The translations under genes were made by a program, and so were the position numbers. Shown here one piece after another: positions 1 to 64,000 of a DNA stretch of 64,000 nucleotides; position 1 is the stretch's first letter, and each line of letters starts with the position of its first letter. The notes below the pieces were generated by a model. It had not been told where the DNA came from, did no database searches, and saw only the letters and a list, made by a program, of their open reading frames with translations. Origin of the DNA: Eledone cirrhosa. Taxonomy: Eukaryota. Location of the stretch: the NCBI GenBank assembly GCA_964016885.1, contig OZ024742.1, forward strand, positions 260,958,001 through 261,022,000. Reading direction: 5' to 3'.

Positions 1-59
1 TGGAAAAGTGAGGATGTTACCCACCTGAGGGAAGTAAGCATGGATGGAGGAAATAAAGC

Positions 60-450
60 AGGGAAAGATAGAGACAAGCATTTACGCAGACCTAAGCCCC
101 CAAATTGTTTGGGCAATGCCACCTGGACATGAGACTCTGGAGAGAGTCTGATGTTGACCAATCATTCGAGTTTACCAAAGAATTAGTTGTCAAAGCATTG
201 GAGAGATGACGAGAATCTATAGGAGGGACTGACTCTAAGTATATACAATAGCTTAAGAATCGATAGGTAATTCCTAAGTATAAAAATACCTTGATGGGGC
301 TCAATTGCCTCGATGTTTTTGATTAATTGCTTGAGATTAACCGTCTTGGATAAAAAGATGGGCTTGAAAGCTAGGTTAGTAATTGAGGATCCTAGAGAAC
401 ATCATGCCTGTGAAGGAGGTACTGCAGTAGATGGGAAGAATTTTGTAAAC
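60..450 (-). mobile_element. Degenerate non-LTR retrotransposon RT-thumb fragment
   Basis: Translation includes FLYLGI and HCPNNLG-like motifs; heavily decayed. Confidence 0.35.
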
Positions 451-2146
451 AGGCTGGTGAAGCTGGGTGGTTGAGGAACCAGAGCTCACATTTGAAGCTG
501 TTGATATGGAGACCCTTACAATCAAAATAGTGTTGTTGCATTTTCTGAACCTAGTTTCTAAAGCTGTGTTGGTGCTTGTAGAACCATATTTTTAATTTTC
601 AGGCTGTTAAGCAGACGTATGCTCTGTTGGTGTGTTCAGTTAATTGAAAAGTGTACAGCAAACAAATATAACATTTCAACACTACACTCTTTCTCTCTCA
701 CACACATGCCCACACATGTACACTTACACACAGAGGCACACCCACATCTACACATGTCACATACACATGTACAACATTTTGTTACACACACATGCCAAAA
801 CCTGTCTTACACACCCCATCAAGTACATATAAACAACACTGCAATCCTTACCAAAACACCAACACTCACCCATACACATGCACACATACAGGCACACTCA
901 ATTTTATACACAAATTTGTTCACCATTTAGAATAATTTACACATAAACAACACTGCAAAACATACCATTAACAACAACACCCACTTAAACACAAGCACAC
1001 ACACATGCACATGCAACCTTATACACAAACATAATTTAGCTTTAAAACAATTCACAAATACATGTGAATACACATATATGCCAGTAAACAAAAGCACAAA
1101 TATATTTTAGCACAACAACACTCATACCAACACCTTGCAACAAATACAACAAACACAATGACAACAACTAAACACACTCAAAACAATAACAACAATAATC
1201 ACAAAACAGACAAGCCAGTTAATGAACATATATCAAAACAAAATAATATTAGGAAGGTCAGTGGTTCTGTTGACATATGTAGGAACATGTAAGTACATAT
1301 AAAATATGTATGTGTGTGTGAGTTTGCATGTGTGAGTGTGGTGTCTGTGTGCAGGCATGCTAAACAAATCTTTAACCTCTCCTACCACACACACACAAAT
1401 AACTTGAGATGACACAGCAAACACATACAGTCTGTTTCCCTTGACGATTCTTCATCAATTTAAAACTAAAGATTCTTTCCCAATCCAACACTAGAGTATT
1501 TCAAACTCATATAAGCATTATCAATGAAACATACACACACACACATAACCAACCCCTGAAAATACAAAGAAAGTATATAAACATTTCATTATAGAACCTA
1601 CAATAATATCTTTCAAAAGGCCAATATTCTTTTCTTGACTGCTTAACCACTTACTCCACACATCAATCACCTTAGGCCATGCTTCTGATGAGATGGCTTA
1701 TTCACAGCAGAGGGATAAATCTCCAGTATGGAATTTGTTATCGAAATGGCAAGAGCCCAGCTGTTGGAGCCTGACTCACTACTATATACATATATATATG
1801 GTTGTGTGTGTATTTATGTCTGTGCCTGGTTTTATGTCCAATAACTTAGTGGTTAGACAAAAAAAGATCATTAAATAAGTACTGGGGTTGATATGATTAA
1901 CTAAATGGGGCTCTTTACAAAAACATTCACCCACACCTCTATTCTTTTACAATAATTGACTCCATCTATTTCCCTTAACCACAACTTCTTGTTTAACCCA
2001 TTAAAAGAGTAACAGCCAAATGTTAATATCTTTCTCCTCACTACACATCACCACTACTAAGCCTCTCCCAATGCTCAGTAGCTCTGATGCACCTAGAAAA
2101 GCAAAGAACAGCAATAATAGAAATAATGCTTGCAATGTATTGATAC

Positions 2147-2264
2147 CTTCCTAACATCTGCCTGGATAGGAAGACAGTGTCTGCCTGTAGTTTTCTCTAG
2201 AATATCTGCTGATTTAATTAATTTCTCCAATTTACGACTGGCAATCACTACATCACACTGATGT
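2147..2264 (-). CDS. DECR2: DECR2-like exon 3 (RHQCDVVIASRKLEKLIKSADILEKTTGRHCLPIQADVRK); gene continues left of the window
   Basis: tttcag| acceptor and AAG|gtatca donor; matches DECR2 RHGCHTVIASR...TGRRCLPLSMDVR. Confidence 0.93.
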
Positions 2265-2374
2265 CTGAAATATAAAAGTAACAACATCAACATGTTGCTC
2301 AGATAAGAGATGTTGTAAGTTGTAGGAAATATTTCTTAATCATCTTATTTTCATGGCATAATCAAATGATGAAA

Positions 2375-2775
2375 ACGACTGGCTGAGAGGAATAGAGCCA
2401 ATGATGAATGTTGAAATAAGAAATGAAGTCAGATGGCTAGGTCATGTATTGAGGAAGGATGAAATTGACTAGATGATGGGAATAATGCCAATGATGAATA
2501 TTGTGAAGTGAAATGAAATGAAATGGTTGGGTCATGTGTTGAGGAAAAATGAGAGGAATAGAGCTAGTGAAGGATGTGAAGAGAAATGGAGTAAGATGGC
2601 TAGGTCATGTGTTGAATAAGGATGAAAGTGACTGGGTAATGGGAATAGAGCCAGTGATGAATGTTTTGAAGAGAAATGTTATGAGTTGGCTTGATTGTGT
2701 GTTGAAGGATGAAAGTGACTGTTGTGAATCAGATGGCATAGTTATGTGTTGAGAAAGGATGACAGTGATTGGGTC
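2375..2775 (+). repeat. Degenerate ~90-bp tandem repeat derived from an RTE C-terminal segment
   Basis: About 5 copies encoding GIEPxMxV.KRNxVRWLGHVLxKDE. Confidence 0.7.
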
Positions 2776-2789
2776 TTCTCTTGTATAAC

Positions 2790-3085
2790 ATAATAGTTAG
2801 AGAGATAGATCGAGATAGGTGAGCCAGACTAAGGCGTCATTTGTAGTATTATAGATTGTTTCCAAGCCACCAGGAAAGCATCTGAGAGGGCAACCCCGAA
2901 CAACATGCAACACTGTATGGTCAGGGTCCTCACAGTCACATGCTGGGCTGTCTCTCATTTTCCATTCATGGAGATGATGGGCTGTCCTGGTATGTGTTGT
3001 GCGGATCCGATTAAGGGACACTCATTGCTTTCTAAGAAGGTCAAAGCCAGCAGGTTTAGATGTGGGGTCCTGGAAGAGGTCTTGG
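2790..3085 (-). mobile_element. LINE 3' fragment (Ingi/Vingi-like C-terminal zinc finger)
   Basis: LNRIRT...LHEWKMRDSPACDC...HVVRGCP...WLTYLDLSL. Confidence 0.65.
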
Positions 3086-3416
3086 AATTATATCTAGCCA
3101 ATTCATTATTCCATTTCTAATGAAATACACACTATTTCAATTAATGAAGAATTTTGAAGGATTGACAAAAATTATTAATTATTTCATTACTAAAATTACA
3201 ACTTAACATAATTTGTAAAATTATGTTGCAGGAGCCCTTTATAAATGGGTGGTTTTGTTTCATAGAACAAGAGCTGGTTTTGACTGGGGTAGTATTAAAA
3301 GGGTTAAAGTTAATAGTTATATGAACAATGGGTTAACTTTCATAGTTATAATGATCTCATGAAAAGGATTATCAATGATGATGCAAACAGTAGGTTACTT
3401 TCTTAATGATACATAC

Positions 3417-3485
3417 CTCATAAAGATCTCGGCAATAGTAAAACATATTCCAGTTCCACCTCCAGTGATAAATGCTACCTTGCCA
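3417..3485 (-). CDS. DECR2: DECR2-like exon 2 ([22 protein letters not shown]), SDR TGxxxGI nucleotide-binding motif
   Basis: ctttcag| acceptor and |gtatgt donor; phase 2 in and out; closely matches DECR2 [22 protein letters not shown]. Confidence 0.93.
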
Positions 3486-3834
3486 CTGAAAGAGATGAGA
3501 ACATATATATTTTATTTTATGCACACATACACACACAAATAAAGGAAATAGATTTTCCATGATTTTGATTACTGTTATGTTCATGAAATAAAAAAAAAAT
3601 ACTTTCAACTTGTGTTTCATCATGACTTCCAATTTCATATTAAGAATGAATAATATCAACCAGGATAATGGCATAGAAACTATTTATTTTTCCTAGGTGT
3701 TTACATGTTTTCAATAACCCCTTTTTCCAAAAGCAGAGGGGAAAATTAAGGGTGGCCCTTGGAGTTTTGCACCCTCTGAGTTTTCTTTGGTGGGAATTTT
3801 TTTCTTTTCTAGTTTTTTTTTCAAACAGTTCTTA

Positions 3835-4740
3835 TAGCAGAATCTGCAGAAGAACTAGAGAATAAGTTCTGATTGTGGAAACAGAATTTACAATCATAAG
3901 GGTCAATAGTAAACTAGAAAAACCAAAATTGTTAGTATGTAGGAAAGAAGACAAGACCCTGATCTGATTAGGAAAGTGGCCCTATCTGATATGCAGAAAA
4001 GGAGTCAGCATAAACTCTATATGATGTACACAATGCAAATCTTGGGTACACAAGATGTAGTGGGGTAGCAGGCAGACTAACAGGAAAGGAAGACTTCATA
4101 TGTAATAGATGCACAGGAGTAATTGATAGTCAGTGTTACTTTTCCCAATCACATGAAGGATCCATGGAAGTGGTCGATAGCTTCTGCTACATTGGTAATC
4201 TAATTAGCAGTGAAAGAGGGTGCTCCGAGAGCATAGTAGCTAGAATAAGGATGGGATGGAAGAAGTTTATAGAGTTATGCTCTCTGCTGACAACAAAAGG
4301 TTTCTTCTTGCGAATGAAAGGATGGCTGTATGATGCCTGTGTGTGAAGTGCGATGCTGCATGGTAGTGAAACATGGTAGTGAAACATGGAAATTGCAAAG
4401 GCTGGAGAGAAATGATCCAAACATGCTTGAAGCATGAATGAACTGAGGGAGAAACTGGGTTTAAGAGGAATCAGAAATAGTGTGCAAGAGAGAAGACTGT
4501 GTTGGTATGGACATATGATGATTGCTGGGTGAAGAAGTGCCAGGAAATCCCAGTAAAAGGAAGCCACAGTAGAGGAAGTCCAAGGAAGACCTGGGTAAAT
4601 GGGTAAAGGTGGTGAGAACTGATCTCAAATCATTGAAACTCACAAAGGAAATGATGAGTGGAGAGATGCTGTACTGAAAAGGGCCTGTCCAACCCATGCA
4701 AGCATGGAAAAACGGACATAAAACGATGATCATAATGAAC
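3835..4740 (+). mobile_element. 5'-truncated RTE LINE, decayed
   Basis: VDSFCYIG...GWKKF...LYDACV; 3' end gtccaacccatgcaagcatgg plus (GAT) tail. Confidence 0.9.
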
Positions 4741-4974
4741 ATTTAATGAGGATGCTCATTTGCATATTTGTTCTGTGACCATATCACAGATATCTCAATA
4801 ACCATTGACAATGCCATACAGCTGTTTCAAGAGTCGTTATTCTCTCACCAGTGATATTCACTCAACCAATTGAGTGAAGTGTGTCTCAGTGAGTCGAGCC
4901 ATGGTCGATGAACTCAGAAGTTGTTGCTTGAAGATGAAGGTCGAATGTGATGTCGTGCGGAAAGTGGCTTTCCT

Positions 4975-5181
4975 GGTCGTGGATTGGTAGAGTCGGTAGA
5001 GCGTCAGGCAGCATAGAGTTACGCCCCTTTACGTTCTGAGTTAAAATCCTACCAAGGTTAGCTTTGCTTTTCATCCTTACGGGGTTGATAAAATAAAGCA
5101 CCAATATTGTACTGGAGGCAATTTAATCGACTTTCCCCTCCCCCCAAAATTGTTGGCTTTGTGCCTAAGTGAGAAACTATT
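4975..5181 (+). mobile_element. tRNA-derived SINE
   Basis: A/B-box-like head; core ttcatccttacggggttgataaaataaag shared with copies at 14.7-15.1, 16.0, 18.9, 33.9 and 58.3 kb. Confidence 0.8.
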
Positions 5182-6191
5182 ACAAGAAAATTACAAATAA
5201 ACAACAAAACCGCTAAATAAATGTTTTTATTTTGATTATATGATTTTCTACGAGGTTTTGTTGTTTTTATTTGTAATTTTCTAATAATGGTTTCTGAATT
5301 ATATTTTCATATTGAAAATAATTCTAATCAAATTAATGCAAAAGAATCAAATCTTATTTAGTAAGAAAGAAAAAAAGGGGAAACACAAGGAAACAAAAAA
5401 TAGGGAAATATAGGAAAAAAAAAGAAAGAGAGGCGAAAGAATACGATCGCGAATACAAGCGGTTGAAATTGGGTTCCTCCGAAGGGTCTTAGGAGAAATG
5501 GTTGGTTAACATCCATGAGCTTGGCTGGTCTCGCTTGGGAGTCCAGTCGGATCAGTTGGGGACGGTTGCTTCTGGAAGGAGTGTTTGAGAACTTTGCCCC
5601 CACGACCTTCTCAGGAAAAAGTAGGCGAGGATGAAAAGAAGATTTTCTACGAGAAAACTTAGTTAAAAATAAAAATAAATTCTCATTGAATGGCAGAGCA
5701 GAGGAAAGCTTTTCTATAAATTTACCGAAAACAACAAAAAACAAACAAACCAAAACAACAAAATTTCAACATAATTGCAATCGCATTGTTGCTAAGTTTC
5801 ATTAAAATTATGCATTATTAAAAATGTTACGAAGAAACAAAGTCAGAGGTTGGAGTTGGGACGCTAAACTCTAGTTATGTCCTAACAAATTCGACGGGGG
5901 TGTATTTCATCTATCATAACTACCATGGATACAAAGTTATATGAATATTATTTCACTGATTTATTAAAACCACCCCTGCTCCAAAAATGTTCTTAGTCTA
6001 AAAATGTAAACAGTTCGATTTTAAAAAGTCACAACGAAAATAACAACAAAAAACACTCCCACTTTATAAAAATAAACAAAGGTAGTAAGGGCAAGCTATT
6101 TACAGATATCAAGGAATTAAGAATGATTGTAACGGCCTAACAACAATTCTATAACTAAAAAAAAATCAATATTTCATTTATACTAACTTAC

Positions 6192-6259
6192 CCGAGTAAA
6201 TCGGGTCGAAACAAATATTCATAGTCTAGACAGACTGGCTCATCTCCGATTGAAGACAT
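6192..6259 (-). CDS. DECR2: Peroxisomal 2,4-dienoyl-CoA reductase, coding exon 1 (MSSIGDEPVCLDYEYLFRPDLL)
   Basis: ATG at 6259; ends CTC GG|gtaagt (phase 2). Resembles the DECR2 N-terminus C...Y..LF.PDLL. A possible upstream acceptor ttttttcag at 6305-6313 suggests a 5' UTR intron. Confidence 0.88.
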
Positions 6260-7084
6260 GTTTCACTTAACATGTCAACATGTCTTTGTTATCTCCCCTT
6301 CAGACTGAAAAAAGTTTATAATGTTTAGCTCTAGTTCAGCCCTGAAAAAGTAGAGCTGTGATCAAAAGAATTTAAAGAGGTTTAGAAATATAACTAACTT
6401 TCTTATTATAACATAATTTGAAAGTTCTAACATAAAATTATGATGGAAGGTTTCTGGATTAATATAAATATTTTGAAACAAACATTTTTAAAAATCATAG
6501 AACCTGAAGCAGTTTCAAGTGTTTTTGTATCAAAATTGTTAACATAGGTGACAGTTTTACCAGCAACTATTAATCGAAAAGACAAAATGGAGTAAAATGA
6601 TCAACATCAGAACAAAGAAGAAACATAAAAGAGCAAGAATTGTCATTGAAAAGGTCACAGGATTTGTGGCAAAAGAGCTTTGACAATTAACAATTAAACA
6701 CCCAACCTGTTATTAAACAAATCGATGAATGAATTACTTAACTAATAAACTGAAGTGAACATCAATTAGTGCATGTCTTTTTATTGCAGCATGACCCTCT
6801 CAAAGTATAACAAATACTAATCTTTATTTTTTCCCCTTTTCTCCTACTTCATTTCTCTCCCTACAACAGCTCTTCTTACTCCTCGTCATCCAAATTACTC
6901 ATACTGAGGCTTCCTTGTTGGCCTTGTTTAGATTATTGTTCAGCAAACTGACTCCGGGAAGGTGGAGTGTCAGACAAAATGTTAGGTTCCCTTATGTTGA
7001 GTTAAAGGGTAATGTACTTACTGAAAGGTGTAAAAAGAAATCCCGATTAATTGAAATTTCCCTTTTGTTATTGTTGGTTGTTGT

Positions 7085-7272
7085 TGATGATATTAAAGAT
7101 GATGATCATGATGGCAATAATGATGATCATGATGGCAATAATGATGATCATGACAATGGTAATGAAGACAATGATGAAGATGCTGCTCATGATGATGATG
7201 ATAACAATGACAATGATGTTAATGGTGACAATGATCACGATGATTGTGATGATGATGATGATATCAATGATT
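7085..7272. repeat. Degenerate (GAT)n microsatellite
   Basis: gatgatgat tract with variants. Confidence 0.9.
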
Positions 7273-7380
7273 GTCTACACATGGAGCAGATCAACTTGTT
7301 ATAAATGTGTTGAATTGGGTGATGACAACAGTGTGGTGGTTGTGGAGGTGACTAGTAGTTCTGGAAGGATTGGGATTGAG

Positions 7381-8115
7381 TAACCAACTAACCAGCTAGC
7401 CAACAAACCAACAAGCCAGCCAACCAGCTAACCAACCAGTCAACCAGCCAGCTACCCAACTAGTCAACCAGCCCTCCAGCTAGTCTGCCAATTAGTCAAC
7501 CAGCCAGCCTGCAAACCAACCAGCCAGCTAGCCAATCACTCAAACAAACAACCAACCAGCCAACCAACCAATAAACCAACCAATCAACCACCCAACTGCC
7601 CAACCAGCCAAACAACTTCCAGACCAGCCAACTGCACAACCAACCAACCAATCACTGAAATAGCAAGCCAACTAACCAGCTAACTAACCAGCCAACTAAC
7701 CAGCCAACCAACCAACTGCTCAACCAACCAACCAACTGCCCAACCAACCAACCAACTGCTCAACCAACCAACCAACTGCCCAACCAACCAACCAACTGCC
7801 CAACCAACCAACCAACTGTCCAACCAACCAACTGCCTAACCAACCAGCCAACTGCCCAACCAACCAACCAGCCAGCTGCACATCCAACCAGCCAGCTGCG
7901 CAACCAGCCAGCCAGCAAACCAGCCCATCAGGTAGCCAATCACTGAAACAACAAACCAATTAACAAGTCAACTAACCACCCAACCAATCAGCCAACCACC
8001 CAACCAGCTACCCAGAAAACCAACCAGCCAAACAATCAACCAACTAACAAGCCAACTAACCAACCAACCAGTAAATCAATCAACCAACTAACTAGTCACC
8101 CAACCAACTAGTCAA
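7381..8115. repeat. (ACCA/GCCA)n tetranucleotide tract with a 20-bp higher-order unit caaccaaccaaccaactgcc
   Basis: Visible directly; regular 20-mer at about 7700-7870. Confidence 0.9.
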
Positions 8116-9289
8116 TCAGGTATTGATCTGTATGAAATGTGAACAGAGCTCTTTCTAGTACAGTGATGTAGCTGGAGGTGGGGATGGTGGCTCCCTGGGC
8201 AGCACTTTCACTGTAATGTATTGAGTCTATCATAGGAGGTGTGGTAAATTCAAGGACTGCCCCTGGCACCACAAACTCTAATTATGCCACTGAGTCAAAT
8301 AGACAAAAATGGGGAGAGATACCAGCAAATGTCAATCTGAGTTGGACACATGTTCACCACACACCTAATCAATAATACAATACATGTGTATATACACACT
8401 CACATACAGTCTTACGTTCTGCACTAGTTCACTTTCAATTATACATTTCTGTTACCATCTTGTTCACGAGCACCTCTTGAAAATTTCAGCTCCACATAGT
8501 TGTGTTGTGTTTACCTTATGGTACTGATTTACAGGTAAGTCAACTGCTATTTTTGTTGCTGTCCCAGAGTTAATTGTCTTAGGTCATGAAGGTATACACT
8601 ATTTATTGTGCACTAGTGGTTCACATCACTCAATATATGCACATTAACAATCACAACACACACTTATACATTTTAAGAGACACATCACATATTATATAGA
8701 CACACTAATAAACAACATTTTATGAACACACTAACAAACACACTGACAACCACAACTCCTTGAATACTAATAATTACTAACAAGTGCATTATATACTCAA
8801 TAACTAATACACATGTGTTAAACACATGCAAACATCCTACTTTATATACACACTCATGATGATCATCATCATTTAACGTTATCTCTTCTAGCAAGGGCTA
8901 AACAACAAATAAGTTACATATATATATATATACACTAATAAGTACAATCTTAAAAGCATTAAAGGCCTCAGAGCAAAGCAATGCACTGCGGCCTCTATAT
9001 TCATAACCACTTTGTCTTGCTGCTGCAGTCAGAATAATTCTCAGTGAATTGGTCCCTGATTTCTTTAATCTTGCTGTTGCACTTTCATTAGTAAGAATTC
9101 ATTCTGGTATCATTGATTCTACAGTAAGGTCTTCAGATACATTTTTGATGTGTTTCTGAACTAACTCCTATGGCTTTTCAACAAATAAAATGTTACTATG
9201 AGACTCTATTAACACCTCCAAAGCTTCTACATTGGCATTTTCCATTCACCCTTCATTGGCTAGTTCAATAATATTATTGATGATTGCTA

Positions 9290-10200
9290 GTATTATACTG
9301 CAAGTATTCATCTTAGGCCTTGAGTCTATAAGTTACATGCTGATCCATGGGTTGGAGTAAGGAAGTGTTGTTTAGCATTAGGTAAGAAATGCAGGTCTGA
9401 AGAATGTTGATATTCTGTCTGGCTTGGAGTATTATGAATCCTTAGGTTATGTTCTTCCCAATATTTTTTAATGTAGCATTAAAGAATAAGACCCCCCCCC
9501 CCCCCCGCAAAAAAAAAATGTAAACATTTTTTAGTGAATTGGTCACAGGGTTATTTACTTTGGTAAATGCCACTGCAGGCCAACCACTAATTAAATTCGA
9601 TACAGATATAATAAGGTTAACAAACTCCCTTGTGAGTGAACTGTCCGAGAGCCGGTCGCCAAGATGTCTCTTTTCTCCCTCCTTTATAATCCCTAGACCG
9701 GAAGTTCAAGGAATCGTCTAGAATTCAACGGGAAGTAACTTCAATTAGTTTTTTCTCCCCGGGCAAGGTGGCACTAGTTGCTACAATTTCTATTGTCACC
9801 CAGACATTTGTGTTTGATTTCCAAATCACAGGCATCTGTTCCAACCTTAAAACAAAAAGCATTTTGTTTTTACTTCTGGAGATGAAAGTGTGAGATGACA
9901 TTATTTTCCAGAAAATACCTGTTTCATCTATCTTGAATATAAGTTGGGAAGGCTAGTTACCACACTCAATGACACTCTTAAGAACCTGGGAAGATTTTTT
10001 GGCTTCTTGGGTGTTAGCACTTGCAGTTTCACTGGACACAGTGAGGTATGCCCTCATTTGAATCTTTAAAATCAATCTCTGCTTGCTAGCTTGCACTGAA
10101 TGTTTCTGAATTATTTCTTTCTTCTTGTAAGTGTCTGAAGATGTTCCTTGGTTTTGTATTATTGAGTTGGCTTAGTTTTCTGTTATTAGGTCGTCAAGTA
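9290..10200 (-). mobile_element. Decayed pogo/Tigger-like transposase remnant
   Basis: Minus strand around 9840-9960 reads SQLIFKIDETGIFWKIMSSHTFIS (DETGLFWK motif). Boundaries uncertain. Confidence 0.55.
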
Positions 10201-11779
10201 TGAAATTTGTAGAAATTTGTAGAAAAAACCCCCACAAATTTCTACAAATTTCATACTTGACGACCCAATACATTTCTTTTTATGATGACATTTTTCAAAG
10301 GTATCAATTATGATTGTGTTGATGAATTGTTTTTAGAAGGAATGATGAACAAATTTACCAGTTTATATTTATCCTGCTATTAACAGAAATCAAAAGTATT
10401 CACTAAATGAAAAACATTAACAAATGAAACTCAATAAGATAATGAAAGTATTAAAAAAATAATCAAAATTTCATTCAAGAAATATGAAATATTAAAAAAG
10501 TTTTGTGGAAATAATGTTGGGTGGGTAGTTGGGTAGGGGGGTCTCTAAACTGTAAAAAATGTCTTTTGATAAATTGAAATTGATAAAATAAAGTAAGTAC
10601 CAGATTAAAATAAGTATTGGGGTTGATATAATTGCTGAAAACTCTCAAAGATAGTACCCTCAACAAGGTCGATGTCCAATGATGGAAAAAAGGATAAAAG
10701 AATATATGAAAAATACACATATATACATAGATGTTACACATAAACATACATTCATGTGTGCATATGCACACTTACATGCACACACACACAAATGCATTCA
10801 ATAAATATATGTAAGTATGTATATGTAAATAGATACATACACAATATCTTACATACAAATACACATACGTGTACACATGCATATACTCATAAATATCAGA
10901 TATTACATATAAATATACATACATAAGCATACACACACGCGCACATGCAACAGTTGGAGATGGCCTTGAAGAGCATGAGTTGCGTCTGACTGTATATTGT
11001 GGGGGTGTGCCCAGCTTTCCATGCTGGCATAGGTTGGACTAGAAAGGTGAATTGGAGATATGAGTGGCAGAAGATTATATAAATTTAAAATATTGATTTT
11101 TTTTTTTCAATTCAATATTACACTATGATAGTTTTATAGATTTTATGATGAAACATGTCAGTTCAAAAACAACAACAACAACAAAAGAAAACCAGTAAGG
11201 TTAGTTATTCAGTGACACCATCTGCATGACAACAATAGTTTAGTTAATGTTAACATTAAATACCTAGTTAAAATCTGGTTAAGAAAAGGCAGCATTAAAT
11301 CAATGGCAAATATGGTTTTTATAATTTCAGCAAGCATAGCCATGTGGTTAAGGAGTTTGCTTCGCAACCACATAGTTTCAGGGTCAGCATCTTGGGCAAG
11401 TGTATTCCACTACACCCTCAAGTTAACCAATTCCCTCTGAGTGAAAGTTGGTAGATGGAAACGGCAGAAGCTTTTTGTATATATATCATCATTATCATCA
11501 TCATTTAACATTTATTTTCCATGTTTGCATGGGTTTGACAGGTTGTCCTGTTATGAGACTAGTCAGGTCAGGTAACCAAGCCTTGCTCATGTAGATCTGT
11601 TTTTGGTGTGGTTTCTACAGCTGGATACCCTTCCTATTGCCAACCACTTTTCAGTGTGGTCTGGGTGCTTTTTATCATGTCACCAAAATGACCATCTGTA
11701 TCATCCTCATCATCATCACCATTTAGCGTCTATTTTTCCATGCTTTCATTGTCAATGCCAAATCGATTCCAAGTATTGG

Positions 11780-12935
11780 TTTCTTTATAGATTTAGGTAA
11801 CTATTGATGTCATGATGCTTATGATGGACATGGCCGGATAGTCCCAATTTGCCACAGAATAGTTGTTGGCATATGTTGCATAAGAGTCTAGGAGGAGGGC
11901 ATAGTTTATTCATCTTCATCATCCTTTTAATGTTTTATTGATCGTTATGGAGTATTCATAAATAAAGCATTTGTACCTTTAAAGACAGCTCATCTCCAGG
12001 TTCTATGTTTTGTAGATGTCTTCTCCCAAATATTTGGGTTGAGTTCTGTTTGGATCAGAGATTACTTGAACTGATCTTTAAATGTTGCTTAGGCACATCA
12101 TGAAGTATTTGCCATTAGCAAGTTCTCCAAAGAAGATGGTCCATGGTTACCTTGTAGAGCCCCTGCTGGCATTATGTGCTGCTCAGCATAATCAATGGAT
12201 TTGTATGATAGCCTCGATATTGAGGAGAGAAGTTCTGAAGAGGATCTCATTGTTAGTAATGTTATATTTCCGCCTAACAGTCTTAAATCTTGACATGGTC
12301 CTAATCTTATAAGCATAAAGCAGAGTTGAGAGGATATCTGCTTTAAAGACCATGATCTTTGTTTTGAGAGTGAAACTGATTTTCAAAAACTTGGTGTATG
12401 GACCTACCATATGCACCGTAGTTAGCCTTAATTCTATTATCGATGTCCTATTCACAGGTAACTTTCTTTGACAAGATGAAACCAAAATAAAAAAATTGGT
12501 CAATTGTTTCCACTGAGTGGCCACTTATCTAGATGTCAACATCTTATGCAGTATATTGAAGTCTTGGCTGGCTTAGGATCTTTGTATTGCCAACATTGAT
12601 TTTCATTTCAAAATGCTGATATGCTTCTGTGTATAGGTCTATCACTTTTTGAAGATCAGCTTCATTGTTTGCTAGTATTGCCTTGTCATTTGCATATTGT
12701 AATTCACACACCATGTTGACAGTAGATTTTGTCTTGGAGTGGAAATGGGAGAGATTGAACAACCAACCATATAACCTAGAGGATCAGAAGGCTACTCATT
12801 AATCATAGCAGTGAGATATAAAAGTAAATAGCATTGGTGCCAACACAGTTTTGTTTCAAAACACTAGTAATAGGGAAAAGGTCTGATAAGGCATCTTATG
12901 ACAGATCTTTCCAAGCATGCTGCCATGTAAGGAAC
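11780..12935 (-). mobile_element. Decayed RTE (BovB-like) LINE fragment
   Basis: FNLSHFHSKTK...CELQYAND...DLQ...INVGNTKIL; TLKTKIMVFKA.ILSTLLY. Confidence 0.85.
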
Positions 12936-13167
12936 AAACAAGAGAAATTTTGGGCTCAGTACTACTACAACGGATAGGTTATCCTAAGTAAATAGACCTT
13001 GAATTACAAATTTGGTGACTGCATATATACACAAGAAAGTACTGTCTATCTAATTTAATTGAGACTCAACAGGCATTAGTAGTTATCATATTTAATATGC
13101 AAATGACAATGATGACAACAATGACGACCACCACCAACAACAACAATAATGTGCTGTCATATTACAG

Positions 13168-13229
13168 ATGGTACTGCAACATGTGCAGATGAAACTGAAA
13201 CCTGAGAGTAATTACACAGAAAAGGATAG
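13168..13229 (+). CDS. SLC45/SUC-like MFS transporter, probable first coding exon (MVLQHVQMKLKPESNYTEKD)
   Basis: ttacag|ATG and AG|gtaagt; phase 2 matches the next exon. Confidence 0.7.
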
Positions 13230-14705
13230 GTAAGTATATTTATATTTATGACGGAGTTGATCACCTATAACTTGGTGGGTATGTTAGTAGTTGACCAACT
13301 GAGATTGATGTTTCATATTCTGCCACTAGCACAGTCAGTAGCAGATTAAAGGTGAGGGGAGGGAGACTGACCGGTCTGTTGTCAGGGACCTCACAATATT
13401 TAATTGGCCACCATTTCTTTTTTTGGCACCATAAATAATATGCAAGAACCCCTTAATTAAATTTTCTACCACAGACCCCTGCAAGTTTAATCCATTCCTG
13501 AGCATAGCCAAGAGACAATTCTCCATGGCCTTTATCATTCTAACTGAAAATAAATATCATAGAAGTATGACAGTGAGGTACTGTGCACCTAACTGTACAT
13601 AGCTATCACAGTGAGGTACAGTCCACCTTGCTATAAATAGATGGCACTGTTAAACTAAGCTGTTAATAAGAATCACTGTTATACTAAGCTGTCAGGAAAT
13701 AGCACTGTAGTTTACAATCTACTGAACTGTACCTATGTACAGCAATACAGTACAATTCACCTAAATATTAATGATGATGATGATGAGTAAGATACAGTTC
13801 ACTTAACCATAAATAAAAACTCATTAATATACAGTCCACCTAGATTTAATTAGTTATCAGAGTGAAGTAGATTCCATTATGGTGTAAGTGACATTGCTAT
13901 AAAGAAAAAATAATAGTTGAATAGCATTGGAATGGACTTCTGTTGAGTGTTCAAGTTGTTTGATCAACACAGTAGCTTGTTTAGTGTAAGTGGTTGAGCA
14001 TTTCACAGACATGTGTATTGTTAATGTAATTCTCAGGGAGATTCAGTGTGACACAGGGTGTGACAAGGCTGACCTTTTGAATTACTCTAGTTAGATAACC
14101 AAGCTAACAATTGTGTAGAATTAAGTATTTGTAGTGTACCATGATCTTACAAACACTTTCTGTGCTGTCATGGGTTGGGTATGTCATAGTTTGAGACTAG
14201 ACAGATCGGGGGTGGGGGAATGTCATAGTTTGAGACTAGACAGCTCAGGGGGAGCCATGTTCTCATACATTTCATTTTTGGTATAGTTTCTATGGATGGA
14301 TGTCCTTAATGCCAACCATTTACAGTGTGTATTGGATGCATTTTATCATGGCTCTAGCACTACCATTTTACAGAGTGTACTGGGTGCATTTTATTGTGGC
14401 ACCATCTATTATATAACAATACTAACAATAAATAGATTTTCTTTTTTTGTGTTTTAGTTGTTCAATCAATATCATAGCTTACTTATTAAATTAGCCTCCA
14501 AGCAAATGAGTATTCCACAGACACATGTACTCTTATCATAGTTCTTAAGAAAGATCAGTATAACAAGTCTAACCTTTTGAACTACAGTTACAGTCCATTT
14601 GACAGACTTCCAAACAATTACCAAGGCTATAGTAAAAGCCAAATATCCGAGATGCAATGCAACGGTCTCAAAAGTGGAATTTTGTGATTATGAAGCAAAG
14701 TTCTT

Positions 14706-15090
14706 AATAATTGTTTCTACTTTTGGCACAAGACCAGCAACTACCCAGTGCATTACTGGTACTTTATTTTATCAACCCCGTAAGGATGAAAGGCAAAGTT
14801 AACCTCGGCCGGATTTGAACTCAGAATAGCAAGGGCCGTAAATCTATGCGTCAAAGCATGGTGTCTGACTCTCTACCAATACTGTCAATCCACCGCCCCT
14901 TAATAATTGTTTCTACTATAGGCACAAGGCCAGCAATTACCCAGTACATTACTGGTACTTTATTTTATCGACCCCGTAAGGATGAAAGGCAAAGTTAACC
15001 TCGGCGGGATTTGAACTCAGAATGGCAAAGACCGTAACTCTATGCGTCAAAGCATGGCGTCCGACCCTCTACCGATACTGCCAATCCCCC
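14706..15090 (-). mobile_element. Two tandem tRNA-SINE copies
   Basis: Two ~190-bp units; cttaataat occurs at 14703, 14900 and 15090. Confidence 0.85.
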
Positions 15091-15636
15091 TTAATAATAT
15101 GACCAAATTGTATCTGTGTTATACATTTATATTTATTAATATAGGTTAATATCGAAATCATATGACAAAGGTATTCTGGTTGCTTAGGTAAAAATATATA
15201 AAAACATAAATGCTGTGAGACATTAAGCATTGCTACTGTCTTAAGATATGAAAAATGCATTAAATTATGTAGTCCTGTTAAAAGCTAGGCTGGAGGTCAT
15301 CCAGGTTTCATTGGCATTAAGCAACTTAGTGTATAAGATAAAACAAGACATCTATTTATTGCAGGTTGAACCCCACACAGCTGTTGCTGCTGCTACTCAT
15401 TTTCAGCTGAGTTGACTGAAGCAATGTGAACTGAAGTGTTTTGCTCAAGAACACATGTCATCCAGCCAAGGAACTGAACTCATGATATTGTGATTGTAAG
15501 CCATACTTTAACCACTAGGCCCATACCTCCACTATGTAGCTCTAGATACACTCTGTCTGATTAAAAGACAAGCCTGTTATGTAAACAATAACAGCAACAG
15601 CAAACCTTTGTTGTATTTCTAAATTGTATTTTTTAG

Positions 15637-15761
15637 CATCAAGATTCCAGAAGTTACTGCCATTGTAGAAGACACAGAATTATTGCCTAAATGGAAGATT
15701 ATAGTTTTAAACTTGTCCTATTTTGGGTTAAACCTCATGTATTTACTTCTTTTTGTAGAAG
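15637..15761 (+). CDS. MFS exon 2 (SIKIPEVTAIVEDTELLPKWKIIVLNLSYFGLNLMYLLLFVE), TM1
   Basis: ttttag| and G|gtaagt; open frame, hydrophobic helix. Confidence 0.88.
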
Positions 15762-17132
15762 GTAAGTGATCTTGATATAATGAATGTAACATAAGTATAT
15801 CAAAATACAACAAATCAAATTTTTGTTTAATATTTGTTAATGTTGGTCACTGATGCTGTATGTTTTGTTTAGCTTTTGTAACTAAATATGTAGTTTCATA
15901 AGATGTCTTTAAGTATTTCACTATGTCTGTAGTATGTAACCAGGCAGTATCTTGGAAGAGTTATTAGGGCATATAATTAAATGCATTTGTATTTGTTCTG
16001 GCCCACTATGCTCTGTTAAAATTCTACCAAGGTCAACTTTGCATTTCATCTTTTTTAGGTCAATAATAAAGTACCAGTTCAGTACTGGGGTCAATTTGTC
16101 CTCTACCACTCTTTATTCCTTTCCCATACTCCCTATTTCCTTCTCTAAAAGAAATTAGCTGTGCTCTGCTAGGTTTAAAATAACCAAGACCATATGTCAG
16201 GATGTCACTCCTACAACTCCACCAGGAGTTAAGGACCCTTTCCTTTTCCTATAGTGTGAATATGAATTTCAAAAGTTGCTTCTGTCTATTGTAAGATTCT
16301 GATACCCTTTCAAAGAATTCTGGATGTTTACTGTTGTAGGGGGAATGTATTGAATCAAAATGTCATTTAATTTTGTAGGCATCAAACTTTCAGTCATCAA
16401 ACAATCAATTACAAATTAAGCAGACAGGCATTTCTTCCTTATTTTTCAAAGTAAAAGTAAATCCATATTATAAATACAATTCATTATATTACCTCTTTTT
16501 TGGGGAAATTGTTTCATTCTCAGAGGGTTATTTACTTGCAAATCCATGGTACTCCTTCAAGTTTGTGACACTTCAATTATAACATTCATTTGATGAGAAG
16601 AATGGTTAATCAAAAGTAGCTTTCCTCATTAGAATAATTGAACTTGGCACTACAAGCCAACAAAACAATCACCAATTCCACAGTGCTGCTGCTGCTGTTA
16701 TTGTTTAGCTTTAGTTGACCCTTATTGAACAGATGCCTGATAAAAGGCATTTCAGCTACAACTATTTTTACCTATTTGTTACTGATATATTACATACATC
16801 TTACCTATATTTTACCTATTAATTGTTTATTGATAATACAAAAGACTTGTCCACCTGTACAAGCACTATGACACTAGAAGCAAATGTAGTAAGAGACCAG
16901 AGGCTACAGTGTTTGGCAGTCGACTAAAGACAATGTATAGTTTGAAAGGACTCTTCAGTCTTGCTAGCATTTGACAATCTCTCTAGTACACTCTGTAAAG
17001 TGTTAGTGTTGATGCCATGATAAAATGCCCCCTGAATGGTGGTTGGTGTTAGAAAGGGCATCCAGCCCTAATAACCATGTCAAATATGGAACGTAACAAG
17101 ATGGTTTGCTCTGACACCCTGTCCAACCCATG

Positions 17133-17443
17133 TACTCTCAGGTCTCGAATAATCGCCCCTCCCCCATCCACTCACTTACACACTCTAATCTATTTCCGGT
17201 GAAATTTTATTTTAAGTGGGTAGCATTCTTACAATATTTAATTTTTTTATATTACATTAAAAAACATTATCATGACTGACAAAAAGTACATATGTTATAA
17301 AATAAAAGGATGGATAGGGGTCTCAATATGTAAACTAAACGACTAATTCTGGTTTTTAAAATAATCAATGGAGACAACCAAAAAAAAATTACTGATTTTC
17401 CAAACCCGCTTATTCCACCCCCACTCTCTATTATTCGAGAGTA
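17133..17443. mobile_element. Possible MITE
   Basis: Imperfect inverted termini tactctc...ctcgaataat / tattattcgagagta. Confidence 0.45.
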
Positions 17444-17503
17444 AGCACAGAAAGCAGATATAAAATAATGATAATGTTCTCATTTATTCCATCTTTGTTC
17501 TAG

Positions 17504-17584
17504 TCATACCTTCACAGCTTACTGGTTTGGTCAGTGTAAAAAACAAAGGTATCTGCCTTGGTGGAATGATAGCTGGAGGTGCTG
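17504..17584 (+). CDS. MFS exon 3 (VIPSQLTGLVSVKNKGICLGGMIAGGA)
   Basis: ttctag| and G|gtaagt; phase 1/1. Confidence 0.88.
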
Positions 17585-19321
17585 GTAAGTTAAATTTTGT
17601 TCATAATTTCAACAACTTTTGATACCAAACCATAAAAAAGATGTATGATAGAGTGGCTTAGTCCTTTATATTGAATCCATGATCAAGATATTTAATTCTC
17701 AACAACCCAGTCAATGTAGCTGTAATTAATAGACACTAGACGATAGTGTCTACTTACTATACTATAGTTTACTGGATTATGTCTATGTAATATGACAACA
17801 GCTATAAGTAGGTACAACAGGGTAATATAATTCGCTGTACTGTATGTTAGTAGAATATATTCTTTTTTAAATATTTTTTTTACTTAAAATAATGCATATT
17901 CTAGAAATCTAGGAAATTATTATTTTACTGTTCTCAGGGCCCCTGCATCACATGGGTACCATGGGTACTTTTTTTTATTTGGTAGGTCTGGGGGAGAGAT
18001 GCAATGCCCATGGTCTTTACTGGCCCTCTGAAACAGAGGAAGTAATGCTGTTAATGTTCTTCTTAAATTGTTGCAAATCTATTCCTTTTGGCAATACATA
18101 AATAGAATTGACATTCTGAGCAAGACAAAGTGGGTGTAGTGCATAAAACATGAGTGATGAGAGGAGAAGAGACAAGTAAGTTGTGAATACCTGGGCAGTA
18201 TGAGAACAGCAAGCTATTGTAGAATCAGTAGAAGAAGGAGGAGACAGCATGTTTGTGGGCCAGAGGCTGGTGAATATCTCTGAATGATTAGGGTACTTCA
18301 TTCTCAGCTTAAATCCACCTAACAGTAACTTGTTATTCAGACACAGTTCAGCTTGCTCAAACAGTCCTATGATCAAAGAAACACCAACCATAACACTCTA
18401 ATCTCTCCAAGAGTATTGATGACTGCACTACCCAATGTGTTTCTTCCTTTCAAAGACAGTAGAGTGTGATTTGAGGGAGGTTTGTAGAGGATTCATGTGA
18501 AAACTCTCTCATTAGTTATTAGGTACAACTGATTGGGGTTCTTAACACCTAACTCTCAGTATGTATTACAGGGAGCTATAATGCCCAATTAGAAGTAGCA
18601 GTAGCACTTGAAAATTGAGAAGAGAAAACCTATCTGCTATAGATCACTGACCTCTTTACAATTCTCATCTGCATAACTAGAAATAAGCCCCATCCCCAGG
18701 GATTACTACGACATGGAAAGGATATAAAAAACAATGGTGATCTTTGTTAAGTAGTAGATGGAATGTAAACAATAAAATTGACATTTTCCAACACACTCTT
18801 ACATACATAATGCATACATACATACAGTTGTTGTTGGCGATGATTTCAATAATTGTTTCCACTTTTGGCACAAGGCTAGAATCACTCCAGTGCATTACTG
18901 GTGCTTTATTTTATCAACCCCGTAAGGATGGAAGACAAAGTTAACCTCGGCGGGATGAAGATTGTATTGCAGGTTGGGTCATTTTTGTCTGCTCTATGTG
19001 GTTAGCACGTTACAAAGTCCTTGGTAAAATTTCATTTCATTTATACCAATCCAATTCAGATTTCATTAAATAGCAAACAGGAAGGGAACAAAGATAATGA
19101 AAGCATCTGTTGTGTAAAATAGAGTTATTTATTTATCAAATATGGGATTTGAAACAATGTTCAAATCTTCAGATGACTGTAAACTTCATGATGTTTCTGT
19201 TAACAGAAGAATAACCATAAGTTGAATAAATAAAAAATTGGGAACTACAAGATGTTTATGAGTATTAAAATAGAATAAATTATCAGGTGTTCTGGCATAT
19301 ATTGAGAGGTGTGTAAAATGG

Positions 19322-19360
<39 letters not shown>

Positions 19361-19799
19361 AATATAAATTAGTGAGAATCACATTTCGGCTATTAGAAAT
19401 TAGCGAAAAACAACTTCAGAGATGTGTGGCAAGCGCTCAATAGAAACGAGTGAATTAGAGCAACAACATACGTTAAAAGGCCAAACACACTGAGACGATG
19501 GTTAAACCATTATCCGCAAAGCCATAGAAGTGAACAAGCCATTCAGGTCAAACAAATAATAAAACATGATTGAAAAATATACCCGGACCCCTGACAGAGA
19601 GAGAAGTTAATGATGTGAATGAATCGATGCTAGAAAGTAAGAGTTAACCATGACAGCCTGTTATAAGCAACTCATCTTTATACAAAAGGCAATGTCTTGC
19701 ATACAATATGAAAATAAGCAGTTATTTCCTAGACAATAAATTGGCTATGTATAATTTCACTATGTATGTACGTGTGGGGAAGGGGATACGTGGGTGTCT

Positions 19800-19920
<121 letters not shown>

Positions 19921-20047
19921 CAACAATCTCTTTGATGTATTCGCTGCACTGTGTATGCATGTATGTGTTAGAAAGTGTTGATTCCATTGTTTATATTCCC
20001 TCTACCACTTATGAAAGATCACCAAAACAATGTTTTTTTAATTTCAG

Positions 20048-20153
20048 TTGTCAAATTTATACTGGGCCCCTTAATAGGTATGTGGAGCGACCAATTGCAG
20101 CTGAATAGTGGGAAACGTCGGCCATTAATGATTGCAGGGTCAGTTTTGATAAG
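20048..20153 (+). CDS. MFS exon 4 (VVKFILGPLIGMWSDQLQLNSGKRRPLMIAGSVLI), motif A of GPH/SLC45 type
   Basis: tttcag| and AG|gttagt; G.WSD......G.RRP signature. Confidence 0.93.
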
Positions 20154-20219
20154 GTTAGTATTTCCTAAGAAACCTTTTACAAATGTCAGTATCTATATAT
20201 GTGTGTATATATGTATGGA

Positions 20220-21687
20220 GTGACATCAGAGGTGATGAAGAGGTGTGATTTTGATGATATCATCCTGGAGTTCTGTAACCAGGTACTAGAGAAAGGAGTT
20301 GCCCTGGATCAGTGGAGGATCAGTAACATCGTCCCAGTATCAAAGAAGGGAGATCTCTCTAATACCAACAACTACAGGAGGGTCTCACTGACGTCATTTG
20401 TGGCAAAGACCCTCAACAGGATGATTCTTAACAGGATCCAGCCCGAGATGAAGAAGCTCAGGGACAACCAAAATGGCTTCAGAGAGGGAAGATCAACCAC
20501 CAGTCACATCCTGATGCTGAGGAGAATATTAGAGGGAGCTAGACAAAGAGCCTTCCTGCTGTCATGGTTTTCATTGACTTCAGGAAGGCCTTTGATTCTG
20601 TGGACCGTCACTGCCTGATGAAGATCTTATAAGCTTATGGAATCCTCAAGAAGGTAGTGGACCTGATATCACTGCTCTACACCAACATCAGATCCCAAGT
20701 CATTACACCTGACAGGGTGATGAAGTTCTTTGAGATACTGGCTGGAGTGTTCCAGGGAGATAAATTGGCTCCCTACCTTTTTATTATCACAGTGGACTAT
20801 AGTATGCACCTTACACTGGAGAAACACCAGGACTCGGGCTTTACTGTAGCACTGGCTCAGAGCAGGAGAGTTGAGGCTAAAAAGGTATCAGATGCTGAAT
20901 TTGCTGACAACATAAATCTGGTGACAAACACAGTGAAGGAGGCAGAGGAGTTGATGCAGGAGGTGGAGACTGTGTCAATGAGTGTGGGGCTGAGAATGAA
21001 TGATATTAAGACGAAGTATCTGGTAGAGAACATTAAGAAGCCAGAGAAGATTATGAATGTAGGCGGGAAGCTGCTAGAGTTGGTTGAGGACTTCTTGTAT
21101 CTGGGAGCAAAGACTGGGAACACAGAGGATGATGTGGTGGAGAGGAAGAGCAAAGCCTGGGCGGCATGTCACAGTTTGAGATCGGTGTGGAAGTTGGACT
21201 TTCGTAAAGACCTGAAGATCCGTCTCTTTGTCGCTACAGTGGAGTCTGTGCTGCTGTACGGGTCTGAGACTTGGACACTGACAAAGAGACTCACTCAGAT
21301 GGTGGATGGGTGCTACATGAGAATTCTGAGGATGGCTCTGAAAATTAATCAATATACACTGAGGATGAAAAACTCACCTGTATGGGAGCCTCCCAAAAGT
21401 CAGCTCGAAAGTAACACAGAGGAGACTGAGGTTAGCTGGATATGCTCACCGACATTCAATGTTGACACTGCACTCAGTGGTCCTGTGGGAGCCCCTGCAT
21501 GGACACACTAGAAGAGGGAGACCAAGGATGACATATATTGATGCCCTAAGCACAGACACTGGTTTCTGGGAGATACAGGACATGGCGGTGATGATGAAGG
21601 ACAGAGACCACTGATGAAGGACAGAGACCACTGGAGAGAACTCGGATCCATGGATCTCGGGAATTTTACCTGCCCTAGATAGATAGA
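20220..21687 (+). mobile_element. 5'-truncated RTE-group LINE with RT domain, frameshifted; (TAGA)n tail
   Basis: KKGDLS..NNYR, QNGFR.GRST, GVFQGD.LAPYLF, FADNI, FLYLG, LLYGSETW. Confidence 0.92.
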
Positions 21688-22122
21688 TGTATATATATGT
21701 GTGTGTGCGTGTGCATGCGTGCTTGTGTATAAGTGTATGTACATCAGTTGTGCATACATGTGTGGTGGTTATATCACACATAGTTGACTTAGCTTCTTAC
21801 TTTAGGCTTTAAGATCTAAATAATTGTCTAACTAAATCTAGAGTAAAAATGACTCTGTCTATGTATGTGTGAGTGAAAGTATGTATATGTGTATAGGATA
21901 TTATATTTTTATTGACAACATTTACAAAACATTAATAAAGGCTGATGATTTGGGGCCTGATTCAGAAATATCTGAAAGAAGCAACCAAAGAAATATGTGT
22001 ACCTAAAATGACAGCATAGTTAGTGCATTAAATATCTGTATATACACATGTGAGTGTGTGTGTATGGTCCATAGATTCTGAAGAGACATTTTTATTGTGG
22101 TCTCTATTTTTTTCTTTGATAG

Positions 22123-22167
22123 TTTTGGTCTAATGGGAATGGCTGCTAGTGGCCCAGATACTGTCAT
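22123..22167 (+). CDS. MFS exon 5 (SFGLMGMAASGPDTV)
   Basis: ttgatag| and AT|gtgagt; phase 2/2. Confidence 0.85.
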
Positions 22168-22337
22168 GTGAGTTACACAAATTTTTAAATTAATATGTAA
22201 ACTTAATTTGTGTTTTACCAAACTATTAGCTTTCATTTGCATCATTCTTGTTTCTATTTGATTTGAGGAAATGTGTTAATATTACCAACTATTTTTTTCT
22301 GATTGTAAATAAGTATTTATTGTATATAAGTATTACC

Positions 22338-22687
22338 GTTATCAATGTGCATGAACGACCAAGCATAGATGTGTTGAGAGTGAAACTGTGTATAAGAGGA
22401 ATAAACTGTAGTGTGGAGGAGAGAAGACCTTGTTGGTATGGTCATGTGATGCACATGGAAGATGACCACTGGGTGAAGAAGTGCCAAGTAATCCCAGTGG
22501 AAAGAAGATGCAGTAGAGGAAGACCTCGAAAAACATGGGCGGAGGTGGTGAGAGCTGACCTCAGATTGCTGAAGCTCACAGAGAAGATGACGAAGGACCA
22601 TGACAAATGGAGAGATGCTGTGCTGAAGAGGACCCATCCCACCCTTGCAAGCAAGGAAAAGCTGATGTAAAATGATGATGATGATAA
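22338..22687 (+). mobile_element. RTE 3' fragment
   Basis: WYGHVMHM...GRPRKTW; (GAT)n tail. Confidence 0.9.
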
Positions 22688-23000
22688 TGTTCGGCATCAT
22701 TATTACAGCCAAAATCAGTATCATCATCAGCATCATCACGATCATGATCATTATCAGTAGCAGCATTATTTTACATCTGCTTTCCATGCTGGCATGGGTT
22801 GGACAGGCTGTCACAGTTTGAGACTGGAGGGTTGGAACAACCATTCTTGCTCACATATTTGCTTCCATATTTGGCACACTTTCTACAACTGGAAGCCCTT
22901 CCTAACATGAACCCCCAGCCAGGGTGTACTGGGTACTTTTTATCATGGCACCACCACTTACACTTTACAGAGTGTACTGGGTGAATTTTATGTTTATCTA

Positions 23001-23074
<74 letters not shown>

Positions 23075-23227
23075 AAGTAGGATTGGAAACAGCACAGAAA
23101 AATATTCTTAAAGAATCTGTTTTTCTTTTTTTCTTCTTTGATCCGATAAAGTGATATTATTGAAAAAATGAGAACAACTTAAAAAAAAAAAGGAGTTTTA
23201 TAAAGTATATAAAAAATATAAAATATA

Positions 23228-23636
23228 GAAGACCCGCCTTACCTAAATACATAGTAAAACCTACTACAGCCAGTAGGCATCTCTAACAAAATACACCCCG
23301 TCCCACCACCCCCACCCCATCCACCCCCCCTTCTATGTAAAGTTATGTCGGTGCCACGCCATCCAGGCCGAAACAAATGAGATCGTGTAGGTGTCACGAC
23401 AAAAAAACACACAGTCCACGCTGTAATGTGGCCGTGTAGGCAACACGGTAAAAAATTCCCAGACCCACACTGTAAATGTGGTTGGTGTTAGGAAGGGCAT
23501 CCAACTGTAGAAAACCTGCCAGACAGTCCTATGCGAGCAAGACAATCACTCTTGCCTCAAGTGGGAATACCCCCGTCCAAACCCATGCAAGCGTGGAACA
23601 CGGACGTTAAACGTTGATGATGATGATGATGATGAT
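23228..23636 (+). mobile_element. RTE 3' UTR fragment with (GAT)n tail
   Basis: Near-identical to the reverse complement of 39684-40095 and similar to 61.1-61.6 kb. Confidence 0.9.
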
Positions 23637-23809
23637 TACCGGTTTCAATGCATCGATGTAATCCATCTTATCAAATATTGTCACTTTGACGGATCAAAGA
23701 AGAAAAAGAGAAAAACAGATTCTTTAAAAATATTTTTCTGTACTGTTTCCAATCCTACTTTTTCTTTATAACCTCTGTTTTGTATAGAATCTTACTCCCT
23801 TTTCAAAAA

Positions 23810-23851
<42 letters not shown>

Positions 23852-24174
23852 GTGACGAAACATAAGTCAATTGCATGAACTCATAATCCTTTATTTACTG
23901 CTATATATATATATATATATCATGATTTTACTCCTGCATTCCATGCTGGCATGGGTTGGACAGGTTGTCATGCTCCAAGGCCAGATGGGTTGTAGTGATC
24001 TGTCTTGCTAATATGTAATATGCTTGGCAAGGTTTCTACAACTAGATATGCCCTCCCTAATGCATGGTGTGCTAGGTGTGTTTTCCATGGCATCACCACT
24101 ACCATTTATATAGTGACATTAGCAATATTGATTTTCCTTTTAGAAATTATTGTTTTTGTAATTTTTGTTTCCAG

Positions 24175-24211
24175 CTTCAACAAGGAACTGGTCAATATTG
24201 TGAACGGAACA
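24175..24211 (+). CDS. MFS exon 6 (IFNKELVNIVNGT)
   Basis: tttccag| and ACA|gtaagt; bridges phase 2 to phase 0. Confidence 0.82.
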
Positions 24212-25491
24212 GTAAGTTTACTTAAATGAATTGTGAAAACAAACCAATTAAGGCCAAAACATACTTCCGCGTTGATCAATTGCTGATCCTTTACAAAGCT
24301 CAAGTAAGATTTACATTAGAATACTATTCCAACACATAGGACAGTGCTGTTGCTTCTGCTGCTACACACATAAAAACAACACAAACCACATCCAACAGAA
24401 GGATATCCAACTGATTGGCAAACACTTACTCTCTAACAGACACACTATCCTATTGATAGTATAACAGATACACTTCCTTTCAAGCTGCAAGTTTTTTATC
24501 ACCTTCATTCAAACATCTTATGAAACATCCATAAATAATCCTCTGTCACTCTTAGTGTCATACTTCCCAATCTTTCTTTACCATGACATCAACCTGCTGA
24601 AATTTGCTCACCACCGAAAAATCTCTTACAATGTTGATTTACAGGTGTTCAAATTGTTTAAGCCTCATTGATTTCTCCAATTTTGGGAGATAGTGTTGAG
24701 TGAGGACCAGTGGTGGTGCTGTAAAGATCATTGCCACTTCCTCTTCTTCCCGACTAAGCAGTAAAAAAAACATAGGAGAGAAATATTTCTTTGCCATATT
24801 TCTTTTTAAAAAAGTATTGCTTATAATTTTCAAGTTATAACTTTGAAAATAAACAAGAATTTGGAGCATAACATAAAAGTTCTTACATAAAATTATGATG
24901 AAAAGTGTTTTGATAAATACAAACAATTTGAAATAAACAGTTTTGTATCACAAATCTTAGGGCTGTTTCAGGTGATTTGGTACCAAAAGGGTTAAAGGTG
25001 ATTGGAGAAATTCCTCTTATTGGATTGTATTATAGTTATACAACTGCCAGAGCTGTTAGGGAAGGAAAGTACGGTGAATTTACTGGTTGAAGAAACATCA
25101 ATTCATACTCTACCACTTTAATTTGTATAGTTCTTATAAAAGACACAGCATTTGATTTTCAAGTTATTTTGAAAATAGTCAAGAATTTGGAGGGATTTAG
25201 TAACTTTCTCATTATTAAGCTGGTGTTTGGAATATAATTTAATGAAAGTTCTTACATAAAATTGGATGGAAGATTTTTAGATAAGTATAAACAGTGATTG
25301 CAAGGGATATGCAAAATCTGGAGAGAAATGAAGTGAGAGAGAAACTGGGTATAAGAAGAATCAGATGTAGTGTACAAGAGAGAAGATTGATGGATATGTG
25401 ATGCACATGGATGATGATCGTTGGGTGAAGAAGTGTTAAGAAATTCCAGTACACTTTGTAAAGTAGTCAGTGTTAGGAAGGGCTTCCAGCC

Positions 25492-25760
25492 ATAGAAACC
25501 ATGTCAAAAAGCATTGAGAGGACTCTCCAGTTATAACATAACAACTTCTCTAGTGCTGGTCCCCCCCAAAATGCACTTAGTACATATATGGTAGTTGGTG
25601 ATAGAAAGGGTATTTAGCTGTAGAAACCATGTCAAAAAGCATTGAGAGGACTCTCCAGTTATAACATAACAACTTCTCTAGTGCTGGTCCCCCCCAAAAT
25701 GCACTTAGTACATATATGGTAGTTGGTGATAGAAAGGGGATTTAGCTGTAGAAACCTTGT
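25492..25760 (+). repeat. Near-perfect ~129-bp tandem duplication within an RTE-tail/SINE relic
   Basis: tagaaaccatgtcaaaaagcattgagagg... occurs at 25492 and 25621. Confidence 0.85.
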
Positions 25761-26125
25761 CAAAAAAGAGTCGAGAGGCTTTCAATTATGTCAAGGGTAT
25801 GACATCCTCTCTAATATTAATGATCTACACGATAAATGCACCAAGTGCACTCTATAATGTAGTTGTAGAAAACCTGACAAACAAAGGGTTGTGAGGACTC
25901 TTCAGCTGTGTCAAAGACATGACAATTTTCCTAGTGCAATGATAAAATGCACCCAGTGCACTCTGTACAGTGCAGGAACATATGTAAGTGAGGTACAGTC
26001 CCTTGGCCCATCTAAGAGGTCAGTATCTCTAATAGAATACTGACTTGGTTTGTGAGGATCCATCCAACCTCCGCTAGCAGAGAAAATGAACATTAAAGGA
26101 TGATGATTATGATAAATGTATGTAT

Positions 26126-26212
<87 letters not shown>

Positions 26213-26272
26213 CCAAAAACTACAGGGATTGAAGGTTCAAGACCTTAGGGGTATGTCAAATAACCAATCTCT

Positions 26273-26339
26273 TATGTTTTATCTGATGAAAGCGTACTCA
26301 AAAACCATTGTATCCTTGAAATATGTATAATAAAATATA
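26273..26339 (+). ncRNA. Minimal type I hammerhead ribozyme motif (PLE-type)
   Basis: tatgttttat-CTGATGA-aagcgtac[12 nt]gtatcctt-GAA-ATAtgTAT-A-ataaaatata: 10-bp stem I, 7/8-paired stem II, short stem III, AUA cleavage triplet. Confidence 0.75.
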
Positions 26340-26399
26340 TACTTTGGTTATGAAAATATTTCTCATTTATTAATATTTTGAATATCATATATATATATA

Positions 26400-27040
26400 T
26401 ATATATATACAAAGTTGTATTCCTGTCTGTCTGTTTGTTTGTTCACGAACTCCTCCTATGGTTTTGGAGATAGACCCCCATAACCATACATATTCTGAAA
26501 CTACATTGCCCAGAGTACTTGGATAAGTATATTTCATTTTAATCAACGGGTTCCCCGCTGAAAATTTTTTCCCTTCGGTTTATATGAAATTTAAACCATA
26601 GGTAAATGACAAGATATGATGCCTATTCACAAAATTTCAGCAAATTTCAATAATATTAAGACACCCTAATGGGTTAAACCCCCTGTTAGGGTTCCCCTGG
26701 GGCACAACCCCCGCTGAAAATGTTTTCTCTTTGATTTATATGAAATTTAAACCATAGGTAAATGACAAGATATGATGTCTATTCACAAAAGTTTTGAATT
26801 GATATTTTGAAAAAAATTATTTACAAGAAACAAAATAAGAATAAGATTTAATAATGCAATTTTGATTTGATATATTACAAAAAATGATGTTTTCCAATTT
26901 TTCATGCATTATATTTTACATTGAGTAATATTGAAATGAAGAGTTTTTCTCCATAAATTATATCACTGATTTAAAATCAATCATCATTTTCTTACAAAAA
27001 AAAATGTGTGAAACGCAGCAAGGCGCGGGTAATTTGGCTA

Positions 27041-27041
<1 letters not shown>
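26400..27041 (+). mobile_element. Non-autonomous Helitron-like element
   Basis: 5' (TCTG/TTTG)n tract; 3' GC-rich imperfect hairpin cgcagcaaggcgcggg followed by CTAG|T at 27038-27042; internal ~80-bp duplication (26553, 26708). Confidence 0.7.
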
Positions 27042-27077
<36 letters not shown>

Positions 27078-27080
<3 letters not shown>

Positions 27081-27552
27081 TAGGAAAGAAGGTTGACATG
27101 GTTTGCTATACAAAAAAGGTTTTTAATCTCATAGCTGACAATTGTTTCTCTGAACTGGTAGGTCTAGAGATCGCTATTCGCTTATTTTCGCGTTACTCGA
27201 TCGCCAATACAAAATTATAACCAGTCAGATCTTCGGAGCATGCGAGAATGAAGAAAATACACAGGCAAGAAAAGAATATACAGGCTACTATATGAAGTAG
27301 TAATGGCATTCAATTAGGTGGGGGGTATAATGTATCTAACGTTACGGCGTGTAAAACTAGCTGTCATGAGGCAGAAGTAAGAGTTTGGCATGTACAGAGT
27401 ATCGAAGTGTGTATCAATTTTAAATTATAAAGATAAGCCAGTGTTTACAGTCTTTCTCTTCATCTTCAATAGTATACATGAGTGGGACAACACTGTCAAA
27501 GCTAAATAGTTGTTGAGTTAATACAGAGGTTAACAAAGTAATATACGCATAT

Positions 27553-27615
<63 letters not shown>

Positions 27616-29625
27616 CACATGCATGTGTACATAGACACATACATACACATCAATATACACTCGTACAAAAATATACATACATGCAAAGAGATAAGCGTGC
27701 TAATTGTAATTATTGCAAAAGGAAGGTAAAGTTACATTGTAGTAGTGATGTGAGAAAAACTAGGATTTAGGATCAAATGATGGCAGCAGCTGAGAAGGAA
27801 TAAGTTTGTGGGTAGATGAGGTACTTACAGACATTTGTGTGGTATAGACTTGTGAAGGATATAGTATACTTAATGAAAATTTCTGTGGGTAGTAGGTATC
27901 CTAATTTAAAGCTATGTTGTGTTGGTTCGATTCACGGAGGTTTGAATCTTATGAATTTAGTGGCAATTCTATGTCTGCAGAAGATAGATCTTTCTAACTT
28001 ATTGTTAAGTAGCCTTTTTACATTTTTGAGGATATACAATAGCTCAAGATCACATAGCCCGCAGTGGGACATCCCTGTACTATAGGTTTTAGCAGCCGAC
28101 AACTTCGACCAGTTGATACTGTAGTTAGTGCTACTGTCCTTCAGTTCCCATATTTTTTTGGCGAGGGTTGTGGAACCCATAAGTGCACGGTTTTTCATTG
28201 AGTGTCTGTGCACATACCATTTTTTTTTAAAAGAACTCGCGGTGGATCCTATGTAATTCCAGGTGGAATTACCCGAGATGACCGTGCACATGTACACTAG
28301 GCTCGAATCGAGACATCTGTTCGCCAATGGGTACCTATCTGGTAGATGACAGTTACAGTTTGAGGCGCTATTTTGTGCAGCTTTTACATTCCTGTTTAGT
28401 ACTCTGTTATAAGTGGGTTGTGATATATGCCCAATGGGGTTTTGCTGCTGCGCGTTTGTATGCGCTTGTGGTTGTGATGTTGTGATGTGTTTGTGCTTAT
28501 AATTAGGTGCTACGTTATGTATAGGTGCAGTTGATTTACTAGAGATATTTCTGTGGTTGATCTTGCGTATGTGTGATTCTATGTTTGCTGCTGTTGAGTA
28601 TGAGAGTTTTATAGTAGATCTATTGAGTATTTTGTGATATCTATGCGAGATAGGGAAGTGTTTATCTATTAGTTTAAAGAATGTAGAGGGCAGTCTAGTT
28701 TTTATAGAGGAGTTGAATATTGGGTTGAACCATAGGTATTTTCTTTGTCTGTTTCTTCTATTGTTTCTTGGGTTTACATTATTAGTGTTTTGGCCGTTTA
28801 CTCCAGGTGTTACGTGTCTAACCCTATGTCTAGTCAAGTTATTTCTATTATTATGTGAGCGGTTGGAGTAGTAATTACTAGGATTGTTTACGTTGTCCTT
28901 ATTCACTATATACTGCAGTTTATCTTTATGACCAGCCCTACGTAATGCTGCATTATAATAGTCAGCATGCTCGTTAAAGATTTCTAGGTTTGAGGATAAG
29001 CGGGATATTCGGAGGGATATACTACATGCTATGGACCTAATTATGGATTTGGGGTGATTTGAGTTGTTAGTCCTTCTAGCCGCTATTATTATTTCAATTT
29101 CATCATGGGTAAGATCAGAGTTATTTTGGGCAAATATAAGCACCTTATCTAGGGTAGCTGGGGATATGGATGCATAGTAGTCGTCTATATCAAATTGTAT
29201 GAAGTTACACGTCTCCTATTTTGTATTTTATTGAACCATTTAATTGCCTCGTTAGTGTTGCCCCATAAATTGATTTCTAGTTTACCCTTTATTTGTGTGA
29301 TTACCCTATCTAGAATGTTCTTGCTAATTTTACCTATGTTTTACTTGGATGGGCATATTAATCTAATGGTGGGATTAGTTTCAAAGTTATTTTTGTGATC
29401 CTTCAGGTTAAATGTTGGGTTGCACGGGGTTAGCGGTTCGGTCCTATCTGGAATTCCGAGTTTATTAACTATCTTGAGGCCCTCCATGTTAATGCTGGTG
29501 AGTGTAGATTCATTTGTTTTTTTATATTTTTTATGTAGTTCACGCTGGATAAAGTTATTGTATGTGTTAATGTCCATAGAGTATACGTTTGATGTTTTGT
29601 CTGCTTTTACTATGATACTGTTAGT
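27078..29625 (-). mobile_element. Penelope-like retroelement, 5'-truncated and with the RT core deleted, within (TA)n
   Basis: GIY-YIG domain (LVYMC...YIGST...CGLC...LLN...CRH) in ORF 27932-29143; N-terminal RT pieces (LKDHK...NPTIRLI; DIDDYYASI); hammerhead in the 3' pLTR. Confidence 0.92.
27128..27246 (-). ncRNA. Hammerhead motif in the PLE 3' pLTR, with U4C core and extended stem II
   Basis: ctcgcatgct-CCGAAGA-tctgactggt...accagttcaga-GAAAC-aatt-GTC-agctatgag. Confidence 0.72.
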
Positions 29626-29682
29626 GGAATACCATAACTGGACTTTACCTAAGTGGACTGCATTTAACTATTATTTGTTACC

Positions 29683-29736
<54 letters not shown>

Positions 29737-29864
29737 ATATATCAATGTCAAAACGCTTATCAGCACAGCAACAGATAGGAACAACAACAAAATATGAATA
29801 CGTCCGAGAGCACGCAGGGAGGCGGAGAGAAATTAGACAGTAGAAGTCGCATTGATAGACACAT

Positions 29865-30515
29865 TTTTCAAATGCAGGAGGGCGCTATAGAAGTGGTGGA
29901 TAGCTTCCGGCACCTAGGAGATCAGATTAGCATGGGAGGAGGGTGTTCCGAAGCCATAGTATCTAGAATAAGGACGGGTTGGAAGAAGTTTAGGGAGCTG
30001 CTTCTTCTGTTGACGAAGAAGGGTTTCTCCCTGCGTACAAAAGGCCGGTTGTATGATGCCTGTGTGAGGAGCACAATGCTGCATGGTAGTGAGACATGGT
30101 AGTCAGCAACTGCAGAGGATATGCGACGGCTGGAGAGAAATGAGGCAAGCACGCTCCGTTGGATGTGCAGTGTAAATGTGCGTGAAAGACCCAGCATAAA
30201 TGTGTTGAGAGAGAAACTGTGTCTGAGAGGGATAGAATGTAGTGTACGGGAGAGGAGACTGAGGTGGTATGGACATGTGATGCGCATGGAGGATGACCGA
30301 TGGGTGAAGAAGTGCCAGGAAATGCTGGTTGAAGGAAGACGTGGTAGAGGTAGACCACGAAAAACATGGGCGGAGGTGGTGAGAACAGACCTCAGATCAT
30401 TGAAGCTCACGGTGGAGATGACGAAGGACCGTGACGAGTGGAGAGATGCTGTGCTGAATAAGACCTGTCCCACCCTTGCAAGCAGGGAAAAGTGGACGTA
30501 AAATGATGATGATGA
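29865..30515 (+). mobile_element. RTE 3' fragment, young
   Basis: EVVDSFRHLG...MLHGSETW*...RLRWYGHV...GRPRKTW; (GAT)n tail. Confidence 0.93.
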
Positions 30516-31245
30516 TATATATATATATATATAATGGTCGTGGAGGTGCCATAGCAAAGGAGCACCCAGCACTCACTGTAAATGAGGTTGGTGTTAGGAA
30601 GGGCATCCAGCTGTAGAAATCAAGCCAGCATCACTTCCCGTCCCACCCTTGCAAGCAGGGAAAAAGCGGACGTAAAATGAAATGATGATGATGATGATGA
30701 TGATGATATATATATATACATATATACATATATACATACTATGAAGGTGTGTGGCTGAGTGGTTAGAGAATTGGATTCACAATCTTGAGGTTCGATTCCT
30801 GGACCGGGCGATGCGTTATGTCCTTGAGCAAGACACTTTATTTCACGTTGCTCCTTCTACCTGGAGTTGCAACCGATAGATAGTACTAGCAACTGGAAAG
30901 ACCTGCGGAAACATTGTTTCCTTGGTCCGATTTGACGAAAGTCGATCGTTCCTTTTATATATATATATATACACAGTGAACTTCTGCAAATTTCCTCTAT
31001 GTAACTTCACTGGTGAACCTGAGGTTATAGCAGAAGACACTTGCCCAAGAGTGACACCAGAACCATGCTGCAAATCAAACTCCTTAACCACACAGCCATA
31101 CATATACCTTGCTAAATTTTTACATCTTTATTTTTTTTATATATTTTTTTTTCTTTCTTAATTTATTTCTTCTTATTTTCCTTTTTCTCTTCCTTTTATT
31201 CTTATTTTTTCTTTGTTTTTCATTTTACATTCTTTTATTTTCCAG

Positions 31246-31402
31246 TGTGTCCGCAGTTTGGAGTTGAAACGCTGTGGACCCTACAATACTACTCAGAAAT
31301 CCCAGTCACAGGGGAAGCTAAAATTAGTGTCAGTCCCTCAGAATTCTTTCAAGAATGAATACCATTTGCTGAGTATTCATTCCCCATTTGCTGGCAATAC
31401 AT
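31246..31402 (+). CDS. MFS exon 7, hydrophilic loop (CVRSLELKRCGPYNTT...PFAGNT)
   Basis: Long polypyrimidine tract, tccag| and T|gtaagt; phase 0/1. Confidence 0.85.
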
Positions 31403-32080
31403 GTAAGTAGACACTTCATATATTTTAACATACATTTTTTAAGCAGCTTTGAGGACAAGGAATGAGCTTAGAAACAAGAGAGTAAGTTTTTGGGCTCCAA
31501 GTAAACAAGTGGACTTTCAAAACAATGAGGAAGTGTTTAAATCATTGAGAAATTACTCAACCTACTAATTTTCCCTTCAATAAATCAGCAATACAGTAGA
31601 ATTAGCCTATTACAAGCATGGATAATGTTACCAAATTGTTACATAATTGTTACCAAATTGTTATTATTACCGAAATTAGTGGCCCAAAATCTGCTCAGGA
31701 TATTGTTATCTAAAAATATCCATTCCAAAGTGATCACAATAAGCAACTTTCACTGTACAGTAATATCTTGGTTGCCATATGATATAAGCTTCTAAAAATG
31801 CAGTGCACTATATGGGGTTATTATGATATAGCATAAATAGAAACTCTAGCTTGATAGGCTATTTAACAGTGATATGAATACAAATTAAAAAGATAGACAA
31901 GTCATAACAGCTTCATTGCAAAAATTGTAACAAATAACACAAAATAAGTTACATTACACTTTGCACCTCCTAACCCTTTGAGAGGTTTTTTCCATAACCC
32001 TTTAAATTTGTTAGTAGTATAGCTTAATCTGTTAGCACTGTATAACTAATCATAGTAGTAAGATAATATAATACATTTAA

Positions 32081-32185
32081 AATAAAAAAAATAAAAAAAA
32101 TAAAAAAAATAAAAAAAATAAAAAAAATAAAAAAAAAAAAAAAAATAAAAAAAATAAAAAAAATAAAAAAAATAAAAAAATAAAA
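32081..32185. repeat. (AAAAAAAAT)n 9-mer repeat
   Basis: Visible directly. Confidence 0.9.
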
Positions 32186-32551
32186 ATTGAGAAAAAAAAC
32201 ATGCTATTGTCAAATTGGTAAGACAGTCAACTAGCATGTAATAGATATGTGATTGATACCTCATCTGTGAACCTCTTACTATTTTCTCTCTCAAGTTGGT
32301 AATAACAGCAGTTAATTCATAATTGAAAAATCTTTATGTTGCCTATAATGGTATCATTAAATGTATATAGAAAAATGCACCCAATCCATGCTGTAAAGTG
32401 ATTGGTGATAAGAAGTGCATCCAACCAGAAAAAATCCTGCCAAATTCTGAAAAGCATAACCTACCATACTGTCCAAGCCATGCAAGTATAGAAAAATGGA
32501 CATAAAATGTTGATGATGAAGACAGTTTAATAAAAAGATATAAAACCAGTA

Positions 32552-33648
32552 TATAATGGCGGCGAAGATTCGAAACTGAATCTGAGCTTTCTCGCCTCTG
32601 GGACAAGCCGTGGTTAGTTGTTTCGCCCGGCAGACCAACCCCTTGGGAGATGCTAAACACAGGTTAGATGTTTTTTACGCCTGGCAGAAAAGAGGTCAGA
32701 TGATATATCCATCCTTCTAAATTCAACTGTTGTAAATACAAGGGTTGTTTACGCCCGGCAGACCAATCACTTGGGAGATGCTAACCACAGGTCAGATGAT
32801 ATATCCATCCTTCTAAATTCAACTGTTGTAAATACAAGGGTTGTTTACGCCCGGCAGACCAATCACTTGGGAGATGCTAACCACAGGTCAGATGTTGTTT
32901 ATGACTGGCAGAAAAGAGGTCAGATGATATATCCATCCTTCTAAATTCAACTGTTGTAAATACAAGGGTTGTTTACGCCCGGCAGACCAATCACTTGGGA
33001 GATGCTAACCACAGGTCAGATGTTGTTTATGACTGGCAGAAAAGAGGTCAGATGATATATCCATCCTTCTAAATTCAACTGTTGTAAATACAAGGGTTGT
33101 TTACGCCAGGCAGACCAATCACTTGGGAGATGCTAACCACAGGTCAGATGATATATCTATCCTTTTAACTTCAACCCTTGTAAATACAAGGGTTGTTTAC
33201 GCCCGGCAGACCAACCCCTTGGGAGATGCTAACCACAGGTCAGATGATATATCTATCCTTTTAACTTCAACCCTTGTAAATACAAGGGTTGTTTACGCCC
33301 GGCAGAAAAAGTGAGACCACAGATAAGAGAGGACATATTTCACCAACGCTGTCAATACTCCCTTCACGAAAAACTGTCTGTCCACTAATTTCTCACATGC
33401 CATTCCTACCTGGCTGATTGATTCTTTCAGATACAATACAAATTATATTATATAGTATTCTGTGATACTTGTATTTACGTGGCTCGAAGAACCACCAACT
33501 TATTGTACGAATATTTCATGTTATAGATTTTATCATTCAATATTCAAATTGAATATTGTTATAATAAAATAAACATTGTAACAACACAATCCTGGTATTA
33601 TTCTTTGCATTGAAACCATCATACCAACAATTCCACTTATTCGTTACA
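32552..33648 (+). mobile_element. Solo LTR-like element with an expanded internal tandem array
   Basis: Termini TATAATG...CGTTACA; 4-bp TSD AGTA (32548-51, 33649-52); AATAAA near the 3' end; homologous to 62343-63036. Confidence 0.78.
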
Positions 33649-33674
33649 AGTAAATTGAAGTATTTCTGTTGTAG

Positions 33675-33776
33675 TTCTTTATGTTACTTTCTACCTTGTG
33701 GTCACCAGTGCTTTTGTCCTCATAACAGTTCCTTACAATGCCATGGTGGCAGACAAGTCTCATCCATCTCAGAGAG
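33675..33776 (+). CDS. MFS exon 8 (FLYVTFYLVVTSAFVLITVPYNAMVADKSHPSQR)
   Basis: ttgtag| and G|gtaaga; PY.A..AD.....QRG motif. Confidence 0.92.
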
Positions 33777-33859
33777 GTAAGATCTCATTGAGTAGTATTT
33801 GTACACTCCTGTCTATATCACATATGAAATAATCAGAGAAATATTAAATAATTCAACAG

Positions 33860-34090
33860 ACTGGGTAATATATTGGTTTCTAATTTAGGCATAAAGCCAG
33901 TAGATTGGAGGAGGGGATAGTTGATTATATAGACCCCAGTACTTGATTGATACTTCATTTTATTGATCCCAGAGCAGTGAAATGCAAAGTTGACCTTGGT
34001 GGGATTTGAACTCAGCATATAAAGGGCCATAACTAAATGCTGCAAAGCATTTCGTCCGATGCTCTAATGATTCTGTCAATGCATCACCCT
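33860..34090 (-). mobile_element. tRNA-derived SINE
   Basis: Same core and B-box (gggatttgaactcag) as the other copies. Confidence 0.75.
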
Positions 34091-34701
34091 AGTGAACTGA
34101 AGCAAACTGAAATGATGGGTAACATGACAAGGTAATATTTAGTTCAGTCGTCTGTTGGATTGTTAGAACACTACTGAAGGCTTCATATTCATCAAGGGGT
34201 ACAAAGAAGGATCTCACAAGAAGTATTTCTTCTCACCTTGTATGACTTACAGGAAGACAAGGGCACAAAAGTTATATCTCTGTATGTGGGAAATATCAAT
34301 TCTAATAATATCCACTAGTGAAGGGACATGTCTGTAGAATGCTCAGTTACCACTTGCATCTTAATTTCCTGAGCTAGCTGTTCCACTGAACAAATAGAAC
34401 ATTCATCATCAAACTGGCAGAGGTCCAACAAACAAACAATAATATCCACTATTTCTAGGTCTTCATATAAGTCCATCTATAAGCAATCACAACAAAGTTC
34501 AGATGCTCCACCTTTCATGTAAGTCCATCTAAAAACAACCATTACACTCTTTTGATACTCCACTCTAAAATGTCTAATGAAATTTCAGTACAAATCATGT
34601 ACATTGTAATTTTAAAAATCTGATTATATATGAATTCCTGGTCTCTGAGAATTCTAGAAGATTAAGAAACTGCTTATTGATTCATTTTTAATTGTTTATA
34701 G

Positions 34702-34778
34702 GTTTTATATCTGGTGTAATGTCAACCTTAATTTTGGTGGGAAATGTCTCAGGTGCTGCTTTAGGAATATGCTACGAA
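34702..34778 (+). CDS. MFS exon 9 (GFISGVMSTLILVGNVSGAALGICYE)
   Basis: ttatag| and GAA|gtaagt; Gly-rich TM helix. Confidence 0.9.
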
Positions 34779-35159
34779 GTAAGTGAAATTACAGGAATAT
34801 TCTAGTATAATTTTTATTTTTAATATATATATATCTTTGTCATTGATTTACATCTGTTTTTTCATTGTTATATGTATGAACCTGTAATTCCTGATAGCGT
34901 TGTAGGGATGCCATAGTCACATGGTATTTCTCCAGGTTTGAATGCAGCTGATTTCTTTCAGAAAAGGAGAGAGAGAGTGATAGAGAGAAGAAGTAAGAAA
35001 GAGACATAAATGAAGAATCAACCCCAATACTGGAGTGACTCTTTATTTATGAAATGATGAAAAGCAAAGTTGATCTCACAAGATTTGAATTCAGAAAACC
35101 AGAATGAATATCATAAATCATTCTATCCAGCATTTTAATGGCTCTGCCGACTAGCCTGA

Positions 35160-36605
35160 TCACCATCATTATCATCGGGTCCTTCTCAGCATAGCATCTC
35201 TCCACTTGTCACATTCCTTTGTCATCTCCATTGTGAGTCTCAGTGATTGGAGGTCAGCTCTCACAACCTCTGCTCAGGTCTTTCTTGATCTACCATTACT
35301 GAAGCTTCCTTCCACTGGCATTTCAGATTCCTCTTAAGCCCAGCCTCTCCCTCAACTCGTCAAAGCTCTGCCTTTCTCTCACACTTACATTGCTCATCCA
35401 ATGGAGCATGGTTGCTTTATTTCTTTCCAGTCTATGCATGCCCTCTGTAGTTACAGACTATGTTTCACACAGGTATCATACAGTAATCCTTTTGTACATA
35501 GGGGGAAACCTTTTATGGTCAACAGTGGGAGTAGCTCTCTAAACTTTTTCCATCCTATCCTTATTCTAGCTATTATGCTCTCAGAGCACCCTCCTCCATT
35601 GCTAATTATGTCACCTTGATAGCAGAAGCTATCAACAACTTCTATGGGTCCTTCCTGTGTCTGGAATAGGTTTACATCACTGGCTCTCTTCCCCTCAGTT
35701 ATCCCTGAGCATCTTCTACAAACAAAGTCTTCCCTTCCTGTTAGTCTACCTGTTGTCCCACTACATCTGTGTACCTAAGATTTACATTGTGTAAATCATA
35801 TGTAATTTATGCTTACTCCCTTTCTACATATTGTGTAGGGCCACTTCCCTGAAGGAATCAGAGTTCTATCTTTAGTTTTGGCTAAGTTTAGTCCCAGACC
35901 TTTCAATTCTAAATTCTGTTTCCATAGTTGGAACTTATTTTCTAGTTCTTCAATGGATTCAGCTATAAGGACCAGATCATCTGCATAGAACAGTTCACAT
36001 GGGCAGCCAGTCTTAAACTCCTCTATTATAGCCTGGAGAACTATAAATTATAGTGGGCTAAGAACTGAACCCTGATGAACTCCTACTTGTACCTTGAATA
36101 CCTCACTAAACTCATTTCCTACTCTCACTTTACTGAACTCTCTGTACATGGCTTGCACTGTTCACACAAGTCATTTTTCTGCACCTATTTTTCCTAAGGA
36201 CCATAACAGATTGAGGTACTCTGTCAAATGCTTTTTCTAGATCAACAAAAGCTAAATATAGTGGCTTATTTTGGGCTAAGAATTTCTTTTGTAGTTACCT
36301 CACTAAAAAGATGGCATCTGTAGTACTTTTCCCAGGCATGAAACCAAACTGCATCTCATCTAATTTGACTCTTTCCCTAATTAGGTGGGCTATAACTCTT
36401 TCCATCTCTTTCATAACTTGGTACATTAGTTTTATTCTCTATAGTTGCTCCTTTCTAGGGTATCACCTTTGCCCTTATAGCAATTTATGATTGTACTGGT
36501 GTGCCAGTCATTGGGTATGACTTCATCCTGTATTATCTGATAGACTATGTGGGTTATATCTCAACAACTATCTCTGATGGTCCTGCACCTTTACCATTTT
36601 TCATC
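35160..36605 (-). mobile_element. Decayed RTE LINE (RT + PHD)
   Basis: Reverse complement aligns by eye to 59.5-61.0 kb (MQFGF, DLEKAFD, VHQGSVLSP). Confidence 0.88.
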
Positions 36606-36879
36606 TCTCATCTCTTTGATACACATATATATATATAAATATAAGATATGGCCACCATCCCATCTGGGAGGACAGTAGCTCTGATAAAGTACTAACTTGG
36701 CTGGAAATGTCCTGTCCAACCCATACCACCCACAAAAGCTGGACGTTAAACGATAATTTTGTTCATAGGGGTGATATATATATCACCCCTCTGCACAAAA
36801 TTGTATTGACTAGGTGGGTGGTTGAAGTAGAAGATGCTTATGTTTCACATATTTAATTTTTACTTGTGAAGCTTTGCTA

Positions 36880-38135
36880 TATCATCATCATCATCATCAT
36901 CATCATCATCGTTTAACGTCCATGTTCCACGCTTGCATGGGTTTGGACGGGAGTTTTCCCACTTGAGGCAAGAGTGGTTGTCTTGCTGGCATAGGACTGT
37001 CTGGCGGGTTTTCTACAGCTGGATGCCCTTCCTAACATCAACCACATTTACAGTGTGGAACTGGGAGGTTTTTACCGTGTTACCTACACGGCCACATTAC
37101 AGCGTGGACTGTGTGTTTTTTTGTCGTGACACCTACACGATCTCATTTGTTTCGGCCTGGATGTTGTGGCACCAACATAACTTTACATTGAAAGGGGCGG
37201 TGTGGATGGGGTGGGGGTGGTGGGACGGGGGTGTATTTTGTTAGAGGTGCCTACTGACTGTAATAGGTTTCACTTTGCACTTAGGTAAGGCGGGTCTTCT
37301 CTATTACTGTGTAGCGCCAAAGATCTCGGTCCAGTGACATTGTCTTGGAGAGGTGTAAGTGTGTGAGGTCGGAATTTATCAGGTCGTCCCAGGTTTTTCT
37401 GGGTCTGCCTACTCTGTGGCTACCGTCTATCTTTATTGCCCTGCACTTTTTTATACAGCTGTCGTCTTTCATGCGCATCACGTGACCATACCAACGTAGC
37501 CTTCTCTCGAGTAAACAACATCTGATCCCTCTTATTTCTAATTTTTCCCTTAGTTCGTTTATGCTTTGCCGTTCGCGTATATTACTGTTACACATCCAGC
37601 AGAGCATGCAAGCTTCGTTCCTCTCTAGTCTGCGTATATCCTCTGCACACAATGCCCAGGTCTCACTGCCATGCAACATTGCTGTTCGTATGCAGGCATC
37701 ATACAGCCTGCCTTTCATTTTTAGGGAGAACCCTTTAGCGGCTAATAGTGATATAAGCTCTCTGAACTTTTTCCATCCAGTTCTGACTCTAGCTACTGTA
37801 CTTTCAGAGAACCCTCCCCCACTGCTGATTTTGTCACCCAGGTAACGGAAGCTGTCCACTATTTCTATAGAACCCTCTGCGCAATTGAAAGAGCTAGTAT
37901 TCTGTGGGCACTTGCTGCTACTTATTGCACCAGAGCACCGGCCACATGTAAAATCTATGTTCTTAGTTAGCTTACCTGTGATCCCACTACATCTTTTATG
38001 CACCCATACTTTGCATTTGGGACATAAAATGGAGTTTCTACCTACGCCTTTCCTACACACTGAGCATGGCCATGGCCATAAGACTTTAGTCTTAGCCAGG
38101 TTAATTTTAAGGCCTTTTGATTCTAGGCGTGCTTC
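36880..38135 (-). mobile_element. RTE 3' part with PHD-like finger, 3' UTR and (GAT)n tail
   Basis: WPCSVCRKGVGRNSILCPKCKVWVHKRC...RLRWYGHV...GRPRKTW. Confidence 0.95.
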
Positions 38136-38136
38136 C

Positions 38137-38173
<37 letters not shown>

Positions 38174-38360
38174 ACAGCATCTTAGGTAATAAGTTTGTTG
38201 TGTTACTAATGCAATACAAGTTATTGACAAGAGAGTGAAGAAATTTGATGTTTCCATTATTGAAGTTTGTTGCCTTATGCTGTTTATGAATAAAGAAATT
38301 ATTGATATCTACATATGACCTTCTCAATTACCATCATTGTATATATGTATATATATATAT

Positions 38361-38518
38361 ATTTGAAATGTAGTCTACATTTTGAATTTCATATTTTCTC
38401 AATACCTCTTAAGTCAACCATATATATATAAATATTTGCTCTACGGTTCTTATATATTTGATATGTATTTATCCTTAACGAGCCCTCTTTGGATTTTAGT
38501 GTTCAAATTTACTATTAT

Positions 38519-38566
<48 letters not shown>

Positions 38567-38625
38567 GGTTGACTTAAGAGGTATTGAGAAAATATGAAAT
38601 TCAAAATGTAGACTACATTTCAAAT
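38361..38625. repeat. Inverted repeat with ~70-bp near-perfect arms
   Basis: atttgaaatgtagtctac...gtcaaccata versus tatggttgac...gtagactacatttcaaat. Confidence 0.92.
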
Positions 38626-38678
38626 TCATCTTTCTATCTATCTAATCATCTTTCTCTCTCTCTCTGTATATATATATA

Positions 38679-38774
38679 TATTCATTAGTTAAGCAAAACA
38701 AGACCACAAATTTCACAAGGAAGACATTATTAAAAGATTGTCAACATATTTTAGTTTGATGTAAGGAATGTAGA

Positions 38775-38806
<32 letters not shown>

Positions 38807-39495
38807 TTAATAATAATAATGTCCGTTTACAATTGTTTCGCTACTCCATATAATATTTCTGGATCAGATGACTATATATCATTATTGATCTGGTTCAGTT
38901 GAAAATAATTAACATATTTAAAAACAGAGCGGCTCATCGGAATTTCAAAGGAATATAAATTAAAATAAGGAGAGAATGTTACATAATGTAATGTTCCCTA
39001 ATGTAATGTTCCATAATGTAATGTTCCATAATGTAATGTTCCATATATTGGTATTTCACTATGGTGTCCTGGTTGATCAGTTGTCAGCCATAATCAAGCA
39101 GTATTCATCTGTCGAGGCTGCATTGTGTGAGATCTGCCTATGGGTAACAAGATGGCTGACAACTGATACAACCAGGAAATACCAATATATTGAACATTAC
39201 ATTATGTAACATTCTCTCCTTATTTTAATTTATATTCCTTTGAAGTTCCGATGAGCCGCTCTGTTTTTAAATATGTTAATTATTTTCAACTGAACCAGAT
39301 CAATTATGATATATAGTCATCTGATCCAGAAATATTATATGGAGTAGCGAAACAATTGTTAACAGACATTATTATTATTAATATTATTATTATTATTCTC
39401 TACATTCCTTACATCAAACTAAAATATGTTGACAATCTTTTAATAATGTCTTCCTTGTGAAGTTTGTGGTTTTGTTTTGCTTAACTAATGAATAT
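38679..39495. repeat. ~815-bp fold-back palindrome with a hammerhead motif in each arm
   Basis: Arms of ~370-400 bp around a ~55-nt spacer (about 39095-39150). Motifs at 38822-38946 (-) and 39243-39366 (+). Confidence 0.93.
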
Positions 39496-39683
39496 TTTCA
39501 GCTCTGCGCACCTAACTTCTGCATGAACCCAGCCACCTAGCTGCTTTCTACTGCATATTGCACATTGAGCACATGCCTTTACGCTTTGGCTTCTAACTAA
39601 TTCACCAATCTCTCCTCTCCTATCTCCTCTCCTATCTCCATCTCTCTCTTTAAGATTGGTTACTCTTGAACTATATATATATA

Positions 39684-40330
39684 ATCATCATCATCATCAT
39701 CATCAGCGTTTAACGTCCGTGTTCCACGCTTGCATGGGTTTGGACGGGGGTAGTCCCACTTGAGGCAAGAGTGATTGTCTTGCTCGCATAGGACTGTCTG
39801 GCAGGTTTTCTACAGTTGGATGCCCTTCCTAACACCAACCACATTTACAGTGTGGGTCTGGGAGGTTTTTACCGTGTTGCCTACACGGCCACATTACAGC
39901 GTGGACTGTGTGTTTTTTTGTCGTGACACCTACACGATCTCATTTGTTTCGGCCTGGATGGCGCGGCACCAACATAACTTTACATAGAACGGGGTGGTGT
40001 GGATGGGGTGGGGGTGGTGGGACGGGGTGTATTTTGTTAGAGATGCCTACTGGCTGGAGTAGGTTTTACTATATATTTAGGTAAGGCGGGTCTTCTCTGT
40101 TACTGAGTACCGCCAAAGGTCTCGGTCCAGTGACATTGTCTTGGAGAGGTGTAAGTGTGTGAGGTCGGAGTTTATCAGCTCGTCCCAGGTTTTTCTAGGT
40201 CTGCCTATTCCGTGGCTACCGTCTATCTTTATTGCCCTGCACTTTGTTATACAGCTATCGACTTTCATGCGCATCACGTGTCCATACCAACGTAGCCTTC
40301 TCTCGAGTAAACAACATCTGATCCCTCTTA

Positions 40331-40335
<5 letters not shown>
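39684..40335 (-). mobile_element. RTE 3' fragment with UTR and tail
   Basis: GRPRKTWDELINSDL...; (ATC)n at 39684. Confidence 0.93.
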
Positions 40336-40362
<27 letters not shown>

Positions 40363-40417
40363 TTATTTATTTATTTATTTATTTATACATACACACACAA
40401 ATATACACATTTACATA

Positions 40418-41653
40418 CGAGGTATGTCAGAACAGTAACAGGACTCAGTGTGCTGTTTGAGCTATGAGTTGGGTAGGGATTAGCAGGTTGCGTCATCATG
40501 TGACAATATAACTGCAATCTTAGCTCTCTGCAACCATTGTATTTTTTTTCACATGCTTTTGTTAACAGCTTCTTAATTTTAGGCCATCGAGCGATGGGCA
40601 CAGAGCAATGAACTAACCTGATTTTTCTGATCCAGCTGGTAAAAACTCCACCAAAAGCACTCAGAATACTGCAGCCAGTATACGGAGATGAGATGATGTT
40701 GTGCTGATGGGTTTTTGGGTGGTATGAAAAGTTCAAAAAGGTATGTGAGGAGTGGAAGGCCTTCAACGAGCATGACTGAGGCCAGCATTGAGTGAGTGAG
40801 GCAGGTCATGCATGGTGATTGTCAGTTGACTGTTCAACTGATCGCAAGTGAGCAGGGCATGAACCATGATAGTGTATGGAAGATTGTCACCAAAGATTTG
40901 GGCATGCAGAAGATTTGTGAGAAGATGGTGCCGAAGCTGCTGAATGATAACCAGAAGGACTAGCACATACAGGTGTATCCAAACATCCTTGAGCATCTTG
41001 AAACCAAGCCAGACTTGCTCGGGAGAGTCATCACCAGTGATGAGTCATAAATCTTCGAGTACTACCTGGAGACCAAGTGCCAGAGCCTTCAGTGAATGAG
41101 TCCAGAGTTGCTGAGGTTGAAGAAAGTAAGACAATAAAAGTCCAAAGTGAAACTTATGTTGATCATGTACTTTGATGAGAGGGGCATCGTTCACATAGAG
41201 TTCTTGCCACAGAGCCAGACAATCAACCAGCATGCCTACAAAGAGATCCTACAGTATTTGCTTCATTCAGTGCATGACAAAAAGTGAGAGTTGTGGCAGG
41301 ACAACTTATGGCTGATTCACCACAACAATGTCCTGAGCACCCAATGTGCTGGAGCAACCTCCCTACTCACCCGACCTGGCTTCATGTGATTCTACCCATT
41401 TCCCAAGCGCAAGAGGGTAATCAAGGGGAACCATTTTCCAGATGTGGAAGCCATCAAAAGGGCCATGAAGATGGAGCTACAGAGAATCCCAGGAGAATCC
41501 TTCCAGGAGTCCATAGAGGTTGGTGGAGAAGGATGGGGAAGTGTGTTAGATTTGAGAGGGATTATTTCAAAGGGGGAAACTTGTAGTTTGTAGTTTGGAT
41601 TTGAAATATTTTTTTTTACAACCTAAGTCCTGTTTCTTTTCTGACATACCTCT
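40418..41653 (+). mobile_element. Full-length decayed mariner element
   Basis: TIR CGAGGTATGTCAGAA.AG.AACAGGACT at both ends, 5' TA; transposase remnants KMVPKLL and ITSDES.IFEY. Confidence 0.9.
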
Positions 41654-41747
41654 TTGCCTCTAGTATCATATCGATCAAAATTTCCCACAATATCATCATC
41701 ATCATCATTACCGTTTAACATACATTTTTCCATGCTAGCATGATATA

Positions 41748-41867
41748 TAAATAAAAAGGGAACAGATTGCTTGCAACATACTAAACTCCTCTAAAAGTGT
41801 CCAAGAACTTTTAAACTGGATGACTCTCTTTAACAAGATGCTAACAGTTGTTTACTCAATAAATGCT

Positions 41868-41902
<35 letters not shown>

Positions 41903-42593
41903 GAAGGAATTTGTAGTTTACTTGAAGCATTATATATGGTATAAAGAATTTGAAGTTTGAAAGCCATGACAATGCAGGTTTGGATGGAGAATAATTAAAT
42001 CGTAAGAAACAGGGCTTGTTTTTTTTTACCTTAATTTATTCATATGTCCTGATATTTCTAGATTAATATCTCTTCTTCTGAGGAAAATAAAGGACCTATT
42101 CCAGTGTCTGATGTGGCTTGCTATACCATGCTGGCCAGAAGTAGTTTTATTATTTATTTATTTATTTTTTATAATAAAACCACTTCCGGCCAGCATGGTA
42201 TAGCAAGCCACATCGGACATTGGAATAGTTCCTTTATTTTCCTCGGAAGAAGGATATTAATCATGAAATATCAGGACATATGAATGAATTAAGGTAAAAA
42301 AACAAGCCCTGTTTCTTACGATTTAATTATTCTCCATCCAAACCTGCATTGTCGTGGCTTTCAAACTCCGAATTCTTTATATCATATATATGTATTTCTC
42401 GCTGTTAAGTAATTAAGTCATATGTGACATGGTGTTACATGGTTTTGTTAAGCATTTATTGAGTAATTCACTGTTAGCATCTTGTAAAAGAGATTTGCCC
42501 AGTTTAAAAGCACTTTCAAGTTCTTGGACACTTCTAGAGGAGTTTAGTGTTTTGCAAGCATTCTGAATAGATCCTGTTCCCTCTTTATTCATA
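41748..42593. repeat. Nested fold-back: inner palindrome 41931-42390 within older inverted arms 41748-41867 / 42451-42593
   Basis: Inner arms of ~225 bp are highly complementary around an AT-rich centre; the outer arms are more diverged. Confidence 0.92.
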
Positions 42594-43128
42594 TTGTCTC
42601 TAGTAGGCATTGACCTGTTGTTATTCAGACTGGGTATTAGCTACATCAATCCCATCAGTCTGACTAATGTTAAGACAAGTAATCTGTTATCTCTTCTCAA
42701 TATTTTGATCATAGTGATTACATTCCGTTACAACACAGTTTGTAGTATCACGGTGTTGGTTTTGAATAAGTACACAGTACCCCTGTGCTTCGTAGGAGAT
42801 GACTAATGGGTTCACACCATCTCTGTATGTATCCATTTTAGAATAGATACACGTATCCCTACATGTAATAGGATATGGGTAAAAGGGGTGGTGCCTGGAA
42901 GGGCATCCAGCCATAAAAAAATGACTTAAAATGATTCCATGGTGAGTGTGAAACCTGTTATGGGGTCCACAATGCTAACCCCTGCTTTAGCAGGAAAATG
43001 GCCTTAAAATGTTTGCTGCTGCATGAAGCTTCCTTACTGCATCCAATCCTATGGCATCTAAATAAACATCATCATCATCATCATCGTCAACAACAACAAT
43101 GTCCAAACAAGTTATCTCTCTTCTACAG

Positions 43129-43243
43129 ATTGTAGGTGTTCTCACTCTCTATATTTTGATGGCAACCATCATTATCATATGTGTCTTAATCACTATATCA
43201 GTTATCAAAGAACCAATTTCTGACAAACAGCTGCAACCTTTCA
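43129..43243 (+). CDS. MFS exon 10 (IVGVLTLYILMATIIIICVLITISVIKEPISDKQLQPF)
   Basis: ctacag| and A|gtaagt; TM6 followed by the KEP motif. Confidence 0.92.
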
Positions 43244-43274
43244 GTAAGTTTATCTTCTTGTTATAACCTTTTTA

Positions 43275-43366
43275 CATGACCAAAACCCACTTTGTATCGT
43301 CCTGTACCATTCTGTGCTGTCTGTAATGTTTTTCTTCATGTTAGCCCTTGTGGCCAATAAAGAAAC

Positions 43367-43409
<43 letters not shown>
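43275..43409 (+). mobile_element. 3' end and (ATT)n tail of an older Tx1-like copy
   Basis: Similar to 49360-49481 (ccttgtgg..aataaagaaa.cattatt). Confidence 0.8.
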
Positions 43410-43623
43410 GAATGCTATGGTTGCGGAGGCTCGGCTCTGTAAGGTATTGTAAATTTTGACCGCTATAACAATTGTAAATTGTTTAAAACTTTAACCAACT
43501 TGTAAACAAAAACACCCTCCTCCTCGTGAGAGGGGTCTTTCTGCCCGTTATTTGGCCCTTCGGGGTTAAATAACCGCTTATTGGGGTTTTGAGCTCAATA
43601 TTTATTTTAAACAAAAAAAAAAC

Positions 43624-43990
43624 TTGGCTACGAAAAAGAATTTTCATAGGTCACTCCCACTCATTCCGTCTTCTTCTTCCTCAATCGTCACTACAGCAGA
43701 GAGAAGATTGTCTCTCTCCCTCCCTTCTCGTTCGCAAGCGACGCCAGAAAAGAAAAATCACGTGCAAAGCGTGCAAGATTTCTCCACGACGACGACGACA
43801 ACGACGAAAAAGGTGTGCGGGAAATACGAAAACCCATTTCATTCGTCTGACGTCAGGAATAATAGCAGTAGCAGCCGTAATAACAGCAGCAGCAGCAACA
43901 TTGACAAGGAAAACAGCAGTAGCGGCCGCAACAGCACCAGCAGCAGCATAAACAACAACAGCATTAGCAGCAACAGCAACAACAACAACA

Positions 43991-44021
<31 letters not shown>

Positions 44022-45746
44022 CAACAACCACAGCAACAGTGGCGGCGGCAGTAGTCGTAGTACCTGCAGCAACAACAAAAGTAACAGCAGCTCTGACGAC
44101 AACAACAACAACAACAGCAGCAAAGAAAAACCAATCTCGTTTGCAGGTATCGCAAAGAACCTGGAAACCATCCTCATAACAAATGAGGAATTAGAGGAAG
44201 CGAAGAAGATGGTGACAAAATCAGGACACCGAGCAATCTGCAAGGCAGCCGAAAAAATTTTCGAAACCCAACAGCACTGTACGGTCATGTACCGTACAGT
44301 AAGCACAAAATCCCGTAGGGTTGAAAGAGCCACAGAGGCTCAAATACAAAAAGCCTTGGGGTCTGTGTGGCAGCGGAAAACGTACATCACCCGGGGCAAG
44401 AAATATACCACCGTAGACGGGCTTTTTGCCACACCCCAGGAGGCAAAGGCTCAATCCTTAGTGACCCCAAGGAGCGAGGAAATGGTATTGGTGCCCTCTT
44501 ACTGCGGGCAAAAAATTGTGAGGGTCAAACTGACCCCCCCCCCCCGGGATGGCCCCTTCTTGGCTGGTCGCGTCTGTCCTCGTCGGAATCGAGGACAAAA
44601 CAACTGTACTGCAAGTACAGTAAAAAGTAAGAGAAGATTGGGTCGGCACCTCCATTGAGATGCTAATTCAAACCAACCAGGAGTGCATCGAAGCTATCCC
44701 GGATGTGATAGACTTCGATAACGGCACTCAACTGCCCATAAGTGTTGAGGGCAAACGCCCGAAATGCTTTCGCTGTGGATCGAAGACTCACCTCAGGGCC
44801 TTCTGCAACGAGAAGACCCTGAGAAAGGAGAAACCCCCCCTCCTTCCGAAACCGGCTCCACGGCTACCAACAACAGGACAAGCGGCAACCAGGAACGATA
44901 GGTCCGTGGCACCCATACCCACGCCACGGAAATCAAAAACAGCAGCAGCAGTGTAAATATTAACAACAACAACAGCAATACCAAATGCAGCTGCAACAGA
45001 GACTCCAGTGCAAACATCACCAACAACAAGAAGTGAAAGAGTGGAGCTGGTACCCCTCCCCGACCTCACAGAATCAGACATGGAATGTGAGGTGGGAGAG
45101 GGATGGCAAAAGGTCGTAAGAAGGCACAAACGCAGAAGCAGCGCATCGTCGCCTTTGAAAAGGGAGGAAAGAAATGAGAAAAGGGTAAAGTCTACTGCAA
45201 AGAGACTCACAGCAGCAACACCACCAACACCATCACCACTCACACTAGCACCACCATCACCACCGGCGACAACTCCACCGCCAACAACACCTTCAACACC
45301 ACCACCACCACAAGCACCAACATCGCAAACACAACAACAAAATACACACACCCAGCAACAACGACAAGAAAATAGCAGAACCACACCCCACCCCCAGAAA
45401 AACAAATGCACGGCAATAAATACACACAACAAGAAACTAATGACTTACATAATTGAACACAGACATTTCACAACACGACTACATAATACCAGCACCAATC
45501 AAAACGCCAACTAACATAAGACTGCTAAAAATAGCACAGAAACAATACACAAACATTAAAACGAAATTCCCCAACGCAGTTGGTGATTTCAGGGACCTAG
45601 GAGGAACTATCAATCGAAGAGTATATTCGGACATACTCATAGAAGAGCCGACGACCAGCCGAAGGGACGATTCAACGGTCCCTTCACCAGACGATCAAGT
45701 GAAAAGGGATGTAAAAACAATCCCTCCTCTACGAAAAGTACGGTAA
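43624..45746 (+). pseudogene. Tx1 ORF1 (gag-like, CFRCGSKTHLRAFC CCHC knuckle), disrupted
   Basis: Frameshift at the C-run near 44534-44545, in-frame TAA at 44954; S/N-rich and P/T-rich low-complexity regions; starts at TTG rather than ATG. Confidence 0.75.
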
Positions 45747-45781
45747 GTGGTCTTTCCCATCTTTTCCACTCTATTTTAAAC

Positions 45782-48700
45782 ATGACCTCACTCAGAATAG
45801 GCAGCATAAATGCGCGTGGCTTGGGGTCGTCATGGAAGCAGGGTCACCTGCTCAACGACCTCAGGTCACTAAACATAGATGTAGTGGCCATCAGCGAGAC
45901 CAGAATCTCCGAAGCACGGGCCTTCGCACCGATCTTCGGCGGCTACGATGTGTACGCATCTCCCAGCCGTCCTGGATCGGGGGGAGGAGTTGCTGTGCTT
46001 TTTCGGAGAGGTTTGGATCTCGCCATACGGGCCATCTTCCTGGACCCAGAGGGTAAGCTGGTGGTGCTGGACGTGACCAGCGGAGACGGGCAAGCTTTCA
46101 GGCTAGTGGCCGTCTATGCCCCGACAGGAGCAGGGCGGCCTGATTTCTTCCGGCGTCTGGAGACCTTTCTTGGAACGTCCCGCTCTTTAGTGTTAGTGGG
46201 CGACTGGAACGGGATCTTAGATGCACACTGGGACTGTGTGGGATTAGCGGATAGGGGTGGAGGGTGCAAGAGCCTCACCAACCTGCTCAGGCGTTTTGAA
46301 CTGTCTGACAGGTACCGATTGGATTTCCCGAATGTGCCAATGTGGACTTGGACAAATCGCGTAGGGTCATCCAGATCATATCTAGATAGAGTATTTTGTA
46401 GGGAAATAGATAGGTCTAGCATAGGCTGTCCACAATTCAAGATAGTCAGCTACACGGACCACAAATTCGTGATCTGTGTGCTTGACTTAGATAGGCTTCA
46501 TAGACGAGGACCCGGCTACTGGAAGCTAAACGCGTCCTTACCAGCGCGCAAGGCCTACAGAGACCGGATTAGCGAACTAGTTAAGCGGGCGTTGACGGGG
46601 GCCATCGTCAACAACAAGTGGTGGTTTGCTCTGAAAAGAGCGATTAGAATAGAATCCATTAGGTTTAGTAAGGCTTTAGCAATAGAGAAAAATAGAGCAG
46701 AGGGAGAACTAGTTAGAAAATTAGACGAGGCGCTTAGCAAAGGCATTGCGACCGACGTGCTTGCGGCGAAATTGGCCCTTGACCAATTCTTCAATGCAAA
46801 GCACGAAGGCTGCGTTGTCAGAGCAAGGGTGCGTGCTCTCAGACACGAGGGGACGAAAGCCGTTCAATGGGCCCGAGTGGCGGAGGCGCGTCGTGGCAAC
46901 AAAGCCACGATCCGGTCTTTGGTGGACCACGACGGGCGCATGCTACTCGATCCCGGGCAAATGTGTGAAGCTTTTCAGCGACACTTCGCTCAGCTGTTCG
47001 GGGGCAGCGGTGGGCCGGGTCGAGGGATGGACTTTAGTGTCTACCTCGACGGACTGCCGCTGCTCTCGGCCACTGAGGCGAAGTGTTGCGAAAAGCCGAT
47101 AACAGCCGCTGAAGTAAGGGAGGCAATGACTGGCTGCACAAGGGATAAATCGCCTGGTTTGGATGGTCTGCCCTATGAACTTTACGTACAGATGCCAGAC
47201 TTGTTCGGAGGCCTCTTGGCGGACGTCTACTGCAACTGGCAACAGAACGGGAGAATTCCTAGTTCTGTGAGCCGAGGAGCGGTGGCACTGCTGAGAAAGG
47301 ATCCGAACAAGTGGGATAACATAGATAATTTCCGGCCCATAACTCTGCTAAACACAGAGTTCAAGATTTTGGCCAAGGTGCTAACTAAGAGGTTGGCGCT
47401 TGTCGTTGGTGGTCTGGTGGGAGAGGCGCAGACATGCGCCATTCCCGACAGATCCATCCACGACAACCTCCACCTCATGCAATACATCGTAGAGAGGGTA
47501 GCTAGGGAACCTGGCACGGGTGGGTCCTTGATCAATTTAGATCAGTCGAAAGCTTTCGATAGGGTCGACCATCGTTACCTAGCGGCAGTCCTGAGGGCGG
47601 CTGGCTTTGGGCCCGTCTTCAGAGGCTGGATCGGTGCCATGCACAGCGACATCTGCTCTGTGGTGAGAGTGAACGGTCACCTGTCAGAACCGTTCAACAT
47701 CATGCGCTCGGTCCGCCAAGGATGTCCCCTCTCGTCCCTCTTGTACGTATTGACTCTCGAGCCATTACTGCACAAACTGGAGACGTTGAGGGGCGTCCCG
47801 CGCGAACTAGGATGCGGAAGATCCGTGTCAGCATATGCGGACGATGTCACCATAGTGGTGTCAAACGCCAAACACATCGAGGCGATCGGCACTACACTAA
47901 GAGAATACGAAGCGGTGACAGGAGCAATGATCAACCAGGAAAAGTCAGTGGGCCTGCAGCTCGGCACCTGGAGAGGCAGGTCCATGCCATCCAACAGCGT
48001 CGTCGGACGCTGGACGGACGGACCGGTTAAATTGCTAGGGGTCTGGTTCAGTCCGGACCTCCAGACGGACAAAAACTGGGACGAGGTGACGAGCAGGGTG
48101 GCTTCTCTCACCCAGAAATGGGCGGAGAGGAAGCTATCCCTGAAAGGTCGAGCGGAGGTGGCTAACGCATACAACGCGTCTGTCATCTGCTACCGCCTGC
48201 CCGTCGTACCTTGTCCTAAGCCTCGCCTGACTGCGCTGGAGTGTTTGCTCTTTCGCTTTTTGTTGAAGGGACGCGCTCCAATGGTCAGGCGGTCCATCTG
48301 TTGTCAACACCTGCTACGTGGAGGGCTGGGCATGCCGTGGCTGATGATGCTCAGGCACGCGCTCAGGCTACGACATCTCCACCTCTTCCTCGATGGTGAT
48401 CAGGTGTCGTCGCCGTTTGCTAGACACGTATTTCCCCAGCTCGTTTCCTTGACGGAGCTGCAGTCCTGGGTCAAGCGAAGACTGAGAGGGAGCGCCTGGA
48501 GACTGGAATGTCTTCAGGCGCTCACAGCCCTCGACTAATCGAGCAATGTGATCGGTGGAAACTCCACCTCGGCGTTCTATAGAGGATTAGTGGAGGGGAA
48601 GAGCGACGACGTACTTGGGGAAACTCTAGGCGTCGACGAAAATCAACTAGCCAATCTCTTCGGAAGAACTTTCGGGCCAGGGCCTATGGACAACTTCCAG

Positions 48701-49201
48701 AAATCTCTGGCCTGGCAGTGCTACCGAGGAGCCTTGCCAGTTCAGGATAAACTCTACAGGCATGGAGGTGCCGTCAGCCGGGCATGTCCGAGATGCGCGC
48801 AGGGCGACGAAACCGTCCTGCACGCACTCGTCCAGTGTCCGAAAATTGCTGACTTGTGTGTTTATGTCGAACACCTGCTGTCGCGTTTAGGACGGATCCG
48901 GCTATCATCTGAGTCCATCGTGAGGATTGCCCCGCCCTCCTCCTTTAGCCGGGAAGGGCAGGCAGTTTTTATCTGTCTGGTGGCCATGGCGAAAGAGATA
49001 GTATGGTGGACACGTTTGAAAGGGCTGAAGATGAGCACTTACCTCTTCGGTGATGCTCTGATTGACTTTTTCAAATTTCATTTGAAAAGGAAAATCAGAG
49101 TAGAGAGGGAAGTGCTCTCTTCCCAGCATTTTGTTGAAAGATGGGTGAGAGAAGCAAGAATGGCCCGGGTGAATGGGCCTACTCTGAGTATATATCTGTA
49201 A
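45782..49201 (+). pseudogene. Tx1 ORF2 (APE endonuclease, RT, zf-RVT) with a single in-frame stop
   Basis: NARGL, GDWN, SYLDRV, YTDH, KSPGLDG, NFRPITLLN, QGCPLS, AYADD, CPRC...ETVLH...C. ORFs 45782 and 48548 share a frame, separated by TAA at 48536-38. Confidence 0.93.
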
Positions 49202-49449
49202 ATTAAAGGTGGAAAACTGGGAGAGGGCACTTGCCTTGGTGGTCAGGGTCATTGTGGCCTTTTACTGGGCTTTCTCCACAAATCTCCCTCCGAAGTCTCC
49301 CCCCTATTGGGGAATTTTTCATTGTTATTTTTTGTTACATCCTCTGTTTTTGTTTTTTACATGCAGAAATGCCCATTTGTACCGTCCTGTATTGTCCTGC
49401 ACTGTCCTTAATGTCTACTTTATGTAAACCCTTGTGGTTAATAAAGAAA

Positions 49450-49481
<32 letters not shown>

Positions 49482-49787
49482 GGAAAAGATCAATAAGTAT
49501 GCAGACCTTGCAGGCACTATTGGAACTGTGCACCATGTAGAGACAGAAGTTGTGCCAATTGTCATTGGGGTACTAAACACAGTCCCTAAACACCTTACGT
49601 CTTTCATCAAAAGCCTTGGGATACCCAACTTCATAGGCAGTGCCCAAATTTCTGCCATTATTAGCACAGTCAGAATCCTATGTTATATATTGAGCCTCTG
49701 AGATCAGGATCTGATCTTAGGCCAGTTAACATGCTTCACCTAGCAACCAATTGCTAGAAAAAACTTACAAAATATATTATTATTATT
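49482..49787 (+). mobile_element. R4/Dong-like REL-endonuclease C-terminal fragment
   Basis: EKINKYADLA...VVPIVIGVL..VPKHL...LGI...Q.SAI.STVRIL; ends in (ATT)n. Confidence 0.75.
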
Positions 49788-50229
49788 GTCAGTGTTGTGT
49801 AAACCAGGTGATGGATTAAGTCTGAAATTGTATTGGACTCTGCTAAAGACACCCAATACATTGTAGTGTTAAACCAGGTATTGGATTAAGATGGTGTCAA
49901 ACTGGGTGGCAGTTTAATTCTACCCCACATGTAGGTCACATCAGGATTTGAATCCAGGGTGCAAAGAACTGAGAACAAATACCACAAGGCATCACATCAA
50001 TGTTTTAACAATTCTACCAAGCTACCACTTAAGATTGCTACTTTATTTTATTGACCCTGAAAGAATAAAAGGCAAAATTGACCTCAGAGTGAGGTGAATA
50101 TTGAGCCTGAACAAAACCTACAAGTGTGTGTGTGTGTGTAGGGTGGGGTGGGGGTGGGGGGTGGGGTTTAGTAGCATGTGTGATGAGTATATACATGAGT
50201 ATATATTTTTTCTTTCGTTTTCTCTTCAG

Positions 50230-50271
50230 ATTTCAAATCAATGATCACTGTTTATTATGAACCTTTGAAAG
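50230..50271 (+). CDS. MFS exon 11 (NFKSMITVYYEPLK)
   Basis: cttcag| and G|gtaagt; phase 1/1. Confidence 0.87.
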
Positions 50272-52039
50272 GTAAGTGTCAAACTGTATAGATTTATATT
50301 GTCACACCATTTACAAGGTGTTTTTGGTGTAGCCATAATTATTATTATATATTTTCTGTATCGTTTCTATTTTCTTAAATATATTTTATTGGTGAATGGC
50401 TGAGAAGACTCTTCAGTTTGTCTATGACATAACAACCTCTCTAGTGTCGGTGTCATGATAAAATGCTATGTTCTGTAAAGTGATTGGTGATAAGAAAGGC
50501 GTCCAGTTGTAGAAAACTTGCAAAACACCGGTCAAACAGACTCTTGTTGCATCATAGACATAACAACCTCTCTAGAGCTGGTGTCATGATAAAATGCACC
50601 CAGTGCTCTCTGTAGAGTGCAGTAATGTATTTATCCCATCTGAGAGGTCAGTAGCACCGATTAGGTACTGACTTGGCCAAAGTCAACCTATCCAATTCTT
50701 GCTAGCAGGAAGAATAGATGTTAAACCATGATGATGCGAAGGATGAATGAGAGAAAGACAGCCAGTGCTCGTGGTCATTGTAGATCCTTCTAGACTGGTG
50801 AGATTGATGAGGTTGATATTCAATTTCAATATTTGTAGGTCAATATCTGTAAAAATATGTGTGTGCGGTTGACAGAGAAATCCAGACAGTTGATGGCTGG
50901 GTAGTTCATTGGTTTTTGTTCAAGTGGTGATCACAGAAAAATAGATATAGTAGATAAATCCTAGTAAGTTAAAGTCTCAATCTGGTTTTAGTTCCCAGTT
51001 GTGTTTATCTTATTTCTTTGGCACTACTGATGTGCTTTTTTATGTTTTAGAAGGTTTGAATAAGACACTGAAACACACACGACTATGCATATATATTGCC
51101 ATCCATATTTATTGTATGTAGATGCAGCATGGCTAAATGGTTAAGAAGCTCCTTTCACAATAAGGTCTCAGTTTTGATCCCACTGAATGGCATATTGGGC
51201 AAGTGTCATTTATCATAGCCTTGTGTTGACCCATGCCTTGTGAGTGAAATTGAGTAGACAGAAACTATTTGGAAGCCAGTTGGATGGATTGTATCTGTAA
51301 TTCAGAGGTCCATCCTTCTCAAAAACTGTGTTTCATTGAATTACTCTGAGAATTTCGTTAAAGGTATACATGTGTGTTGAATTCTCAGGCACTTGCGCAT
51401 CATTTTTCACAAACAGATTATTTCATTGATTGAACATTTGGAACATTCATTGTCAAACTAATGGAGGTCAATCTATCCATTTATCTTCTGTTGTTAGTAT
51501 CTTATCTAAATTGAGTAAAAGAAGGTGAAATGTTCTGCCCCAAAGTTCTAAATGATACCCTCTATTAGTCTACTTTAAGCATTAATCAATAACCTGTGGC
51601 TACAATAGAAGTCACTTGCCCAACAGGCTGCACAGTAGGACTGAATTCAAAATCATGTAGCAGAAAAGCAAACTTCTTAACTACTCAGTATAGTCAGAGG
51701 AGGAAAAGTAGTAATCAGGATATTTTGTAAGATCTGGTTGGGAAAGGGATGAATAAGTGATGACTTGTGGTTTACTGCGGCAGGAAATATCACATTAAGT
51801 TATCCTTAAGGGCCAAGAGATGGTGTTAAAATGGGCGATGGATTATATCTCCCCTCTCACAATAAAAGACACAGTTCAATCAACAAGCTTCCACACAATT
51901 ACCATCTACTCAATGTCATTCACAAGGCTCATGTCAACACAAGGCTATAACAGAATATATTTGCTCAATATGCCATCTAGTGGGATCAAAGCAAGAGCTA
52001 ACCATTTAGTCAAATGTCCCAATAGGATCCACTATGGAT

Positions 52040-52530
52040 TCTTTCAGCCTCCACCTGCTTTCCTGTCGCTACAGTGCTGGCTGCCTTCCACGCCATGCTG
52101 CCCTCAACGAGGTCCTAAAGCATGGCTTGGATGCTGCAGGCTTCCCCTCCCAGCTCAAGCCAGTGGGGCTGGACCGAGGGATGGCAAAACGCCAGACAGC
52201 ATGACCATCTTCCCCTCATCTGGGATGCCACTTGCAGTGACACATTCTCCAGTGATGACCTGGTGCAGTCTGCGACTAGCCCAGGTTCTGCTGCACATTG
52301 GGCCGAGGAGGCCAAACTCTCCAAGTACTGGTACTCTCTAACAGGTTTGCAGTCGCCTTAGCAGTGGAGACTTCTGGTGTCCTTGGCCCTAGAGCTACCT
52401 CCCTACTTACCACCATAGGCGCTGAGCTGGCTAGCCGCAGGTGTGAGCCTCGTGAGATGAAATGGCTCTCCCAGTGCATCTCCCTCACCATCCTCCGGGG
52501 AAATGGTTTTTCTATTCTGTCCACTGGTGT
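52040..52530 (+). mobile_element. CRE-clade non-LTR REL fragment
   Basis: RDGKTPDSMTIFP, IWDATCSDT, AEEAKLSKY, AVETSGVLG, ISLTILRGN. Confidence 0.8.
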
Positions 52531-52833
52531 CGTGGGGTGGCCAGTGTGTGGGACCCCATTTGCTCATAATAGTGAGAGATGGGGAGGGTGAAAGAGATGG
52601 AGGTGATGACAGTGGGAGTTTGGCTCCTCTGTATTCGGACCTGGTGTACATGTGTGTGTATGTTTACTTCTATTCATTTGACATGACAGTAACTTATAAT
52701 GAATCTACTGGATTTTTCTTTATTTACACTTTAAATTAGTAAATAAAACACATGTTCGTATGTATGTACATACTGACATACAACTAAATATGCAAAATTT
52801 AAAAAATTGTCTTTTACTTTGCTCCATTGTTAG

Positions 52834-52900
52834 ATCATGACTTTCGATGGGTTTTTCTGACAAGATTCTTTATGCAACAAGGAATTTCAACTGTAGTAGG
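52834..52900 (+). CDS. MFS exon 12 (DHDFRWVFLTRFFMQQGISTVV)
   Basis: gttag| and GG|gtgagt; DF.W.F..RF motif at the start of the C-terminal half. Confidence 0.92.
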
Positions 52901-53033
52901 GTGAGTATAAATATTTTACCAACACTGCTTTCCACATTAATTAAAATTGAACTGCAACATTAGTAGGTTGAGTGCAGTTCTTAAATCACGACTCATTTCA
53001 TGATTAACCCCGTTTGATAAGAAAACGCTTGAA

Positions 53034-53253
53034 CCCTTAAGCATTTAAACCTACCGTATCTGGCCATAATTCTCTCACCTCTTTCTGTTCAAACTGGCTG
53101 TAACTGGCCACTCATACTGATATTAAGGTATTGTTCTCAAAATAAATAACATCAAAATCTTATAGATTTGATATTATGTGAGATATTATGTGAGATAAAG
53201 CCTTTACCATGAAAATATAATAATAAATATATAGTAATGTAAATGCTAAAGGG
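53034..53253. mobile_element. piggyBac-like MITE
   Basis: CCCTTAAGCATTTA...TAAATGCTAAAGGG termini, flanked by tgaa/ttaa. Confidence 0.65.
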
Positions 53254-53860
53254 TTAAACCACCCCTGTTTCTATGGTACAAAACTTTATAATTTATCTAA
53301 ATAATGAGAAAACAAGTTTCATCAAATTCTTGATTATTTTCGAAATTATTTAAAAACCAGCGGCAGTATCTTTCATGAGACATATGATAATGAAAGGCTG
53401 AGGAGAGATATTTCACCATCTTAAGTTTCAACTGTAATAGCAATAGTATAGATCTTCGCATATAAGTCTGAATAAGATTCACAAGGGAAGTTTTAATCTC
53501 ATATCTAGGATGGTGCAATGCTACACACACAAACATCTTAGATCACATTCAAAAGAAGGCTATATGACTGACTTACATACACACTACACTCTCTGACCCA
53601 CAGGTATATCATTTCCTTTATTTGCCTATTACATTGATACTACAACAGCCTCTGCTTCTTGGAGTTAGCTAAATATGCACTCCTTCCACACAAGCCCAAT
53701 CAATGCCTACCGTCTCTTCTCCTCTCACCACTCCTACTTTCCCACCACCAAGATCCCACCAAGTTTTCCAGAATTCTTTTCCTTTCTCATTTGTCCATGT
53801 AGACATCAATATAAATGTTTAAATGTCAACAGACCACGATCATTTCTCCTTCATCTAGAC

Positions 53861-56452
53861 CAAAGGTTCTCAACGGGGGGCATATGCAGGGGACGTTTTG
53901 GAACTCCAGGGGGGAATTTTGGAACAAGGGGGCATCAGGGGGCGCTAGGGGGCACTGGAAGGCTCTTTACTTTGGTAAGTTTTATAAGCCATATTTGTAT
54001 GTCTCTGAGACAGCCAGTGTGAATGCATTTGAATGAGCATGCAGACAGCATAACTATGGTCTGACTGCAGCTGTTAGCAGGTGTGCAGGCGTGTCTAAAC
54101 ATTAACCGGTAATTGAGATCCTAAAAATGGAAAAAACCCACAGTCAACTGGGTCAAGGACACTTTGAGCGCAGCCAGTTAGAATATTGTCTTTGCTTCAC
54201 CAATAACAATGTATTTCATGTCTGAAATTATTGACTCAACTGTAACGAGTTAACACTATGTAGATCTATTTTATTCCCTATTGTATAAATAATATTACAA
54301 ATAAAAAAGAAAAGAAAAAACACAAAAGCGGGTAGCACACACATCTAGGACTACATACAACACATAAGCAGGTAATACACACATCTAGGACCACATACAA
54401 CTCATAATCAGGTAGCACACACATCTAGGACCACATACAACACATAATCAGATAATACACACATCTAGGTCTACATACCACACATAAGCAGGTAATACAC
54501 ACATCTAGGACCACATACAACACATAAGCAGGTAATACACACATCTAGGAGCACATACAACACACAAGCAGGTAATACATACAGCTGGGACCACATGCAA
54601 TACATAAGCAGGTAATACATACATCTAGGACTGCATACAACACACAGGGAGGTAATACATACATCTAGGACCACATACAACACACATTGTATCATGTGCT
54701 ACGGATGACGCAAGAGCAATGGTCGGTCAACCTAAGGGTTTCTTCACTCTTCTGAAGAGAGAAAATCTATCTGTATTTGCTGTTCATTGTGTCATTCATC
54801 AACAACACTTGGCTGCAAAGAAACTCAGCAAGGAATGCTGTGAAAACATTCCTGGTCAAATTGAATGTCATCGAAAGGAATCTTTGTTGACGGGAATTCT
54901 ATAATTTTCCTAGTGTCGACAATGTTCAAAACATTGTAAGCGATGACCAACTCCAAATTTATACCGCTCACTTCTGTGCTCTACAAGACAACATGAGAGA
55001 ACAGTTTGTTGACCTTTTGCCGATGGACATCCCAATGTGGATAGCAGATCCCTTCATAGCTACTGCCGACGATTTGGACGTTAAATTTCAGGAAGAATTC
55101 ATTGAACTTCAAGCAGATAACATGATCAAAATTAGATTTCCTAAAATAGGTGAACCCCTTTTTTGGATGCAAGAGGAAATTCAGCATCGATTTCCACTCC
55201 TACATGCAGAGGCTAAGAGATTTGCTCTGCCTTTTCCAAGCTCATACTTAATCGAGAGGAGGTTTGGTGCAACCGCTACAATGTAATTACACGTGGAGAT
55301 CGCTAGCTACATCTTACGAAAATTCAGCCTCATGTCAAAGAGTTAGCTAGACTCCATGAAGCTCAAGGATTCCATTAAAATGAGGTCAAAGTTAAACTAA
55401 GTTGATTTATCCGAAAACTTGGGTATGCTATTGTTACAAAGCAAACTAACAATTTTTTTTATTTGTAGTTGCAGTCTGACTGTAATTCACTTACTCATTT
55501 GTTGTATATATTTTACCATTTACTAATAAATATACCCTCTTATATAGTCATGAAAACCCTCTTCCACGGTCTCTAAGTTCACAAAGAGGAGGGGACATCA
55601 AGTTAGATATCAACATTTATTCTGTCTGTTTCAATAAAAGGAAAATTGGAAAGCTTTGAAATGATATAATTGCCACGTTCTTCCAGATAAGACCACTCTT
55701 TGGATAGACAGAGTTGCTCTTGTATAAATGTTCAAAATAGCCTGTATCGCCTGGTGGGAATATAACAAATTCAACTGGTCCTTCAGCAGCACCGTTTTAC
55801 ATCCGTTCTTCCATGCTAGCATGGGTTAGACAGGTTGTCCTGTTGTGGGCAGTGTCCGGTCGGCTGACCTTGTCTTGCTCATACTGGAACTGATTCTGGC
55901 TTGATTTCTACAGCTGGATGCCCTTCCTAACACCAACCTCATTTACAGTGAGTGCTGGGTGCTTTTTTCCGTGGCGCCTACACGTCCACTTTTACAGTGT
56001 GGGCTGGGTGCTTTTTTTGCCATGGCACCTCCACGACCACTTTGCAGTGGAATGATAGGGACCCCAGTCCTATCATCTCATTTCTACAGCTGAGTAAACT
56101 GGAGCAATGTGAAATAAAGTGAAACAACACATCACCCAGTCCGAGAATTGAACTCACAACCTTTAGATTGCAAGCCCAATGCTCTAACCACTAAGCCATA
56201 CGCCTTCCTTATTCATAAAAAAGAACATTTATGTTACTTTTTTTGAAATTTATATATTTCCTTTCAAGGAATGTATTTATACTCTCAGCTGCCTGCAATG
56301 GTATCTTTGGAATATTGTTAATCAATTTTTTAGTAATCGACTGATATCAAAATCATTAGTATATTGAAAAATGGAAAAATAGGGTAGGGGGCGTTTCGTG
56401 ATTTTGAGGGACAAAAGGGGGCGTTTGGCCTAAAATGGGTTAAGAACCTGTG
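53861..56452 (+). mobile_element. hAT (Charlie/Buster-like) DNA transposon, internally deleted
   Basis: 8-bp TSD ATCTAGAC on both sides; TIR CAAAGGTTCTCAAC / GTTAAGAACCTGTG; remnants TDDARAMVG, HCVIHQQHL, FPSSYLIERRF. Confidence 0.92.
54320..54690. repeat. 40-bp minisatellite (~9 copies) inside the hAT element
   Basis: Unit cacataagcaggtaatacacacatctaggaccacatacaa. Confidence 0.93.
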
Positions 56453-56704
56453 ATCTAGACTAACAAAGATTAAAAAGCATGATGTCCCCCAATAATGTTA
56501 AATTAACTTTGCTTTATTTCATTTCCAGTTTTGTGATAACTACAGCAATATCTTGAAAACGTTTATAAAAGCAATCAATGATATATCTAGATATACCCAG
56601 CACCCAACTGATTATCCATTCCCAAATATATGGTTGGGGGTTACATGATGATTAAAATTATTAAATATATATTCAGACTATATGATTACACTCCTTTCTT
56701 TTAG

Positions 56705-56812
56705 GTTCTTGGAATACTGGTTGGATGACATGATCAACTTGCCAAACTGTTGGACTGCAAGGACTGCTGTGGCCATTGTTCTCATTCCTCTTCTCTTCTC
56801 TGCAGCGATAAG
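56705..56812 (+). CDS. MFS exon 13 (GFLEYWLDDMINLPNCWTARTAVAIVLIPLLFSAAI)
   Basis: ttttag| and AG|gtaatc; phase 2/2. Confidence 0.9.
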
Positions 56813-57859
56813 GTAATCAGTGTTTCTCCTTCTTTTCATTCCTCCTCTCCTCACATCTACCTACACCTCTCTCTTCTTCTCACTACCTCCTCTTCCATTT
56901 CATCACCTCTACCTACTCCTCCACCTTACCTACACCTATTCTCCTCTTTCTCCACCTCTACCATCTCTATTTTCTTCATTTCTACAGCATTTTCTATTCT
57001 TTCTTCCAAAAGCATAAACTTGAAAACCAATTTAAAATATCCCACATCATAGATTTTATTTTAAAAGATTATGCAGACACCCAAAATACTGTAAATGATA
57101 AACCATAATTCCTCTTCAAAACATTGAATTGTATAATAGTTCAGTGGCAGAAGGTAAATATTATTGCTGCTCAGATATGTAGTTAAGGCACATTTAGATC
57201 TCTCTATTGTGACTTTATAGTAGCTGAGAATAAAGATATTTAAATCTTTTGCGACTGTATTTCTAATGAATATACACTAATATACACTCTATATGAATTA
57301 AATAATGAAGAATTTTGAGAAATTTACTAAAATTAGTAATTATTTCATTACTAAGATAGTAACTTAACACATGGAACCTGTCGGTGATCACAAATTTCAG
57401 AATTCTTCGAATCCTTATCCTTGCCGAAGGGTCGTTTTGAGAAATGTAATGTATTTCACTCCATTTTCTTGTCTCACCATGTTTTCCTTGGTCCATTTAC
57501 TTAGAATCCAATCTTTTCAATTTTATTCGATAATTCTGTCAGACCCTCAAAAACAATCTTCTCATATTTAAACTCTGATTACTGTTATACGTTCGTTTAA
57601 TAAACTTCTCGTATTTAAACACTGATTACTGTTATACGTTCATTTAAATTATGGTCGAATTTGTAGGTTTAGATTATAAAAATAACCTTCTCGTTAACTT
57701 CCCCATATACCCCCCCCCTCCCCCACTCGCCAACATTACTATTTGGTCCAATCATAATTCAGCGGCTTATAATATGTTTCTCCTACCAATCTCTTTCACA
57801 AAACCACCGCCTCGGCTATCACTCCTTAAGTTTAGACCTGGTTGTTTTTTGATATGCTA

Positions 57860-60800
57860 GATGGACTATAGAATTCTGGAGAGTCTGAAGAATCTGGACA
57901 CTCAATGACAATGTCAGAGATAAAGATAAATTCACCTCATGTTGCCGGATGAGAATGCAAGGACTCCTCTTTATTTCAGACGCGGATGGCTAACATACGC
58001 CATCTCCCTCACCCCTCCCTGCACCTCCAGCCCATGCCTTCCACCCACCAAATGAAATCCCAAACTTCAGAGTTGGTACCATGATTGTAGGCACTTTAAA
58101 AGGTCATCTAGAGATGCTTGAACATAAGGAAGTTGATGTTTGCTGCGTTCAAGAGACTAGGTGGAGGGGTGGGTCTGCTAGATTCATTGTGGGTAAAAAA
58201 CGATGCTATAAACTTTTCTGGGTGGGAAATGAAAATGGGCTGAGTGGAGTAGGAATTATGTTAGCAGAAAAATGGGTAGATAAGATAATTGTTTCTACTT
58301 TTGGCACAAGGCCATCAATTACCCAGTACATTACTGGTACTTTATTTTATCGATGGGTAGATAAGATAATAGACGTAAATAGAGTGAACGACAGAATAAT
58401 TAAAATAAGACTTGTCCTAAATAGAACTACTGTGACAGTAATATCCGCTTACACACACCAATCTGGACTGCCTGGCGTTATAAAAGACAGATTCTATGAG
58501 TCACTAATGCTCACTACTTCCCAACTAACCGACAGTGACTACATAATTATTGCTGGCGACCTAAATGGTCATGTTGGACAACATTGTGACGGCTATGACG
58601 GAATCCATGGAGGCTATGGGTTTGGTACCAGAAATGAGGCAGGCTTCAGAATCCTGGAATTCTGTGACGCTAATAACCTAACTATCTGTAACACAAACTT
58701 CAAAAAACAAGACAATCACTTGATCACCTACAGATCGGGGGAACACACCAGTCAAATAGATTATATCCTTACCAGAAGACGTGACAAAGTGTCTGTTGTA
58801 AACACTAAATCTCTCCCCCCATGAAGAATGCACCTCTTAACATAGTCCCATAGTTAGCGACCTCATAGTCAGGATGAGACGTACTCGACAACAGAGGAGG
58901 ACTACCCTGAGAGGAGGAATATGGAAGTTAAAGGACCCCACAGCCAGTAACAAATTTAAAAGCATATTACTTGATGCTTTTGACAGTAAGGAAGGGCAAT
59001 AGAGACGTACAGTATAGAGGAACAGATGAAATCTGTGGCTGGAGCAGACCTATAGGCAGGAGGAGAGTAACATGGTGGTGGAACAGTAAGGTGGAAGAGT
59101 CAATCAAGGCCAAAAAGCAAGCTTGGAAAGTATGGCGGGATGGAGGAAGTAGACAAGACTATCAAGTGGCCAGGAGGGAAGCTAGGAGACAAGTGTACTT
59201 CGCAAGAAGGGAAGCAGAGGAAAGAAAGTTCAAGCATGTTCTACAACGCGAGGATCAAAAATGTGAGGTGTTCAGGATTGATAGACAATGTATCAACGAA
59301 CACTATGATATTGTCAGGGAGAAGTGTGTCCGTAATGATGATGGTATACTTGCCATCACTGATGCTGATAAGAAGGTAGCTTGGAAGTGTCACTACAAGA
59401 GGCTACTAAATGAGGAGAATAAATGGGAAAAAGAAAGTCTGCCCCAAATCGATCCAATAGAGGGACCAGCAGTGCAAGTTGAAGGTAGTATAATAAGTAA
59501 GGCAATCAAAGATATGAAGACAGGCAAAGCAGCTGGGCCTTCGGAGATAGTTGCTGAAATGCTGAAAGCATCTGGATTGGTGGGACACACTATGGTCACC
59601 CAGATAGTAAACCAAGTCATACAGAACGGGGTCATACCAATTGACTGGCGCAGCATTAACTGCTACAAGGGTAAAGGAGATGCCTAGATAGAGGAAGCTA
59701 TAGAGGCATTAAATTAATTGACCAGGTTATGAAGGTCACAGAAAGAGTTATAGCACAACTAATCAGAGAGCGAATTGATCTAGATGAAATGCAGTTTGGG
59801 TTTGTGTCAGGTAAAAGTACCACAGACGTTCTTTTCCTTGTACGACAGCTACAAGAGAAGTACCTAGCTAAAAGCAAACCCCTCTACTTAGCTTTTGTAG
59901 ACCTGGAGAAAGCCTTTGACAGAGTCTCCCGCTCCATTATCTGGTGGGCTCTTAGAAAACTAGGTGTTGATGAATGGCTTGTGAGAGCTATACAAGCCAT
60001 GTATAAAGAAACAGTCAGCAAGGATAGAATTAACATCGAATATATTGAAGAATTTAGCGTAAAAGTTGGTGTTCATCAGGGCTCTGTCCTTAGTCCCCTC
60101 CTAATTATTATTGCCCTTCAGGCTATAATAGAGGAGTTCAAGACCGGCTGCCCATGGCTCTTCTATATGAAGATGATCTAACACTTATAGCTGAATCGAT
60201 GGCTGAACTAGAGAAGAAATGGAAGCATGGCCTAGAATCAAAAGGCCTTAAAGTTAACTTGTCTAAGACTAAAGTTCTAGTATGTAGGAAGGAAAATAGG
60301 GCACTGGTCCCCTCTGGGAAATGGCCATGCTCAGTGTGTAGGAAAGGAGTAGGCAGAAACTCCATTTTATGTCCCAAATACAAAGTATGGGTGCATAAAA
60401 GATGTAGTGGGATCACAGGTAAGCTAACTAAGAACATAGATTTTATATGTGGGCAGTGCTCAGGTGCAATAAGTCGCAAGTGCCCACAGGATACTAGCTC
60501 CTTCCATTGCACAGATGGTTCTATAGAAATAGTGGACACCTTCCGTTACCTGGATAACAAAATCAGCAGTGGTGGAGGGTGCTCTGAAAGTACAGTACCC
60601 AGAGTCAGAACGGGATGGAAAAAGTTCAGAGAGCTTATACCACTATTGGCCGCTAAAGGTTTATCTCTAAAAATGAAAGGCAGACTGTATGATGCCTGCA
60701 TACGAACAGCAATGTTACATGGCAGTGAGACATGGGCATTGTGTGCAGGGGATCTGCGCAGACTGGAGAGGAACGAAGCTTGCATGCTCCGCTGGATGTG

Positions 60801-61643
60801 TAATAGTAATATACGTGAACAGCAAAGCATAAATGAACTAAGTGGGAAATTAGGAATAAGAGGGATCAGATGCTGTTTACTCGAGAGAAGACTATGTTGG
60901 TATGGTCACGTGATGCGCATGAAAGATGACAGCTGTATAAAATAGTGCAGGGCGATCAAAATTGATGGAAGCTACGGAGTAGGCAGACCCCAAAAAACCT
61001 GGGACGATAAATTCCAACCTTACACACTTACACCTCTCGAAGACAATGTCACTGGACTGAGGTCTTTGGCGCTACGCAGTAATACAGACCCGCCTTGCCT
61101 AAGTACAAAGCGAAACCTACAGTCAGTAGGCACCTCTTAACCAAAAATAAACCTGGGACGATAAATTCCAACCTTACACACTTACACCTCTCGAAGACAA
61201 TGTCACTGGACTGAGGTCTTTGGCGCTACGCAGTAATACAGACCCGCCTTGCCTAAGTACAAAGCGAAACCTACAGTCAGTAGGCACCTCTTAACCAAAA
61301 ATAAACCCCATCCCACTACCCCTACCCCGACCCCCATCAACACTTCTCTGTAAAGTTATGTTGGTATCACAACATCCAGTCCTAAATAAATGAGGTTGTG
61401 TAGGTGTCACGACAAAAAAAAAACACAGTCCACACTGTAATGTGGCTGTGTAGGTAACACAGTAAAAACCTTCCAGTCCACACTGTAAACGTGGTTAGTG
61501 TTTGGAAGGGTATCCAGCCGTAGAAAACCTGCCAGACAGTCCTATATGAGCGAGTCAACCAATCTTGCTTCAAGTGGGACAATTCCCATCTAAACCCATG
61601 CTAGCGTGGAAGATAGACGTTAAACAATGATGATGATGATGAT
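57860..61643 (+). mobile_element. Near full-length RTE LINE (APE-RT-PHD), decayed, with (GAT)n tail
   Basis: VQETRW, GDLNGHVG, SQIDY, MQFGF, DLEKAFD, VHQGSVLSP, LYEDDL, PHD-like finger; several frameshifts and stops. 5' boundary approximate. Confidence 0.95.
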
Positions 61644-62342
61644 GGTCCTTATATAAAATTCTGCCAGAAAATTTGGGATGATGTGGTCAAGTCAGATCTC
61701 ACAAAGGAGATAACTCAGGATCGAGTTGATTGGTAACACACTGTACTACAGTAAACTCCCATTCCCATATGTATTTTTCAAGCCCCCATTCCCTATTTAA
61801 TTTCCCCCATCTAGTTTTTCCTTTCCCTAATCTTCCATCTCATTCACATACCTGATTCTTCGTTCCTCACCTAACTCATGCCAACATGGAAAGATGGATG
61901 TACCTTCTACAGGGAATTGCCAGATGTACTCCACTCACTCTCTTGTGACCTCAGCCTCCGAGAGATTAGACAATGGTCCCTGATGCACCTTGTGCACATC
62001 AACAGGCGCTGTTGTGATTGGGTTTAGTATTCTCTTCACCTCGTGAGGATGCAGCTCTGTGGAGAGAAGAGAATCCCAGATGCATTCCTGATAGTGATGG
62101 GCCTGTGATCTGTCCTGGGAAGTGTGGGATGGATGCACAAAGATTGCACATCCTGAGACCCCAAACCATAACAATTAGAACCTGGAACATCACCCTTACA
62201 GGTAAGGAGCAGGAACTAGTGGAGGAGATTAAATGCTACTGGCTAGATATAGTTCGGGTTTCTTCAAAGTTTCTTGGTTCTGGCATTGAGTAAAAATATT
62301 TAATTTAATTATTTCTTGATTACAACATTCTATGTAAAGATG

Positions 62343-63036
62343 TGTAACAAATAGATTTGGTTGTTGGTATGATGGTTTTGATGAAAAGAATAATGCCAGG
62401 ATTGTGTTGTTACAATGTTTATTTTACAATAACAATATTCAATTTGAACATTGAATGATAAAATCTATAACATGAAATATTCGTACAATAAGTTGGTGGC
62501 TCTTTGAGCCACGTAAATGCAAGTATCAGAGAATACGATATAATATAATTTGTATTGTATCTGAAAGATACAATATGACAAATAGAAAGGGTGAGTGTAA
62601 AATGCAAACAATATGAACTTACTATGTGTGTGTGTGTGTGTGGGCGTATTAGTATACGTTCTTGTCTTAGTAGCAGTAGTATTCAATCAGCCAGGTGGCA
62701 ATTGTATGTGAGAAATTAGTGGACAGACTGGTTTTTCGTGAAGGGAGATTTAACAGCATTAGTGAAACCTCCTCTCTTGTCTGTATTATCACTTCTCTCC
62801 TGGGCATAAAAAATCCTTGTATTCATAATCTTGTTGAAGTTAGAAGGATGGATATATGATCTGATCTGTGGTTAGCATCTCCCAAGAGGTTGGGGTCACA
62901 GGTCAAATGGAATGTCATCCATCATTGTTGACAGGACAAAGGCGAAAATTTCCAACTACGGCTTGTCCCAGATGCAGGGAAAGCTCAGATTCGGTTTCGA
63001 ATCTTCACCGGTAAAATGTATGAGTATTCCGTTATA
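62343..63036 (-). mobile_element. Solo LTR-like element, same family as 32552-33648
   Basis: Minus-strand termini TATAACG...TGTTACA; 4-bp TSD GATG (62339-42, 63037-40). Confidence 0.78.
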
Positions 63037-63185
63037 GATGCTTGAATTCTCCATTTTCCTGTTACTCCAACCATTACCATATTTCATTTTACAATCATTT
63101 AAATGAATTACAATAATTTTCTTTCATATTTTCATTAATAATTATACATACACACATGCATATGTATAACACCTTTTATTAATAG

Positions 63186-63250
63186 CTCCTTGATTGCTGG
63201 CTGTATATCAGACATAATTCGAAGACGGAAGCCTGTTATTATATTTGGTG
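63186..63250 (+). CDS. MFS exon 14 (SSLIAGCISDIIRRRKPVIIFG), second motif A
   Basis: aatag| and G|gtaagt; G..SD...RRKP. Confidence 0.92.
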
Positions 63251-63774
63251 GTAAGTTTGAGCTTTATCTTCTGAAATGCAAGTCATTTCAGTAAGGGTTA
63301 TTAATAGTTGACTAAAAAATCTGCAGTGAGGTGGGAAAAGAATAATATAAGTCTAATTACTTACATTTTTCTTGCATGTAGTTCTGTTGATAGAGACAAA
63401 CCAGTACAGAAATACAAGTGGGGTGGGGGGAACTGTTTAAAATAAAGATTTCTAATTTAGACATATGGCCTGAGATTTTGGGGTATGGGTATAACTGTCT
63501 ATGATTGAATACTGGCTGTGGTAAGAAAATTCTTAACTTATTCAATACTTAACCCTGTACTTTATCTCTGAAATATTTAAAATGTCTAAAAACAGGTTCA
63601 TTAATTCAAAGGACAGCTTTTTACTGTGGTATAATCATAGTGCTGTTTTGTACTTTTTGAGAATGTCTTGTTAATATGGTTTTACGTGGTACTTGACATT
63701 AAGATTTAATCAACTGTGTATGATCTTTGTTTTTTTCTTTTTCTTTTTTTATTTTAACCACTATCAATCTGTAG

Positions 63775-63864
63775 GGGTTCTAATGATGCTTCCAGTTGTT
63801 GGATTGCTCTTGATACATGGGCCAGCTGCCTTCTATTCTGCAGTGTTCCTCTCTGTGGTATTTG
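63775..63864 (+). CDS. MFS exon 15 (GVLMMLPVVGLLLIHGPAAFYSAVFLSVVF); gene continues right of the window
   Basis: ctgtag| and G|gtaagt; hydrophobic. Confidence 0.88.
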
Positions 63865-64000
63865 GTAAGTACCATACCTTGTCACTCTCTCTTACACACA
63901 CACTATAAACTCACTTTAGATTTCTTAGGGTTGAGAAACAAATTAATTATAAATGTACCCATATTTAATAGCAGTTAATTAAGAACATGCTAACAGGTTG

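Follow-up and report, generated by a model that had tools for sequence, protein, structure and literature searches.

A C4 hammerhead core as the norm of two Hydra-clade Penelope-like element families in Eledone cirrhosa

U4 is regarded as invariant in hammerhead searches. A 64,000-nt stretch of Eledone cirrhosa contig OZ024742.1 (the window; all coordinates are positions in it) raises the question of whether a core with C at this position can be the normal state of a retroelement family. An earlier note had described such a C4 core, in five 7-mers, as recurring in three otherwise unrelated repeat families, here called A, B and C. All five 7-mers are present at the positions it gave.

In family A the core was misread. 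The hammerhead (23637..23679, minus strand) has the core UUGAUAA at 23674-23668, with U3-A8 and a normal U4, and GAAAC-CG-GUA at 23646-23637. TTGATAA is the core in 28 of 33 family A homologue arms, where it directly precedes stem II (GATG/CAT(C/T)); stem I is AATAT/ATATT. The U3-A8 core corresponds to a published variant (Cervera and De la Pena, 2014; PMC4209133). The flagged 7-mer CCGTCAA (23686..23692, minus strand) is flanking sequence, seen again at 23143-23149 on the plus strand; it lacks A6 and G8 and reads CCGTCAA in 18 of 34 copies. It normally lies on the strand opposite to the ribozyme, ∼100 nt beyond it, and precedes the core at 23692 solely because of an inversion junction. Since the homologue core is TTGATAA and the 7-mer belongs to the flank, we rejected CCGTCAA/CCGATAA as a C4 core of family A. 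Nor is the arm at 23143 truncated, as had been proposed: it extends to ∼23226, where an unrelated repeat interrupts it, and the reverse complement of the ribozyme follows. This dispersed repeat (23222..23638, no strand assigned), with more copies near 36887 and 39682, is inserted just 3′ of the predicted cut site.

Family B is represented by a 5′-truncated Hydra-clade Penelope-like element on the minus strand (27042..29693; 81–97% identity by blastn with the full-length copy L141), including a short inverted piece at 29625-29693. The open 3′ part of its frame (27932..29215, minus strand) encodes 427 aa comprising the end of the reverse transcriptase (RT), the WFNP region, a CxCX5C linker and a GIY-YIG-type endonuclease. 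On the same strand lie the core CCGAAGA (27230..27236; C3-C4-G5-A6-A7-G8-A9), a long stem II region of 81 nt (27149..27229; UCUGACUGGU...ACCAGUUCAGA) and GAAAC-AAUU-GUC with a palindromic stem III (27137..27148), the predicted cut falling after 27137. Stem I in the window is GCU/AGC. Family C, also of the Hydra clade, is present as two 5′-truncated arms in inverted orientation (38678..39679), the coding part being absent. The left arm has the core CCGAUGA at 38934..38940 on the minus strand and GAAAC-AAUU-GUA at 38839-38828; the right arm has the same core at 39248..39254 on the plus strand and GAAAC-AAUU-GUU at 39349-39360. The stem II region of this family is 94 nt. A C4 core followed by stem II and GAAAC-palindrome-GUH is seen, as originally described, in B and in both arms of C. 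The claim of C4 hammerheads in three families is upheld for these two, which carry real type I motifs, but not for family A with its U4 core. The cores at 39248 and 27236 pass a strict hammerhead descriptor; the core at 38940 fails it because of one stem I mismatch. Rfam gave no hammerhead among its 19 window matches at E<=1.

The family state at position 4 was counted with the core omitted from the query, and arms of B and C were also chosen via the endonuclease protein. In family B, 32 of 36 arms read CCGAAGA (four arms are counted twice at overlapping loci), the remaining four end at the core and none reads CTGA; arms chosen via the endonuclease have C4 in 26 of 26 cases for B and 20 of 22 for C. 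The young B elements L141-L143 combine an intact 808-codon frame with CCGAAGA in both terminal repeats. Contigs from two DNA runs of a single sample have no second letter at position 4 at a 5% threshold, whereas variation is seen at positions 7 and 9a. C4 recurs in further families elsewhere in the genome: E (of 19 rows, 11 with CCGATGA, as well as CCGATAA and CCAATGA), F (C4 in 20 of 22 rows, U4 in none) and E′ (116 exact C4 matches vs 0 in the control). CTGA, CCAA and TCGA occur only as rare copies in C4 families, and the argument that CpG decay would turn C4 into T rather than create C4 holds. We conclude that C4 is the norm of families B and C and not a product of decay.

In a genome sample of 1.33 Mb taken at even spacing, a relaxed hammerhead descriptor gave 144 matches vs 0 and 1 in two shuffles, so the hammerhead-like motifs are not due to chance. 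In this sample C4 makes up ∼4% of descriptor matches and ∼7% of homology-assigned hammerhead copies, most families being U4; by extrapolation the genome holds ∼3 x 10^4 C4 copies (about 19,000–56,000). Lineage enrichment of the variant in the sense of dominance is therefore not supported. That a strict CUGA descriptor misses C4 hammerheads was confirmed.

In B, C, E and F the core is otherwise complete: C3, G5, A6, G8, A9, G12, A13, A14, A15.1-U16.1 and H17 are all present, position 17 being limited to A, C and U, and only U4 of the uridine turn is replaced, which family A keeps. Three stems surround the core, stem III being palindromic, and stem II measures 20 nt in F vs ∼80–95 nt in B, C and E; that of C is closed by only two firm pairs. 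For B, E and F, dimers are predicted to adopt the hammerhead fold with an open core, and the predicted C dimer misfolds. In a 14-row alignment (13 F rows and one U3-A8 relative; five rows were found via the CCG pattern and the rows are related), the stems change but stay paired, with two-sided changes in 6 of 15 pairs vs 2.3 in shuffled alignments (1 of 500). In a narrower F alignment the covariation did not exceed that of shuffles (410 of 500). Family D, which carries U4, shares this stem III and a long stem II, and we found no compensating feature that is common to C4 families and missing from U4 families. C4 as a folding switch was rejected, as swapping position 4 in silico had no consistent effect across 12 families. 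A-to-I editing feeding T-to-C changes was dropped as well: among 186 copies of non-C4 families position 4 held C in five, two of these being family-A-type or decayed rows, vs A or G in four.

In the B elements L141-L144 the RT and, after it at the C terminus, a GIY-YIG endonuclease are encoded in a single frame of 808 codons; the C frame in L191 has one frameshift. Both proteins contain RWK, DKT, the CxCX5C linker, and CxxC and CxH around conserved E and N. A Pfam scan of the element protein gave no family, so the Hydra-clade assignment rests on motifs and homologues. The elements resemble the Hydra clade of Craig et al. (2021; PMC8557442), which is listed there from Octopus bimaculoides, in the single frame, RWK, DKT, the WFNP region, the CxCX5C linker and the C-terminal GIY-YIG domain; the WFNP/WYNP matches listed from the supplement of that paper are all Hydra-clade rows. 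They also share (TA)n insertion, terminal pseudo-repeats, a hammerhead in the 3′ repeat and inverted 5′-truncated copies. The B unit of 3505 bases between predicted cut sites exceeds the size of generally <3 kb given for the clade. A further difference is that all Hydra-clade hammerhead rows in File S2 of that paper have ctga and a short stem II, whereas several families here have ccga and a stem II of up to ∼95 nt.

With 39% protein identity and a common clade, B and C are not the otherwise unrelated families they were taken for. The proteins of B, C, E and F are 30–57% identical, and 71 homologous proteins were found, the best 37–42% identical. B and C as sisters were rejected (p-AU 2e-6), as was a single C4 origin with the C4 families alone as a clade (p-AU 8e-64). 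A clade of all variant-core families, named post hoc from the tree, was not rejected (p-AU 0.167) but appeared in 0 of 200 bootstrap trees. The protein tree requires at least three changes at position 4; it was built without published Hydra proteins and without families A, D, G and H, for which a protein of their own could be assigned ambiguously or not at all. In metagenome contigs the B protein had no locus, and a C4 pattern scan gave at least 120 stretches, with stems in none of the 80 matches examined.

The ends of element copies bear on how the ribozyme may be used. Copies of B end at their 3′ side mainly at +61 (40 of 77) and +237 (26 of 77) past the predicted cut site, and copies of C at +135 (28 of 62) and +323 (22 of 62). 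Around four full-length B elements the 5′ ends lie at -11, -18, -77, -126, -458 and -484, and none at the cut. Our favored reading, held with moderate confidence, is that B and C are Hydra-clade elements with C4 in nearly every copy whose ribozyme is probably slow and has been able to survive since uncut RNA probably serves as the template for copying. Stem III would arise when two motifs pair via the ACAAUUGU palindrome, and the ribozyme is predicted to cut as a dimer only. C4 would weaken the uridine turn and slow the cutting; some low or protein-assisted cutting would still be required, and the rest of the core would stay fixed for this reason. Among the Hydra lineages here, position 4 has changed several times, and sister families (clusters 13 and 9) have U3-A8 instead. 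PAc Poseidon, a green anole element (PMC11167929), is similar in that reverse transcription starts internally at two sites, ends are tailed and uncut RNA is the template, although it belongs to another clade and no C4 core is mentioned for it in the accessible text. Its hammerhead mutants still insert in vitro and its cutting needs the protein, which likewise fits the favored reading, as does the infectivity of a viroid with U4C (PMC3088659). As its core has C3 and G8, the use of uncut templates is not special to C4 families.

Could the C4 motif instead be dead as a cutter, its fold retained as a signal at which the element protein binds or pauses? No B copy ends at the cut site, and hammerhead mutants of the anole element still insert in vitro (PMC11167929). 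Moreover, when one type III hammerhead was scanned by deep mutation, activity was low for all CUGA-turn mutants apart from the C-G swap (PMC9901934), so C4 could be close to dead. We nevertheless consider this reading unlikely, as G5, A6, G8, A9, G12, A13, A14, A15.1-U16.1 and H17 are kept across B, C, E and F with position 17 confined to A, C and U, and as U4C, despite reduced activity in vitro, still permits the infectivity of a viroid (PMC3088659). The opposite view is that C4 is compensated by the element protein or by distant contacts, cuts like U4 in the cell and is a neutral change. It would fit with C4 being borne by young, very active families, with the protein needed for cutting by the anole hammerhead (PMC11167929) and with the sampled F subfamilies showing no reversion, though C-to-T would restore U4. 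The lack of a shared compensating change, the 20-nt stem II of F against ∼80–95 nt in B, C and E, and the inconsistent folding effect of the swap speak against it, and we find it improbable.

It is very doubtful that C4 is kept for a function of the DNA itself, for instance because TCCGA in the terminal repeat overlaps a promoter or a protein site: T does precede CCGA in all of B, C, E and F, and in L141 the motif is found ∼380 bases upstream of the first Met, but U4 families often have T there too, and the flanks vary between families. It is hardly credible that the C4 copies arose as isolated mutants within U4 families. This describes D, G, H and cluster 6, which were rejected as C4 families since the seed copy was C4 but the family is U4 with sporadic C4, but it fails for B, C, E and F, and is refuted for both window families; the earlier note's own caveat, a CTGA family consensus with C4 as isolated mutants, proved false for these four.

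The U4C substitution itself is not new. It occurs naturally in a viroid hammerhead (Ambros and Flores, 1998, cited by Perreault et al., 2011, PMC3088659), an RNA replicon in which the variant is rare; here it is the consensus of DNA-encoded families with 2–6 x 10^4 copies by estimate. A CYGANGA descriptor with C/T degeneracy has been applied to deep-sea RNA viromes (PMC13481778), where the portions available concern viral metatranscriptome matches without family-level or evolutionary analysis, as opposed to the retroelement families described here. The metazoan Penelope-like hammerheads of PMC4209133 are likewise type I, with a palindromic stem III, a predicted dimer and an extra base starting stem II, and such minimal or palindromic-helix-III hammerheads had low activity in vitro; U4C is absent from the accessible text of that paper, and two CCGA matches in its supplement are not cores. 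On the earlier note's question of whether the variant had been catalogued, U4C as such is already described. For C4 as the consensus of retroelement families no report was found among the literature matches listed, Lunse 2017 being outside that scope.

C4 is thus the norm of young, successful retroelement families that CUGA descriptors and Rfam miss, and the findings bear on what hammerheads do for Penelope-like elements. Between close families this core alone changes (U4, C4 or U3-A8), and the relation between cutting speed and element success is therefore directly testable. Quite tentatively, Hydra elements might repeatedly tune their ribozyme down, with at least two separate sub-clades having swapped to C4 or U3-A8, and C4 being actively favored because fast cutting would destroy the template or message. 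If so, the U4, C4 and U3-A8 sister ribozymes of this genome would form a matched natural series for probing the purpose of the Penelope hammerhead.

Hammerhead cores with C instead of U at position 4 of the canonical CUGANGA (C4) are a real, family-fixed variant, present in two repeat families of the window and in at least two or three more. The earlier note had placed C4 in three unrelated window families, and all five 7-mers behind this claim were recovered, at 23143 and 23692 (family A), 27236 (family B), and 38940 and 39248 (family C). The claim holds for B and C and is wrong for A. Under a strict hammerhead descriptor the motifs at 27236 (−) and 39248 (+) pass, and the mirror arm at 38940 is rejected for a single stem I mismatch. 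An Rfam search of the window did not find a hammerhead. The window sits in a 3.0-Gb animal genome, possibly octopod-like, that is AT-rich with abundant microsatellites. Other features of the window include a tRNA-like Rfam match (33 bits, 56137–56200, minus strand), possibly a SINE head, and inverted copies of pieces of a further retroelement-like frame at 37281–38327 (+), 37384–38073 and 60321–61007.

The core of family A is TTGATAA, found in 28 of 33 arms (window copy at 23674–23668), within the layout aatat-TTGATAA-gatg...catc-GAAAC-CG-GTA-atatt. This is the U3-A8 variant known from Schistosoma elements (PMC4209133), with a normal U4. The flagged 7-mer is not the core: it lacks A6 and G8, and its usual place is on the opposite strand, ∼100 bases beyond the ribozyme. 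In the window an inversion junction has moved it upstream of the ribozyme, and an unrelated repeat (23222–23638) splits the element. The 7-mer reads CCGTCAA in 18/34 copies and CTGTCAA in 7/34; these seven CTG copies show CpG decay at work in old copies of this repeat, and its direction is the one the earlier note had argued.

That C4 is the family state in B and C was confirmed with copies chosen without the core or by their endonuclease. A core-free family B query yielded CCGAAGA in 32 of 36 arms (four of the 36 counted twice), the other four ending at the core, and at 30 loci selected through the B endonuclease all 26 of 26 arms carried CCGAAGA. For family C, a core-containing and thus biased query gave CCGATGA in 35/37 arms; among 22 endonuclease-picked arms 20 had CCGATGA, one CTGATGA and one CCCATGA. 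One long C copy (L192) has CTGATGA in both arms. In contigs from two DNA runs of one sample, which may not be independent, positions 7 and 9a vary in letter and no other letter exceeded 5% at position 4.

Both B and C show the motifs tested for Hydra-clade Penelope-like elements. Their proteins are 39% identical, so the two are related though far apart, not unrelated as first described. An intact 808-codon frame was found at four B loci, three of them with CCGAAGA in both terminal repeats, and the predicted cut sites of L141 are 3505 bases apart. The window B copy retains a 427-aa open 3′ part. A near-complete C copy (L191), interrupted by a single frameshift, reads CCGATGA in each of its two repeats. 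Family B (L111–L144) comprises two subfamilies, with a palindromic (ACAATTGT-C) or a non-palindromic (ACAAATGT-A) stem III, the intact element L141 belonging to the latter; a B subfamily with a CCGATGA core was also seen (L206).

C4 hits elsewhere in the genome were followed up with core-free queries. Of 19 family E rows, 11 carry CCGATGA; CCGATAA and CCAATGA also occur, four rows are cut, and two that belong to sister subfamilies have CTGA. In family F, whose stem II is 20 bases long, 20/22 rows are C4 and none is U4; additional F members were also seen. E′, a sister of E, gave 116 exact C4 matches, and its single sampled intact copy is U4. Families D (CTGA in 15/18 rows), G (T in 11/13) and H (a U4 family) were rejected, the C4 copy of each being a one-off. 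Three H loci (L361, L356, L351) read CCGATGA, TCGACGA and TCTACGA with a stem II variant in common, a possible C4 subgroup.

In 133 evenly spaced 10-kb stretches of the seven largest contigs (1.33 Mb), a relaxed descriptor gave 144 hits vs 0 and 1 in two shuffles, showing that the motifs are real sequence features. Their cores were C3-U4 (122), U3-U4 (15), C3-C4 (6) and C3-A4 (1), C4 being undercounted because the descriptor does not pass family C. When copies were assigned by homology, C4 families accounted for 15 of 201, 13 of these carrying C4; extrapolation gives about 34,000 copies genome-wide (19,000–56,000). Overall density was 108–151 hammerheads per Mb in 35 clusters (L145–L160, L194–L310), extrapolating to about 3–4.5 × 10^5 per genome; in axolotl, up to 120,000 retrozyme copies are reported (PMC7229834). 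Tandem ∼310-base repeats with a canonical hammerhead in each (L298:10-3400 region, minus strand, 11 units; L305, 5 hits) are retrozyme-like. In a repeat at L051, GAAACAATTGTA is preceded by a long perfect hairpin, and no core is recognisable.

The C4 motif departs from the hammerhead at one defining position, U4. In B, C, E and F the stems are wholly different and the remaining core positions constant. In an alignment of 13 F rows with a U3-A8 relative, pairing holds in 92.9% of cells, and two-sided changes occur in 6/15 pairs vs 2.3 shuffled (1 of 500); five rows of this wider set had been found via a CCG pattern. In the narrower set (18 rows) pairing was full and no covariation excess was found. 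In dimer prediction, B, E and F adopt the hammerhead fold with an intermolecular stem III; C and A do not. As modeled, the motif would work like a Penelope-type dimeric hammerhead. The U4C change is known from a viroid (PMC3088659), and a published descriptor, CYGANGA, already allows it (PMC13481778). The Hydra-clade rows in Craig's File S2 (PMC8557442) are all ctga, in contrast to B and C here. Literature searches, which did not extend to the main variant catalogue (Lunse 2017) or one PMC4209133 supplement, yielded no description of C4 as the consensus of a retroelement family.

A tree was built from 21 proteins, 17 encoded in this genome and four homologues from databases, with X between joined pieces and two rows less than half filled. 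It placed B, E and the E′-linked frame with one U3-A8 family (100/100) and F with another (99/96); C attached weakly (81/89) to F and its partner. Neighbouring copies in inverted orientation, at two loci, are the only link of F to its protein; for E′ there is one such locus. A clade of C4 families alone (p-AU 8e-64) and B and C as sisters (p-AU 2e-6) were rejected. At least three changes at position 4 are needed; they may all be gains, or a single gain plus two losses. Motifs of F and the U3-A8 cluster 9 align without gaps. A third group of related motifs, with stem III ACGATCGT (L029 (−), L027 (−), L245:6864, L160 (−), L256:2927), includes U4, U3-A8 and one C4 core, and its stem I shows compensating changes. 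B (window 27137–27246) and F (L242:203-258) both have TGCT ahead of the core and GAAACAATTGT..AGC behind it, although protein identity is just 36%; the two may have exchanged the ribozyme module.

Among 77 B arms, 40 end at +61 and 26 at +237 bases from the predicted cut, four continue into the frame, two are of another family and five are scattered. C arms end at 135 (28/62) or 323 bases (22/62), and one, unexamined, scored zero. The 5′ ends around four full-length B elements range from −11 to −484, none at the predicted cut. As these ends lie away from the cut, the template RNA was likely uncut at the ribozyme when copied. This resembles the anole element (PMC11167929), in which reverse transcription starts internally, insertion persists in hammerhead mutants and cutting requires protein. 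In the viroid, U4C lowers activity in vitro and still allows infectivity (PMC3088659), and CUGA-turn mutants are weak in a mutational scan (PMC9901934). Taken together, the likely uncut templates, the anole likeness, viroid U4C and the weak mutants lead us to favor, with some reservation, C4 as a slowed yet working core under relaxed demand: two motifs would form a dimer, the C4 core would cut slowly, and some cutting would still be needed.

Follow-up and report, generated by a model that had tools for sequence, protein, structure and literature searches.

The window analysed here, a 64-kb stretch of DNA from Eledone cirrhosa, carries on its + strand a predicted gene for an MFS-type transporter, one intron of which holds a hammerhead motif in sense orientation. 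The gene is traced through eight exon candidates (15637-15761, 17504-17584, 20048-20153, 22123-22167, 24175-24211, 31246-31328, 33709-33776 and 34702-34778), which have AG/GT ends and consistent phases and so link into a chain that starts at 15637 and stops at 34778, and further candidates occur at 43129 and 63186. The chain is a prediction, since a full-length host homologue was not obtained, and 31246-31328 is its least certain member; no hydrophobic exon turned up before 33709, where one was expected. One of the six exons scanned gave a weak match to MFS_2 (E 0.009, below the cut-off), and the Atlas assigns MFS_2 to the same exon. The intron in question, of approximately 7 kb, is predicted to span 24212..31245 (+), between the candidates 24175-24211 and 31246-31328. 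In placing the hammerhead on the sense strand of an MFS intron between exons 6 and 7, the preliminary description agrees with this model as regards strand and intron, whereas its numbering needs an extra upstream exon, which was not found. Two of the candidates, 22123-22167 (45 nt) and 24175-24211 (37 nt), would be micro-exons, and joint skipping of 24175-24211 and 31246-31328 would preserve the reading frame.

The same region also holds other repeats. A second, different Hydra-clade element occupies 27932-29690 on the opposite (-) strand of the same intron; it retains an open, endonuclease-containing frame (27932-29215, 427 aa), its RT is internally deleted, its 5' end lies at a (TA)n tract, and an intact hammerhead core was not found on its own strand. 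Another very high-copy repeat, with an internal duplication, occupies 26410-27030, immediately behind the (TA)n tract that closes the hammerhead unit downstream. Further downstream, yet still inside the host gene, 45587-48535 (+) is an open frame of 983 aa whose endonuclease and RT features are those of a non-LTR retrotransposon; low-complexity frames lie ahead of it. A weak tRNA match (33 bits) at 56137-56200 (-) is possibly the head of a tRNA-derived SINE.

The unit that contains the hammerhead, described beforehand as a piece of about 180 bp between (TA)n tracts, is indeed bounded in this way: the upstream tract, detected by TRF, extends over 26119..26210 and is the likely insertion target, the downstream tract over 26389..26410, and 26211-26388 lies between them. 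The first 8 nt (26211..26218, - strand) are the reverse complement of the extreme 3' tail end of the element discussed below, and probably represent a minimal inverted arm, a reading that is likely rather than proven because an 8-nt match is short. This stretch belongs to a 22-nt exact reverse match to the tail of one sister copy (L029; E 1e-5), of which 14 nt are TA repeat, and longer inverted tail pieces are present in L007, L011 and L030. The remaining 170 nt (26219..26388, +) form a direct piece of a pseudo-LTR (pLTR), without the tail of about 100 nt found in other copies.

Sequence and fold of the hammerhead

The hammerhead itself, read from the letters and with a type I descriptor, lies at 26260..26351 on the + strand. 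Stem I (26273-26282/26330-26339) consists of 10 pairs, one of them G-U, and is extended past an internal loop by an outer helix Ib (26260-26267/26344-26351) that is absent from the preliminary description. It leads into the catalytic core CTGATGA (CUGAUGA in the RNA; 26283-26289), which is followed by stem II (26290-26297/26310-26317, as a whole 26290..26317), where seven of eight positions are paired around one C-C mismatch and a 12-nt loop. GAAA (26318-26321) then overlaps an 8-nt quasi-palindrome (26321-26328) that would provide a stem III of 2 bp in a monomer and of 8 bp in a dimer, and the AUA triplet (26327-26329) places the predicted cut after 26329. All of the earlier claims on core, GAAA, 10-bp stem I, one-mismatch stem II, quasi-palindrome, triplet and cut position can be read from the sequence in this manner.

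The site displays the features of a type I hammerhead, namely C3-A9, G12-A14, A15.1-U16.1, H17 and a three-helix junction. The window copy departs from the highly conserved, non-invariant G10.1-C11.1 pair, closing stem II with A10.1-U11.1, and it also carries one G-U in stem II where 36 of 43 copies have the C of a G-C-type pair. The A-U closing pair is the rule in its own family (41 of 43 copies of family A), and G-C is found in the related subfamily B. The characterization of the motif as an intact minimal hammerhead needs to be qualified for the 10.1-11.1 pair, and "minimal" is loose wording for a motif in which a 2-bp stem III is present.

The descriptor finds no other site in the window, and over 100 shuffled windows its yield was 0.02 sites per window if a stem I of >= 4 was required, with no site left if the requirement was >= 8. 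Comparison with shuffled sequences shows that the 93-nt motif folds unusually well (z -2.88, with 3 of 200 shuffles as good) and that the full 178-nt unit folds no better than they do (z -0.59). In Rfam, the hammerhead was unmatched both at the gathering score and at E <= 10. The window copy differs from the family majority in only 2 of 106 columns. None of the contigs from three runs, all of one sample, extended across the insertion.

Copies, parent element and copy ends

A search of 3.0 Gb of genome for the exact 21-nt motif that spans stem I, core and stem II yielded 4,137 matches (2,074 + 2,063), with none for the control, and the copy number called for in the preliminary description is therefore high. 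With the window unit as query, 757 candidates were obtained, the 40 of them that were scored being 90-98% identical, and dispersed sister copies of the unit reach 96-98%. Subfamily B, with 1,247 candidates (loci L051-L075, e.g. L052:1539-1647), has about 75% identity to the window unit; it is younger, its copies being 97-99% alike, and it combines G10.1-C11.1 with a perfect AU palindrome, which in the monomer is predicted to misfold by pairing with AU sequence downstream. The arrangement of the copies does not support the tandem organization that had been considered, since TRF detected no head-to-tail array of the unit in the window, and among the first 100 listed matches of the 21-nt motif, counted by eye, all six pairs less than 1 kb apart are inverted. 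Within 264 kb around the site, the descriptor gives nine hits on both strands (5 +, 4 -). The sole related sense copy in this region lies 185 kb downstream, no same-family sense copy being found from -50 kb to +185 kb of the site, and a decayed antisense copy lies at 171 kb. Eight descriptor hits of other families, at up to 214 kb downstream of the window start, are likewise spread over both strands (L088-L090, L098, L099), and one motif occurs three times among them.

The identity of the parent element emerges from the DNA upstream of the unit, more than 1.2 kb of which is common to two copies and was used as a query that recovered 20 loci. In 15 of these (13 of 18 once the two loci from which the query was taken are set aside), the unit lies 1.2-1.7 kb downstream of an endonuclease remnant on the same strand, and the frames of linked loci contain RT and GIY-YIG remnants, as judged by motifs. 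An RT followed by a C-terminal GIY-YIG domain in an open frame linked to the unit is a feature of Penelope-like elements (PLEs), as are the direct pLTRs of locus L076, the inverted arms of L077 and L041, and a tail at a single end. L076 shows the partial tandem in full: a pLTR with hammerhead and tail, a 5' UTR, the RT-endonuclease ORF, a 3' UTR and a second pLTR, the direct repeat being 208 bp at 91%. Within PLEs, the Hydra clade is indicated by a CxCX5C linker and by CxxC and CxH around a conserved E and N (in the translations of L041 and L050), by DKT, and by insertion into (TA)n; the Hydra RWK motif appears as RWR in L076 and L077. By eye, the RT pieces also follow the Hydra rows of the supplementary alignment in the available part of PMC8557442. 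Because Pfam and PDB searches with pieces of the ORF gave nothing significant, the clade assignment rests on motifs and by-eye comparison rather than on a tree. The longest matching open frames in family loci measure 279-345 aa, and no intact copy was seen among those examined.

By its sequence, then, the window unit is a 3' pLTR piece of a Hydra-clade Penelope-like element, and the earlier idea of a solo PLE pLTR is supported and narrowed to this clade through the RT/GIY-YIG linkage, the motifs and the tandem in L076. The family is a new one of a known clade, and the locus an ordinary one; searches of the literature for cephalopod or general PLE hammerheads showed no paper on the family, and bioRxiv supplements could list it.

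The ends of the copies are informative as to how they arose. Of 30 family A loci, 10 possess the tail of about 100 nt that follows the unit, and in several copies this tail has a fixed end point before (TA)n; an inverted partner accompanies 6 of 30 loci in A and 10 of 25 in B. At the other side, the 5' ends of 12 of 30 A copies and 17 of 25 B copies fall into a cluster approximately 110-120 nt before the scissile bond. As these queries favour whole-unit copies, the search was repeated with only the DNA downstream of the cut, whereupon 16 of 30 copies started in the same 28-nt zone, six of them at one base, 3 extended far upstream and 11 started between the zone and the cut. No copy among the 30 started within 5 nt of the cut, the nearest starting 8-10 nt upstream. 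These end sets consist of top-scoring copies, overlap (L100, L110 and L128 are repeated) and hold a few duplicated loci. The shared 5' boundary, which is known from DNA ends, is most simply read as the trace of transcription that starts within the pLTR and of an RNA that was reverse transcribed without having been cleaved.

A donor-like site, GTATGT (26251..26256, +), follows this boundary after about 40 nt and could mark an intron of the element's 5' UTR. Of the copies examined, 23 of 26 in family A and 25 of 25 in family B retain it, and the tail retains a motif that ends in AG; together they would make the hammerhead part of an intron in the element's own 5' UTR, which is offered as a lead. 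Spliced genomic copies of this putative intron were sought with two exact junction patterns and gave 0 matches, a weak result, since the patterns were exact, one acceptor was assumed, and Penelope also retrotransposes with its intron. In the host, the insertion has brought the same sense donor-like site (GG/GTATGT) into the MFS intron, where it could act as a cryptic donor.

The element's endonuclease would nick (TA)n and its RT copy an RNA, and for most short copies the template probably began inside the pLTR, some 110-120 nt before the scissile bond. This template was likely uncleaved, because the copies span the cut site. It is with this picture that the notion of a retrozyme-like relic has to be compared, in which the window unit would be the monomer of a non-LTR retrozyme spreading via circular RNA. 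The unit is short, non-coding, present in high copy number, equipped with a type I hammerhead and provided with a shared 5' boundary, and the available part of a preprint (10.64898/2026.07.22.740005) proposes that retrozymes derive from PLE pLTRs. Retrozymes, however, are recognized by at least two head-to-tail hammerhead units, which the window does not contain; the close pairs are inverted, the unit and a coding PLE are collinear, and the ends of the copies examined are off the cut site and not circularly permuted. The retrozyme interpretation is therefore largely refuted and retains very little probability.

Possible cleavage of the lone copy and its consequences

Whether the lone intronic copy would cut its host transcript depends largely on stem III. 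Predicted pairing probabilities are 0.8-0.9 for stems I and II and near 0 for stem III, and ViennaRNA assigns the active monomer fold a share of 2.7e-4, which is a lower bound because the program ignores tertiary and magnesium stabilization. For the window copy, a double hammerhead is 2.6 kcal/mol better than two monomers, for L029 and L052 it loses to two monomers, and in none of the three is it the cofold minimum. Changing G10.1-C11.1 slows cleavage; a measured effect of such a change was not found in the available portions of the hammerhead literature. Single minimal hammerheads of metazoan PLEs are described, in the accessible text of PMC4209133, as giving no cleavage and dimers as giving low cleavage, with which the dimer requirement raised in the preliminary description is in accord, and cleavage of PLE hammerheads as dimers is attributed to Lunse et al. 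in the part of a review consulted (PMC6765202). AUA is a working, slower triplet in natural hammerheads (PMC1636495). Little cleavage is likely in view of a stem III of two A-U pairs, an A-U pair at 10.1-11.1 and the absence of a same-family sense partner within 185 kb, and low or no cleavage of the lone copy is judged probable. Cutting would be expected of precursors that are tandem or multimeric, in which the palindrome would join two hammerheads into a double hammerhead with an 8-bp stem III. In the lone copy stem III amounts to two A-U pairs, so that most of the host pre-mRNA would undergo splicing without being cut.

The lone copy, with the same origin, could nevertheless self-cleave modestly as a monomer, so that part of the host pre-mRNA would be trimmed or destabilized, a side effect not subject to selection. 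The intact core, the near-majority sequence of the window copy, its stable stems I and II and its sense orientation with respect to the predicted gene are all consistent with this proposal, and, according to the accessible part of PMC7229834, a monomeric hammerhead of axolotl whose stem III has 2 bp reached 22% cleavage in one hour. Against it speak the two A-U pairs of stem III with their negligible predicted pairing, the replacement of the highly conserved G-C by A10.1-U11.1, and the fact that 0 of 30 copies start at the cut site; monomer cleavage of this kind is rather unlikely.

The pattern of substitutions indicates at what level the ribozyme has been kept. Across 44 distinct copies, 94% of cells are paired in the named structure, as opposed to 33-54% in slid controls, and two stem II pairs have changed on both sides, which reflects two inherited events and not many. 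Families A and B differ in 0 of 12 core columns and 21 of 80 others (two-sided p 0.06, with two B copies in the alignment). Private variants within family A are as frequent in the core (13/516, 2.5%) as elsewhere (79/3440, 2.3%; p 0.75), and core or stem III is broken in 14 of 43 copies, the other 29 being intact. Structure and core are thus kept between subfamilies while private variants are neutral, which argues for upkeep of the ribozyme in the lineage that transposes and for its decay once a copy has inserted; the window copy owes its intact state to its youth, and there is no sign of anything special about it or of selection on it within the host intron. Domestication of the hammerhead as a host regulator of the MFS gene, in the manner of the conserved intronic ribozymes of amniotes, could be read into its sense orientation and intact core. 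A copy so close to its dispersed sisters is, however, too young to show selection, decay across copies is neutral, and with nine descriptor hits on both strands in 264 kb a sense intronic hammerhead is commonplace here, so that such a role is hardly credible. The accessible part of a bioRxiv preprint (10.64898/2026.07.22.740005) gives 42-44% of Xenopus retrozyme copies as intronic, with some depletion, from which it follows that intronic copies are common.

The data are thus best explained by a 170-nt, non-coding end piece of a Hydra-clade PLE pLTR, one of more than 4,000 copies, inserted in (TA)n of a predicted intron, whose hammerhead probably shows little or no cutting in that place, being predicted to need a second copy; the probability of this reading is estimated at roughly 0.87. 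Since thousands of dispersed copies have one stem III palindrome in common, it is also conceivable that the lone copy is activated in trans by short sister RNAs started in the pLTR, which would pair with it as a double hammerhead and cut the host pre-mRNA. This is given a very low probability; if true, retrotransposon expression would act as a genome-wide cutter of introns with sense copies. The family is of modest use for the open question of the role of hammerheads in Penelope-like elements: instead of the cut site, the ends of the copies mark a shared boundary upstream of the ribozyme, and this suggests retrotransposition of an uncleaved RNA, and family A, with more than 4,000 copies and A10.1-U11.1, forms with its younger sister B, with G-C, a natural pair for a comparison of cleavage.

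Comparison with known systems

The Hydra clade, as set out in the available text of Craig et al. 2021 (PMC8557442), comprises Penelope-like elements with a C-terminal endonuclease and includes Hydra-1_Obim of Octopus bimaculoides. The present family shares with it the order of RT and GIY-YIG, the CxCX5C linker, CxxC/CxH around E and N, and DKT, as well as (TA)n insertion, a type I hammerhead in sense orientation close to the 3' end, arrangement in partial tandems, arms that are inverted and 5'-truncated, and a single-end tail. It is a family other than Hydra-1_Obim, because its hammerhead sequence is unlike the one listed for that element in the part of PMC8557442 at hand. Differences from the same source concern the stem III loop (a 4-nt palindromic centre here as opposed to 1-3 nt), RWR in the copies read in place of RWK, a unit spacing of about 3.7 kb in L076 in place of less than 3 kb, and a tail of about 100 nt, compared with the 30-40 nt described for Naiads and Penelope.

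The PLE hammerheads described by Cervera and de la Pena (2014; PMC4209133, available part) are likewise of type I, with a long helix II and a palindromic stem III, and occur mostly as single dispersed copies, with opposite-strand pairs 100-700 bp apart. Those of the present family differ from them in a 10-bp helix I with an outer helix, in the lack of an extra nucleotide separating positions 9 and 10.1, and in the prevalence of A10.1-U11.1 in family A. Metazoan non-LTR retrozymes (accessible parts of PMC7229834 and 10.64898/2026.07.22.740005) are also short, non-coding, numerous and provided with a type I hammerhead, but the window unit is without a tandem array, its ends are not set by the cut, and it is part of a coding element. 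Finally, the pLTR of Drosophila virilis Penelope has, in the available text of Schostak et al. 2008 (PMC2377424), an internal start site with a splice donor 46 nt downstream, to which the shared 5' boundary seen here, with its conserved donor-like site about 40 nt later, bears a resemblance, in an element of a different clade whose start site and intron are deduced from the DNA alone.
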